Origin: Takakia lepidozioides
Lineage: Eukaryota; Plantae; Bryophyta
NCBI GenBank assembly: GCA_030704615.1
Contig: CM060732.1
Span: 1,302,001 to 1,366,000 of the forward strand
DNA: 64,000 bases
Reading direction: 5' to 3'
Made by a program: the position numbers and the translations under genes. A model generated the notes under the pieces. That model did not search any database. It saw only the letters and a list, made by a program, of their open reading frames with translations, and had not been told where the DNA came from. Below are positions 1-64,000 of this stretch, one piece after another; within the stretch, counting starts at the first letter, position 1; each line of letters starts with the position of its first letter.

Positions 1-54
1 TACCGAATGTTGTTTACAACACATGAAGTGGTGATTACTTTTAAACTTTGAACC

Positions 55-2998
55 TCATACCTGGGAGTCCGCAATTGGCTCCTCCGGTGACTCCTCAATC
101 AGCTCTTCTACAATCAGCTCTTCAGAACTTGGTACCCATCTAATGCCAACCCAAGTGCATCTTAATCTCCACAAAGCGTTGTGCGCTGCTGCGCTTGAGT
201 TTAAGGATGCTGCACGTCGAGCCTGAATTGCCTCCTCACCTCTAAGGCTATCAATGGCAACATTCGATTGAAGGCTTTTGTTTCTGAATCTATGTTGAAT
301 GATCCTGAACCAGTGTTCATAGGTCTGTACCAAAGGACTTTTCTTGCATTTTGTTCCAGCATGTTGAGTATGACGCTAATATGCCGCTTTTGCCGTGTGA
401 TGCGAGTTTTCCATTCCTTGACATGACCAAACAGATAGGCTTCCATACCTTTCAACAAACCACGGGGTGTGCTTGACCAATATGTGCTGCAAATTATCAA
501 CTTAAACAATTAGCATTGTCATCTATGTTATTTTACTACAAGCATTCCAATCAACTTGAACAATTAGCATTGTCATCTATAAGTGTTATAATTGAAATGC
601 AAAATTTTACTATAAGCATTCCAATCAATATCAAGAGATGTTGTAGATACTCACAATATAGTGTGTAACTAGACCCTCCCCCCAACTCTTGATGAAAGCG
701 CGTCCGAATTCCTCCACACATTTCTTATATTCAGCTTTTTGTCCACCGGCGATTGTAAGGCCAGAAAGATAGGGTCGCAATTTATCAAATGCAACCCAAC
801 ATGCTAATCGATTTCTCCTACATGCCCCATCTTCAGTGTGGTTGTGCTCGGACTTTACCACATCAATGTACAACTTGTCGGAGCTTCCCTCTAAAGTACT
901 CGGTTTAAAGAGTTTGGCAACATGTGGGCCACTGAACGAAGGTTTGTTGGGGATATTACTCAATTTGCCAGACAGTTGATCATCTTTCATGATCTTAACG
1001 AAACCACCGTGTGCACCAATGTTGGACAACACTTTTTCCATGTCAGCAATAGCTAACTCTTGTAATTTCTTATCACGAATGGTCCAGACGAACATGAAAT
1101 GGAGGTGGACCATTTTCTCAATGATCCTATTCATGGCGTGTAAAGTGCAAATATGCACTCTTTCAATGGGGATAGGCAACACTGGTTTCCAACGATCTTT
1201 TCCCTAACTCCCACTCACGGGTTTGGCAGTAATGTTTTGGGCAAATAAGCCTCCATTTCATGTATGGGAACGCTTACTAATAGCAGCAGAGGCGTCCTTC
1301 ATGGACCCCACTACAGACTTGACTCTCTCCTGCATGCAATAAATGCAAGAATGCAAACTATTTGCACCTCCCTTCAAACCGAACATGGCTTTTATTGTCT
1401 TCATGTCGGCTGCCATGTGCCACTCTACCTTGTAATCACCAAAACCTGGGACGTGAAGAAGTTGCCTATCTTCTTGGGCTTGAATTAGCGAAGGGAGTTT
1501 GGTTTGTTGGAACACCCAGTTCAGAACCTCTGTGTTCTCCTTTGCTTCTTGAAAACAAGCTATAGGCCAAATCTCTCTCTCACTTTGCACACTGAAAAAC
1601 TTTTCACTATCCGGAGTGATGGATGGGTCTAATGCACGGTTCATGAGGGTAATACTCACTCTTTCCAGCTTTTGGGCATGAATGACCTCTGCCTCATCAA
1701 GCTTCAAGACAAACTGTAGAGGGCTCCCCTTCAATTCTGTAAAATCAAAATCAAGCAATCAATACTAAGAATATATAAAAATAAGAATATTGTAAAGACA
1801 CTGAATTTATAGGTGCACGATATAGAAAACTTACCAACAAGTGTGATCTCGTACAATTCAACCATGGTGCGCTGCACCTGCTCCACATCCGCGAAAAAAG
1901 AGTTGTGCTCGGATAGTGTCACTCGAGTAGCCTCATTCTTTTCACCGTTCTTAACCTTTTTAGGAACTTCAAGGCTGTTGTTCAAGTGGTAGTATTCACC
2001 TACGAAATCCTGAAGCTTGGAGTTCAATTCCTTACGCAATTTTGACACTCGATGCGGATTGGGTAGACATCCTACTCTCATCCCTTTGGAGGCAACTTTT
2101 ACACCACCTTTAAACTTTTTGTAAATTGCACTGTAACCTGTTTGGGTGATCCCATTCCTGTCACACGTCTCCAAAATCTCACTGGGCCCAACCTGTTTGC
2201 CGATTTCATTGAGATATTGATTTGCCATTTTTGCACCTATGTGAGTAAAAGTAGGCACATGCAACATCGAATCTACCTCTGTCCTTGAGCGAAGACTTTT
2301 CCAAATTCTTCTTGGGAACTTCTATCGCCACAAAGCCTCTTGTTGTTGTTTGATGCAACGTTCTCTTGTTGCACTTTTCGTGCAGTAGCTGGCATAATGA
2401 TACTCCGCGCCAATCTTCTAAGCACCTTGGCTTGTCCACCATTTGGTGCAAGATTGTTCAGATCTTTCCTCTAGTGTATTTGGCTTCTAGGTCCATGTGG
2501 GGTGTTGCGAACCTTACTCAATTTTTGCTCCAAGCGAGTATAAGTTGTCCTAGACCTTGTGAGCTGCAACCTAAGGGATCTCAATTCGGACTTGTGGGAA
2601 CTCGCAATCTGATCTAACTCCATCGCATGAATTGATCGTACAGCTTCCAATTGAGCTTCACAAACACCATCCATTACACGAACTTCTTCTTCTTTATTTT
2701 GAACTTGTAACCGCAGACTATGCAGCCGACTCTCATATGAAGCTCTCATGTTGCTCATGTTGCTTTCCAGAGTAATGATCCGAGCACTCAATGAATCAAT
2801 CTCCACACTTTCTACTTGAACTTGATCCCTCAATTTTTGAATCTCTACTGCGCTTTGCTGTTGTGCAGCTTCGAATAGAATTCGCCAATTTGCGGTCTCT
2901 ACAGTGGTTGAGCAAACACTTTGAAGGTGTTTCACATAACCCAGAAAACCCTCCTCTCCATCTCCCACAAATTGAAGCATGTCTCTTATGAAGCTCAT
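55..2998 (-). pseudogene. Spliced RAG1/Transib-like DDE transposase with N-terminal coiled coil, inactivated
   Basis: Joining the ORFs through GT-AG introns 1834-1737 and 654-487 gives LKLDEAE (D at 1698-1696), WHMAADMKTIKAMFGL..SCIYC (D at 1407-1405 plus CxxC), ICTLHAMNRI and THYI/HILVKHTPWFVERYGSLSVWSCQGMENSH (E at 411-409). These parallel RAG1 GYDEK..CTLC, DALH and TNYFHKTLAH..GSIGAWASEGNES. In-frame stops at 2471, 1258, 1204 and 376 and a frameshift near 2285. The 5' end is uncertain. Confidence 0.8.
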
Positions 2999-3099
2999 GT
3001 TGGGACGTACTCCTGTAGCAGGGTCAATGGGATAAAGGGATGAATCAAGCCAGAGATCTATGTTCGTACCTCCTGCTCTCCATTTTTTAGGGCAGCAAA

Positions 3100-3410
3100 G
3101 CCGTGAGCAGAACCTGTGAGCAGATTCCTGGATGCGTGAGCAGATTCCCCGAAGCGTGAGCAGAATCAAAGCGTGAACAGATTTCGCGCTGGACCTCAAA
3201 ACCGTGGGAACAAGTGGGCCTATTTCCGTGGACGCCAACTTCACTGCAAAGACGCAGTCTCCGCACCATCGGACCGAAGACAAACAGGCTCCATGACGAG
3301 AAAGTGGCACGAATGCACGATGATACATTCACGGATGAATGGATTTGGGATGAACGTAAAAGTGTTATGGATGAATGTTGGATGAAGCACGGATGAGAAG
3401 TTGTCCAGAT
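3100..3410. repeat. Cluster of short GTGAGCAG motifs followed by GGATGA motifs upstream of the transposase
   Basis: About 5 GTGAGCAG/GTGAACAG copies at 3100-3180 and repeated GGATGA at 3330-3410. Similar motifs, partly inverted, occur at 13930-14165. Confidence 0.55.
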
Positions 3411-3439
3411 GAGGGGTCTATGAAGGACTGCATGAGCAT

Positions 3440-4045
3440 GTCTCCTGAGGGATCAACAAGCGCATGCACCAGGCATTAAGGTGTCTCAACGACATCTTAA
3501 ATCGCATGCTCAGCATGAGAAATGAACCCATGGAAATCGTTGCAAGAAGAAAAATGTGGCCTGGAAAAAATCATAGGGGGAGTTGTAACCCTTCTCAGGG
3601 AATGACGAATTAAGATGTCTTCAACGACATCTTAATCCCCTGCCCTCTTTGAACATGGGAATTTCACCAAACAGGATAAAACACAATATATATCTATATA
3701 TATCTATATATCTATATATATCTATATCTATATATGTAAGCCCAAAAATGGAGAAAGACTTGGGTTTACTTGAACAAAGTGGATCCATGAAAGTCTCTTG
3801 AGGGATCAGCAAGCGCATGCACCAGGCATTAAGGTGTCGTCAACGACATCTTAAATCGCATGCTCAGCATGAGAAATGAACCCATGAAAATCGTTGCAAG
3901 AAAAAAAATGTGGCTTGGAAAAAATCATAGGGGGGAGTTGTAACCCTGCTCAGGGAATGACGAATTAAGATGTCGTCAACGACATCTTAATCCCCTGCCC
4001 TCTTTGAACATGGGGAATTTCACCAAACAGGATCAATCACAATAT
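3440..4045. repeat. Direct repeat with ~353-bp offset, each copy carrying two 26-bp palindromes (TCAA loop orientation)
   Basis: 3440-3690 is nearly identical to 3793-4045. Palindromes at 3476, 3610, 3829 and 3965 (3965-3990 has perfect arms: TTAAGATGTCG TCAA CGACATCTTAA). A TA/TATC microsatellite lies at 3686-3735. Confidence 0.9.
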
Positions 4046-4056
4046 ATTATATATAT

Positions 4057-5571
4057 CCGACTGCATGTCACAAACAGCAATAGTCATAACTCGCCGGTAC
4101 GTAGGATCATACACATGACAGGCCATGGTCGTCCAATCCTTCACTTGCTTCACGTGATCAAACATTCCCAGGACTTATGAAGATCACCCCCGGCCTACAT
4201 TCTACGCACCAAGCTAACTCCAGAACCCTCCGCAACTGTGGACATCTTGAACAAGTATACTTTTTGGGACCCTTGTCCTGGGAAAACACTGTCCTGGATG
4301 AAGTCCTATCAACTTCTGCGCTTCAATTCTAGGATGATATCTACGTATCCTTTGTTGCCTGCCCCAGTCCTAAGGACGTTGATCTGATAACGAGCATTTG
4401 GAGAAGCCAATGTTGAGAAATGGTCCATCACAAAGTCAAGCGATGCACTATCAAACTGAGTCGTTGTCTCGTCCGACTCCCCCAACAGATGTTTCTGCAA
4501 GAACCTTTTGCTTGCTGCCATAGCAATGGCTGATGGTGATGCAGTGGGAGCATTTTGAAATTCTTGCTGAAGCAGCGAACGCACTGTGTCAACACTCTCC
4601 CTGCAATCTCCTCGCGACACTGGATGTGCATGGGTGCCCAAATGGATACAAGCCCGTGTGAGGTGGTTGATACGGTGCAACACGTAGTACATCCGTGCAT
4701 TGCATTCCGCCATGCACTGTGGCACGACTTTACAAAACTTGCAAACGACAGAACTGCTCTTTGGAGGAGCACACCCTACTTGAAATGGGTTGTCACAGAC
4801 TCCTTCCCACTCCGTCTCGTTTTCCACACCGGCCATTTGGAAATGCTGGCAATCCAAATTTGCACAACGCAAGTGCCCAACGCAAATGGATCTCCGAAAC
4901 TTTAGGCCATGCGGATTACAGATATTCGAAGTTTTAGTCCGACACCATGGGTGTACATCGTGTTTCTTGTCCATGCCCGCCATGAGTCCAGCCAAACCTC
5001 CACATGACGTCGGAGGTGGCAGTTCAAAAACGATGTCTCCATCAAAATCAGCGGGTAGAAATTTCGCTCTTTGGATCCGCTGTGTTTCCCAAACAATGCC
5101 TCTCACATCGCTCTTGCATCCTAGCAACCCTCTCAACGACTGCAACTTGGGAATGACACTAATGATCTCCTGGACATCGGGGTCCACCAGTATAGGAGGG
5201 TTCGTAGGACGAGGGACCTCTGTGACTTTGTCTTCTGAACTGTCCGAGAGGTCGACAAATGTCGTGGAGGTAGTTTCTTTTGTCTTGATGGGGACCGATT
5301 TTGGCGCCTGCACCACCAAAGCTGCTGTTCCGGGCGTGAGTATAGTGTCCGATGAAAGGCGTCTCTGATCTCCATGAACGCGGTACTTGGCGGGTGGAAC
5401 TCTCCACTCTCTTCGACCATCCCGTTTTTGCGGCTTTTGAACCTGTGTTCCCTCGACCTTCCCTCTACTATCGTACACCTCTCTAACCACATAGACGGTC
5501 CCTGGCTCAAAGCGGAATGTTATGCAAATCAAATCCTCCTCAACAACGGCCAGTCCATTGTCATCGGCCAT
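4057..5571 (-). pseudogene. GCM/WRKY-like zinc-finger plus MULE-like transposase, truncated after the first catalytic Asp
   Basis: ORF 4309-5655 contains CVGHLRCANLDC, CKFC and CNARMYY..IHLGTHAHP (GCM-like). Reading through stops and a frameshift gives DFIQDSVFPGQ..MFDHVKQVKDWTTMACHVYDPTYRRVMTIAVCDMQS, which resembles the MULE first-Asp region. The sequence then breaks at ~4057. Confidence 0.65.
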
Positions 5572-6710
5572 GGCGCTTAGGCGTGCAGAGGGGAGTACAG
5601 TATTACCACGTCTGAGGTGGGAGACATTGCGTGCATGGATTGGGGTGAAGCACACTGGACAATGTGGGGCGACTCCTCTTCTGTGTTCATACTATTTATC
5701 TTCGCACAATGTACTTTCTCCTTTCCATCATTCTCATGGTAATCATGCAGCATTTTGCCGCCATAGAAACAGCTGAGCAGTATTAAGAATTACGAGGGTG
5801 CGTTCAATTTTCTGACAATGACATATTTGCCACGGACAAACCCGCAGCCCATTCCATAACCCCTATGTAGGTCGAACACCAACTGACACCCACGGGTACG
5901 TGGTCTCCATACTGAGGTTCCACTAACAGGGCCCAGACCGGCAATGATGGTCCATACCAGTTGGCCATCACCAGCAATTCGAACAAGTCAATTAAGAGCC
6001 GTTTCTGTTTTATGGGAAAATCCCAAATGGATGATTTCGGAGATGAAACCCCAACTGCCGTCCATCCATCCATTTCCTAGACCCTAATGGAGTGTTGGAA
6101 GATGAGTGTCCCGTAAGTGTCATTTCGAACTATTCACACTGGAGCCTCCCAAGAACGTCATTGTTTCTGCAAAGAAGAGGTCGCGTAGGAAGTCTCTTTA
6201 CTACACGTCGGCGAGGCAGAGGTTGAAAGCGAGAGAGAGGATGAGGAAGACTCCGAGGGCGCTTGATCTTACCGAGGGGGAGAGCGATCGTGAAGGGGAA
6301 GGATCTGCTGGCGAAGGGTTATAGAATAGGGGAGTCGCGGAGCCGTCTGTGGACAAGCAGCTGGAGGAGCTTTTGGAACTTCCCCTTTTGCGTGAGGCTG
6401 GGATGGAAAGAATGCCACCTATAAGAGAGGAGGAAGGCATGCCAAGCAGTGATGTTACTCCTGTGCAGGAGGTCCTTACGAAGCAGGTGGCTGTGCATAC
6501 CCGGGAGCGCCCATCCAACATAGCGCTGTCTTTGCGGGCGTTGAAGAACAAGGCACAAGTGGGAGGCAACATGCAAGCAGTGGATTTGGAGACGGACAAC
6601 GCTGAACAGAGTCTCCTTCAGGTACCACCACCATTGCGATGCATAGTTCAGTTCGTTTTTGCATTGTTAGAGATGAAAACTGGTGGAGCCAGCGGAGTAT
6701 GCCCTGCATT

Positions 6711-6821
6711 TTAAGATGTCGTTGACGACAGCTTAATCTGCAATCACATCCTCACCGCCTTACCCTCCTCTCTATTTCCCACATGTTCCAATGCAGTGCC
6801 AAATTAAGCTGTCGTCAACAC
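6711..6821. repeat. Two palindrome copies (one partial, inverted) in the first intron of the ParB-MTase gene
   Basis: TTAAGATGTCG TTGA CGACAGCTTAA at 6711-6736 and TTAAGCTGTCG TCAA CAC at 6804. Confidence 0.8.
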
Positions 6822-7266
6822 AAGGCTTGATTTGTCGATCAAACAATGGGTGATGTTTTGCAGAGGAAACGGAAGAAAGCCTGGGAGAGTCTCCAGTTAC
6901 CAGCCAAGAAGAACGCACCAGACCAGAACTCTGAAATGGTCGTCAATGTGGTGAATGAAGAGGAGGTGCCAAGGGTTCACTCTCCGCAGCGGGCTGTGGC
7001 TACAGTGGAGCAGCTAGTGGACACACAGGCACGAGTGAAGGGGAAGGCACAAGTGCAAGGAACAATGCGACCTGCGGAGAAGGGGTCTTCCAGTGGCCGT
7101 CCAAAGCCTGCTAAGGTTCGTTCTAGCTTGCCCATTCTCATCTGTGAGGGTTGCTGTGAATCAGAAAAGAGGTCGATAAGTTCAAAGCCTGCCATGGTTT
7201 TTTGAAGCATAGAAGACAAGGCTGGTGGGTATTTCAGAGACTTTCATACGAACTGGAGGAGGCTGA

Positions 7267-9239
7267 TTAAGGCATCGTTGATGATACCTTAATCTGGTCA
7301 GCCATTCACATATTGAGGGTTTCTTTCAAACATAGAGGAACACGATTAAAGCACAAGTTTCCGCTTTATGAGTGGACAGTGAAGCAGAATGCAGAATGTA
7401 GATTAAGGCATCGTTGACGATACCTTAATCTGGTCTGTTATTCCCAGGGTTTCTTTGAAACAGAGACGAACAAGCTTACTGGTAGGCATACACGCTGGTG
7501 AGGGTTTCTGAAGCAGAATGAAACATGCAGATTAAGGCATCGTTGACGACACTTTAATATAGTCTGTCATTCCCGGTTTGAGGGTTTGAGTGGTGGGTAG
7601 TCTGCACAGTGAGGGGATAGCTGAAACAGAAATGAGGAGGGGAATTAAGGCATCGTTGACGACACCTTAATCTGGGAGTGGGAATCCGTTTAGCGAATAC
7701 TTTGATGCAGAGAGGAACAGGATCAGGAGTGGACATTATACACATTCAGTGGTTGTTTTCTTCTGAAATATGGAGGACGATTAAGGCATCGTTGACGATG
7801 CCTTAATCTGGCCTGTAAAATGTACGTAGACGCATAGTTTGAGGCAGAGATGAACAGGATTAGGGGTGGATAGTCTGCCTAGTGAGAGGAGTTCGAAACC
7901 AAAAATATGAGTGGTATTAAGGCATCGTTGACGATGCCTTAATCTGGAGTGAAAACCTAGTTTTGATTGGACTTTCAAGCAGAGATGAACAGGATCCAAG
8001 GTCGAGAGTATCAAAATTCAGTGGCTGTTTTGAACAGAAATAAGGAGGCAGATTAAGGCATCGTTGACGACACCTTAATCTGAACTGTCAAATACACTTT
8101 TCAGGCATACTTTGAAGCAGTTCAGAGACAGGATTAGTGGTGGATAGTCTGCACTTTGAGGGATGTCTTGAACATAAATGAAGATGCAAATTAAGGCATC
8201 GTTGACGATACCTTAATCTGGAGTGTAAAATCTGTTTCTAGGGATACTATGAAGCAGAGAGGAACACGATCAGGGGTTGAGAATATGCTCATTGAAGGGC
8301 TGTTTTAAACATAAACAAGGAGGCAGATTAAGGCATCATTGACGACACCTTAATCTGGCCTGTCAAACACTTTTCAGGCATACTTTGAAGCAGATCTAAA
8401 CATGATTAGTGGTGGGTAATCTGCACTTTGAGGGATGTCTAGAACATAAATGACGATGCGAATTAAGGTATCGTTGACGATACCTTAATCTGGAGTGTAA
8501 AATTTGTTTCTGGGGATACTATGAAACAGACAGGAACTCGATGAGGGGTGGAGAATATGCTCATTGAAGGGCTGTTTTAAATACAATCAAGGAGGTAGAT
8601 TAAGGCATCGTTGACGATACCTTAATCTGGAGTGTAAAATTTGTTTCTAGGGATACTATGAATCAGAGAGGAACACGATCAGTGGTGGGGAATGAGCTCA
8701 TACAAGGGCTGTTTTAAATATAAACAAGGAGGCAGATTAAGGCATCGTTGACGACACCTTAATCTGGCCCGTCAAAAAAACTTTTCAGGCTTACTTCGAG
8801 CAGTTTAGAGACAAGATTAATGGTGAGTAGTCTGCACTTTGAGGGATGTCTTGAATATAAATGAAGATGCGAATTAAGGCATCGTTGACGATACCTTAAT
8901 CTGGAGTATAAAATCTGGACTTCGATTCATAGAGGAAGAGGATGGGGTGTGGAGAGTAGTCACATTCAATGAGTGTTTTAAACAGAAATAAGGAGGCAGA
9001 TTAAGGCATCGTTGACAACACCTTATTCTGTCCTGTCAAATACAGTTTGATGCTTACTTTGAATCGGAGAGGAACAGTGTCATGGGTCCAGAGTGTGACT
9101 ACAGACGACAGCTTGATCTATGATATTATTTTGAATGTGGTATATACTTTGAAGCATATGAAGTGTACTTTTCAATAGGTGGGCGTGTTTAGAATCAGGG
9201 AGGAAGAGTCATAATAAGGCATCGCTAACGACACCTTAA
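7267..9239 (+). repeat. Array of 15 26-bp palindromes (11-bp arms, TTGA loop) at ~136-bp period
   Basis: Copies start at 7267, 7403, 7532, 7645, 7781, 7917, 8053, 8191, 8328, 8463, 8600, 8737, 8874, 9001 and 9214. Intervening ~110-bp segments are diverged homologues forming two roughly alternating types. Confidence 0.95.
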
Positions 9240-11044
9240 TAGTGGTCTGAATCTGTTGTGGGAAAACACAAATGAATGTAGAATAAAAGGAAGAAGGCAG
9301 GGGAAAGCCAGCCTGCACAGGAGACATCTGTTCCTGATACTCAAGATGAAGACCCATCTGACAATTACGAAGATAAAGTGCATTCATTGATGTATACCTC
9401 CAAGGTAAACTCCAGAAGGTCATAAATTCCATGGAAGTTCGGGACGGCACTCTTATGATTCCCCTATGCAGGATGATTTCCATGCCTGCCGCTTGTCCAG
9501 CCTTGCATCATGATATCAAGAAGCTACAGGGTGATTTCATCCACGGGTACTTGAAGGGCTCCGCAGTTTTTTACATTTCAGTAACAGACATCCAGGGATC
9601 AAACTGATTGACGAAGAGATTATGGCCAGTTGGGACCCGCTTTGGAATGAGGTGAATTCGGAGTTTGAGGCAAAGCTTTCCCATAACCCATTTCACATGC
9701 AGTACATGGGGAAGATGTTCTTCGTATGGGATGGTAATCACCGTTTGGTTGCCTGGATGGAATATATCACAAGAATGTATGTCGACGACAAAGACTGGCA
9801 CCACCGAGTTCTGTCAATGGTTTTGGATCCACAAGGCAAAATAACCCAACTTCTGACTGCCATGCACGATGTCAACAAGTAAGTTTTGTTTTGTTTCCTC
9901 TTTGTGAACTACATTTTTGTCCCTCGCTTCATTTCTTGTACTCATTTGCTTTCAATGCAGGGGCACGAAGACGTCACACGTCACCACGAACATAGTGCAT
10001 ACACTATTTCGGATGCAAAGTATAGGAGTCATGCCTTTGGAAACATTCTCCAGCGTCTTGTCTGCGGAGACACTGAAGAAATGCCAGACAATCAAGAAGT
10101 CTGAAGCTTGGTTCAATCTAACGAGGGAAGCTTTCCTCGAGTACTTGTACGCGGTAAGACTAGTTTCTTGTTTGTCTTGAGTTATCTTTCATTTTTGGTT
10201 TGAAGTTGTCCCTACATGGCCTGACATGTAATAATAAGCCACCGTTCTTGTGTCACAGCAAGAAATTGCGGATGCTGGAGAGCGAGCGAAGCTGGAGTAT
10301 TATGCCACTACTCCGGAGGAAGAGAGAACAGCGAATGGGGTGGAGACCAAATGAAAGATGAGATGGATACGGCAAGGAAAAACCTCAAAAGTGCGTTTGA
10401 CAAGCACATACGAATTGCTGACCCTGGGCTGGGAAAGGGGTTTCTGGAGCAGATTCGGATACACTGGAACAAGCCCACCAAGCCTGAGATGACACAGGAA
10501 AAGATCCACCGTCTGTCGATTTCCATGGTTGAGCCGGCTCAAAAAGTGAGGTGGCTCGAAATCTGGAACTCGGATCCAATCGTCCGGGACACAAATAATT
10601 TCCCAAAACCGCATAGGGACCCTGAGACAGGAGTGGTGACACCAGTGAGCGACCGTGCAATTGAGACATGGTTGCACAAAGCCACCTTCTGGAGCCAGGT
10701 AAGAATTTCCAAACGTTCCACATTGTTCGCAATGACTTCACTGTTTTTATAGTTGAACCACTGGACATATGGTCGTTCTTTTTGCAGCTGGAGAAGCGGG
10801 CCATTGAAATAAGTCACTACTAGACTACAAAATCACCATGACATCTCCCAGCATCAAGTTTGAGTCCTACGTTCGTAAATGGAGAAGAGAGCTCTGGAAG
10901 TATGCATTTTTCCGGGAGTTCGAGAAGGAGGGAGGGATTCTTCGATGTAAAGATTTCGATCATCAGTACAACGGCAAGGAGGCAATGAAACGTCTGCTGT
11001 ACAGGTGTGTGCACTGACCCATTTCTCTTTCTGTGAGGAGGAAA

Positions 11045-11414
11045 TTACGGTGTCGTCAACGACACCTTAATTTGCGCATTAATTGGCCCATATCCTGCTT
11101 ACAGTGGACCTTGTGGGACTTTCATCTTGTAAGGGGGTTTGATTTAAGGTGGCCTCAATCTCTGCAGCATTGTCCCTACTTTCAATTGCAATGCAGTCTT
11201 GTGCAGTTTTGTATTGTGTCATTCTCTTATTTGATTGCTATTTGAGAGATGGAATTAAGGTGTCGTTGACGATACCTTAAATCCATGCCCTCTTGGGATG
11301 GGTTTGCCATGAAGGGGGATCTTACATGGTCTGATTGTTTGGAAAATTGGCAACATCAGTTATGGAGTCCTGCCTCTTAGTGCCTGGATTAAGATGTCGT
11401 TGACGACACCTTAA
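11045..11414. repeat. Three palindrome copies in another intron of the ParB-MTase gene
   Basis: 11045-11070 (TCAA loop), 11255-11280 and 11389-11414 (TTGA loop), all inside intron 11005-11503. Confidence 0.85.
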
Positions 11415-12059
11415 TCCTCAGAGTGAAATGCAGCCATTTATGGCAGTTCAATGCCATTTCTGTTGCGTTCAAGGATAAAGCGGGATGGTCTTATTGTCTG
11501 CAGGTACTTTTGCTTTGTTCTTATTGCGGAGAACACACTGAGTGAGGATCCAGACTTCATTTGTGGATGGGCGAACCCAAACGATGAAACCACAATGTAC
11601 ACTGCTGGCATTGTGAAGGACTGGGGTCGGGCACATTACCATGACTGTGGGTGGTACGTGGATTGCCCCAGAGCTTCGACTCCCTGGGAGGAGAATGTCA
11701 TGAGGAATCAGAACGAGAACGCAGATTCACTGGCCCCCCGGACAGATGAGGAGTTGCAGCAAAGAGCCTTGGCGCTACTGAATAAGAAGGAGCCTACAAA
11801 ACCGGCCACCCCTGCTGACGGCAAGAAGAAAAAGAAGGGGAAACAGACAGTGGATGCTTCAGCGGCTGCTGGGGTTGCTAGGGAAGCAGTGGTAGACCCT
11901 CCTGACACTGCTAGGCCAGCTGGGGGTTTTGTAGATTTGACTGTGCCCAATAAACAGCAGACACAGGTCGCCATCACATCCACCGCGGTAGATCGGCGCA
12001 GTACACACATAGCAAAGAAACGCCCTTATGGAGCACAGCTGTGTATGTCCAGGGTGGGT

Positions 12060-12423
12060 TTGCATGCCTTGGAGTACCTGGAATCAACATTAGGGCCGCA
12101 AGCTGGGCAGGCCTTGTATCCCCCGTGTGCGCATCCTGCTAGCAACCCATAAGCTGGAAAGTCGTGGATTGACCACATCAAGATGGCCCTCATGCGAAAT
12201 GACTGTTGCCCCACTAGGCTACTTCCATCCAATGCCTCCACACCAACTTCCCACAACAATTTCAGCTCATCCACAAGGGGCTGCAGATAAACATCTGCAT
12301 TGTCATTTCCCACAGATTGTGGTCCAGGAATCAATAAAGCCAACATCGTGAAAAATGGCTTAGTACACAGCCATGGTGGAAGATTATAGTTTACCAACAT
12401 GACAGGCCAAGTTGACCATTTGT
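12060..12423 (-). mobile_element. CACTA/EnSpm Tnp2-type transposase fragment
   Basis: STWPVMLVNYNLPPWLC..MLALLIPGP..DVYLQPLVDELKLLW..RAILMWSIHDFPAYGLLAG..ACPAC is the canonical Transposase_21 core. Confidence 0.9.
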
Positions 12424-14639
12424 TTGATTTCATCCTTGACATCCCAGATGGGCTTCCAGTGCCTGATATCATTCCCACAGATGTGACTCCAGCCTGGAAT
12501 GCTCATAATCCACTTTATTGGCAGTGGGCCTTCTCTTTCAGCAGCAAGTTTCTGTCTGACGCTGGGTCGCTTTTGATTTTCCAGGGTGAGGACATGGCAT
12601 CCCGCCGGATGCTTCACAGCTACATGAAGTCCTCGGGGTTCAAAATCCGCAAAATTTGGACCCGTGTCAACACCCTGCCACTATCTAGTGCAGAGTTTTC
12701 CGGGCAGAAGGTACTCTCCTGGGCTTTGTTGTGTGTTATTGTTTCGTGGAATTGCCCTTAACAACGTTTCTAACATTGGTGCTGTTGCAGACACATGTGT
12801 TCAAGGCCATTTGTCTTGCTCAAATTCGGCCAGACACCACTCTTGCTCATGTTGGCCATCGACGTTTGGGAAGGGGGGCTTCACATAGACCCGGAATGCG
12901 ACCCTGTGGAATCCGATGTTATCCACAACTATGTGGACTCCTCCCAGACATTGAAAAAAACTGGTGGCATTCCATGGAGAGGTGCTCGGGAGAAGTCACC
13001 CGCTTTCATGCAGACTTTGATTGAGACATGTAGCCAGCATGGTGGGAAAGTGGTGGACCTGTCCATGGGAACAAGTTGGTGCCCAATCAAATTCCATTTC
13101 TTGGGTGCACTTCTTTGCCTTCAGATTGTGCTTCTTGCTTTGTTTCGTGGATCCATTTGCACTGTTGCAGGGGCTTCCTTCCATGCATGCAAGTATGCAG
13201 GCAGGCATTTTTTCAGGATGGAAGGGGACGAGCAGCTCTACTCTCAAGTCATCGCACCTTTGTCTGGGGGTTCATCGCATTCGACCCAAAGTGAGAACAT
13301 TGTTGTGGAGCCGGATCTGCAAGAGCCCGATGCTCTGGATGTTGATTCTGATTTCTCATGTGAGTAAGTGCTAGTTCAGTTGTGGCAATTCACTGACACG
13401 ACGGCGCATCCTTCCATTTCCATCTTTCCTGCACAAGTTGGGCCAGCTGAATGTATATGGACTTACATTGTTTGTTTGTGTGTACAGGAGCCCAAGGTCG
13501 CCACGGTTCCTCCCTTTCTTTGCAAACCCGCAATTTTTCCCAAGTCCGAAAGCAGATTTTAAATTGCCATGTTATGTGGAGGCTGCAACTTCGGAATTTA
13601 GTCTCCTCTCTTCTCCCCCTGGTTTGCTTTTAAACAGAGAGGGTTTTGTGCAAAGCAGGGCTAGTGTCTTCATAGACAGTTCTGCCTTCGTTTTGGACGC
13701 CGACTCCAGTAGCACAAAATATTCTTCGTGGAATGAATCTTTAGTTATTAAACAATTTACTTTGAAGCACCAAATGGCCTCTCCACCTTCTTTGCAAATG
13801 TGTGTCAGCAACTATGTCGACTTTTGATTGCTGATGAAAGGACAATCACAACCCTCACCAGTGGGCAGAAGTTCACTCTAGAGGTAGGGGGATTTAGCAA
13901 CCACTACTGAAAAATGCATCTTAGTTTTGCATTCATCTAGAAACTACATTCATCCATGTACCATTTGTCGAACATCCTTTCATCCCCCATTCATTCATCG
14001 TTCATCCATAACGATGAATGACGTATGCATGATATACTTGACACAACCCGCAGTAATAGGTCCTCTAGGCCGAATAGGTGTCCGCGGTTATAGGTGAGCA
14101 CATGCAGATCCGTGAGCAGAATTTTGCTCACGGAATTTTCTGCTCACGGAATTTGCTCACGGTTTAGCAATCCCCTCCATTTTTTGGGGAAGTTTGACTT
14201 CGGCGTCTGCTCCTCTAGTAATCGGCCTCTCAAAATCAACGGTGCATACTTTCCATCAATTGCAACCTGCCCGTTATAAGGAGGTTGCTTGCTCAACGAC
14301 AAATTCGTGATCTCCGACAATGCAGGTAACAACTCAAATTCTCACTCAGACATGGGGTCAATAAAAGGCAGTATCAATTTGTTAATTCCTTGGAATTGTT
14401 TGACTAATGGAATGCTCCAATTTCACAAAGTTGTGAGGTTTTAGGAATTGCCTGAAGTTCAGATGCTGATCGCACGACTGGATATGGTATGGGACCGGCG
14501 GTAACACTTCATAAAGTGTGGCTTCTGTTATCTGATACAAATACCGAAGTTTATTTGATTTAGCTTCAATTAACTTATTATAAGTTGAATTTCAATTCAA
14601 ACTTATTTGACTTTATTTATCCTCAAATGTGAAACAGGT

Positions 14640-17600
14640 GTTTGTTGACACAGGTGTCCACCTACTCTCGGCCCATTGTTCTATGCCCCGATGTACCAGA
14701 TGAGGTCCTCCCCAGTGCCTTCACCATCACCATAATGCAGCTTGAATCAGAGAGACTTCCGGTCTTTTTAAGCTGGCCAGCAGCTTGTCGAGCTCCTCAT
14801 GATAAGTGTCCTCTGCTGTACAATTACAAGCATACTTTTTAAATCACTTTCAACAGGAGGGACATGTTATCAGAAACAAGGGTAGAGATATTCAACTGCT
14901 TGCTCTGCTCTCTACTGGTTTCTATGAAAAATCTGAACTGGGCACGGGGTCTATGGCCATAAGGCAACGTCTCATGACTACATTCTATTATAGCACCAAC
15001 AGATATGATTTGACAAACCCTGGGTTCTGACAGATTACTCACAAGTCAAGAGTCCCCCCCACATGTGTATGCTTGAGAGCTTCATTGTAATTTTGCTCAT
15101 GGGCCTAGATGATGCAAGCAGTCAGCAGCAACGTAGGATTGCATGTGACTCAGGCTTGCATTCAGCCTGGATTGCATATGGCTGTGCATAAAAAGATAAC
15201 GGAATTTGAAATTAGGAAACGCAGGTCAACATGAAACAACAGGAAACATCAACTAGGGTCTGATGTAAGTAACAAAGGTTGGTGGACAGAAGTTGCTGCG
15301 TTTGCCAACGCATACCATCAACCAGGCATCATAGTAGCGCATTATGAATTCCAGGACTTCAGACTTTGTGGCTTCTTGAGCAAATATCTGCTTTCAAAAT
15401 TGTAATGATTACAAGTTGCCATCTGGAGCTATGTAAAAAGCAGACATGTGGAAGGTAGTAGGGAACAAAAGATACCTGTCATCTCATCAAGAATGGCAGC
15501 TGAAGTGCAGAGGACTTCATCTCTGTCACTGCTTGTTAACAAAGTCTTTTGCTGAAACTGCCATATTCAACCAAACTGCCCCATGATGAACCATTTGCTC
15601 TAAAACATCTATACTTTACAGGTAAGCAGCGAACAAGCAATCCTTAAAACATAGCACCTCAACCAGAGGCTGCCAGTCCCTTAATCAATCAACACCGCCG
15701 TAACTTCGCTGGTCACATGGATGCACATGTGCTCAGACTTCTGCAATCATGCACTCAATGCTACCCTAAGGCAGGGAATAACACGTCACTTTGTTGGGTA
15801 GTTGCCACCAGGCATAACTGGAACTCTATAGCATACCTCCCTCGCTCCAAAGTACAGCACATTCCACTTCACAGAAAACAGAAAATACATACACTCACTG
15901 CATATTTTTTCTCTACTACAGGATTGAGAGGAAATCCTGAGACAAATCCACCATGGCGGTATCAACCAGTCTACTGAATCCACAGCATGCTGCAAATGAA
16001 CATAATCCAACATCATTGAGTAACAATCAGGTAACAAGGCTCAAGAAGAACATGACAATAATAATTTTGAGATCAAGACTGTGCTAATTTATTTTCTTTG
16101 CAGAGAAACGGAGAGGTGATGCTCCAAAAGCAAGCACTTCTGTGTGAAAATGGAGCAACCTTCAACACTTCGCAACTGCAGCGAAAAGAGTAGCCAATGG
16201 ATTGAACAAATAAGTTAAGCTAAAACATAATTCTGATCAAAACAACTTGCAAAGCCAAGGCAATGGGTCTCAGTTCTGACTCCATTCATGTGACTGGATT
16301 CCAATGCATATTTCAATCACTACTTAACTCGAGAACCTTCCTGACTTGATCTACTAACCTCAAAAATGGCAGATCACACTACGAATCAACTGCAACTTAT
16401 GACTGCATCTCTGAGTTCTTCGGATACACTGCAACAAAAAGGTGATAACAGTTCACCTTTGACTGCTATTTCTCAACATCTTAGAGCTCCTGCAGACTTC
16501 CAAGTTCAGGAGCTCTGCCAGCTGAGCATCGCTCCGATGAGCTACAGTGATAGAAACAAATCCAGGGAATTATAGTAATTACTACAATTATTGCTGCGAC
16601 CCTGCCAATCAAAATCACTGCAAACCAGTAAAGATCCACCCAGCGATCAGCTAACATACAAAATTCACATGCAAAATCAGGGACATTCTAATGAGAGGGA
16701 AAATCAGGCTGAAATAGGTTGAATACTTAAGGGAAAGGTTGAAGAGACAAATATGATGGGAGAGCTGTAAGAGAATATCTGAATGACGAAAGAGCTGGAA
16801 TACCTGCTAGCAACTGATGTCTTACGTGTGGGCGCTGGACATATCCAAGAGTGTGTGAACTGCTGGGTGGCACTGGATTCGCCTTTGGCAGTAGTGAAGC
16901 ATCGCTTGCAATACCTTAATAAGGAACCATTACTATGCCGGCCATCTACCTTTTTCCGCAGCCTTGAGCTGCATTAGAGTGACTATTTGGATCTGTTGTG
17001 GCGGAAAACTGCAAACTTAGCTGGCAAGGCTTAGTGAAATTGGGAACTATTGGACGCACACTGGGACGTATGAGAGGGCACGTTGAACACACCGGCCAAG
17101 TCTCAAAGCGAACGAAAATCATTTGGATGGGCAACCATCCGTTGGCCCATTGAACAAATTTCGATTGATCTCATATTACTTTGGGGCCTCTTACATGGTA
17201 CATTGAACATACTGGCCAAGTCTCAAAGCGAACCAAAATCATTTCGATGGCCAACCAGCCGTTGAGCCATCGAATGAATTTTGATTGATCTCATATTAGT
17301 CCGGGACTTGTGAGAGGATGTCTCAAACGTACTGGCAAAGTTTGGAAGCAAACAAAAATGATTGGGATGGGCAACCATCCGTTCACCCGTTGAATGTACT
17401 CCGTTGGATCTGCTATTACTTTGGGACCTGTTGGACTGTGTTTCGCGTGTTCATGTTTTTTTTTTCATTCTGTTTTTTAATGGGGCATGTAATGACTCCA
17501 TATGCAACGTGCGTGCCAAATTTGGGAGCGATCAAAATTCATTTGGACCCAAAACCACAGTTTCTTCCCTATTTTGCACTCCAAACTTGTTTTGTGTTCT

Positions 17601-20150
17601 ACTTCATGCACTCTTCATAAAGAGTTCTGCAATAGTGAGCGAAGAGAACACTTTTTTTTGGGGGGCATTTTTTATTGGTCCAAATTTTGGCAGGGGAGTA
17701 GCAGTGGGATGCTGGAAGCCGCAGAACAAAATTGAACCAAAAACAAAATCAATGCGTGCCAGAAACCCCCAACGAAAGGCAGTGCAAACTATTTATTGGC
17801 TTAAAATTAATTTAAATTCAATTAAGTTCTGGAATGGCTTGAGGGGTGAGCGCGTCGATGGGGAGGCAAATGATTTATTCGTCTATTGTGTCTCCGAACA
17901 TATGTTGCACACATGTTCAAGCACATGCGGGCAAAAGATGGGCTTCAACCCATCCGTTCAATGGGTGCAATAGTCGTGCACGCATTGCAGGATTTTTTTT
18001 CTCGCAATGAACAAAAACCAGATGACAACTGAACGCCTCATTGGCCCATCAAACAAATTTCGATTGATCTCATATTACACTGGGACGTATGAGAGGGCAC
18101 GTTGAACACACCGGCCAAGTCTCAAAGCGAACGAAAATCATTTGGATGGGCAACCATCCGTTGGCCCATTGAACAAATTTCGATTGATCTCATATTACTT
18201 TGGGGCCTCTTACATGGTACATTGAACATACTGGCCAAGTCTCAAAGCGAACCAAAATCATTTCGATGGCCAACCAGCCGTTGAGCCATCGAATGAATTT
18301 TGATTGATCTCATATTAGTCCGGGACTTGTGAGAGGATGTCTCAAACGTACTGGCAAAGTTTGGAAGCAAACAAAAATGATTGGGATGGGCAACCATCCG
18401 TTCACCCGTTGAATGTACTCCGTTGGATCTGCTATTACTTTGGGACCTGTTGGACTGTGTTTCGCGTGTTCATGTTTTTTTTTTCATTCTGTTTTTGAAT
18501 GGGGCATGTAATGACTCCATATGCAACGTGCGTGCCAAATTTGGGAGCGATCAAAATTCATTTGGACCCAAAACCACAGTTTCTTCCCTATTTTGCACTC
18601 CAAACTTGTTTTGTGTTCTACTTCATGCACTCTTCATAAAGAGTTCTGCAATAGTGAGCGAAGAGAACACTTTTTTTTTGGGGCATTTTTTATTGGTCCA
18701 AATTTTGGCGGGGGAGTAGCAGTGGGATGCTTGAAGCCGCAGAACAAAATTGAACCAAAAACAAAATCGATGCGTGCCAGAAACCCCCAACGAAAGGCAG
18801 TGCAAACTATTTATTGGCTTAAAATTAATTTAAATTCAATTAAGTTCTGGAATGGCTTGAGGGGTGAGCGCGTCGATGGGGAGGCAAATGATTTATTCGT
18901 CTATTGTGTCTCCGAACATATGTTGCACACATGTTCAAGCACATGCGGGCAAAAGATGGGCTTCAACCCATCCGTTCAATGGGTGCAATAGTCGTGCACG
19001 CATTGCAGGATTTTTTTTCTCGCAATGAACAAAACCAGATGACAACTGAACGCCTCATTGGCCCATCAAACAAATTTCGATTGATCTCATATTCTTTGTG
19101 ATCTGTTTTTGGATACTTCCTGTTGCCACATTGGCAGTAACATGTAAAAACATTCCGAACAATCATAGATCCATCCAATGAGTTAATTTGCAAAATTGAA
19201 CTTGAGAATTAGGGACGACTATAATAAGAGGGAAAAACAGGCTGAAATGTGTTGAAGAAGGTGCCTTTATGAGCAGTGACCATGCACCATCCACCCCTGC
19301 TGGTCTCTTGTAGCTATTGATCCACAGGGAATCATAAGTAATCTTGTGTTGAATCTGCCAACAAGATAAAGAAGCAAGAGGCAGAAAGGTTACCAGTCTT
19401 GGAGTATGTCGAGGCCCCCAGCCACAGTATAGGTGTGTTACTGCTGCTGCCGCTCCCACTTCACCATCCACCCATGCAGGTCTCTTGTAGGTATTGATCC
19501 ACAGGGAATCATAAGCAATCTTTTGTTGAATCCGCCAGCGAGATTAAGAAGCAAAAGGCAGAAAGGTTACCTGCCAGTCTTGAAGTATGTCGAGGCCCCC
19601 ATCCACCACCAGAGTACACAACGCCGGCACCCGTGTTCAATTCAACTTTCCGATATGGATAGATCGTTATAGCGGCAGAAGTTCTCCAAGGACACACGAT
19701 CTGCACTCGCGAGACCGAGAATGCACACAGACGGACACAAGAAGGAGACGGCGACAGGATCCGAGATTAGCAGGCCACAGTTTTGACACACCAAACAGCA
19801 TGAAACAGGCCTGCCAGATTAAGCCCGGGCACATCCCAGGGCATGATGTTATGATCTCATCAGCAGCCTCCCCTTGGAACTGTTTGTCTTCCTCGCGAGC
19901 TTGAAGCAGGATCACATAGCTACCAAAACAGAGAGAAAAAGAGAGGGAGTGTAGAGGAATTCGAAGCAAGCGAAAGATTAACATTTTGTACCTCTACAGC
20001 GGCCACGCCCCCGCATACGAAACCCGACGTCTTAGTGAAAAAGTCGCGCTGTCTTGAATGCAGCCGTGCCCTGGATAAGAAAGTGAGAAGAAAGTTATTG
20101 CATGCTGATGATGTCCACTGCGACTACTAAGTGACACCCTGTGATCGTGA
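14640..20150 (-). pseudogene. Decayed multi-exon gene, possibly a sigma-70-like paralog
   Basis: Many small GT-AG-bounded segments. The last one reads EELDKLLASLKRPEVSLI(fs)LHYGDGEG..MGRE*V (sigma region 4-like). Others read SDAQLAELLNL, LQLIRSV and MLWIQ*. Numerous stops. Confidence 0.3.
17058..19093. repeat. Near-identical 1019-bp tandem duplication with internal ~120-bp subrepeats
   Basis: 17058-18076 is repeated from 18077. The internal unit ends in AAATTTCGATTGATCTCATATTA. Confidence 0.95.
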
Positions 20151-20949
20151 GCTTCAGGTATCGACGATGCACACTGGAGACTAACTGGAGACTAACTGGA
20201 AGCGTACAAGATGGTAAAACGAAAAGAAAGAAAGAAGACAGTTTTTAGCTCGGATAAGAGGATACCCAGGGAGACCGTCGCAATGACATCGCAAGTAGTA
20301 GGCAGAGCGAGAGGAGCACTGACATCTCAATCATTTTGGAAAGAATAATGAACTACAATGAAGAACGATGGCAGCAACGCGCGAGAAGAAGCGCGAAGAA
20401 GGGGGAAGAAGGGGGAAGAAGCGCGAGAAGTGGGGGACCGCGAGAACCCGACGCTTCCTGCGTGAACATCATCCTTCGTGGAACCCATTTTGCCACCATT
20501 TTGCCACGATGACAAGATGACATTTTAAAAATCGCTGCCCGTCTTGAGCGGCTATAGGGGACATATGAACGTTGGAACAGCCTTTCTTTGGCCTCAATTT
20601 TTTCTAATGGAAGGTCTTTCGTGACTGGGAGGTATGACTTCGGACGTTTAATCTCACGTCCACACATGGAGTCAAATTATGCAGGATGGGGGTGGTCGTT
20701 ATGAAACATATGACTTCCATGGCACACTCTGGATACTGCACGTGGCACGAGCATGGGTGAACACGAGGGGTGAAAGTGACACGTGGTGGAGGCTTTGTGG
20801 ATGGGAGGTAGTCGTGTACATGACCATAGTCATGGGCGTGACTCTAGCAGCATTGAGACATGAAAGCACCATTGAAAGCACACGAAAACACCATTGAAAC
20901 ATGAAAGCACATTTGAAATTGGAACATCGATTCAAATACAACGTGACTT

Positions 20950-22010
20950 AATGTTCAGAGATCCGTTCCATAATCTACTCCGGTGCTGCTACAAAAATGC
21001 ACAAAGCTGCAAAATCTAAGTAGACTTCCAAATGCCTGAGCAGAAGATGCATACACTGGCTTGGCCGCACTTGGTCACCCACCTTCAACTGCCATCTAGC
21101 CCGAAAACGACAGAAGATACATGAGCAAACTTTCAGGCAATATCATAACAACAGCTGTGTACAAAATGAAAAATTGCAGGTAGGGAACCCTTACCCCATT
21201 CTAGCAGTCAAGGACTGGAGGTTTGGGAGTTGTCTTGCTGACAGGTAGTGCGGTTGCTGCAAGCATCGCACTCCACGACACCACACCTCATTCAGCCATA
21301 GTGTTGAACCTTTGCATCCTCGATGCATCCATATTTGGCATACATGTCCACCAGGGCAGTGTTCAGAATGACATCTGGTAATTGACAGGCAAACATTTTT
21401 TTGCCTCGGTTGTCCCACCATTGACTATGATTAGAAAAGTATTCATTCCACAGATTCTCCTCATCTCTCCATATTTGACATACATGTCCACCAGGGCAGT
21501 GTTCAGAATGACATCTGGTAATTGACAGGCAAACACCTTTTTGCCTCGGTTGTCCCACCATTGACTGGGATCAGAAAGTATTCATTCCACAGCTTCTCCT
21601 CATCTCTGGTACCTATTTTTGGATACATTCCTGTTGTCACACTGGCAGTATCATGTGTCAAAGTCACTCCAAAATAGATTCACTCAACCAGCTAACTTGC
21701 AAAATTCAACATGGAAATTTATGGCCGATTCTGATAAGAGGGAAAAACAGGGTCTCATGTGTTGTAGAAGGTGCCTTCATTAGCAGTGCCTGATTTTATC
21801 AATCGTCCCGCTGGTGCTGCGGCTTCCAGTTGACCATCTACCCATGCATGTTTCTTGTATCTATCCTTCCACAGGAAATCATAGGTAATTATCTGGAGCT
21901 TGAAGTCCAGCCCTCTTGGATGATCTGGACCCACACTTTATCCCTGCTCCTTCAGCTACCTATGCCTCTGCACAGATCATGCATACATCCTTGCATTGTT
22001 GTTAGCAGCT
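20950..22010 (-). pseudogene. PLS-class PPR gene fragments
   Basis: LNTALVDMYAKYGCIEDAK followed, after a frameshift, by FNTMAE*GVVSWSAMLAA. A ~140-bp tandem duplication spans 21329-21607. Confidence 0.7.
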
Positions 22011-22420
22011 GACACTGACAGCCTAGATTGTTCCAGCAAACACCCAACTCAACTTATCAGACCAGTTCCTATTCTCAATTGCATCTGCTACTCTCTGTAA
22101 TCCAACAGGCATTTACCTTTTTGCCTCGGTTGTCCCAGTACCATTGACTGGGTCAGAAAAATATTCATCCCACAACTTATCCTCGTCTTTGTTACCTGTT
22201 TCTGGATACTTTCCTGTTGTCACATTGGCAGTATCATGTCAAAGTCACTCCAAACTATCTAGCTTGCGAGAGGGCCATCTCAATATGCCATTTCATTCTC
22301 CTCAATTTGGATTCATGGTTGTCATTTCTGCATCCGTTCGTACTTGAAATGTGAACTGTGAGAGCTTCAATTTGTTTTTGTGGACCCAATTTCACCTTCT
22401 CGTTAATGCTAGATTTGCAG

Positions 22421-22614
22421 GAGCATCTTTTCATGCCTGCAAAAACACCGGAAGGCACTTCTTTGGCATGGAAGGAGATGCAGAGCTCTTTTCTAGCGAG
22501 CTTGAGCAGCTTGCATTGGGCTCTACATCTGCCCCCCACACAGAGGTAGTTTTCGAGGAGGCCGACGTTCCTGACGAAGATCTGGACGTGGACTCTGATT
22601 TTGAGTGTGAGTAA
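22421..22614 (+). pseudogene. Paralogous last exon of the DNA methyltransferase
   Basis: After a TTTGCAG acceptor it reads GASFHACKNTGRHFFGMEGD..DVDSDFECE*, matching GASFHACKYAGRHFFRMEGD..DVDSDFSCE* at 13171-13367 with the same intron position. Confidence 0.85.
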
Positions 22615-23949
22615 GTCGTGTTTGTTGTCGTGCAATCAGGTATTGCATTCCATTGCATCTTTCCCGCATTGTTCCAATGATTGCTTCAATTACAAATTTT
22701 GCAATTGTGACTTCTAACACCATTCCGCTTGTTGCGTTTCAGAGTGCGGCACCAATCATCAAATCACCAAACATCTTTCGGTTTCCAAGGATACTACATG
22801 ACTCCAAGTCCGTGGTTACCACTTGCCTATTTACGCGGAAGCATGCGCACGTGTTTTGTCCATCAATCAACCTGTTCACCTTGGGGGGCATGGCAGAGAA
22901 AAATGTGGCGGACGGGCTGGCGTATATGTAGATAATATTGCTACAGTGTCTGGAAGTAGTTCCTCTGCAACCTCGGGTAGTTCATGGGGTTGATGTAGAC
23001 TGGCTTAATAAATGGAGTTTTGCATTGCAAGTTTTGCCAGTCTGTTCTACTGTCTTCTTTTCACGCATACCACAAAGCAACTTTAGGGATTTCCTGGTGT
23101 ATGTCTAGAGATCGTCAAACATTGGAAAGTGTATGTGAACTGGGAGAAATGAACTACGTTAAAAAAAAGGTATCGTTCATGTTCATTACGCAACCGGACA
23201 TTATACTCTGTGAAATATCCTGTGCTCGAAAACCATCCACAAACCTCCCCTGGTTTCACGACTGAATCGGATTTGGATGAGGGAGCAGTCCTATCGGAAA
23301 ATAAAGTTGAAAGATATGTGCCGCGGTAATCGCCTTCCGTTCCGCGGAAATAGGTGGCTTCCGCGGAATTAGGGCCTGTACATGGGAAACCTTGCTGACG
23401 TGGCGTAAGCCTGGCTGGGCTCACGCGCTCACAGGCTCACGCGGAAGCATTCCCCGAGGTCCAACCAACGAACATGCCAGATGGAATAAGCAAGGTGAGA
23501 CCTGCACTTCATTTGCTCATTGGCGTGTTTAAATGCATGTGCATTTTCGAGGGAGTTCATTAACAAACAAAATATGTTTGTGGGGGATGGACAGGAATCT
23601 TGGGAGGCTCTCATAGCGGGTGAGAGGGACGGGCTGAAGGCGGAAAGCGTGGACTCAGGGTCATCATCCTCCAAATTGGAGGGTAGCTCACACTCATCGG
23701 ACGAGTCCTCTTCGGATGAGTGAAGGGATGACTTCAGTTTATGACTTTAGTTTATGTTTGGGATGTTTGAGACTTCGCTTTTTGTATATGTATTTTTCGG
23801 TTGTCATCTCATTCATACCCTCGACGTTGTGGCATCTTGCAAATGTTGACTCATGGGATGTGTAGATTAGAGTACACGTTGCAAGCATCAACAACCATGG
23901 CACTAAACAAAAGCGGGGAACAAATGATCCAAAAAATAAAAAACCCCAC

Positions 23950-24516
23950 CCCAAATCGTAGGCCACCCCAGCGCGACCGGCCTGTTGCCCCAGCAACCCC
24001 TGCGACGCCCAAAGGGTCACTGCGACGGCTCTGTGACCCCTGGGGATCGCAACTGACCCCCACAACGTCACTTCGGCGACGCCGAGGCGTCGCCCGCTGC
24101 ATGGCCAAGATACCCCATGCAACGACCCCGCAACGACGCTCGTTGCGACGCCACGACGTTGCCATTGCGTCTCCACTGCGACACCCTGAGGTCACAGCGG
24201 AGACGCAAGGGGTGGCTACAAATGGCAGAGCCTGCAACCCCCCGACATTGCAATGTAGCAACGCTGGCATGCTCTTGTGTCACTGCGGATTGCGATACTG
24301 CTGTGTCCCAGGTTAGGGCCAGGGGGGTTGGTCAGCTTGCGACCCCCCTACATCGCTAAATTGCGTCGTTTTGGGAGTGACGTCGGTGCGACCTCTCGAC
24401 GTCGCAATTTCTTCCCAGCGCGCCCTCGTGCGCTAGAGTAGTTTTGCTGGAAATAGCGTCGCGGGGGTGTCGCTAACCCCCCCCCCCCGGGAAAAAAAAC
24501 AAAAAACGCTCTAGTG
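23950..24516 (-). mobile_element. CACTA-type element terminus with GCGAC/GTCGC subterminal repeats
   Basis: Ends in ...CTAGTG at 24516 (CACTAG on the minus strand), preceded by dense GCGAC/GTCGC motifs in both orientations. No partner end was identified. Confidence 0.55.
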
Positions 24517-25378
24517 TCCAAGCCCCTCAAAGATCAAGCAATGGATGGGGGCCCATCCAATGCCATGGTTCTCTTGCCGATGACACTGGGATGAAAGGAG
24601 GCGGAACCCCATTGGCAGGTCACGGAGAAAAGACGTAGAGAAGGAGATCTTGTCATTTGGTCACAAAAGACCAATCTTGATGTACCCCGCTTAGTCAAAA
24701 TGGAGGAGGCCTGGGCCACTTTCCCGTTTTCAAGCGAAGAACTCCTTCAACTTGATTGCCCCAGCATTGCAGTGGCCTGCCAGCTTGAACTTCATACCTT
24801 CACCAATCTCACAATCTCTGGATGGGCACCTAGATGCTTATGCGAGAGAGAAAGCTGCAATTTGTGTTACTCCACTCCTATACACCCATACCGGTCCGAT
24901 TACAGGAACCTCATGCTAACAAATGACAGAGAAGGTTTCCAGTCCTTTTGGGTGACAGATAGGGGGGGAGACAGACATTTCCAAGCAGTCCAATCTGGAA
25001 ACGCAAGAGAACTTGCTTTTAACATCATGGTGGATATCCTCAAAGCCCTATCCCCCTCTGTGGTGTTGACTAACTCCAGGTTCATATTGGGATCATGATA
25101 GAGAATAGCAGTTTGCAAGCTGACCTTGCAATTATTCATGTACTGCCAATTATCTTTTATGCAGACCTTGTCATTGCTGAAGGACTTGTTCATTGCATCT
25201 GGGTCTCCAAAGACCTACCTTTCCTACAAGGTTAAAAACCCTTGGGTTCTAGCAAAATGCTTATCCCTCTCTCTTGAAGGACTAAAAATGGTGGATGAGT
25301 TGCTTCGTCTCCAAAAAATCCATAATATCCAGATAAAGGCAATAGTATCGAGGAGCTCCGGCTGACTCAAGTACTCTC

Positions 25379-27889
25379 CCCGAGCTCCAGGAATGCTAAT
25401 TTGTGAGCCTGCTCATGAGCTCACGTGAGCCTGTGAGCTTGCTTAGGCTCATGTGAGCTTGGGAAACGGCCGGCCCCATAACCGCGGGTGTTTCACCTAA
25501 TTCCGTGGATTTCTGTCACGTGGCCGTTGAATCGTGCATAGAAAATGAAATGCAAATCCCATAACCGAGTATTGACCGAATATTGACCAAATATTGACCG
25601 CAATCAGTATGTGAAAGAAAAAATGGATATGGAAAATTTGATGCCCCAGTTACAAGAAATGTGGTGGCCCTCTTGAAAGTCATTTGTCTTCTCCAATATA
25701 TATATTATGTCAAATTTTGTTGTATGAATGAAGTTGCAGACATCTTCAACTAAATGAAACTGACTTTGAACCAGCCATCAAAGGCCTTAACAATATGTAA
25801 ATACAAAAGTCATCCTGACTCGGAAGATGAAGACATACTAGTAGAGCTATCTCATGCAAGAACTGCAATATCATTTATGAATAATCTAGCCCGAGAATAG
25901 GAATGTCCACGCAAGGGGTCGGAGGAGAGTGGAAAAGGCGAAGGATACATGGACAGCTCTTTCGCCATTGCCTCCGCATACACAAGCAGCTGGTAGGAAT
26001 GTGGTGGACTTTGAAGAAACGTTTGGGAAAGCGAAAATGGCACCATTCATGTGGCATCAAATAAACTCCTGCAAGACAACAAATATTGAGCAGGCTCTCA
26101 AAAGAGATACCGCAGTGTGGCCCCCCTTTTTGAGCCACCATAAAGCCTTTCCAGGAGGAGAGATATTCTGTGGTAGTTGAAGCCCACATAATATATGTGT
26201 TCATGACAGACTCTATGAAACTATTTGTCTCGGGGAAACCCTACTATCCTCCATGCAATGTGGCCCTCATTTTCTTTTTATTGCTTCATAATGCCCTACG
26301 AGGAGGAGAGGTTTTATGTGGGTGTTGAAGCCCACATAATATCTCTCTGTCAATTAGAGGCAGTATGACCCTCATTTTCTTTTTATTGCTTCATAAAGAC
26401 TTGCCAAGATGAGAGATATTATGTGGGTGTTGAAGCCCACATAATATCTCTCTGTCAACCAGAGGCAATATTGTGGCACTCATTTTCTTTTTATTGCTTT
26501 ATAATGTCTTACCAGGAGGAGAGGTTTTATGTGGGTGTTGAAGCCCACATAATATGTCTCTGTCAATTAGAGGCAGTGTGGCTCTCATTTTCTTTTTATT
26601 GCTTCATAAAGCCTTTCCAGGAGGAGAGATATTACGTGGGTGTTGAAGCCCACCTAATATCTGTGTCCATGACAGACTATATCCTGAACTAAGATATCAT
26701 GTACTTCCAGGGCACTGACCCTTTTCCAATTGAGTACCACTATGATGGAAACCACGAAGATATTTTATCTCTTATTGCATGTCTTCAATATGCATAATTT
26801 CCCGTGTTTTTTTTAATTTCATTTGATGATATTCTGAAATAGTTTAATTACTCATTTTGGATGTCCTATTGTTTTTGCAGTCATTGCCTGTTATATGGGC
26901 GTTGATGCCCACATAATTCGTGGACCTCCCGCAAGTCCTCCAATGACAAAAAACAAAAAAAAAACAAAAAAAACAACCAAGACTTTCAAAAAACAATTAC
27001 TATAAAATGTGAGGACTTATGTGGGTGTTGACGCCCACATAATTCGTGGACCTCCCGCAAGTCCTCCAATCCAAACAAAAAAAAAAAAAAAAACCTAAAT
27101 TTTTCAAAATATTTTAAATATAAAATATGAGGACTTATGTGGGCGTTGACGCCCACATAATTCGTGGACCTCCCGCAAGTCCTCCAGTGACCACCCAAAA
27201 AAAAAAAAAAAACCCTTAAAATTTTCAATTATTTAATATAGAGTATGAGGACTTATGTGGGCGTTGACGCCCACATAATTCGTGGACCTCCCGCAAGTCC
27301 TTGAGTGACCACCCAAAAAAAAAAAAAAAACCCTTAAAATTTCCGATTATTTAATATAGAGTATGAGGACTTATGTGGGCGTTGACACCCACATAATTTA
27401 TGGACCTCCCGCAACTCCTCCAATGACCACCCAAAAAAAAAGAAAAAGAAAAAGAAAAAAAGACTTACGTGGGTGTTGATGCCCCATAATTCGTCAATCT
27501 CCCGCAAGTCCTCCAATGACACAATAAAAAGCAAAACTTTCAAATTATTTTGGAAAAAAAACAAAAACATATCATAACATAACATAGCTTTGTGAGGTCT
27601 AGGATTTATGTGGTCGTCACGCCCACGTAAGTCCTCACACCTGATTATAGGCACATAATGAATGCACCAATACGATTCCAATTTTCCAAAGGACACTGCT
27701 GGTATTCTCGCGGGAATAGGTCTGCCTTTGTCCTCGGGTATAGGCCCCATTTCTAATCCTGCACTACTCTGCGCTCACAACCACTAAGCGTGACGCCCAA
27801 GCTAACGCTTAGTGGGTCAAGCGTGAGCCTGGGCTCATAGGCTCACGTGAGCAGGCTCATGGCGTAGCTTCCCTGCCCGAGCTCGGGCA
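25379..27889. mobile_element. Non-autonomous element with imperfect inverted ends carrying the second palindrome array
   Basis: CCGAGCTC..TGAGCCTGCTCA..TCACGTGAGCCT at 25379-25460 is mirrored at 27820-27889. Flanked on both sides by L1 remnants. No TSD was recognised. Confidence 0.5.
26166..27630 (+). repeat. Second palindrome array: 12 copies of TTATGTGGGCG-TTGA-CGCCCACATAA
   Basis: Copies at 26166, 26314, 26419, 26527 and 26632 (~105-bp unit); 26891, 27017, 27135, 27253, 27371 and 27465 (118-bp unit with A-tracts); an inverted degenerate copy at 27606. Confidence 0.93.
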
Positions 27890-29839
27890 AGCAGCACCAG
27901 GATCATTCTATCACCTTCATTATTCCAAAAGAAACAGTGGAGTCACCCCCAATGGTAAGCATACGAAACCATGTTTGCTTTGGACCCTCTTTCTCTTTGC
28001 CCCAATCCTACGCGTGTGTGGGCCGCTCTGGTGTATGTTTGCTCTCTTCCCATGACTAGATTGCTACCTTGTTGGTGGGGCAGTTATAAGGTCTATCCCC
28101 TCAACTTCTCTATCATCAAGTATCTCCCAATGGTTCTTTCGTGGGACCTACCTGTGGGTAATTTAATTGTACACAGAGCCAGCAGAAAACAATTCATTGA
28201 AAAAAATAGAGGAAGGAAGAGGGAGGGATGCATTGAAGTATTAGCTTGGAGACTGCCATGTGCTCCTCCATTGGGATTCAATGGATATCCACTCTCGTAC
28301 ACGGATAAACGCACCAAATTCTTCTTTTCTGGTACCTGGCCATCAAATCACGAAAGAACTGTGGGCCAAGAATTAGGATACGAATTAATTTCTCTCTGCA
28401 CTCCTGGAACGTGAGGGGTCTAGGATCAATCACTCAACATCCTTCAAGATAGCTGGATTGAGGCGCTTGAAATAACCTCTCCCCCTGACTCTATCACCTG
28501 GGGATTGGAATTTGATTTCTATTTCAGTATGATTAAACCCCGGGAGGATGGGTTTGAGAGGAATTTTTTTGGACCATCCATGCAAGGCTGCTAAGCAATA
28601 AATCCTATCAAGCCGAGCCAAAAACTGGGTTTAGGAGTGTCATTTAAATGGGCTATTGTTACACTACATGACATATTAACAAAATGTATGACAAATTTTT
28701 ATACATGTAACGATACACATATGCAAAAGTGTTGGAAAATGGGTCTAGGAGTGTCATTTAACTAGGCTAGTATCACATTTGATGTTGATATTTCATACTG
28801 ACAAAAGTGCATGGCCTAATTTTAGTCGGATATCAGATACGCCTCTTAAGTTGATAATGCATACAAGTGTATGGCTCATATAAGCCATACACTGGTGTCA
28901 AAATGTGCAAGAGTACATGTGTTACGGATTATGGTCATTAATTCATATCTACTAGTGACACATTTTACGTCAATATTTAATGAACCTGTTTACAATCTTA
29001 CACATCAAAACATTCTTTCTTTCATAGCTAAGTTAAAAGTCATTTGAAAACAAAACAAAACTCATTGAATGATACATAAACACGATATTAAAGCATTATT
29101 CGTACATATTGATATTACTCATCGTGATATATCAAGTTCATACTAAATAATAATCATATACGCATCGTGATATTACGCACATATATCAAGTTCATTAACA
29201 AAATATATTAAGGATACTTTAACAAGAATGTAGTCGATTATGTATATATTCTTCCATTTTGTATGTTATTTCCAGTGTTGTAACCGGTCTTGCCGGTATT
29301 CCTGGGTATCAATAGTAGGTATGAGCAGGTTCTTCGAGAACCTACCAATCGGATAGGTGGTAGGTCGAATACCAGGGCATACCATGGATTTCGGTTTGGG
29401 GCTCCCATTTCGTATTAGGCTGTTACCATTAGTGTGCGGCTATGAGAGCTTAATATTCATACTGCAGGCACGGATCGCTGGAGATTTGGGTAGGGTCTCG
29501 CAAACACTAAAGGCACATAATGGGGGTGACGGCTCCATAGGATATCTCTTTTGTTGGACTTTGGTTTAGGGGCACATTTAGGCGTACATACCTGCTAAGT
29601 TTTCCAATACGAAATAGGATCAGTTTGAGGGCCGCAGCTGCTAATAAGTTGCTCCTTCCTGTTTCCACTCTCTCTTGTCTGACTCATGTTTTAGTTTGCA
29701 TTGCCCTTGGTTTAGCAATGAAATCTGTGTTCAATTTGGTGCTATTTGAGTATATTTGATGGTGGTGAAAAATATTGATACCTGTATTGATATTCAACTG
29801 ATATTTAAAAAATGAACCCATACTATTGATACCATATAT

Positions 29840-30070
29840 TATAGCCAGCAGCCCAGCCCGGGCATGAGGACGGGAGCCCGGGCCGGGGCACTAGCCTGAA
29901 ATGGCTTGTACGCCAGCATGGCGTAGAGGACGTGGCGCAACGGGCAGGTGGGAGGCTGGGCAGCCACGGCACTATCCCCTAGGCCCGCAGCTTGAGAGCC
30001 GAGCCGAGCCGAGCCGGCCCGGCCCGGTTTGCGAAGAATAAATGCAAACGCACATGTCACGTCGGGCGGA
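29840..30070 (+). promoter_or_regulatory. GC-rich putative promoter of the sigma factor gene with G-box/ABRE-like ACGTGGC
   Basis: CpG-rich island with ACGTGGC at ~29930 and (GAGCC)n at 29996-30015, about 300-400 bp upstream of the ORF. Confidence 0.35.
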
Positions 30071-30339
30071 GCGTGCGATGGAATCGGGGCGATTGCAAGA
30101 GCAGCTCTCAGACATGCCTGCGTCGTGCTCTGGCCGTGTTGCTGCCCGATTTGTGGCAAAGCATTCGCTGCTACGTTCCATGTACGCAACTCCCAAGTAG
30201 GGGAAGGAGCAGTGGTGGCAGAGTTTCTTTCTTGCGTGGTCCAAGATTGTGGAAGTTGAAGTCTCCACTGGAAGTCCATGAGCTATGCTGGTGAAGTATT
30301 CCACAACGGGAGACGGAGAAGGGGGGACAGCAGGCTGTA

Positions 30340-33300
30340 ATGTTCAGGACTCCTCGAAGAGATTGGCGATACTGGATTTGTATGCCAGTGAGGAGGATGA
30401 CAAGTGTGGCTACATCTTGTTCTACACACTTGGGGCAATACCAACCCATTGCAGAGTATGCTGACATTGGAGCATGGAATGTGGATGCCCCTGTTCCGTC
30501 TGCTTGCTATATTTCACCTGCTGCGCAATGTCGGGTCATTTTTCTGTCGAGGGAGCTGCCGGCAACAAGGGGAACACTTCACATGGAACAATCAAAATCG
30601 CTATCGCTGTCGTCTGTTAGGTCGGGATGTTTTGTACCACTTGACGGACAGACTCATCCTCAAAACTTTTCCTTAGGGCTCACACAATGGAGTAGGAGAG
30701 ACCAGCAGGGGTTCCGACCACTGATAGCATTTGACGATGCTGGGACATTATGTTCCCCTCGCATGAGGTGTGGATTCGAAGAGATCAGACGGCAAACATT
30801 TTCTGGCACCACGTCAACTTGGATCGGAAAAGGTCTAGAACAAAGTTTTTATTCAAGAAGCCAGAGAGAGCCATGGATTTGTTTGAGCTGGCCCCCATCA
30901 GCAGTGACGGATAAAGAGGCACTGCCCTCCCATCAACTTGTGATGCATTGCGGCCCTATCGGCAGCTCCAGAGGAAGTGCAGTTGCTGAGAGAAGCTCTC
31001 CTGTGGAAGGGGTGAATCCCAAGATGAGGAATCATATAACAGATAATAGAAACTTTGCTGTGACAGAGAGGGTGCTGGTTGAGGATTGTGACAGATGTAT
31101 TGGAAAAAGAGATACTTATACCGAAAAGAACTGCAGGAAAGAGGAGTTTCCCAGGAACAGGCGAAAGAAGTTGAAGTTGCATAGCCAAGGTAGTGCAGAT
31201 TCTGCAAAAGCCTACAGAGCACAGGACATGTTTGCTAATTGCCGTAAGACCCCCTTGCAATCGTCACAGGTTTTTCTTCTTCTTTTTTCTCTTGTTTCCA
31301 AATTCAGCGATGAATGCTTGCAATGGTGTTCTCGATAGTCTTTCGCACATTGACCAGTAAATGCCTGAACACTATCCAAACCGCACATAAGATTTGAGAG
31401 TTGTGATTGCATTCTGACTGGTGTGATCATCCCAATAAAACTGACTAGGGAATTAGTCTCACACTGTGTGTTTGCTTATGTTTGTGAAGCAGAGACCTGT
31501 AGCTGAACTTCAGAGTGATGAGGAATCAGGTGAAGGCTGCAGAAGATCCTCAACAATGTGGACAAATGTAGCTGGTGCCTGCTGTCCACTTACTCCTGAA
31601 GAAGAGGTTGCATGTGCTGCAGATGTCCAGGTAAGCTCTTGGTCTAATCATGTTGTTTCTTGTTTCAGACTCGGAGTAGCTGAAGACAGTTACAAGCCTT
31701 GTATAATTGAACTCACATTACCAACTGGTGCCTGCAGTCTTCTCTGGGAATCTGGCATACTGACACACAGCAGAGGGAAATATTCGTAGACTTGTAGCCT
31801 GGTCATAGACCTCCTATTGATTTGAAGATGCATGGAGCACGTATTTCTAATGTCTCTATGCACTACTGGCCCTATGTGGATGCAAACATCACACTTACTC
31901 AGGTATAAACAGTCAAGCAAAGCAACTGCCATGTTTCTTCAAAATGTTTTGAAGGACTAAGGTAAGTCTGTCTTAAGTGTTTGTTGCTGAAAATTGCGAC
32001 ATCCTTCCAGGATTTGCTTGTTCTCCAGAACAAGAAGGAGGAGTTAGAAGCACAACTTGGACGGATGCCGACAGAGCAAGAGTGGGCAGATGCTGTGGGA
32101 ACCTCCCTCTGCCATCTCTATGCCAGGTTCTGACATACTCCCCTGCAATTCCACAAAGAGACAAGACACCTTACTGGTTGAAATTTCTGTCATCTATGAA
32201 AGCATATGCCTCAGATAATTTCAAGTCTCAATCATCAGGGCTGTATTCAGAAATTTGATTTATCCAAAACAAGTCAGAAACTCTTCTGCTTGCTGAAAAC
32301 AATCATATATTACTGTTTTCGTGCAATCATTCTTTGACGCACTCTGATCTCACAGTAGAGATAGCTGTAAGACAAACAATCAGCATATCAAAGTTTTAAT
32401 GCAAGGCCTTGTTTTTTGATTTGCCAGAATTGGAAAGGGGCGGGCTGCAAAGAGAAAGATGATTGCAGCAAATTTGCGTTTAGTCGATTCAGTGGCTGAG
32501 AAATTTCATGGTCGGGGACTCTCCCACTGGGAGCTTTGCCAGGTATCAACCCTTCCTCAATTCCTTCTGGATAGGTTCAAGCAGTACCAGGAGAAAATGT
32601 AACCATTAGACTTGCACTGGTTTAACATCGGAAACTTGAGTGTTCAAAAGGAGGCCCAATGTGCCTATGGGTCCACCTGGTTTTGAAACGGAAAGAAGGC
32701 TAGAAAAAAGAAATTTATTACGTTTGACGGGGGCCCAAGGGACTGGCTAATTGCTGCGGTGCTTATATACAGCTGGTGACAATCCTGTCACAGATTGGCT
32801 GAGTATTGATGTAAGGGCTGGGCCCATCATACTTAGAAGCTATATGAAGCATTGCAAGACCTATTTCTTGCATCTAGTGAGGTTTCCACAGAGGAGAACT
32901 TGTAAAACTGAAGTCAATTCTGTTTCTCATAACCATAGTGTCGATTGGGATATGCATAAATTTCAGAGACAAGGAAAGTCACACCTCTTGGCATTGTCAT
33001 GATCCTCTCGATTTACACATACATGGGCTGGAGAGAGAGGCCCTTTGAGAGAGAGAGGAACCACTGCAACAAACCTTAAGGACTACTCAAGCATGGCACA
33101 AAGGCGGAACGCCTGATGTAGGTAAGCCACAAGGCACTTTGAGTCTCATAGCTGAAGGCCTCTGCCATGGAGGGTGTCTCTACAGAGAGAGGTTCCCTCT
33201 GGGACAGTTGCTGTGGTGGCTGGCATTTACCTCTTCTCCCTTCAGCCAAGGTCGCCTTTTGTGGGAATGTAGTTTACTTGCATGTTTGCCCCTGGTCTGT

Positions 33301-36300
33301 CTACATTTTGTGTGTTTCTTTGCACCCTTTGATTGGGCTTCACTTGGCCAAGTTTCCTCTTCTGCGTACCTCCCTTTGTCGTACCCTCACCGAAAACCAG
33401 ATGTAGGGTGTTCTAAGTGGAGAACAGATGCACACCGATAGGCAGTAGTAGAACACAATAAAGAGAGTTTAAAGCTGAAGAGTAGTGGTTGCTTCATTGA
33501 GTGCAGGAGGGGGTTCTGGGACTGCTCAAAAGCACTGAAAAATTTAACACTGCTTACAATACCAAGTTTTCTTCCTATTCCTTCTTCTGGATTCAAGAGG
33601 TTCGTCCTCAAATTCCTTCCCTGTGCATCTGTGTTCTTAGTATCTCGGGCATGCTTTATTGCAGTTTGTTTCATTACAAAGCTTGAGGTTTTGTAGCTTC
33701 TCTATCTGTCTGCTGGAAAGTAAGGCAGTGGCTCTTTACTGTTCTACGTAGGTAGTTCATATTTGGCAACAGATGTCCTGGGATAAAGCGGTTTATCTTG
33801 AATTCTGCCAGCGGATGGCCACAGCAGCCAAGAAATTCCGTCATGTGCTGAGGATTGGGCGGCCTGTGTATGAGACTGCTTCCTTGGTTCTACGGCAGAA
33901 GGATGTAAGTTGCTGAATCTAATCGTCTCTTGAAGCATCGTTACATTAGAAAACAATATTCCATCACATCTGACTTGGAAGTTGAAACATGTACTTGGAT
34001 CTCCCTCCCTCTCGTTTCGCATAAAGTGATGAGTTTTGCAGGTCTAGTTATGCTTAAGTTGAATTTTGTGATGGTCTCACCATAGCCTGAGGTGCTGCAG
34101 CAATATCTGACCTGACATACTGTAACAATTTTGTTTCGAAATCCTCGGATTTCATGTTAGGGGACTGCTGAACCACATATTTGTGATGCAGGTGGTGACC
34201 GTGCATTGACAAAGTTCCTCCAATGATGGCAGGAATTCCAAGAGCGGCATGGCCGGGAGCCCACAATTGAGGAGCTTTCTGCAGCAGCCAAAGTGGATGT
34301 AGAGAAGGTATGGATCTATTACTATACAACTATGACATCTTTTGTCTTTTGCCATCTGCTTTTAATATCCACCAACAGGAGACAAGTACAGGGTTCTCCA
34401 AGAGAGGATGTACTTGTAACACTTGGTGTACTGCAGCCAAGAGATTGTACTCATAAGACGTTGTTTGCCGTAGCCTTGTGGCCATTGACCCCGCGCCCAG
34501 TTTGAGCGGGAACAAAAGGGACAGAACCTACCTCTGTCAGGGGCTGACGTTGGTAGTAAGACTTACCTTCATATATAGAATTAATCCGGGTTTTCCAGAT
34601 ATCCTCTAGAAATCCCTTCACACAAGCATCAATCTGCTGTGTGTGATTTGCCCAAAAACTAGGCCTCAGGAGGGCCTGGGCTTTTGGCTCAGCCTCGAGA
34701 CTTTCAAAGTTGGTAAACAGGGGTACAGGTACAATTCCCTTGATAGATTTGAAGAGAGCGTCTCTTTGGTGAGAGAACCCCGGACAGTGTATCAGAAAAT
34801 GAATACTGTCTTCAGATTGCCCACACAACGGGCAATTGCCTCTCTGCTTCTGTTTGCTGTTCAAAGGTAGGCTTCCTGCCCTGAGTTTAAATTTCAGTCT
34901 AGTGCCGAGAGTGGGTAGACCCTTGAGGTCATCCAAGATGTCCTCCCCCATGTCACAGACTGGAAACAAGTTCAGGGAAGTTTTCTGCCTAACTTCATTT
35001 TCATCAGACAATCTCATGGCAACAGACATGGCTGAGGACCTCTAAGTCAGATTTATCCAGCAGGGTCAAGACTTGCGGATCCTTGAGGATCTCTTCTACT
35101 CTCTTCTGCCAGGACTTAGCCTGTTTGACAGGGTGGTCCTGTTTCCAAGATATAGAGTCGATTAACTTAGGATATCTGGTGTTGGGCATATGTTGCAGCT
35201 GACCTTCTGACCTTGAATTCATCTCGTCGGGAGCTTAAGGACGGAATGCCAAACTCACCCCGAACAGCCACATGGGCTGTTTTGGAGCATGCTGACATAC
35301 ACTCCTTAAGCACCCCCACTTGAATGGATTCTAGAGACTTAGCCTGGTTGGAGTTATCAACCCATATAGCAGATCCGTACTCCAAGGCAGGTCTAATAAC
35401 GCAACAAAGCTTGGTTTTCTTAACCTCAGAGGTGACCCCTCTGCAGTGGAAAAATTTAGTGAGCCCCAGAGCTTTGCCCTTGCCAGTTTGAACAACTTTC
35501 CGGATATGTGCATCCCAATTACAATTGGAGGAGAACTCAACGCCCAGGTAAGTGTAGGAAGGGAGGACCGGGATCTCTTGGCTACCCCACTGCCACTTAA
35601 GATCACTTCCTCCCTCTCCTCTGTCGTTGAATGCTACCACTGCAGCCAAGAGAGAAAAGAAGAAGGAAAACATCTTCACTATAAGAGAAGAAATTGGAGG
35701 CCGTTGGAGGCCGAGAGAGAATGTACATTTCCTGCTGCCAAACATGTATGTGGATGACACCCCATGCATTGTGAGATTAATTTATATACATTTGAGTCTG
35801 GGCATGCGCAGATACGGGAGGTCTTTCGGATTACGAGACCGGCTAAATCACTCGATGCAGCAACTGATTCAGACGAGCGTAGTGATGGACGGAATCCTGA
35901 TTTCCGTCAGCTGCCTGATGCATCCCCGACAGTCCGGCCATGGCTAGTATTCATTCTCAGTCCATATTCATCTCCTGCATAGTGCCTTGAGCCTACTGGG
36001 GCCTTCTGACTCTTATGCTGCAGTTGCCATCTGTACTTAAGTTTGAGGTCACCGTTCTGGTATGCGTGATCACTTGTGATTTGCAGTCCAACCAAATCAC
36101 TAGGGGGCATCCTCAGGCTTGTGCAATGAACCCTGTCACTGTTTGCAGTTCACTGAAAATATTCCAAGACACAAATAGGTCAATGCACACCAAGATAACC
36201 TTTACAAACATGTTTGAAACTAAGGCACCTTTTAGCTGAAATCTTGGCTTATGGATGAACAAACGATGGTCACGTCCACCTAATACTTTCAGAGAATACT

Positions 36301-38238
36301 CAACAGAAAATATATATGAGTGTTTATTTGGGAGAACCAACCAAGATATGGTGGCCAGCATAAGAAATTTTCATTGGGTGTGTTCAGATTATCTTATCAC
36401 TTATGTGTAGATTGGTTGGGGCTACCTCTGGGTGTGGTCCAGTCAATTAGCGGTTGGTATGAGAGGACTGTGGTTACTGCAGTGAGCTGAAGTTACTAGG
36501 GATTAAATGCTCATTGGACTGAAGTTGACTACTAGTTACATACTTACCTTGATATTATCTGGGTGCAGTGCTTGAGAGAGTGTGAGCTGAAAATGGAGGT
36601 TGGCAAGGCCCTGAAGAGTCTTAAACCACGTGAGCAACAGGCAATGCCCTCATTTCCATGTTATATGCACACTTTTGACACCAATAGGCTTCCATTCCTT
36701 CCCTTGCAATTGCGATAGGGGATCTCTGTCAGGGAATGGTTTAATGGTACAATGCAAAAGGGCTGAGGGCTCACCAATAAATACATTGACAAGGAGGAGT
36801 GGGTCAAGAAGCCCACACACTTTAGAGCTCATCTTGATGGTCACACAACCTTCAAACCTACTAGAGAAATCTAATGCATAAATCCTCAGTTTGAGAGCTG
36901 ACTATGAAGAGCAGATTAGTTTGAATGAGAGCACTTTGTCAACAACCCTTTTTAAGGCAATATATAGTAGAATGGCCCCCCTCTGATCTCAACCTCTTGA
37001 AGTTGTACCATTTTGGCATGGAATGGATGAATTTCAGTGCACACTAATTCTGGAAACAGATAAAGGTGATACTGGTTTGCAAAGATCAGGGTGCATATGG
37101 TTGCGAACAACTTGTGAACCTAGCACAGGGAAAAAAATTCCCTTCAAATTGAACTGCTTAAATGATTGCCTGACTACAGCGGGGGTCTATGGGGTGAAAT
37201 TTGAAACACAAGATCGTAAGTGTAGCTCAATCATTTTGGTGGAACATGGATTGCTGCTATGAAAGTAGGCCCAGGATATGCTCTGATTGGATGGCAGATT
37301 GCAGTGGACATCCTGCCTAGGTTAAATGCTGGCATTAGCTAACCAATGTTACAAATGTGGAGCAGACATCCAGTGCCTAGGTGACAATTTCTAGCAGACG
37401 GTCAACTGTTTGCCCACCAGTATGGAACTTTTTGTCTGTATCTTGTGCTCTGTCCTTTTGCAGTTGTCATTTCAGTTTGAGCATTTTGTTGAAGATGTTG
37501 AGTAATTGGAGGGTTATGCTGAATCTGATTGGCTTGGTTGTGGTGGTCCAGGTGCTGCAACTGAGGTATGGACTAAGTGGGCAACCTCCTCTTCGCAGAT
37601 CTGAGGTACTGGAAATTCTCATGACTGCAATAAGATCATTGATCACATCCAACAGATGGTAATCAGAGACCCTATGGAAACTTATGCGTTGGCCTGGTTC
37701 CTCTTCTCTGTCTCTCTTTCTTTTTTGCCGTGTTCTGTCAGTCCCAGTGATTTTTGCTCATGTCTCAACATATTGCAGTACGCATGGGGGGGAGTGTTTA
37801 TTTACAATCAACTATACTCAGACAATGTTATATTGAAGGAGTTCTATTGCCTCATAAGGATTCTCTTATCAACATTGAGTTTTAATCTTTTGTTGCTGAT
37901 GTCACTGACCTGTTTCTCTAGGTTGCGATGGTCCTAGGAATGAACCATGCAACCATCCGAATCACTGAGGTATGCAACTGTTTGGAATCCCAAATGTACC
38001 CTTATTTTTTGGCATAAATATGCACATATGAGAGAGGTCATCGCCGGTGTACACAGGATTCTCGTCAAGTGTGCAGTTTTCTTCACTGGTGCATGGTTCT
38101 TAATGGATGCCAAGTTGATGTGGTATCAGTACTGTGATTGTCACACTTGTACAGAGGAAAGCCCTTGGAAAGTTACGACAGCTGGCGACAGAAGATGGAC
38201 TTCAACAATACCTCTCTGACAGCTTATGGGTTCAATAA
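30340..38238 (+). CDS. Nuclear-encoded plastid-type RNA polymerase sigma-70 factor, divergent, possibly pseudogenised
   Basis: Exons: 30340-31269; 31493-31630 (LTPEEEV); 32011-32126 (LGRMPTEQEWA); 32428-32542 (MIAANLRLV..GRGL); 33507-33599 (EGVLGLL..EKF..KFSSYSFFWIQE); ~33812-33865; 34192-34307 (GREPTIEE); 35812-35946 (SLD); 36569-36640 (LKPREQQ, GC donor); 37552-37605 (VLQLRYGL); 37922-37969; 38155-38238 (KALGKLR..LQQYL). In-frame TGA at 34224-34226; the exon 6/7 junction is unresolved. Confidence 0.85.
34455..35615 (-). mobile_element. 5'-truncated non-L1 LINE (RTEX/L2-like) in an intron of the sigma gene
   Basis: YTYLGVEFSSNCNWDAHI..RPALEYGSAIW (RT C-terminal region) and CPLCGQSEDSIHFLIHC zinc motif. 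Confidence 0.75.
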
Positions 38239-39019
38239 CATTCGTCATTGACATACGAAATCTTTTCAAAGCTCACTGTTTTTGTCTAGTAAAATTTACA
38301 GCCACTGTGTCATTACAGGCTCAGTCATATCCTCTTAGTACACTGAAACAAAATTCTGGACTAGTTTCACAATTCTTCCCCAACTGCTAATACTCCTGGC
38401 CCCATTTTTAAGATAGTCAACTTGAGACTGTCATTATCTGCTTGGGATCAGGACTGGTTTTAGAGAAGATTCCTAAGCTTGCCTGATAGGAAAAGGGAAT
38501 TTCTGAAGCTTAGGACTGTTACTGCATCATATTAGAGGCACAACTTCCAACATGGAGGAACTTACATCTATATGACATTACAACAAGCCTTTCTCGCAGA
38601 TAATGTAATCTATGGTGTGGGTAATACTAATAGGGAACATTTCTGACTAATTGGCTGTTGTGTGGCATGTCATCATGTTCTGTATTAGAGATGAATATGT
38701 CAACTAGTCCGTGAGATTTTAGTCTTTACCAGTGTTGGGAGGATATATGGGTGGGGTGTCGATTATCAACCCAGTTCTTGAGGATGTCCTCTTGAATCTT
38801 GTGCATGTGTTGGAGTTTTGTATTTTGTCACTGCAAAAATGTGAGCTACTGCCTCATTTTGTGCACCTATTACTGGTTCCCCCAATCCCTGGAAGACAAT
38901 ACCCAATCTGGGTGGTTGATATTGTAGGGTTATAAGGAAAGTTCCGGACTAGGGTTTACAATTGACTGGTATTGTAGGGAAGTAACTGCCTAAGGAGAAG
39001 AACAAAAACTACAGAATAT

Positions 39020-42000
39020 ATATATATATATATATAGTGAACAGGGGACTTTGCCCTGGAAGCTTTATTTATGTTTATTTTTGGTGGGGAAAAAAGTAAA
39101 ACCCCTAAAAGTACCATGAAGGTATACACACCGTAGTCAGTGAAGGGCGAATCGACCTCCCATTGGAGAATTCCACAAAAAATTAGGGCATTATGCCTAA
39201 TGTAGTGCTGAGCGAGTAGCTCACCCAGGGAGCTTCTAGCAAGCAGCAGTCTAAGAGCAGGTGTAGGTTTTGCCAGCAGAGGTAGAGGCCTAGCGAAGAA
39301 CTTGATGATGACTACTACTCTACTGCTATCGATCTGCTCTTGGAATGTCAACAGAATTTGAGTCTCGCAGCTGACTTGATGTGGCGCCAGTTAATGTCTC
39401 TGTCAAATTTGGGGGAGAGTGTGGATGGCCGTTCTGAGCCCCCTCCAGGCGACTGGTGGGCTGGCAGCCCAGTTGCATTCGCTTGGTGAAGTGGTAGTGC
39501 AGATGTGCCCTTGCCTGCCCCAGGACGATTTGAAGTCTGCATGCAGGTTGGCTGCTTGTTGAGGGTGTCTGTCCATTTCTGCACACAGTTTTACCCATGC
39601 CTTTCTAGCATCAATCTGCAAATCCCAGAATATGCGAGCTAATACAACGGATAGTGACAGAGTTTCACCAGAGAGTGACCAGGAGCAGCGTACTCTCCAT
39701 AGTTGCCATAGTGTAGAAACCCGGAGGCTTTCAAAGACTGGGCAATCAATGGATTTCGATTTGGAAGCTGTGTCATAGTTTAAAAGTAATGTGAGTGGCA
39801 TCTGTGGTTGGGTATCCCAGATGGTGTAAAAAGATTTTATGATTCTCCAGATTGATCTGGGCCCTGGCACGAGAGGAGGCAGTGTTCTAAAGATTCTAGC
39901 ACTCCTGCGGAGCAACATGAGCATAAAAGAGCGCCTTGGAATTGAAGCCATTCTCCCACCTTGAGCACTCTATTGGCAATTTGCCATAGGAATGCAGACA
40001 TTTTTGCAGATTTGGTCTTGCTCCAGATGTTGCTCCAGATAGCTGTCCAGTTTTCATTGGCAAAGCCATAGTCCTGCCATTTAACATTCCACTTGGAGTG
40101 GAGAGGGTTGAGTTTGGCTAGTGTTCTGCAGGCTTTTTTTTGCTGAGTAGTTGAAGAAGGGGACTTGGGATCGGCCACAGGACCATGTCCATTCCTTAGG
40201 GTCAAATTGTAGGTCTGTCAGTGGCCTTCCTAAAATCCAGATGAAGTTGTTTGCTGCAAGCCAGATGTGTAGAGGTAAGGTGGGATCAGGTTGAGGGTTC
40301 ATATCTTTTGTCGGGTACGACCAGCAGCATATCCTAACCGAGGTATGTGGAAAGATGGGGTAATCAATGGGTCGCTCGCTATTCAGAGACAAAGCCATAG
40401 AAACAGGGTCAATATTGAAGGGAAATCCTGTCAGGGTATGATCGGATCTTTGGAGAACGAAAAGAACAGTTAGCTTATTGTGGATGATCCCAAGAGTCCA
40501 GTAAAGGGATTGGGGATTTGAAGGACCAGTCTGGAGATTCGAGAGCCAAGTGGGGGGGATGGAAGCTGTGATTTGAGGCAATCCAGCTGTGGCCCTGTTT
40601 TGCCTACAGATAGTGCAATGATATCTGCCTCTTTAAAGCCATTGTTGCACCATATATCTTTGAGCTGACAGATCCCCTTGTGATCCCACGAAGACCATCT
40701 TCTGGCCTGACAACGTTGGGCTGTGGTGGTTTGGCTGTTGTTTAAGAAGATGTGTTGCCGGGCCATCTCTTCAAATGTTTGAGGTTCCTCTTTTTTAAGG
40801 AGAGGCCTGAGTTTGGCCCTTGCTTGCCAAATAGTTGTCCACAATGGTGAGCCTACGATCTTGTGTTTGAAGCCCTGCACTGCCCATCTGAAGGATGGAC
40901 CCCATGATGAGTTTTGGAGGGGTGATGCAGCCAGGATGTTTCCTGCCACGAGAAATTTCCAGCATCCCCCCTCTAGGCCAAAGAATCTAGGGACCCATTT
41001 TCCTAACAGAGCGGTAATTTGTATCTCTGGATCGATGACCCCCAGACCACCATCCTTTTTGGGAAGGCATATTTGTCTCCAGGAGACTTGGGGTCTTCTC
41101 CAGCCTAGCGATGATGATTTAGCTCCCCAGATAAAGTTACGGAGTAGGGTTCTAACCTGTTTGATCTGGGAGGTGTTTGGTCGCCAGGACGAGGAGAAGT
41201 ACCAAATGCCTACAAAGAGAACTTGATTGACTGCCAGTGCTCTACCCGTGACGGAGAGGTGCTTTGATCCCCAAAAGGTTAGTTTTCTTTTGAGTTTTGC
41301 CATGGTAGGCGCGAACCGTTGGTTGTCAGTAAGGTTGATGCCGAAGGTATAACCTAGGTAGGTGGTTGATTGCCCCGGTTGAAGCCAGGAAAGGCCCAAG
41401 GAGGAGCCCCAAGAAGGAGAGGCTCCAATGCATGATTTGTTGGTATCTCCGGCCAGAATCGCATACGTTTTTGCCCAATTGACTTTGAATCCAGAGGCTT
41501 GGTAGAATGTCTGAAGGGTGTTTGTAGCATTGCCCAGGTTGGCTGGATTGGCTTACAAAATGAGAAGAGTATCATCAACAAACATAGAGTCTTTGATCTC
41601 TGCTGGTGTTTGCATGTGGTAGTTGGTTATGCGTAGACCTTTGATTCCTGTATTTGCTTGAAGCATGTAGCCCAGGGAATCCGCAACGAAAAGGATCAAG
41701 AGGAAGGGAGATAGCGGGCAGCCCTGTCGGACGAGCGCTAAAGAGGGAAGGAAGGAGAGAGGTGGCCGTTGATAATTGCTCTACTGCTGGTTTTTGGAGC
41801 AGAATCTTGACCCATTGGCGGAATGAGGGAGGGATCCCAATTTTGATGAGAGCCCCCATGAGGAAGGACCATTCAACTCTGTCAAAGGCTTTTTCAAAGT
41901 CAAGGAGCAGAAGTGCAATTGCCTGGGCCGAGGTAGAAGCAAAGGGAGGGATTTCAGGATGTTGTCCATCATGTATCTCCCCTTAATGAATCCTGATTGG

Positions 42001-45000
42001 TTGGGTCTGATAAGTGATGGAAGCAGAGGCTGCAGCCTCATAGCTAAAGCCTTGGCTATGATATTGTATGCCACGTTAAGGAGGGTGATAGGGCGGTAAT
42101 TGGAGATGTCAGTGCGATCCCTCTTTTTAAAAAGAATTGTGATGACCCCTTGTGACATGGAGCTTGGCATGCTGCCATGAGCGTATATGTGGTTTGCCAT
42201 TTCCAGGAAGCCACTGGAGATGTCAGACCATAGAAGTTTGTAGAATCCCGTCTATTCCTGGAGCCTTCCCATTTTGCATTTTCTTGAGAGCGTCCTCCAG
42301 TTCCAATTCTGAGAGAGGGCCTTGCAGAGAGTCAGCTTGGGCTGTTGTTACTAGGGAAGGGGTATGGAGGAGGCATGTTTCTTGCTGGTGCGAGGGCTGC
42401 ATATTTCCCAAAGAGGTGCTGTTGAATAGGGTACTGAAGTGTCTTCCAGCTAGGGTAGCCATTAGCTTAGATGAGGTGACAGGTAACGCAGACTGAGGAT
42501 CTCTCAGTTCAGCGACGTTCTGAGCTGCTCTTCTAAGTTTTGTTTTGTCGAAGAAGTACTTCGTCATCTTCTCTCCCTTAGTTGACCAGCTAATGCCCGC
42601 TTGGAGCTTGAGTTTCCGATCCTGAGCTGATTGAAAGGTATCTAGGTTGTGTCTTGCCTCCATGTATGTCAAAAAGGTATGTTCATCACACCTTGGCGAT
42701 TCCATTCTGGCCTGACAGATGCAGAGGCATTTTGTAAGAGCCCTAATTTTTCTATTTCGGGCGGTTGCTATCTCTTTACTCATTCTACGAGGTGCCACCC
42801 CAACTGCCTTTAGCTTGGCTAGGAATCTGACTGCTGGGTTTTGACCTGGGGCTTCCGTCTGGGTCCATGCCCGAATGAGTCCTTGCTTGAAGGCAAGATT
42901 CTTAAGCAACGATGTGTTGAGCTTGAAGATACCTTTGCCTCTGGACTGAAGGAGGGGGATGTTAACGGAAGCTGAAACTAGGGCATGATCGAACCCTTGG
43001 AGAATGGGGGCTTGGGGGTGGGTGGATACCCATTGAACCAGGTTGAGGGAGGAGTAGAATCTGTCTAGCCTAGCCATCTGAAGGTCAGGGGGCTGTCTGT
43101 TGTTTGACCAGGTGAACGACGAGAGGTTTGTGATAGCGGAGGCAGATGGGGGGAGAAGGGAGTGACTGCTTCGGTAAGATTGAAATTATGAGTGAGGATA
43201 TACCAACTATCCATCTCTTGAGAGGACGGATTGAAGCTGGATGGCCCACGTAGGTCGCGCAAATTTTCCACCATGTTGAAATCGCCCATCACAACCCAAC
43301 TATCAATGTTGGGCAGGTTTGTTATATGCTCATCAAGAGCAGTCCAGAATTCAGCTCTCTCCATTGTGGAGTTAGGAGCGTAAATATTAACGAATCCTAT
43401 TGTTCCTTCCTTCCTCCTTCATGGTTTGGGAGGGAAATGGCATCAGAACTGAGCCCTTTCCTGGTATCCATGATCCTTCCGATTGCAAGTAGCGAGTGAA
43501 TAGAGGGAGAGAGGAGGAAGGCAGTTCCCCCTCTGGTGCCACCCGAGGTTGGTTTCTAGAGGGAAAGGGTTAAGGGCCATAGTGTCGGAGAGTTGAATAT
43601 TTTGGTATTGTCAAGCTTATGTTCTTGAATGGCCACTATAACATCTTGCTGTTGCAAAGGGCTGAGCCAGGATTTAAGCCTAACTCTTTGAGGAGTCTGG
43701 TTTCTGCTGGCCTAACCACCCCCTGATATTCCAAGATAAAGTTTAATAACATGGGGGGGAAGGATTGGCCGAGAAGAGTGTTCTCATTTGATAACCTTGG
43801 GGCGTGAAACAAAAAGCGGAGCCTTTTGTCGGTATGAGGCAGGGAGCTCACCCAGTGGAAGCCCGGAGGGGCAGCTCGGAGGATTTTTTTGACTTGAATG
43901 AGGATGAGGGTCGGGGCATTAAAGGGCGGGGGTTGAGGTGGATGTGGGATGAACTGACCAGATGGGGGTTTTGTGGCAGCGATGGAGAGGAGGTGAGCAT
44001 AAATACTGAGGAAGGTGGATGGGAGGGGCGATAGCATGAAGGCAGGGGCCTGGTGTAGTTGAACTGTTGTGGGTAGGGAGAGGGCTGGTGAGGTAAAGGA
44101 AATGAAGGGAGCTTCTTACGACGAGCGGGCTCTATTCTTGGTTCCTGGAAGCATAGGACCCAACATCTTTTTTCAACTTTCAAATCAGGATAGAATATAA
44201 GCAGGGGGAGGGGGTGAGGGGAACCTGAGTGTCAACTGCAGGTGCTGGTGTGAGCATGAGAGGAGGCCCGCATGGTGAATCGAGCAAGTCTTTGAAATTC
44301 ATCGCCGGGGACAACTGGGAGTCTTGCACCTGTGGTGGCCGTGGAGCGGGCGTCAAATTGTTTGGCAGTGTCGGTGCTGCTACCATTGATTGTGGGGCCT
44401 GATTGCACTCGAGGAAGATGACTAGTCCTTTGTTTCTGTTACTCCGTAGAGATGGTCCTTGGTGCGCTGCAGGTCACCTCGGTGGTTGTCTTCGTCGATT
44501 TTTGCTTCTATGATAGCATCCAGCAATGTGAATGCATTTGAGAGTGTCTCCCTGAATTCCGGTCTGAGTTTGCTAGCCCCCCTTGGCTCTGAGAGAATGC
44601 TTCTTTTAACCCAGATTGCACCCTGAGGCGGCTGGGCTATGTAGATGTCAGCCTCCTCTATAAGGGCCAGGATGTGGGCAGTTGGGTTGCAGCTGAGCCC
44701 TTGGAAGTTTTCCAAGTATGAACCCCACGACACTTTGGTGGTGCCAGCCAGGTGATAGTAGGGTAAGAAGGCCATGAAGAATTCTTGTATTTTTTTTTGA
44801 GCATGTTCTCAGGGCAGCTGTCAGGTGGACAGGTAGCGATGAAGTGCCGGACATCTTGGATGGTGATCCAAAGGGATGCAAAATCTTCCCAAGCCGCTTC
44901 CGTGATGAGAAAAGACTGGGGGGGACCTTTCCTGTAGACCAGCGAGGTGATGCATGAGGCTTTTGGGGGATCTTCAATGTTGACCTCGAAGGAGCAACGT

Positions 45001-46950
45001 AGAGAGATGTGCTGGAATGATTTGATGCTCATGCATATCCTAGCCACCGAAGGATTGCTGGCAATTCCCGGGAGCACCACTGTTTTTGAAGTGTTTGGCA
45101 GAATGTCAGTGTCGGCCAAGGGGGGTGTTGGTGATGGCAGCACATCGCCTACAGGGATCCATTTGCCTTCCCTTTCCCAATTTTCCTTTTTAACTGCAGA
45201 TTCTTGTCGCATGGGGTCAGCTCCTTCTCTGAGTTTCTTTGGTACTGGTGAGGCCGGGCTGCTAGAATTCGTGGCTTTACCTTCCTGCCGCGTGGTTTGC
45301 AGCAAGTCTGCCGGCGTTACCGAAGCTCCAACACATTTGAGGGGATGAGCTGCCTTTTGGGAGGGGGGCTGGATGTTCCTGGCCCCGCTTCTTTTCTTTT
45401 TATCTTCCTTGCAGTTAGCTTTGATATGGCCTACCTGTCCACAGTTGAAGCAGGATAGAGAAGCAGTTTCTTCCACCAGTCGGATGGTGTAATAATTGCC
45501 CTCCCTGTCAATGGGGAGTCTCACATAGGGTGGAAAAGATTCCTCGTTTGGCATCATAACAACAAATTTAGCACAGCCTGAGTCGTTTAGCCTTGAGGCA
45601 ATAGTGGTGGATTTCCATGTTGGGTCCAACTTGAGATCTTCTGAGGTAAGCAAAGGATGAAACACCCCCATGCATCCCAGATAGAAATACCCAAAGTGTC
45701 TAGCAATATCTGGGAGGTTGTAAAGGTATTGATCTGGAATAAATGGCACTGCGATGATTCTAGGCCCCCAAAGCTTACCATTTCTGTTGCCTAGTTTGGA
45801 AGACCAAGGGAAGACATTGACATTGAACCCATGGAGATGTTGGTTGAATTTCAAGGCCACATCTGCCGCCTCTTGAGTCTCAAAGAGGATTGAGAAGAAG
45901 CCCCTACCTTTTGCATGGCAGAAGTGCTGCTTTAGCCCCCCCCCTCCCCCAAGATGGCGGGAGGCCCAGTCCCTAACGTGAGCCCTGCTAACTTTCCTGC
46001 CTGGAAAGTGCAGCAAGACGCCTTTTTCCTCCATGGTAGTAACCCGACTGTCTAGACCATCCATGTCCACATCCACCAAAGACCACTCACCACTCATCGC
46101 TTCTTGCTCCTCTAATATGTCTTTGAGGTAGTCTTGCTGATCGCAGGGGATGGGAGAGTCCTCCGTCGTTGGATTGAACATTGAATCAGGAGGAGGAACG
46201 ATGGGCCGCTGCCAAGAGCTGGAAGCCGCGTGGAGAGGTGGCAACTGAGGCGTGCCAGGAAGCGAGCGATGAGGGGGGGGGGGGGATTGATTGAGCCTGA
46301 TGCGCCAGGAAGTAGCCAGTGCCCGAGGAAGGCTGAGGGCGGTTGACTTGCTGAGTTCGTGGTGACCTTTGTAGAGTTCGCTTCCAGCCATTGCCATGAT
46401 TCCTTAGCTGGGACGAGTTGAATGGAGCCATTTGATCGAGAGAGAAGGATTCGAGGGTAGTGGTGTGAGTGGGGGCAGAAGACAATGCAAGAGTGAAGAG
46501 AAACCAGCGATGGAGACAGGAGCCCGCAACGAGGTGGCAAGGTGGCGGGCTATTGGAAATGTTAATTTTATGGGGCCGACCAGATGGCAGGGTGTAGTAA
46601 AGGTTACGTTTGTGACGGCGACGGCACAGCCATGTGAGGAATAGGACGGATCAATTGCGCCGTCAACTTGTAGTGGAGTTAATGGATATGACAGGGATGA
46701 AGGATGAGGGGGAGACGCTGAGATAGCAACCCACCGTTCTCAGTCTCGATGTTAAGAACTGCGGCTTAGGTTTTCCTGAAGGAATTCATTTGAATGCCAT
46801 TCTATGGCTTGGTTTGGGTTCTTCGGGGGGATAATTCTTCGATTCTAGGGGAGAACTTCACGCTAGGCCTTGCAAGAGAGACGAAGAGACCGTTGGGGGG
46901 CTCTCTCTCTCTCACCGCAGTTTGCGGAGCTCCTACATCGCGCCCCCATC
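39020..46950 (-). mobile_element. Full-length L1 retrotransposon (ORF1 plus frameshifted ORF2)
   Basis: ORF1 zinc knuckle CFNCGQVGHIKANC. ORF2 has the endonuclease (GDFNMV, ARLDRFY), RT (KAPGIDG, NYRPITLLN, QSGFIKGR, YLG) and zf-RVT. (TA)n tail and candidate TSD CAGAATAT at 39012-39019 and 46951-46958. Confidence 0.93.
44658..46429 (-). CDS. L1 ORF1 (gag-like nucleic-acid-binding protein with CCHC knuckle), frameshifted at the N-terminus
   Basis: 579-aa ORF with a CCHC motif. The probable true start, MAPFNSS, is in another frame and is shared with the second L1 copy. Confidence 0.75.
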
Positions 46951-49900
46951 CAGAATATTCTATAATTGATCATGCAAGTACACGGATGTGAAGAATATTG
47001 TAATCCGCAGTATTAAAAATCTTATGCACTCCTACCAGCAACTGGTTTCTAGTTTCTACTGTCCTTTGTTGGAAGTATTTATAGTATGGTGTATGTATTT
47101 TAGTTTTCTTTGAAAAAAGAATAGATGTATTTTACATTGTTATTATATTCTGGCATTATTACTAGGAATTTATATAAAGGTTGGCATGCATCACATGGAA
47201 TAAATAATATTTAAACCTCATGTCTTATCATTTTTAATGTTTAGTAGGAGGAGGGCTCTGAGCTATGGCTGACCAATGAGTTGGGGTCAATGAGTGGATA
47301 GATGGGTGCCGCGCCAACGTGGTCAGCATATCTCTTAATTAAAGTATACTTGAAAAATGGAACCTTGGGGCCTCTGTAGACCACAAGCGCCCAAATAGTG
47401 ACATTTGGTATGGTTTGGGCCCACAGTCAGGGGCAGGTGTCCCTTTTCTTTAGTCTAAAGACCCTCAAAGGGTTCCCAGGGGCCACCATTTTGAGCACTT
47501 TTTATGATTTCTCAGACCTTGTAACGGCACGTAAAACATGTTGAACGGTTATGCATGCGGGATGGAACGCTCCGATTGGCAAGCTCCACTCCTCTAAAAT
47601 GTTAAAAATTATCAATGAGCTGGGTGGGTCTCAATAGGTGCTGCTCGCTTATTGGCTATTTCCAATTTGGTTGTACGACCTGACCTGTAGGGCCTCTTTA
47701 GGTACACCTACTGTTTGCCCTATGAGGTGGAAGGCCCCTTATGGGAACCCTTCAATTTGGGATGGAAGCCGCTTCACACGGATCGAAAGGGGACAATAGC
47801 CACAAGGTGAAAATCTGAACACTTCAATTTCTGGTGGAAGCCTCTTTACATTGCAAAGGGGGGCAATAGCCGCAAGGTGAAGTTCTACGTTTTTTCGTTT
47901 TGGGGGGGGGGGGGGGGGGGGGGGGGCGTCCTCTCTCTCTCTATGGGGCATAGCTTCAATCTGAAGTAGTGAAAAAGAAAGAAAAGAAAGAAAAAGTAGT
48001 GCTTAGGTGGCGATTCCAGGTGGCACGGGCCTTTTGCCCCCAAGTGCCGTAAATAAGTTGAGCAGTTCCATGAATGACGAGTTGTTAGATTTTAACTACC
48101 CAATCAAATCTCGTGGGAACATTAATGCTCATTTTGGGATGCGCTAGGATTCTGGTGGGTGCAGAGGAGATCCGGGTGACGCCGCCTCCTGTTTACCCCC
48201 ATGAGTTGTTTAATATATTGTAATACAAGTGGGCATAGGGGGATAATGATGAAAGTGTGCCCAATATCACGCCCAAGCGCTCTGACCGATTTGTTTGGGT
48301 GGGCATAGTTATGGTGCAGAGCAGACAGTTGAGGATTTTTGGGGGCAAATTATGCCCTTCTATTCCAGAGGATTATAAAGTAGAATATAATCGCTCCACC
48401 GGTGCTCCCACATTGTGGTTTTGCATAATGGCCTGTTTGACTTTGTACACACCCGTTACGGTCTGCAGCCAATTAGAGGCTGCAGAGGCCCATAATATGC
48501 CCCAAAATCCTCAACGTGCTGGAACGGGCAAGGCACTGTAGGTAAGTTAAGGCTGCCAGTGATAAATGAAGTTTGTCAACAAACAGTTTAGAGTTTGATT
48601 TAATACGTTAACCCTTAGATGTGCCCACCGAGTTTATTATGGTCTCTGGCTAACTTCCAGCCTCCCTTAGCTCGGATCTGGAAGGTTCCCACAGAAAAAT
48701 GATAGAAAACCAATCTACCAACACAGTGGCCGTTTACAAAGTAGGTAGTTTTCCATTTTCTAGAGGGCCTGCAGGAAAATACTTTGACTCCAAATGGCTT
48801 TACAAAAAACACCAGAAAAAACCAAAATGGCTGGGTTGGGGCTGCGGGCTGGCCCCTCCCTAACCCTGGTTATTAGTGATATACACTACACGGGCCGGAC
48901 ATCGAGATCTTGGCGGCTGCCTAGGCACAGGCCCGGAGCTGGTTCCCTGCGCCCCACAGCCATGGCCCGAGCCTGCCATGGCTACTGGAATTCAGCACTT
49001 TCCGTGTAGGATGCAGGTAGTGGGTCCCAGCTGGGCAGAGTGTTAATTACAGTCATTTGGGGGGGGGGTCCCTCTCTAACCACCCTCTCTGTTGAAGAGG
49101 GAACTCTGGTAGAATTTTCAGGCAGGAGAGATCGAATCTTATCCATCAAATACCAACAAAAAAACAGAAGATTGCCTTCCAAGATCCTACAAAAAGGAGC
49201 CACAAGAAAAACAATTCTGAAACTTGGAAGGTGGGTTATCTTCTGCGAAATGTGCTCCCAGTTGTCCTTCACGAAACTGTCATAATCTCACCCAATTTCT
49301 ACAGTGGAAAACTCTGAAAGTTTCTGAGGTGGTAGCAAACGAAGGTAGAGACTAGAGATGGTCTTCAGGGATCTGAAATTTGGGCATGTTAAGAGCCTTT
49401 CTGTGGCTGGAGGTTAATGGCCTATCCAACTAACACCACATTCACACTTAACCTACCTCATCATGGAGTCCACTTGTCCGTAAAATTTCAGAACTGTTTG
49501 GCACATTCTTGGTCCTTTGTAGTGATCTACAAGGGGGGTGAGTCAAGATATTTTGGGCACCTAGTCACCAGGGTGTTTTTCAAAAACGGTGTGGTGACAA
49601 GGTTTTCTTTCCAGTTGGGAGCTTTGTTCTAAATTTTGCATGCATGGGACCCTTTGAGATTGGGGCTGCCCTTCTCAACCTCTAATGTGACAGCAGCCCT
49701 CTGTTTGTGGGGGGGTCTCATCCACCAATGACCTCTCCCAACAAAGGGTGGTCCCATCAAGGGCCACCGGGCCCATACCCAACCCCATACCAGCCCTGGC
49801 ATGTTTTAATTGTAAGGGCGGGACCCGCTGTTGCCCTGCCTCTTAAGTTCGTTGGGGAACCCGCCAGAAAAGGCAACCCACATCCGGGCAGCAGGCACAG

Positions 49901-50235
49901 AATCTCTCACTATATTTCATGATTTTGGGAAATTGAGCAGCCATAACTTTGTGTTGGGGCCTCAGACCCGGATTCAGGAAAGTTGTTCCAAAAAAGGGAT
50001 GCGGCCCCTAGGTAGTAGTGCAGTAGGGTTAATTAGTGTACAACACTAGCAAAAACAGATGAATAATATGGAAAACAATATACATAGTGAAAAACTCTTA
50101 TCAAAGCAGCATATAGTATAGTATCTCTTCAGCGTGATTTCTTAATTTTAAAACAACTTTGCATGGGAACCACTACTCACAAATTAGGCTGCTTATACCG
50201 AGAGGAAAATTCAACTTTTTTCATGATAACCCTTT

Positions 50236-52912
50236 TATTTATTTATTTATAATGAACAAAGGACAGAGGCCCTGGGAGAGTTTTATTAAGTTTATTTGGG
50301 GAAAACAAATTAAAACCCCGTGGGTACACCATGAGGCACACACCGCGTAGTTAATGAAGGACGAACAAGACTCCTCCAAGGAGCAAAGACAAACTAGGGC
50401 TAGAGAGCCCCTATTCAAAGCAAACCCCAAAGGGGATTGTGGAAAAACTAGGTGCTAGATCGAGAAGTCTGATAGCATAGAAGCAGTTGCATGCTTGATA
50501 CTTGAGGGGATCGATAAAATGATTGTACTAAATGCGATTGCACAGCGAAACTGGAGTCTAGCAGCAGACTTGATATGACGCCAATTGATGTCTCTACCAA
50601 ATTCTGGTGACACCATGGAGGGCCGCGTCAAGATTTCTCCAGCCGACTGGTTGGGAGTGTTGTCCAGATGCAGTCTGTTGGCGATGAACTAGTGCACAAG
50701 TGGCCATTTCTGGCCCAAGTGGATGTGAAGGCTGCGTGGATGGTTGTTGCGTGCTGGGGGGTCCTTTCAATATCTGTACAAAGTTTTGACCAGGCTTTCC
50801 TTGCTTCAATCTGCAAGTCCCAGAAAACACGAGACAACAAAGTAGAGGTGGAGCAAGTATTAACTGAGAGGGTCCAGACACATCTAGCCTTCCAAATATG
50901 CCAGAGCGTTGAGCTTCTAAGACACTAAAAAACTGGGCAGATAAATGCTTTATTTTTTGTGTTGATGTCCTAGTTAAGAAGCAAGCTTATAATAGATAAG
51001 GTTTGGCCATTCCAGTCTCTATAGAAGGCTTGACAATGGGCCAGATTTTGGCTAGGGCATGACAGAAGAGAAGGCAATGTTCCAAAGTTTCCCATAAACC
51101 TGAGGAGCAACAGGAGCAGGGCATAGCGTCCCGGAACTGGAGCTATTCTCCCACCTTGAGGGCTCTATTTGCAATTTGCCAAAGAAATGCAGAGATTTTT
51201 GTTGGTCTGGTTTTAGTCCAGATCGAGCTCCAAATAGCTTTCCAGTTTTTATCTTGAAATCCATAGGACTGCCAGTTTTTATTCCATTTGGCTGTGAGGG
51301 GTAGGGGAGTGGCAAGGGCCCTGTAAGCATTTTTGGTAGTAGAGGAAGAAAGGCTGTGGGGATCGAGAGAAGGACCAAGCCCATTCCTTAGGGTCAAACT
51401 GGAGCTCTGCCAAGGGTCTGCCAAAGATCCAAACAAAGGTGTTCCTCGCTAGCCAGATATTGATAGGGATTGTGAGGTTTGGGAGTGGGTTCATGTCATT
51501 TGTAGCAGAGGACCAATAGCAGAGTCTGACATGAGTGTGAAGGGAAGCGCAAAGAGTGTTTACATTGCATCGTGAGGGACATGGTGACTGGGTGAATGAG
51601 GAATGGAAATCCCTCAATGGTGTCGTTGGACCTATTCAAGATAAAGAACACCGTCAATGTGTTGGTCACAATACTAGAGACCAGAAGTTAGAGAGGGGTA
51701 GCTGAGGACCAGATTGCAGATTGAGGAGCCAGTAGGGTGGAATGGAGGATTTAACAGCTGGGAAGCCTCTAGAGGCCCTGGCCATGCCTACCCTGCGAGC
51801 AACAGACTGGAGATCAATGAAGTCCTGGTTGGACCAGATATCTTTTATCTGGCCTAGGCCCATCCCAAAATGACCAGCGTTTGGCCTGGGAGCGGTCAAC
51901 AAAAGAAGGAGGGTTGTAATTGAGGAAAATGTGTTGTCTTAGCGTTTCCTCGAATGAATGAGGCTCCGTTTTCCTGAGGAAAGGCCTAAGTCTTCCCCAT
52001 GCCTGCCAAATGGTGGACTAGAGGGAAGAGCCAACAATTTTATGCTTAAGCCCTTGCACCACCCATCGCAGAGAAGGGGCCCAGGGGAAGAGCTTGAGGG
52101 GTGAGGCAGTTTCAATACTCCCAACTATAAGGAAACCCCCTTCAGGGCCAAAGAATCTTGGAACCCATTTGCCCAGGAGAACCGTGATTTGAGAGTCTGG
52201 GTCAATGAAGCCCGGTTGGAATGAGGGGATCGACTAAGCCTTGTGAGCCAAGAAGAACCCAGTTCCAGAAGATGGTTGGGAGCGGATGGACTTGGAATTC
52301 GGGATGGACTAGAGAGGGAGCTTTTCCACGATTTGCTTGGGTGCCTGAGCCAAGACGAATTGAATGGAGCCATGCTAGGATACTGATTTTAGTGAGCTAG
52401 TGAGCGAGAGGCAGCAAACGCGAGTGGAGAGAAGCAAGCTAGGCAAGTATAAAGTGAGCGCTTCGAATGGAAGAGGAAGAGTGACGGGATGCTGGAAGGT
52501 GGCGGCTGAGAGGGCCGACCAAGTGGCAGGAGTGAAATTATAGGACTTGATGTTGACGGCAACAACAGAGCCGTGGGAAGCCTGCTACTAATAAATTGCG
52601 TCGCATACTTGTCGGGTTGTTAAGATGGAGCTAGGATGAAGGGATGATGATAAGGAAGTAAGATGTGAAAGTTATGGCTTTGAATCAAATTTTGTGAAGT
52701 ACATAATGCAGAAAAAAGATAGATTCGTGGGATAGAAAGGAGAAAGGACCATAAGGAGAAAGGACCATGAGGGGAAATGAAGCTGAACAAACCCAGCAAG
52801 CGGGGAAAGAACCGGGGTTGTTGATCGATCCTTGAGGCGAGAGAGATGAAGAGACAAGTTGGGAGTCTGTCTCTCTCACCGCAAACCACATAGCTCCTAC
52901 ATCGCAATTCCA
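50236..52912 (-). mobile_element. Internally deleted L1 with both ends and a 10-bp TSD
   Basis: 5' UTR similar to the 46950 copy (GCGATGTAGGAGCT..TGCGGTGAGAGAGA). The ORF1 start MAPFNSS joins near 52210 to post-RT ORF2 (GFIDPDSQITVLLGKWVPRFFG). (TAAA)n tail and TSD ATAACCCTTT at 50226-50235 and 52913-52922. Confidence 0.88.
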
Positions 52913-54763
52913 ATAACCCTTTGATAAGGCGTTGAGCACAAGACTCAAGGGACAACCAACATAGAAACAAGACGACAAGGCAATGAACCTAAAATCACCA
53001 AGGTGGTACACACTACGGTATCCAACCAAACTACCATTGTTTGTCTATTGCCGGACATCTTCAAATGTCTCCAAACTCTCAAAAGCATATGCATACCCAA
53101 ACACATTAAGTTGATAGGTTGTTTTGGTGTCTATAGGTTGGTTAGCTAACATTCAACTTGCACCGGTGGCCAAGTTGTTCGTCGTGCTCAACTCTTTTTT
53201 TAAGCAAATTTTAGAATTTCTGTTTTATTTTTAAATTTTATATAATTAGCATGCCACATTTTGAATACAAAGAAAAGAAATGGCATATAGAATACTTATT
53301 TTGAAAAATATATATATCCACATGTGGATAAATTTTCAATGATATAAGTATCCCATGGAAATACACTATTGTATATTAGGAGGATGTTTGCACTTGGGGT
53401 CATGACAAGGACAATGGACCATGTGAATGGGCGGTGGAGAGGCAACTATGTTGCAATGTTCGGCCATCATTGGTGCAAAGTTTTAGGAACTGGACACGAT
53501 TATAACTTTTATTACTCATAGACGACTTGGCACAAAGCCTAGAAACTTCACAAGAGACTAATTTATTCTTTCAAATCCACAACAATTTTGTGTGTCTTTT
53601 AGTATCTCTGAGGTTACAACAGTCAAATATTAAGTTAATTATTTAACTTAATATTGATTCATTTATAAGTCTTAAATCACTTCCAACCAATACAAAGTCA
53701 TCTATTCCCCAACTTAATTTCTCAATAATCCACATGACATAAATTCTCTAGCTAATTTTAATGCTTCAATAATACATATGACAAAACTTTGTCAGAGTAA
53801 TATTCTCAAGGATGAAGTCATGACAATACATCTAAAATCGAATTCCTCTATCTCCTATTTTCAAACATTAATATTGACCAAGATTCATAACAACATGATG
53901 TTTCATGACCTTCATATCCTTATCTTTATCATTCTCTATTTCATCATCCTTTATCCCTTATGATCAACATGACATAAACTATAGCTCTTCCTGAGGTCAC
54001 TATGTGTCCCTTGTTATCCATCACAAAAACCTTCATTATCTGGTGGACAGTACCATTCTATATTTATCATTGTTGTCCATATCTTTGTTCCAATGACGTA
54101 ATCCATATGCTAATATTTTATCTTTCACAATATTTGTTATGAGATTATCATGATGATGTGTCTCTGAGAAAATGTCCCACTTTTTGCTTATTGTTCATGT
54201 TTTCTTAATCTTGGTCATATTTTAACCGAGATGATTTGAGCATAAGATACCTAGTTAATGACATGGACAGTCGCACAAGTCCAAGATCTCCAACCCACCC
54301 AGTTCCATGAGAAGGGAAATCCAATAAAGTCTTACATCAAAGCCACAAGTAGGTGGGACACCTTTTGCTTTGGCATGAACTTCGTACCATTGTTAATATG
54401 ACTGACGAGGATCTCCAAGGGAAAGAGTGGAGGAGACAAATTGCGTGACCCAAAAACTCTTTAGGAGAGTGCATGGTTGTGGGAATCATGGCACTTTCTT
54501 TGTCCCCATCTCTTGGTCTATATCTCAAATAGTCACACAAATTTAGACTCTCCTCATTAGTTTTTCTTTTCAGCTGTTAAATCAATGGTCACAATAAACA
54601 TTCAGTTGTCATAGTCATGTTTGAGTTTGATATTTTTTATACAAATGATTTCCATTTCTTAATGATGTTTAGTGTGGATGATAGTCTGAGTCCCTTGTTT
54701 GATATTATATAATGATTATCCATCACCATTATTAGATGATATCTGAAAACCACAAGTTATGAC

Positions 54764-55536
54764 CAGTGTTGTACTGGTATGTCCATTTTGGTATACCCGA
54801 CTGGTCCTGGTAGGTCCAACATGGCTGTTGGGTCCAACTGGTAGGGTCCTGGGTAGATTAGGACTGGCCAGGGTAGGTTATAGGATGGGTATGGGTATTT
54901 CAAATTTTGAGATACCCTGGTCCTTAGGCGTGGGTATGACAAAAACTCAAATGACATACTGGGGCAGTATGTACAATGGTATGGTTATATTTTTAATGGA
55001 TGGTATCTTCGACAATTACATATGGTATTTTAAGGTTAACTTTATGTTTTACATGTCTTTTATATTTGTACCCACAAACCCCTTTGTTATTTACAAATTT
55101 ATATTTTTGCTACATGGTTATGTTATGGTGATCCATGTTGTAGTGGTTTGGATACATGATGCCAGCGGCTCAAATCAGTGATGCCAACGGATGGGAGCCC
55201 AAAGATATAGTGCTATTTTTTACATTGCACAAATGTGAATGAGGATAAGCACAAAAAAATTGCATCATTACACATACCCATGCTAGCTTGGGTTCATCAA
55301 TCCTCAATACGGGTCTCAAGCGGAGTATGAAAAGAGTTCATACTTAGACTGGTATAGTAGGTAAGGGGGTAGGTCCAATGTTCAAAACTCGGGTCCGGGG
55401 TATAGCCCGGGTATACGCCCCAAGACATACCCAACTGGTATGTTCTACAATACCCTTACTCATACCAGTGCACATACCCCGGCTGATGGGCACATACCAG
55501 TACAAGTTTGCTACCTACTCGACGCATTGGACACTG
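54764..55536. mobile_element. hAT-type MITE
   Basis: Ends CAGTGT../..ACACTG with an 8-bp TSD GTTATGAC at 54756-54763 and 55537-55544. Subterminal GGTAT/ATACC motifs are present. Confidence 0.8.
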
Positions 55537-55787
55537 GTTATGACCTACATGTTGCAAGTATGGCAGTGATATGTTGCTTCTAAATGGTTAGAGTGCCTCT
55601 GTTGTAGGCTTAGTCATTTTTACAGTTGTGCCAGAAGAGAGAGCCAAGTCTCTTGGATATATTCTTTAAGAGAAAATGATGACGCCTCCATTTTATTTAT
55701 TTATTTATTTGGCACAAGTGAAGGCAAGTTTACTTCACTGCGAAGAAGAGTACAAAATGTCCAATTTATAATATGCAATATCCACGA

Positions 55788-57085
55788 CAACCAGCATGTA
55801 GCCCGGTGGTATGGCCACATACCACCTTGGATGTGGTTGTGGGTTCAAACCATGGTCTGGTTTGTCATGAAGCGGAAGGAGTAGCCTTTGGGGGTGAAGT
55901 GACTCCATAAGTAGGCTTCCTTCGGGAGGCGTCATACTCCTACTCCTATTCCTGCAATATCCACACTACACCCCATAATCACTATGCCCTCATTATGGTG
56001 GCCATGAGATGACAACCAGCATGTAGCCCAGTGGTAATGGGCACATACCATGTTGGATGTGGTTGTGGGTTCAAACCACGGTGTGATGTGTCATGAAGGT
56101 GTCCACCTTTCAGCTGGAAGACAGTAGCCCTTGTAGTGAAGAGACACCATAAGTTAATGCGGCATACTTTTTTGTTGGCCATGAGATCGAAACATCAGAC
56201 AATAGCCTCATGGATGAAGACATCGTAACCATGACTTAATTAGGATTTGGGACCTAACATGCAATTACTTGGCTAGAGCTTCCTTGCCATGGGTATGTGT
56301 GGTTGCAGTTAGAATATGTTAATGTATATAACTTACCATTCTTTTTTGGTTTGGATTGTTTTTAGTCATGAAAATATCAGCCTAGTGGCTAGGGCACTTA
56401 CAATATGAGACGTAGAACTAACCTCTCTCACAGCCTCTGCAGTTTCTACAATAACATAAGGAACATTAATTAGGTGGTCTGAAGAAGGTAGAATTATTTC
56501 TTTAAAATTTATTTGCTATTTAGAAATGGCATCTAATAGATATGACCCATTGACTATATATATATATTCTTTGAAAAAAATGTCATCTTAAAAACTTGTA
56601 ATGTTTAGCTTCATTGTCCCTACTACCGGCCCTTCAATATTGTTTTCTAGTTTGAGATTGCGTTGAAGCAAAATATTTTAAGAGGGAAAGAAGACGAAGC
56701 AACCGTAAGTTATGGTGTCACTTCATCCCCAAGGGCGACTCTTTTTAAAAAATGGACACCTTCTAATGAGGGGGGGGGGTTGACCATGATAGGTGACATC
56801 CAACATACACCTATGTGGCTTCGAACCTAGGACCACACATAACATTTTATATTTATCCCGAACGGATGAGTAGCAAGCTATGGTGCATCATGTTCATTGC
56901 AAGAGTAACTTAAGTAAAAGCACTTATCATCCAGGGCCAGTGGTTAGGACACAATGCTGCCATACAAGTGGTTGTGGTTTCAAAGCCCACTTATATTTAT
57001 GTTGGATGGTTCACCTTCCTGGAAGGCAGTAGCCCTTCGGGGTCAAGACACACCATAATTTAATCTTCCTTCAGGAGGCATCATA
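55788..57085 (+). mobile_element. Cluster of degenerate tRNA-derived SINE copies
   Basis: A-box-like TAGCCCRGTGGT and B-box GGTTCAAACC at ~55799/55842 and ~56024/56068, with another copy at ~56933. They share a downstream GTAGCCCTT..CCATAA segment. Confidence 0.6.
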
Positions 57086-57999
57086 TACACATATATATGT
57101 TGGATGTTGTCCATTGTGATCATCCCAGCTATATAAAATATGGGACTTTCAAGTAGTCAAGAGTGGACTGGGCGGGCAATCACATTGCTCCCAGTACGGC
57201 CATTAGAGGGTGTCCAGTGTCCACCTTTCAAATGGAAGGCAGCAGCCGTTTGGGATAAAGTGACATAGTAAGTTAACACTTAGGCAAAAGTCTCCTTCTC
57301 TCAAAGGACTCGCGTTTGTCCTGTTTACCTGTCGGATGACAGCCAGCCTTTCTCTTTGCCTCCAACGACATAAAGCATCACACCGCCTACTGGTTGTATT
57401 AGTGGCGACCGAAGAAGCCTCGCATCGGTCAACTTCAAGGCATGTGCCAAGTACATGGCAAGGCCGTTGGGAGCCACGAGTGCTAGCATGTGCCCCACAC
57501 AAGGGCATTGTACATGAGTACAACATTCGTAACTTTTCAATGGTAGCCGACGCTTTTTCAGTCCACGAGACTTGAGCGTTGCCTCTTGTACCAACGGTCA
57601 CTTCAATCTTATTGTTGGTATGGGGACCGCTTAATCTTGCATGGGGTAGAAGATGGCCACCAGCCCTTCCATTGATGACTTTTGTGTTCCTAGAATATAC
57701 AAGCTTCTTGAGATTAGAGCGCATATGATGTTTGTAGAGTTACTGCTGCGGTGGTTCATATAGATTCTCATGTAAATCAATTCTTGTTTTAGACAATAGA
57801 AGCGTCCAAATCTCATTTCAACTAAGGAAGGGGGGAGAAGAAAAACCAACTAATTGAATCACATATTTTGTAAAGGTGCTAGATGAACCTTATCACAAAA
57901 AATTGACAGTACCTGTTTTTCTTATATAGGTTCTATGAAAACCAACATGATTTATATATTTTAAAAAAACTCTATGAAATGCCTTTAAATTTTAATTTT

Positions 58000-58236
58000 T
58001 TATTATCTATTTTTTAAAGCAAGGAAACCTGGGAGCGACAGCCCACAATTCAGGCCCTTGAGGAGGACGAAAAATTAACCCCCTTTAATTTATGGGCCAT
58101 GAGACCTACAGGACGAACAACCCCCAGATAGAGACCGCCACGATCAATCCACACAGGGACAGGGTAGGGCATTGGGTTTGAACCCCGAACCACCAAGGTG
58201 ACACACTGTACACTTACCAGCTGAGCTTCCAACCCA
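58000..58236 (-). mobile_element. tRNA-derived SINE with A-rich tail
   Basis: The minus strand reads GGGTTGGAAGCTCAGCTGGT (A box) .. GGTTCAAACCC (B box) .. CCCAGGTTTCCTT, then an A-rich tail. Confidence 0.7.
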
Positions 58237-61200
58237 TGTGCTAAACATTGTTTCTGAACACCTTTTTTTTTTTAAATAAACTGAAAGGGGACGGAGGCCC
58301 TGTAAGTCATATTAATAAACATGGAAAAATTAACCATGTGAGGTCAATGAGGGATACATCAGGAAGATAGGGTAACCCAGCCATCAAAGGAACTCTTTTG
58401 TAACAAAATCATGTTTAGATTCATTTGTTAAACAAACTTTGACCAATGCCTGATAGAGTGCTCTGGGAGATGAGCTTTGAGACAACTGCCATAATCATCC
58501 CAATGAATGACTTGCTACAAATCTGCTAACTTGATTCTGTAAGAAATGTGTTATAACATTAGTCATGAATATTTCAAGACCCTTGTAAATCATCTAGGCA
58601 TAATCTCTTCACTTGTAAATACATAATATATATATTTCAATTCAACAATATGTTCTTAAACGTGATTGTGGGAGTAAATGAAATGATGAGTTTGTGAGCT
58701 CATTTGTCATCACCATCTTTGAGATGAAAACTAGTTCCAATCATGTGATCCGGCCCTGTCTCCAAGAGGACTATCACGGGCGTCATGCGCAACTTGTACT
58801 GGTACTGCCTACTCACATTGACGCGATTCTGCGTGTCCCTTATGAAGCCGACATAGGACGTTCTCACCCACGATGCTCTTGGTGGGTTGTCGCTCGGCCG
58901 GCTGCAATTGTCATGCTGAACATAGTTTGGTACGCAATGGGTGTTATGACCCCTGTTGTCGATTAATCTTAGTGTGAGATGCTCGTTACAAGATTCCTCC
59001 CATGCGCTAATTGCCTCAATGATGTTGATGTTCGGCTCCACAACGTATTCGTAGGGATGGTATGGATGGGCACGACGTTGATCTTGATGCGTAGGCAACT
59101 CTCACTACGTCTCTTGTTCTCAAGTGCCTATCCTCCTTTCCTCCTTCAATGCCCTGTGAGATCTCCCACTTGATACAGTTTCACTTGGTGTATTTATGGA
59201 TATTACCACTAGAGTCTTGTCCATGGCTCATCCAAGAGAGCAGCCGATGTACCCATCACTTTGATAATAACAGTATTACGTTTGTTAAGGGGGACCTTTT
59301 TTGGCTTAATCTGGATGACCAAGAACCGTTTGACCCACTAGAAATAATGACGGATGAACTATCCTTCATTCATTCATGTGTGCATAAAATATTATGTACA
59401 TCTATGTATGTAAAGCATACATATAGGAATCTGAAGCTTTCATAAATTAAAAAATTAAAAAAACTCAATTCAATGAATTAGGGTACCGTTTTCCGCACAA
59501 GTTTGAGGGGATCAAAATTACACCAAAGTGCTAACGGTGGTGTAGCAGCAGGTTCATGGGACTTAGATTTGAGGTGACGCCGGTTTGAGTACGGAAGTAG
59601 CTAACCAACGCGTTACAATTATATGCAAGTAGAAATGCCACCGTTCTGGGTGACGGTTTGGCAGGGTATGGAACGGTGCGCGGTTGGATATCTCGGGAAT
59701 AGTACCGGAGCCATGGAGTGGACAGAAGCTAGTGTTTGCAGTGTTTGGGGCCACACCTACCTCGATCTTTATAGCCATCTGCTAATGGCCCACCCACTTT
59801 CATGATACCTTTCATGACATGACCCCTGCTGTACTTTTTCAGTTGCAAAATAAATCCTGCCTTGCCAACTTGTAAGCAAAACATATCAATAGTTGTATGC
59901 CAAGCGGCCGTTTGTGTATGCGGCCCGGTTCTTCCCCTTTTTCGTAAACGGTACAGAAATAGAGAAATAGTCATTGGAGGAATTTGCACGGCCACTCTGA
60001 GCGATTCCAATGTTTGAATTATTCTTTTTTACAACCTAAAACTTGCTATTTAAAAGTCAGTATAAAGACTCCTCACAAAAGTTGACTCAGATATATAGCA
60101 AAGGTTAGAAAAACAATTCAGTTGAAAAGTGATGTGGATTTTGGAGCATCTCCACAACTGTGGGCCCTGACAAATCACAGCCATACACATCGCCCACAAC
60201 GTCCAAGAAAATTCCAAACTGTTACACTTTCCATTCCGATTTTTTTGACACCAATCACAGCGTGGATTCCCCTTCCTTGTCAAAGGGCCAGTCAACAACT
60301 TACTGTGTAGACCCCACACAAGTTTGGCTGGACAGGAATGAGAGTGTGGGTGTCCTGTTATTCATCATTTTTGTAATGAATGCTTCCAAATATGGGGCCT
60401 CAACTCAACTTAATCTCCATCTCTTATCTTATCTTCCAATGCATATATTATTCCCTTACCTATCTGATTGGCAGCTTTTAGACCCTTATCCCAATGTCCC
60501 AATAAGTAACTAATGGAAAGCCAGCACCAGTAGTAAACATGACATAACACCCAGCAACTCTGTCCAATAATCCATGAGATTTCCTGGGGGGACACTTGAT
60601 AAATCTCAATCCTGGTTTTTAATTTCCCCCCACCCCCACCCAAGATTTTCCTTTTTCTGAGAAAACTGAAGGGGAGTCAACGGCCTGAATTGTGGGCTGT
60701 CGCTCCCAGGTTTCCTTAAATTTTTTAAAGAAAGAAAAAAAGGGAGCTGCCTATACTTTATTTGGGGATTTTCTGACATTTTTAATTATGAAAATGTCAT
60801 GGATTGCACCAGTCAGAGAGTCACGGTGCCAGAGAGAAACATTAGTAATTTTCACAAACAAGGCCGACAACAGATTGTTGGGGTCGCGTTGTAGTAATAC
60901 TGAGGTATAATCTGCGGGGCAATGTTTGACTAATAATCGGTGCGTTTCTCTCCATACAAGGCCGGCTAGTGTCAACGCTCCGCCCACACAAATGGGTCGA
61001 CGTAAGAACACGATGGTGTGGGCGCCGATTTCTTGGCGCAATACGCTCCAGGAAATTGCCTGTTTTGAAAACAAATACATCGTGTTTGCTTTGGATGATG
61101 GACGACCAGCGAGAGCGAGCGCGTACGCACACTCGGGGACCGAAAATCCCACATGAAAATCAATCTTGTCGACCGGAATATTTGGGGTCAACGCGCACGA

Positions 61201-61487
61201 TTAGTGCGGACCAGCGGAGATGAGAGACAAGTCACAGGCCCCCAACAACTGGCACTCTGTCCAGCAGGCGACCCTACCACGGCATGTTCATCCCCTCACA
61301 AAGTTCATCCATCTTCCTTCCATCCGTGCCGCCCCTTTCTTCATCCATCCCCGGGGGCTGAATCTGCCAAAGTCGCCGCAAGTACGTTTGACTGCAGGCC
61401 GTTGCGCCACGTCCGCGCCGCGCTGGCAGGCGGGCCGTGCGATTACCGGTAGGCTGGAAGCGTCGCCGGAATGGTGGCGGGCGCGCA

Positions 61488-62081
61488 TGGAAAGCGCCAT
61501 CTTGGCGCTGCCGCGTCCATGTGCGGGCTCATGGAGGGGCGCCGCGGTGGGGCTGCGCGATGCCGATCATGCAGCGGCCCGCGGATCGAGAAGCGAGCGA
61601 TGCGAGGCTTTTGTTAGGCAGCGCGGCTGGGCCCGTGGGAAGAAGACAAGCAGCGGTTCGGAAATAGCGCGGGCGCAGCAGCACCGCGCTGCGATGCTGC
61701 CAAAGGGGCCATCCAAATTTGGTGGAGATTAATGGCGGCGACATGCAATAGGCCATGCTGCTGCTGCGCAATCTATGGTGCAAGGCCCTGCAAGGCAGCC
61801 CTAATAACGATGGACATCCTGCCAAGGCAGCTAGAATTATGGACGTGTGTGGCAGACTGCCGAGGTGCAGGGAGGCTCGGAGAGAGTGGAGACTGCAGCT
61901 GCCTCACGTGTCAGCGTTCCCTCTTTACGCTTCCGCCGTCGATTATTCAATTGGTGCTGCATCGCAGGAGCCACGTCAGAATGATAAGACGTGTTCATAC
62001 AGTAAGAGCCTGCAGTGGAAGGAGAGTCGCAAAGGAAATGAAGGTCTGGCTGCCTGGCTTGTTAGATACTCGTCAGGCTGG
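61488..62081 (+). other. GC-rich putative first exon of an unidentified or decayed gene
   Basis: ATG in a CpG-rich island, Ala/Arg/Ser-rich translation and a GTGAGT donor at ~62082. The reading frame is broken and no domain was recognised. Confidence 0.2.
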
Positions 62082-64000
62082 GTGAGTCATCACCATAAGT
62101 TGCAATATGATTTGCTGCACCATTATTTGTAATGCCGCATTAATCATCAACACACTTTCCTGAGACATTCTCAAAGAATCTCTGTTGGTTATTACTACCA
62201 CAATCTCACCTTGTCTCCCAATCTGGGACCCCGGAATTATGGGCGTATGAATGTGTAATTTATCCGTGTAAGTACGTTATGTAGCTAGAGCTACACCACC
62301 CCCAAACCGGATCGAAGCGCAGCGTCACTGGGTGGGCGGCAGCGCTGGGGCCCTCCTCTCAGTCACAACCCGAGAAAGAAGGTGCCCAAGAAACAGGACG
62401 CGCCGGAATAGCGAAGTGTGAAGGTCTTCTGGACTACCTAGAGCAAGCTAGTAGGCTATCTCAACCACCAGGCCAGCACTCACCCCACACGTGTAATCCT
62501 TACAAGCTGTAGTCCAACAAAAGTCCTCCTTCCCAACCCTTCTTCTCTCTTCCGCTGCTTTTACTCTTCAACTGCGCAACCGTGCCAGGGCACGCAAAGC
62601 TGCAACAGCCCAGCTGTGGCCGACCATGGTTCTGCCCAAGTTACCTGCGTCACCTCCCTCCCTGCACTCCTGCGACGTGCGAGACGACTCTGATCACACA
62701 CACACACTCTTGAAGGAGATTGCTACTTATTACGCTCCAGCAAGAGACCATGACCGTCTACAGAAAGTATCCAGGGTTAATAACTAGGGATGATAATAAC
62801 TTGAATGTAGCTCCGATCCTACACTGCCGCCATTGAACTGAATGACACCACTGGTCTTTCATTCATTATCTGGTTACAATCTGAGGGTTGACGGTAAGGA
62901 ATATGTGGTTCAACTTCAAACTGATTCCAGATGACTACAAATTTTGTCTTGACACTGATGAATGCTTTGGAAATGTAGTATAAGTTCTGCCCTATCCACA
63001 ATGCTTCCATTTCCATGTCCTACTTTTGCACTCTTCAATGCTGCAGAGCCTCATTAGGCTGAATAAGAATCACAACGTGCACGGGATTACTTGCCTACAA
63101 GAAGTGTGACATGGGCGATGTGGGCTGGCATCATGCTGCACGGAAGTGCCACGGAAGTGGGCGTGACTCGCTAAAGCCGCAAAATTCTATCACCATTCAA
63201 CCTTGCCAATTTATGATCCTACAGTTTTGGCGAACGAAATCTGACGGATGAGTTCTATGTGAGAAACACTTTTCCTTCACCCTGCCCTCACCGCTGGGAC
63301 TCGGCCGACTTCTGGCCTTTCCTCTTTCTCTTCATTCCTAAAAAACGCTTGTAACATATATGATATCTGACAGTTAAATGAATATTTCCATGCAGCGAGT
63401 CTTTTTGGGAAGAAGGAATATTAAAAACAGGTCAAGCTAAAATAACCCTTGCGGATTTGTCAAACTAGAATTAAGAAGGGTGGGATCCGTCCCGTCCCCG
63501 TTCACCAAAATAAACCCGCAACAGCGTAGGTACTGTGGGGCGTCCTCATCACCACGCCCTGCGATGAGAGCCAAGTTGATAACATCATTATTTCCACAAT
63601 GCCTTTATTATTGCGTCCCTGTGGGCAGGCCCTTTTCTTCTGGCCACACTGACCCCAGTACCCCACACTGCGCTGTGGAGCGAAGGGCGGCCCAACTTGT
63701 TTCCAAACGTCCCGCTCGCCCGGCCAGCCCAATCACGCGCCTGCTTCCTCGCCTGCTCGCCCCCCTTCCTCCACCCCCTCCCTCGCTCGCCCGCTCGCGC
63801 ACAGCGTCAGCGCCTCTGACCGAGCAGCTTGGGCTGGTCAAAACAGCCCAGCAAGCAACAAGCAACTGGAGGGGATGGAGACCCGTAACCGCGCACGAAT
63901 GTTGACGCGACGCGGTCGAATCACCACCGCGGGCGTGGAGTGCCGGATTGAATACCGCGACGGGGACGTCTGCGGTGGAGTGTGCGGCCTGCGTGCTGCT

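Follow-up and report, generated by a model that had tools for sequence, protein, structure and literature searches.

Lanisha was described as a new superfamily of cut-and-paste transposons from the moss Ceratodon purpureus (Carey et al. 2021, PMC8245031). Its reference sequence is GenBank MT647524 (Maumus, McDaniel & Carey, Repbase Reports 2020), and Repbase also holds a member known from a fern cDNA. The catalytic and zinc-binding motifs of these transposases are common to the whole CMCT clade, Lanisha included, and CMCT elements mostly have CA…TG termini and make target-site duplications of 2–5 bp (Kojima 2025). In the tree presented in that study, Lanisha is represented by a fern cDNA, a fungus and a coral, and it falls outside the Transib clade, which is supported at 100%, and beside Chapaev with weak support. 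In addition, 39 Transib-like proteins have been reported from plants (Tao et al. 2022).

The locus considered here lies in a stretch of 64,000 nucleotides from the moss Takakia lepidozioides (GCA_030704615.1, contig CM060732.1, positions 1,302,001 to 1,366,000), referred to below as the window. From a first-pass annotation, the locus was thought to encode an intron-containing RAG1/Transib-like transposase representing a plant lineage with a bearing on RAG ancestry. The present analysis describes it as a degenerate copy of a transposase gene from a cut-and-paste transposon that exists in many copies, is found in bryophytes, ferns and green algae and is most probably Lanisha. The predicted fold is that of the RAG1/Transib core, and the gene is interrupted by a second, unrelated transposon.

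Relatives of the transposase

An exhaustive HMMER search with the catalytic exon returned 214 relatives, largely fragments, at E < 1e-3, and a profile search identified intact, intron-free proteins of 898–901 aa, P0190 (898 aa) and P0192. The clusters named after these two proteins contain 25 and 62 member sequences, several of full length, on contigs of 3–5 kb. Every block of the window gene is present in P0190 and P0192, and the order of the blocks is kept. Where a relative has a named host, this is one of the ferns Adiantum nelumboides and Ceratopteris richardii or the green alga Pyramimonas. With tblastn, residues 404–889 of P0190 were placed on positions 1719..133 of the window in one frame, with 35% identity over the catalytic core. 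The cysteines and histidines of the SCIYC and HILVKH motifs (C528, C531, H586 and H591 in P0190) vary little or not at all across the family alignment.

A Pfam scan of the intact relatives gave no match beyond coiled-coil noise and left the N-terminal box and the coiled coil unmatched, and the same scan of every window exon produced nothing but coiled-coil noise. Neither a family profile (A2) nor a profile of the C-terminal exon (A7) matched any PDB sequence. The profile match to RAG1 that had been proposed as a check on the first-pass annotation was therefore absent from Pfam and the PDB, for the exons and the intact relatives alike. The Transib-like proteins listed from plants by Tao et al. 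(2022) lie on small angiosperm scaffolds and are not evidently members of this family.

Organization of the transposase gene

The gene is carried on the minus strand. Its main block occupies positions 58–3077, with the natural stop codon at 55–57, and the gene resumes at 14186–~14305 on the far side of an insertion of 11.09 kb. It had first been annotated as ending at 2998. The features are collected in Table 1.

Table 1. Features of the transposase gene, the nested transposon and a candidate terminus in the window.
Feature	Position	Strand	Remarks
Last exon	58..486	minus	143 codons; H-x4-H, W-x5-E (catalytic E), conserved C-terminal tail
Intron	487..654	minus	168 nt, GT..AG, phase 0; spliced contigs and relatives
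Catalytic exon	655..1736	minus	LKLDE, AADMKT, C-x2-C, H-x-C-x2-H, helical insertion domain
Intron	1737..1834	minus	98 nt, GT..AG, phase 1; support from splice signals and continuous homologues only
Helical region upstream of the RNase H core	1835..2300	minus	tblastn with P0190, P0191 and P0192, frame -3
N-terminal region	2301..3077	minus	conserved box, then coiled coil
Left copy of the target-site duplication, CTCCATTTTTT	3078..3088	.	made by the nested element
Nested foreign transposon	3089..14174	.	about 11.09 kb; inverted ends, 11-bp target-site duplication
First ~40 transposase codons	14186..14305	minus	severed by the insertion; alignment to relative L003
Tentative 5' terminus of the RAG1-like element	20598..20609	minus	reads CATTAGAAAAAATTGAGG

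The last exon aligns to residues 761–889 of P0190 and to the C-terminal exon of relatives. Across the intron at 1737–1834 the frame passes from -3 to -2, and the homologues are continuous at that point (MV.FY…G.L.FV.KLDE). The helical region upstream of the RNase H core corresponds to the part of the predicted model that aligns to RAG1 from residue 474 onward. Farther toward the N-terminus, the conserved box (GGTNIDLW…YPIDP…GFLGY) is found at about 3065–2930, followed by the coiled coil to about 2500. The severed first codons were recognized by aligning KYAPLILRGRLLEEQ of the window with RYAPVIKRGVVLDDQ of relative L003; in both, 16 residues follow and then IDLW. The window was also searched for paralogous copies of the transposase, and none turned up.

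The catalytic motifs described in the first-pass annotation are present in the sequence, the minus strand carrying LKLD, D-x19-CxxC, HxCTLH and H-x4-H-x13-W-x5-E. The first aspartate lies in LKLDEAEV at about 1700. The second, in AADMKT, is separated by 19 residues from the C-x2-C of SCIYC (about 1410–1335), a spacing that had been matched to RAG1 D708/C727/C730; the motif itself is there, but RAG1 has 18 residues and the correspondence is off by one. HICTLHA is located at about 1150. Once the intron at 487–654 is removed, HILVKH-x13-W-x5-E is read at 486–400, and here the H-x4-H…W-x5-E spacing is identical to that of RAG1 H937/H942/W956/E962, as had been proposed. When the 36-aa piece encoded at 379–486 was compared with PDB sequences, 13 of the 16 matches were RAG1 chains, including the first 11. 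The alignment to RAG1 spans 27 residues without a gap and contains 11 identities, with an E-value of only 0.41 that is not significant by itself.

Splicing and copy number

Public sequencing runs from the same organism were considered; X1 and X5 are DNA runs, and for X6 and X7 RNA is no more than a guess. Contigs of X6 and X7, which derive from paralogues about 93–95% identical to the window, skip exactly positions 487–654, the segment having CT..AC ends on the plus strand. No joint across this segment was listed in the DNA runs X1 and X5. In two relatives, P0007 and P0013, the gene call is interrupted at this very codon (THYI/M|VS). Paralogues seem to be transcribed and spliced correctly, the RNA nature of the runs being itself a guess.

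Two introns are real (487–654 and 1737–1834), while a presumed third at 1183–1260 proved to be a pair of in-frame stops. This segment was rejected as an intron; relative P0007 is colinear through it and the contigs run straight across. The spliced contigs of X6 and X7 carry sense codons at two of the stops of the window copy, and contig 27 of X7 is unbroken through 1183–1260.

The transposase family is multi-copy, since 353 DNA contigs of run X1 map to positions 1–3400 at >=90% identity.

Decay of the window copy

The window copy is dead and cannot make a protein because of four in-frame stops, a frame change, the loss of the start codon and the 11-kb insertion in the N-terminal coding region. 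The stops are TGA at 1258–1260 and TAG at 1204–1206, 376–378 and 2471–2473. At the first two of these, paralogue contigs read TGG and CAG (on the plus strand, C at 1258 and G at 1206), and the TAG at 376–378 occupies the position of a glutamine in relatives. Somewhere between about 2400 and 2300, frame -1 gives way to frame -3. Where the relative has its start codon, the window no longer has an ATG.

A nested, unrelated transposon

The insertion that severs the gene has the properties of a transposon in its own right. Its inverted ends consist of GGGCAGCAAAGCCGTGAGCAG and, at the other end, the reverse complement of GGGATTGCTAAACCGTGAGCAA, and it is bounded by an exact 11-bp duplication, the right copy of CTCCATTTTTT being found at 14175–14185. 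Subterminal GTGAGCAG repeats are in opposite orientation at the two ends, and GGATGAA repeats are present as well. The depth of DNA contigs rises about 10-fold at 3079–3400, and at 3089 there are 13 contigs that break off and differ in their flanks. Subtracting the insert together with one copy of the duplication restores the transposase frame exactly into 14186–14305.

A 26-bp palindrome occurs at 17 sites, all of them within 3610–11414, and an ORF for a cysteine-rich protein of 448 aa is located inside the nested transposon at 4312–5655 on the minus strand. The palindromes, this ORF and a ParB/methylase-type gene had been candidates for parts of the RAG1-like element and were rejected as such. 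They are assigned to the insert because the reading frame rejoins across it and the palindromes are confined to 3610–11414. When homologues of the insert's ORFs were sought in the 19-kb elements of relatives, none were found. A single large element spanning 55–13367 was also considered and set aside in favor of two nested, unrelated transposons.

Predicted fold of the intact relative

Fold prediction (AF2) was run on P0190, a natural and intact relative, with the family alignment as input, and the searches used single exons or natural relatives. A long model of residues 175–898 had a pLDDT of 77 and a pTM of 0.70, while a core model of residues 365–790 reached a pLDDT of 88 and a pTM of 0.88. 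The region around the catalytic glutamate was modeled poorly (pLDDT = 33–41) because few C-terminal sequences were available.

With Foldseek, the best 48 PDB matches were all chains of RAG1, BbRAGL or HzTransib, with E-values of 3e-10 for RAG1 and 1.4e-5 for HzTransib, followed by Hermes at 1.4e-2. VIA-align superimposed 445 residues of the long model (model range 84–672) on RAG1 474–1008 with a Z-score of 15.9. When the core model was searched against 48,161 PDB representatives by the same method, RAG1 was matched with a Z-score of 17.4 (355 residues, RMSD 4.4, RAG1 545–967), ahead of BbRAGL (16.2), HzTransib (13.5) and the P element (8.9), with everything else at 6 or below. This ranking cannot separate RAG1 from CACTA, however, because the PDB contains no CACTA structure.

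A search of the ESM Atlas with the core model addressed both families. Vertebrate RAG1 clusters were matched with TM-scores of 0.67–0.70 (RMSD 4.0–4.3), and Transposase_21 (CACTA) clusters from plants and fungi with TM-scores of 0.66–0.68 over 363–366 residues (RMSD 4.6–4.8). Among the latter are plant CACTA proteins that also carry Transpos_assoc and DUF4218 (Streptophyta, TM-score 0.66). The best Atlas matches of all were unnamed clusters from rotifers and Streptophyta. In a language-model search, which serves as a lead and not as a test, RAG1 clusters came first among the named families.

From the predicted models, the family has the RAG1 core fold, in which an RNase H domain with an inserted ZnC2/ZnH2 module is followed by a C-terminal domain. 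The same models indicate that this fold is not exclusive to Transib and RAG1.

Ends and size of complete relatives

Complete elements were represented by three copies of one relative in a single ENA assembly, 97–98% identical to one another and with 49% protein identity to the window. Two lengths were computed, 19,358 and 18,382 bp, and overall the elements measure 18.4–19.4 kb, or about 19 kb. The 25-bp ends are imperfectly inverted (CATTAGAAAACTTT…AAAGTTTTCTAATG, that is, CATTAG…CTAATG). The transposase gene is oriented inward, starting 640 bp inside the left end.

The first-pass annotation had proposed inspecting the sequence to the left for a terminal inverted repeat starting with CAC and a 5-bp target-site duplication, and both were looked for in these complete relatives. 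All three begin CATTAG(A)AAAAC and not with a CAC heptamer like that of the RSS. No target-site duplication was visible in any of them (flanks gacc/tttg, ccat/gaat and gttt/atag). Transib makes a duplication of 5 bp, CACTA one of 3 bp and CMCT elements in general 2–5 bp, whereas the complete relatives, a small sample of three, are without any. The earlier observation that no RAG2-like partner is visible was borne out in these elements. A Pfam scan of the ORFs in the 19-kb elements gave no match and no kelch domain, and they contain no kelch or RAG2-like gene.

Neither end of the window's own element is confirmed within the window, and its 3' end and the sequence downstream of the gene lie outside. 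The DNA similarity between the window and relative L001 extends over just 165 nt at 70%, too little for the relatives to define the ends of the window element. A tentative 5' terminus is given in Table 1. This candidate matches the relatives' terminus CATTAGAAAA at 10/10 positions and the similarity beyond it is patchy; by chance, the 6.4 kb would contain about 0.006 such sites. The CATTAG at 14404–14409 is a weaker candidate. Other CATTAGAAA sites, at 33944 and 31843, share nothing alignable with the candidate at 20609 outside the motif itself and were regarded as chance occurrences.

Assignment of the family

The family is probably the Lanisha superfamily. The name follows from the host, the copy number and the class of motifs, and the two were compared by description only. 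Two features of the CMCT clade are present in the family, namely the SCIYC and HILVKH motifs and, in the three complete relatives, CA…TG termini (CATTAG…CTAATG).

The reading closest to the original annotation is that of a true plant branch of the Transib/RAG1-like superfamily, either sister to Transib or inside it, which would make it relevant to RAG ancestry. Among solved structures, good matches are indeed limited to RAG1, BbRAGL and HzTransib, the nearest named clusters in the language-model search were RAG1 and not CACTA, and the RMSD to the RAG1 clusters is slightly lower than to the CACTA clusters. The H-x4-H-x13-W-x5-E spacing and the gapless 27-aa alignment point in the same direction. 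The PDB ranking is nevertheless undiscriminating when it includes no CACTA structure, and the TM-scores to the Transposase_21 clusters are practically equal. RAG1 was matched by neither Pfam nor PDB profiles, the termini are CATTAG instead of a CAC heptamer, a 5-bp duplication was seen in 0/3 copies, and Lanisha itself stands outside the fully supported Transib clade of the published CMCT tree. Taken together, membership of the Transib branch is unlikely. The locus is indeed a land-plant DDE transposase gene with introns, and the RAG1/Transib-like description holds for the fold and the layout of the active site, which are those of the RAG1/Transib core, and does not hold for membership of the Transib superfamily or for anything specific to Transib and RAG. 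A related proposal, in which the family forms a deep green-plant lineage of its own that is nearer to Transib/RAG1 than to CACTA and inserts 19-kb elements without a target-site duplication, is quite unlikely. If it were true, it would imply a blunt or near-blunt strand transfer, an undescribed variant of RAG-type transposition chemistry.

An ordinary CACTA/EnSpm transposase of the plant TNP2/TnpD type would also account for the motifs, which are shared across the clade, for termini that start with CA and finish with TG, and for a predicted fold near that of the Streptophyta clusters with Transposase_21, Transpos_assoc and DUF4218. It is very unlikely when Transposase_21, Transpos_assoc, DUF4218 and DUF4216 are all unmatched in the exons and the intact relatives at E-values up to 10, when the termini read CATTAG and not CACTA without a 3-bp duplication, and when the N-terminal box and coiled coil have no counterpart in Pfam. 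Finally, the introns of the family and the splicing seen in contigs of the runs guessed to be RNA could suggest a host gene domesticated from such a transposase. That explanation is extremely improbable for a copy whose frame changes and is stopped four times, which lacks a start codon and carries an 11-kb insertion in its coding sequence, and which belongs to a set of hundreds that are 90–99% alike; the broken reading frame refutes domestication of the window copy itself.

Implications

With Lanisha as the preferred assignment, the window copy matters little for RAG ancestry because the RAG1-like fold and the zinc motifs extend across the CMCT clade, plant CACTA included, and a moss superfamily has already been named. 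The suggestion of a new plant lineage informative about RAG origins could not be upheld on these grounds, the predicted fold being equally near to CACTA and Lanisha already published. What is new is the structural evidence, in the form of predicted models, for a complete RAG1 core architecture in a family of bryophytes and ferns. Also new are the termini and the length established for complete relatives (CATTAG…CTAATG, about 19 kb, no visible duplication), together with the evidence that the window holds two nested, unrelated transposons and not one new element.

An intact enzyme of this family is about 900 aa in length and has an N-terminal box, a coiled coil, a helical region that may bind DNA, and a catalytic core of the RAG1 type. 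The core is predicted to be an RNase H fold bearing the D…D…E residues and interrupted by a zinc module made of C-x2-C and H-x4-H. By analogy, the enzyme would bind the CATTAG…CTAATG inverted ends and nick them, and the element might then be released by hairpin chemistry as in the RAG, Transib and hAT enzymes.

Comparison with known systems

The family is like Lanisha in being a multi-copy cut-and-paste transposon; Lanisha, with its EnSpm-like transposase, is known from moss and fern, and the homologues identified here occur in ferns and green algae. These points agree with Lanisha without being specific to it. Compared to RAG1, RAG1L and Transib (PDB: 4wwx, 6b40 and 6pqn), the predicted core fold is shared from the dimerization domain to the C-terminal domain (Z-scores of 13.5–17.4), along with the DDE triad, the C2H2 zinc module and an identical H-H-W-E spacing. 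The family differs from RAG1 and Transib in showing no significant sequence or profile similarity, in a distance from D to CxxC that is one residue off, in its CATTAG ends without a 5-bp duplication, and in the absence of a RAG2-like partner. It is set further apart by its spliceosomal introns, by the ~19 kb of its elements and by an additional N-terminal box and coiled coil. With respect to CACTA/EnSpm (TNP2-type, Transposase_21) and the fungal EnSpm/Plavaka elements, the predicted fold is equally near, the set of motifs is the same and the termini are again CA…TG, but the CACTA families of Pfam are not matched, the terminal sequence differs and the 3-bp duplication is missing.

Complete relatives of the RAG1-like element

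Three complete elements related to the RAG1-like element of the window are present in one ENA assembly (sequences L001–L006). Their pairwise identity is 97–98%, their termini are CATTAG…CTAATG and, for the two of the three copies that were measured, the lengths are 19,358 and 18,382 bp. A target-site duplication is absent at all three copies, although one would be expected of DDE cut-and-paste elements in the CMCT clade. L006 also carries, 3.4 kb away from the first element, the right end (…GTTTTCTAATG) of a second one of this kind, which is more diverged.

Coordinates of the related elements and of features within the window
Feature	Location	Strand	Remarks
Complete related element	L003:7406 to L004:17682
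Complete related element	L002:7430 to L005:16891
Complete related element	L001:7407 to L006:4902
Right end of second element	L006:1492-1516
Skipped segment, 81 nt	1367-1447
Nested transposon, 11.09 kb	3089-14174		Inside transposase gene
Tandem duplication, 1019 bp	17058-19095
Tandem arrays, 105- to 118-bp units	26166-27630
579-aa ORF	44661-46397	minus	CCHC zinc knuckle (Pfam E 4.5e-6)

Putative transposase transcripts and a predicted relative

Contigs from X6 and X7, public runs of the same organism guessed to be RNA, skip a segment that includes the second catalytic D of the transposase. The ends of the skip are non-canonical, so that a transcribed paralogue with a deletion is a more probable source than splicing. 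The catalytic exon is matched by 14 separate stretches of a 6841-aa predicted protein (P0028) on a 205-kb ENA contig. This protein represents either transposase fragments in an array or a gene that was called wrongly.

Repeats and the nested transposon

The tandem duplication is 98–100% identical and holds arrays of a 120-bp unit; the start of the transposase lies on one side of it and the tentative end of the element on the other. In the arrays further along the window, every unit has at its core a palindrome (…TTATGTGGGCGTTGACGCCCACATAA…) distinct from that of the nested transposon; these arrays may be a sign of another element like it. The 579-aa ORF is probably a retrotransposon gag.

The nested transposon carries a 26-bp palindrome 17 times and the subterminal repeats GTGAGCAG and GGATGAA. 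Its ORFs, which include a 448-aa Cys-rich ORF and a ParB/methylase-type gene, were given no family name by Pfam. The inverted ends begin GGG… and are flanked by an 11-bp target duplication; 11 bp is a length typical of Mutator-like elements.

What the first reader, a model, noticed from the sequence alone, without database searches (positions are those of the whole stretch)
9431..13367. Prokaryote-type ParB plus N6A/N4C methyltransferase that has acquired spliceosomal introns
The beta-class motif order and the DGNHR ParB motif suggest bacterial or phage ancestry, yet the gene has about 8 GT-AG introns. It could write 6mA or 4mC in a plant genome. The catalytic motif reads DIPD rather than DPPY/SPPY, so activity may be altered. 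The palindrome core GTTGAC is a GTYRAC (HincII-type) site and a speculative target.
Basis: partly seen in the sequence, partly recalled or inferred. Interest (0 to 1): 0.75.

Follow-up and report, generated by a model that had tools for sequence, protein, structure and literature searches.

The report
Plant transposon's ParB-methylase-like accessory gene
This is a broken copy of a spliced gene carried by a repeated plant jumping element; its protein is predicted to join a bacterial-type ParB domain to a DNA-methylase-like domain with a worn catalytic motif, and it likely binds the element's own 26-letter palindromes to keep the element active rather than writing a methyl mark, an arrangement already reported in algal transposons.

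Summary
The ParB/Srx fold (model pLDDT 90.5; 12 of 12 structural hits in that superfamily) and a beta-order N6/N4-methyltransferase-like domain belong to one GT-AG-spliced gene: a homolog (L001) gives a 9-intron, 983-codon open frame. The context was missed. The gene is cargo of an 11.1-kb Mutator-like DNA transposon (3089-14176; 9-11-bp target duplication; truncated divergent transposase), probably starts near 6241, and this copy is dead (five frameshifts, a stop, a CACTA fragment). All 22 palindromes lie in its introns or non-coding end; relatives carry their own palindromes, so GTYRAC is not a conserved target. Motif IV matches (D/N/S)PP(Y/F/W) in 0 of 10 readable members, the intact one included (DIPE), so a pseudo-methylase that binds its element (VANC-like) is favoured over a 6mA/4mC writer; neither was tested. 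ParB+N4/N6-methylase transposon cargo is published for brown and red algae; I found no paper on the land-plant form. This scan already noted the family on other genomes (7 notes).

The parts
3089..14176 (.). Mutator-like DNA transposon copy, 11.1 kb, inserted into a reading frame of another element
   Evidence: Flanking direct repeat and matching ends; one DNA-run contig joins 3089 to 14187; removing the insert gives an open frame across the site
3080..3088 (.). Left target-site duplication CCATTTTTT (the direct repeat extends to 11 bp, 3078-3088)
14177..14185 (.). Right target-site duplication
3089..3180 (+). Left end: short imperfect inverted repeat with GTGAGCAG subterminal motifs
14090..14176 (-). 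Right end: imperfect inverted repeat with subterminal motifs
3476..3990 (.). Three palindromes (3610, 3829, 3965) and one decayed copy (3477) behind the truncated transposase
4060..5700 (-). Transposase gene, broken and cut off after the first catalytic strand (MFDH..CDMQS); Cys/His zinc-finger-like N-part. Its 5' extent is not fixed
   Evidence: Homologous, divergent gene upstream of ParB in L035, L065/L067, L070/L071. No Pfam or PDB match
6241..6621 (+). Probable exon 1 of the ParB-methylase-like gene (low-complexity, charged; one premature stop at 6322-6324)
   Evidence: a putative-RNA contig of a paralog covers 6146-6618 and 6861-7108. The link to the ParB exon is inferred
6864..7115 (+). 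Probable exon 2 (low-complexity); intron 6622-6863 holds one palindrome (6711)
7267..9240 (.). Array of 15 palindromes TTAAGGYRTCGT-TG-ACGAYACCTTAA at mostly 135-138-bp spacing, inside the probable intron 2 (7116 to about 9281-9323)
9300..9878 (+). ParB/Srx-fold exon (box II DGNHR), frameshifts at about 9412 and 9600
9961..12058 (+). Four exons of a conserved middle region of unknown fold and a low-complexity linker (9961-10153, 10259-10698, 10788-11004, 11504-12058); frameshifts at about 10347 and 10809
11005..11503 (.). 499-bp intron holding three palindromes (11045, 11255, 11389)
12059..12430 (-). Foreign CACTA Tnp2 (Transposase_21) fragment replacing the start of the methylase-like region; identical to a high-depth element in DNA runs; real insertion or assembly join not resolved
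12431..12710 (+). Methylase-like exon with eroded motif IV (DIPD, 12438-12449) and the following strands
12791..13074 (+). Exon with motif X and motif I (PWRGAREKS ... DLSMGT); frameshift at about 12858
13171..13359 (+). Exon with motif II-III region (GRHFFRMEGD) and acidic tail; the stop codon is split by intron 13360-13487

Best explanation
The locus is a broken copy of the accessory gene of a multi-copy, Mutator-like plant DNA transposon, and intact copies encode one spliced protein predicted to join a ParB/Srx-fold domain to a beta-class methyltransferase-like domain that likely no longer methylates and likely helps the protein bind the element's own palindromes to resist host silencing. 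Shown: the element with its ends and target duplication, the single gene, the conserved introns, the non-coding palindromes, the eroded motif IV, and the breakage of this copy. Predicted from models and profile matches: the two folds. Inferred: a dimer of the protein reads the two arms of each palindrome (parS-like), the ParB nucleotide site (DGNHR, kept in most homologs) works as an NTP switch for loading or spreading, the methylase-like domain serves as a dimer or DNA-binding scaffold (as eroded METTL14/MTA9 domains do), and the outcome is VANC-like self-recognition. Broken copies such as this one would be served in trans.
For: ParB fold: AlphaFold model of homolog P0001, pLDDT 90.5, pTM 0.80; all 12 VIA hits with Z>=2 among 48,161 chains are ParB/Srx relatives (best KorB Z 7.7, rmsd 2.6, 90 aligned); Foldseek is led by Noc, Srx, SerK, ParB. 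[DE]GNHR in 80 of 109 motif matches among stored proteins. Methylase fold: P0167 matches PF01555 at E 7.9e-4, below the curated cut-off; all 30 ESM Atlas hits are PF01555 clusters, best 0.94; 3 of 3 PDB sequence hits of alignment A6 are M.RsrI and M1.HpyAVI; 34% identity over 68 residues to a phage methylase across motifs X-I-II. One gene: L001 has 9 GT-AG introns and no internal stop in 983 codons; 21 of 25 loci with >=3.5 kb downstream (9 of 12 clusters) carry methylase exons downstream on the same strand, none on the other strand; Adiantum gene models hold both parts. Motif IV: DIPD, DIPE, DIPI, DVPR, DLLE, DILG, DVP-stop, DVPF, DFPI, HLPT; 0 of 10 fit (D/N/S)PP(Y/F/W), whose aromatic residue stacks on the target base (PMC7544214). 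Palindromes: 22 of 22 non-coding; 16 of 37 long loci have 3 or more copies of their own 22-bp palindrome against at most 2 in shuffles; spacings lean towards whole helical turns (31 collapsed spacings, p 0.006 at 10.5 bp, 0.027 with a period scan).
Against: No binding or enzyme data. One of 10 members (P0078, DVPF) keeps the aromatic residue; the Asp of motif IV (9 of 10) and the acidic residue of motif II are kept; the methylase-like exons are about as conserved between the window and L001 (31-43%) as the middle region (23-36%), which also fits a living enzyme. Five of the ten motifs come from decayed copies. The domain that would read the palindrome arms was not identified (middle region unfolded, no Pfam match). 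21 of 37 loci showed fewer than 3 palindrome copies, L001 none (its contig holds only the coding part); two of the 16 positives (L037, L039) may be an unrelated repeat and L049 has another centre. Helical phasing is not significant without the window's families (p 0.09). The methylase model is poor (pLDDT 57.8, C-half under 50) and its best VIA Z of 5.8 is within noise. ParB Z values are under 8.
Confidence: 0.55

Rival explanations
1. Intact members are active amino-methyltransferases with an unusual motif IV; ParB guides them to the palindromes, where they write 6mA or 4mC (for example on the central CA/CG) to block host 5mC silencing.
For: Motif IV Asp and Pro, the motif I Asp and last Gly, and the motif II acid are kept in L001; DVPF in P0078; the domain is conserved across distant loci; this is the role proposed for algal counterparts (PMC12477816).
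Against: 0 of 10 motifs fit the consensus, including the intact L001 (DIPE); motif I lacks the FxGxG Phe and in L001 the first Gly (DWNASTG); eroded motifs mark the non-catalytic partners METTL14 and MTA9 (PMC7544214).
Confidence: 0.22
2. The eroded domain is the scaffold half of a heterodimer, as METTL14 is to METTL3; an active paralog from another element family supplies catalysis.
For: Beta-class enzymes act as dimers (PMC10406627; PMC7544214). Unchecked notes of this scan describe relatives on other genomes as likely active.
Against: No member with a canonical motif IV was seen among 7 long proteins and L001 scanned or in the 80 loci. No whole genome was available to look for a partner.
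Confidence: 0.1
3. The palindromes are transposase or host-factor sites, or by-products of tandem amplification, and the ParB-methylase-like protein acts elsewhere (for example as a general chromatin or transposition cofactor like MURB).
For: 15 of 22 copies are one tandem array; a second element in the window has similar palindromes with no ParB gene seen; the transposase has its own zinc-finger-like domain.
Against: The element ends carry a different repeated motif (GTGAGCAG) where transposase sites are expected; palindromes sit in three separate introns of this gene and at matching places in relatives; ParB-adjacent inverted-repeat arrays were also seen in red-algal elements.
Confidence: 0.13

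Closest known systems
Accessory gene of Sola1-1_Ec32, Ectocarpus (PMC12477816; passages, reference list passages and a supplement search seen)
   Same: [quoted passage not shown]
   Different: Brown alga, Sola-1 carrier with 4-bp duplication; the passages seen do not mention palindromes or an eroded motif. Here: land plant, Mutator-like carrier, motif IV eroded. Sequence homology to it was not tested.
Plavaka accessory genes PAG2 and PAG3 of red algae (bioRxiv 10.1101/2025.02.11.637652; passages seen; supplements closed)
   Same: Transposon cargo with PF01555 methylase (PAG2) and ParB domain (PAG3); tandem inverted-repeat arrays next to the ParB gene; homologs also in Chondrus Mutator elements.
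   Different: Two separate genes, fused to SET and 2OG-oxygenase domains; EnSpm carrier.
Phage/prophage ParB-fold + N6_N4_Mtase fusions (bioRxiv 10.1101/2025.10.10.680097, passages; ParB-terminase loci in PMC4738411, passages and section 8)
   Same: Same two domains in the same order; GxxR box II.
   Different: No introns; no close relative found in viral or prokaryote contigs; plant version has a long middle region and an eroded catalytic motif.
VANC anti-silencing proteins of Arabidopsis VANDAL Mutator-like elements (PMC5735166; passages seen)
   Same: Accessory protein of an element that binds short, family-specific motifs amplified in tandem in the element's introns and non-coding parts.
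   Different: Unrelated protein; 9-bp non-palindromic motifs; binding and demethylation shown by experiment there, only inferred here.
MpDN4MT1 of Marchantia and N4CMT of Adineta (bioRxiv 10.1101/2021.02.12.428880; PMC10406627; passages seen)
   Same: Bacterial-type beta-class amino-methyltransferases in eukaryote genomes.
   Different: Intact SPPY motif, shown 4mC activity, host genes without ParB; not transposon cargo.

Membership tests
ParB/Srx superfamily | ParB/Srx fold | tested here: met
   Model pLDDT 90.5; 12 of 12 VIA hits in the superfamily, best Z 7.7; Foldseek concordant but no E<=0.001
ParB/Srx superfamily | Box II GxxR phosphate motif | tested here: met
   DGNHR in the window; [DE]GNHR in 80 of 109 motif matches
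Canonical partition ParB | HTH and dimerisation domains, parA partner, CTP clamp | tested here: inconclusive
   No Pfam HTH_ParB or ParB_N match; middle region not folded; no parA seen; nucleotide binding not testable
Beta-class N6A/N4C DNA methyltransferase (PF01555) | Motif order IV-TRD-X-I | tested here: met
   C-half aligns to motifs X-I-II of beta enzymes; N-half model ranks CcrM, M1.HpyAVI, M.BceJIV first, weak E-values
Beta-class N6A/N4C DNA methyltransferase (PF01555) | Pfam gathering score | tested here: not met
   Best 19.9 bits against 26.7, on a half-domain with a read-through intron; window exons no match
Beta-class N6A/N4C DNA methyltransferase (PF01555) | Catalytic motif IV (D/N/S)PP(Y/F/W) | tested here: not met
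   0 of 10 readable members; 1 keeps the aromatic (DVPF)
Beta-class N6A/N4C DNA methyltransferase (PF01555) | SAM-binding motif I FxGxG | tested here: inconclusive
   DWNASTG (L001), QMYAGCG (P0133), DLSMGT+G in most host copies, +R in this copy: partly kept
Beta-class N6A/N4C DNA methyltransferase (PF01555) | Methyl transfer to DNA | not testable with these tools
   Needs assay or long-read kinetics
Mutator/MULE superfamily | Target duplication of about 8-11 bp, inverted ends with subterminal repeats | tested here: met
   9-11 bp duplication and imperfect ends; 8-9 bp and subterminal repeats described in PMC5225508; the upper range of 11 bp is recalled
Mutator/MULE superfamily | MULE DDE transposase with WRKY-GCM1-type finger, CxxH, often SWIM | tested here: inconclusive
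   Motifs read by eye: G.H.HP finger and first-Asp strand in the window, CFFH in L071, CxC SWIM-like in L065; no Pfam or PDB match
CACTA/EnSpm | CACTA ends, 2-3-bp duplication, Tnp2 transposase of its own | tested here: not met
   Ends read AGGG..CCCT with 9-11-bp duplication; the Tnp2 piece is a 372-bp foreign fragment; the CACTA criteria are recalled
Algal transposon ParB + N4C/N6A methylase accessory proteins | Both domains in one accessory gene opposite the transposase | tested here: met
Algal transposon ParB + N4C/N6A methylase accessory proteins | Common descent with the algal proteins | not tested
   Algal sequences were not fetched; no tree built

The most novel reading that the evidence does not exclude
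Seed-free land plants host a widespread transposon lineage that runs a phage-derived ParB/parS-like self-recognition system: an NTP-switched ParB clamp with a methylase-derived module loads at helically phased, family-specific palindromes in the gene's own introns and shields the element, and its broken kin in trans, from 5mC silencing. The palindrome centre has lost its CpG in all 22 copies here while the arm CpGs are kept in 20 of 22 each, which would mark the centre as the base that the module flips or modifies.
Probability: 0.3. Interest if true: 0.75.

Novelty: new variant of a known kind. Interest (0 to 1): 0.5.

Why it matters
Only VANC has been shown to let a transposon bind and unsilence its own sequence. 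The algal papers propose ParB-methylase cargo as a second route without test. This land-plant lineage offers matched protein-palindrome pairs, an intact gene model (L001) and a split from enzyme to likely pseudo-enzyme, so the idea can be tested directly. A ParB-type clamp working on plant chromatin would also be a programmable tool. The locus itself is dead and does not show a new source of 6mA or 4mC in plants.

Tried and rejected
No whole genome is held, so paralogs were seen only through run contigs. Pfam and PHROGs on the window's exons gave no match to ParB or PF01555 (one PHROG methylase at E 0.13). A homolog search with the DIPD exon found none among 62 candidates. Sequence search of the PDB with the ParB alignment gave 5 unrelated weak hits. 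Viral contigs (72 pattern matches) and prokaryote genomes (56) gave 0 confirmed relatives; phage and plasmid tblastn gave only E 5-9 rows; the phage methylase used came from such a row, so its pairwise E-value is biased, and the window's own pieces scored weakly against it (15 of 1000 shuffles as high). No RNA holder was listed for this locus; spliced contigs come from runs only guessed to be RNA and from paralogs. ESM Atlas on P0078 gave low TM values (0.30-0.35), 7 of 10 rows ParB_N clusters, a lead only. Alignments A5 and A7 mixed the two half-domains wrongly and were not used. GTYRAC as target: 26 sites in the element against 0.78 per kb outside, explained by the palindromes; not conserved in relatives. 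CACTA carrier rejected (see membership). No tree was built and no complex was predicted. Paper searches found no description of the land-plant gene; a supplement table of PMC12973397 lists ParB (2) and ParB_C (1) domains among MULE accessory proteins without comment and no N6_N4 row. Iyer et al. 2011, cited by PMC12477816 for green-algal relatives, was not read, and bioRxiv supplements were closed; either may cover plant members.
Full report
Observation. Three-frame reading of 9400-13500 shows the DGNHR motif near 9730, DIPD at 12438-12449, and further on PWRGAREKS, DLSMGT and GRHFFRMEGD. Seven GT-AG introns separate the coding blocks. The window's exons match neither PF01555 nor a ParB model. 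The only strong Pfam match in the span is a CACTA Tnp2 fragment on the minus strand (E 9e-42), which run contigs delimit as 12059-12430 with 0 differences to a high-depth element.

The gene is real and conserved. A profile of the ParB exon found 861 proteins at E<=0.001 among 1.84 billion representatives. Several Adiantum models run on into methylase-like sequence, two of them with an added NIF phosphatase domain. Eighty metagenome loci (53 clusters at 95%) repeat the exon order. Of 25 loci with at least 3.5 kb downstream, 21 (9 of 12 clusters) have methylase exons downstream on the same strand, and there was no hit upstream or on the other strand (the profiles were iterated on these same loci). 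L001 is intact: 9 GT-AG introns give 983 codons without an internal stop (the contig lacks the 5' end). Seven of its introns match positions in the window, one lies in the part replaced by Tnp2, and one is absent here. Identity to the window is 44-52% in ParB, 23-36% in the middle and 31-43% in the methylase-like exons. The hosts of these loci are unnamed; seed-free land plants is my inference from the introns and the fern matches. Contigs from runs guessed to be RNA show the 13360-13487 joint (1 contig), run from 13073/13075 into next-exon-like sequence (2 contigs) and join 6618 to 6861 (1 contig). They come from paralogs, and an intron-less DNA copy could not be excluded.

Folds. The model of homolog P0001 has pLDDT 90.5. 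All 12 VIA hits among 48,161 chains are ParB/Srx relatives (KorB Z 7.7, PadC 7.6, SerK 6.3, Srx 6.2), and Foldseek agrees without reaching E 0.001. For the methylase C-half: PF01555 at E 7.9e-4, 30 of 30 ESM Atlas hits PF01555, and M.RsrI and M1.HpyAVI as the only PDB hits. For the N-half the model is confident over about 80 residues only; its top Foldseek rows are CcrM, M1.HpyAVI and M.BceJIV at E 0.4-0.9 and its top VIA rows are amino-methyltransferases at Z 5-6, within noise. Together this supports the beta order, more firmly for the SAM half than for the catalytic half.

Catalysis. The consensus is (D/N/S)PP(Y/F/W), with the aromatic residue stacking on the target base; METTL14 (EPPL) and MTA9 (NALW) are eroded partners (PMC7544214, passages). 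The ten readable members give DIPD, DIPE, DIPI, DVPR, DLLE, DILG, DVP-stop, DVPF, DFPI and HLPT; five other clusters were unreadable there. None fits the consensus, one keeps the aromatic, nine keep the Asp. Motif I is partly kept. So the DIPD oddity is inherited, and I put activity of intact members at about one in four.

This copy is dead. Frameshifts lie at about 9412, 9600, 10347, 10809 and 12858, a stop at 6322-6324, the Tnp2 fragment at 12059-12430, and Arg in place of the last Gly of motif I.

The carrier. CCATTTTTT flanks 3089-14176 on both sides, extending to 11 bp, and the ends read AGGG...CCGTGAGCA in inverted order. One DNA contig joins 3089 to 14187, and removing the insert leaves an open frame in the flanking element. 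1,668 contigs of run X1 lie on the stretch, spread over 80-100% identity, so the family has many copies. A minus-strand gene at 4060-5700 has homologs at the same place in 3 locus clusters. Its motifs, read by eye, look like a WRKY-GCM1-type finger and a MULE core, with CxxH in L071 and a SWIM-like tail in L065 (features described in PMC1702500 and PMC5225508, passages). No library confirmed this, so 'Mutator-like' rests on the duplication, the ends and these motifs. Here the transposase stops after its first catalytic strand.

The palindromes. Twenty-two copies of a 26-bp palindrome lie in the element and none outside it or in 5 shuffles. With two upstream exons that splice in frame (inferred; homologs have 161-240 residues before ParB), 19 lie in introns of this gene and 3 behind the transposase. 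Of 37 loci of 3.5 kb or more, 16 have 3 or more copies of their own 22-bp palindrome, against at most 2 in shuffles, mostly upstream of the ParB exon or in a middle intron. Arms differ between families. The centre is TG, CA or CG in 8 of 9 other families examined, L049 being the exception, which suggests an ancestral CG decayed by 5mC deamination (inference). In the window the centre is CG in 0 of 22 copies while each arm CG survives in 20 of 22 (the array copies are not independent). Spacings lean towards multiples of 10.5 bp (p 0.006 fixed period, 0.027 scanned, 0.09 without the window), which is weak support for a protein bound on one helical face.

Mechanism. Shown: a spliced two-domain accessory gene, opposite a transposase, with family-specific palindromes in its non-coding parts. 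Inferred: the protein binds those palindromes as a dimer, uses its ParB site as a nucleotide switch, and keeps the element unsilenced, the methylase-like domain acting as scaffold. The parallels are VANC, which binds tandem motifs in introns and non-coding parts of its element (PMC5735166), and phage ParB-N6N4 fusions as the likely source.

Novelty. The pairing is in print for Ectocarpus Sola1-1_Ec32 and, as two genes with inverted-repeat arrays, for red-algal Plavaka elements. Nine paper searches found no account of the land-plant form (listed under Tried and rejected). Seven unchecked notes of this scan describe the same family on other genomes; they are leads, not support. Verdict: new variant of a known kind, interest 0.5.

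Noticed in passing
window 25400-27860: A second element with GTGAGC/GCTCAC motifs at both ends and 10 copies of its own palindrome (ATGTGGGCGT-TG-ACGCCCACAT) in 105- and 118-bp units; it shares the inner CGT-TG-ACG with the main family; no ParB gene seen. Possibly a non-autonomous relative.
   Followed up: partly
window 22420-22750: Remnant 3' end of another ParB-methylase-like copy (motif II exon and the intron that splits the stop codon), with GCTCAC motifs near 23420-23435.
   Followed up: partly
window 1-3088 and 14186 onward: The host of the insertion is another decayed element with several minus-strand frames (coiled-coil protein; a Cys/His-rich frame at 631-1758) and no Pfam match at cut-off.
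   Followed up: partly
window 12059-12430: A 372-bp CACTA Tnp2 piece without ends, identical to a high-depth element, replaces roughly 200 bp of the gene; filler insertion or assembly chimera.
   Followed up: partly
window 17058-19093: 120-bp repeats with an inverted motif around CATCC, and a duplication of about 1,018 bp.
   Followed up: no
window 30200-38000: Exons that look like a plant plastid sigma factor gene (KRKMIAANL..; read by eye, name recalled).
   Followed up: no
window 40000-46500: Decayed LINE-like element on the minus strand (read by eye).
   Followed up: no
proteins P0169, P0170 (Adiantum capillus-veneris gene models): Family members with a C-terminal NIF/FCP1 phosphatase domain after the methylase-like domain; motif IV reads HLPT in P0170.
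   Followed up: partly
protein P0078, ESM Atlas row 7: A fungal cluster with DUF3723 (22% of members) appears among weak structural neighbours (TM 0.35); a possible fungal ParB-like parallel.
   Followed up: no
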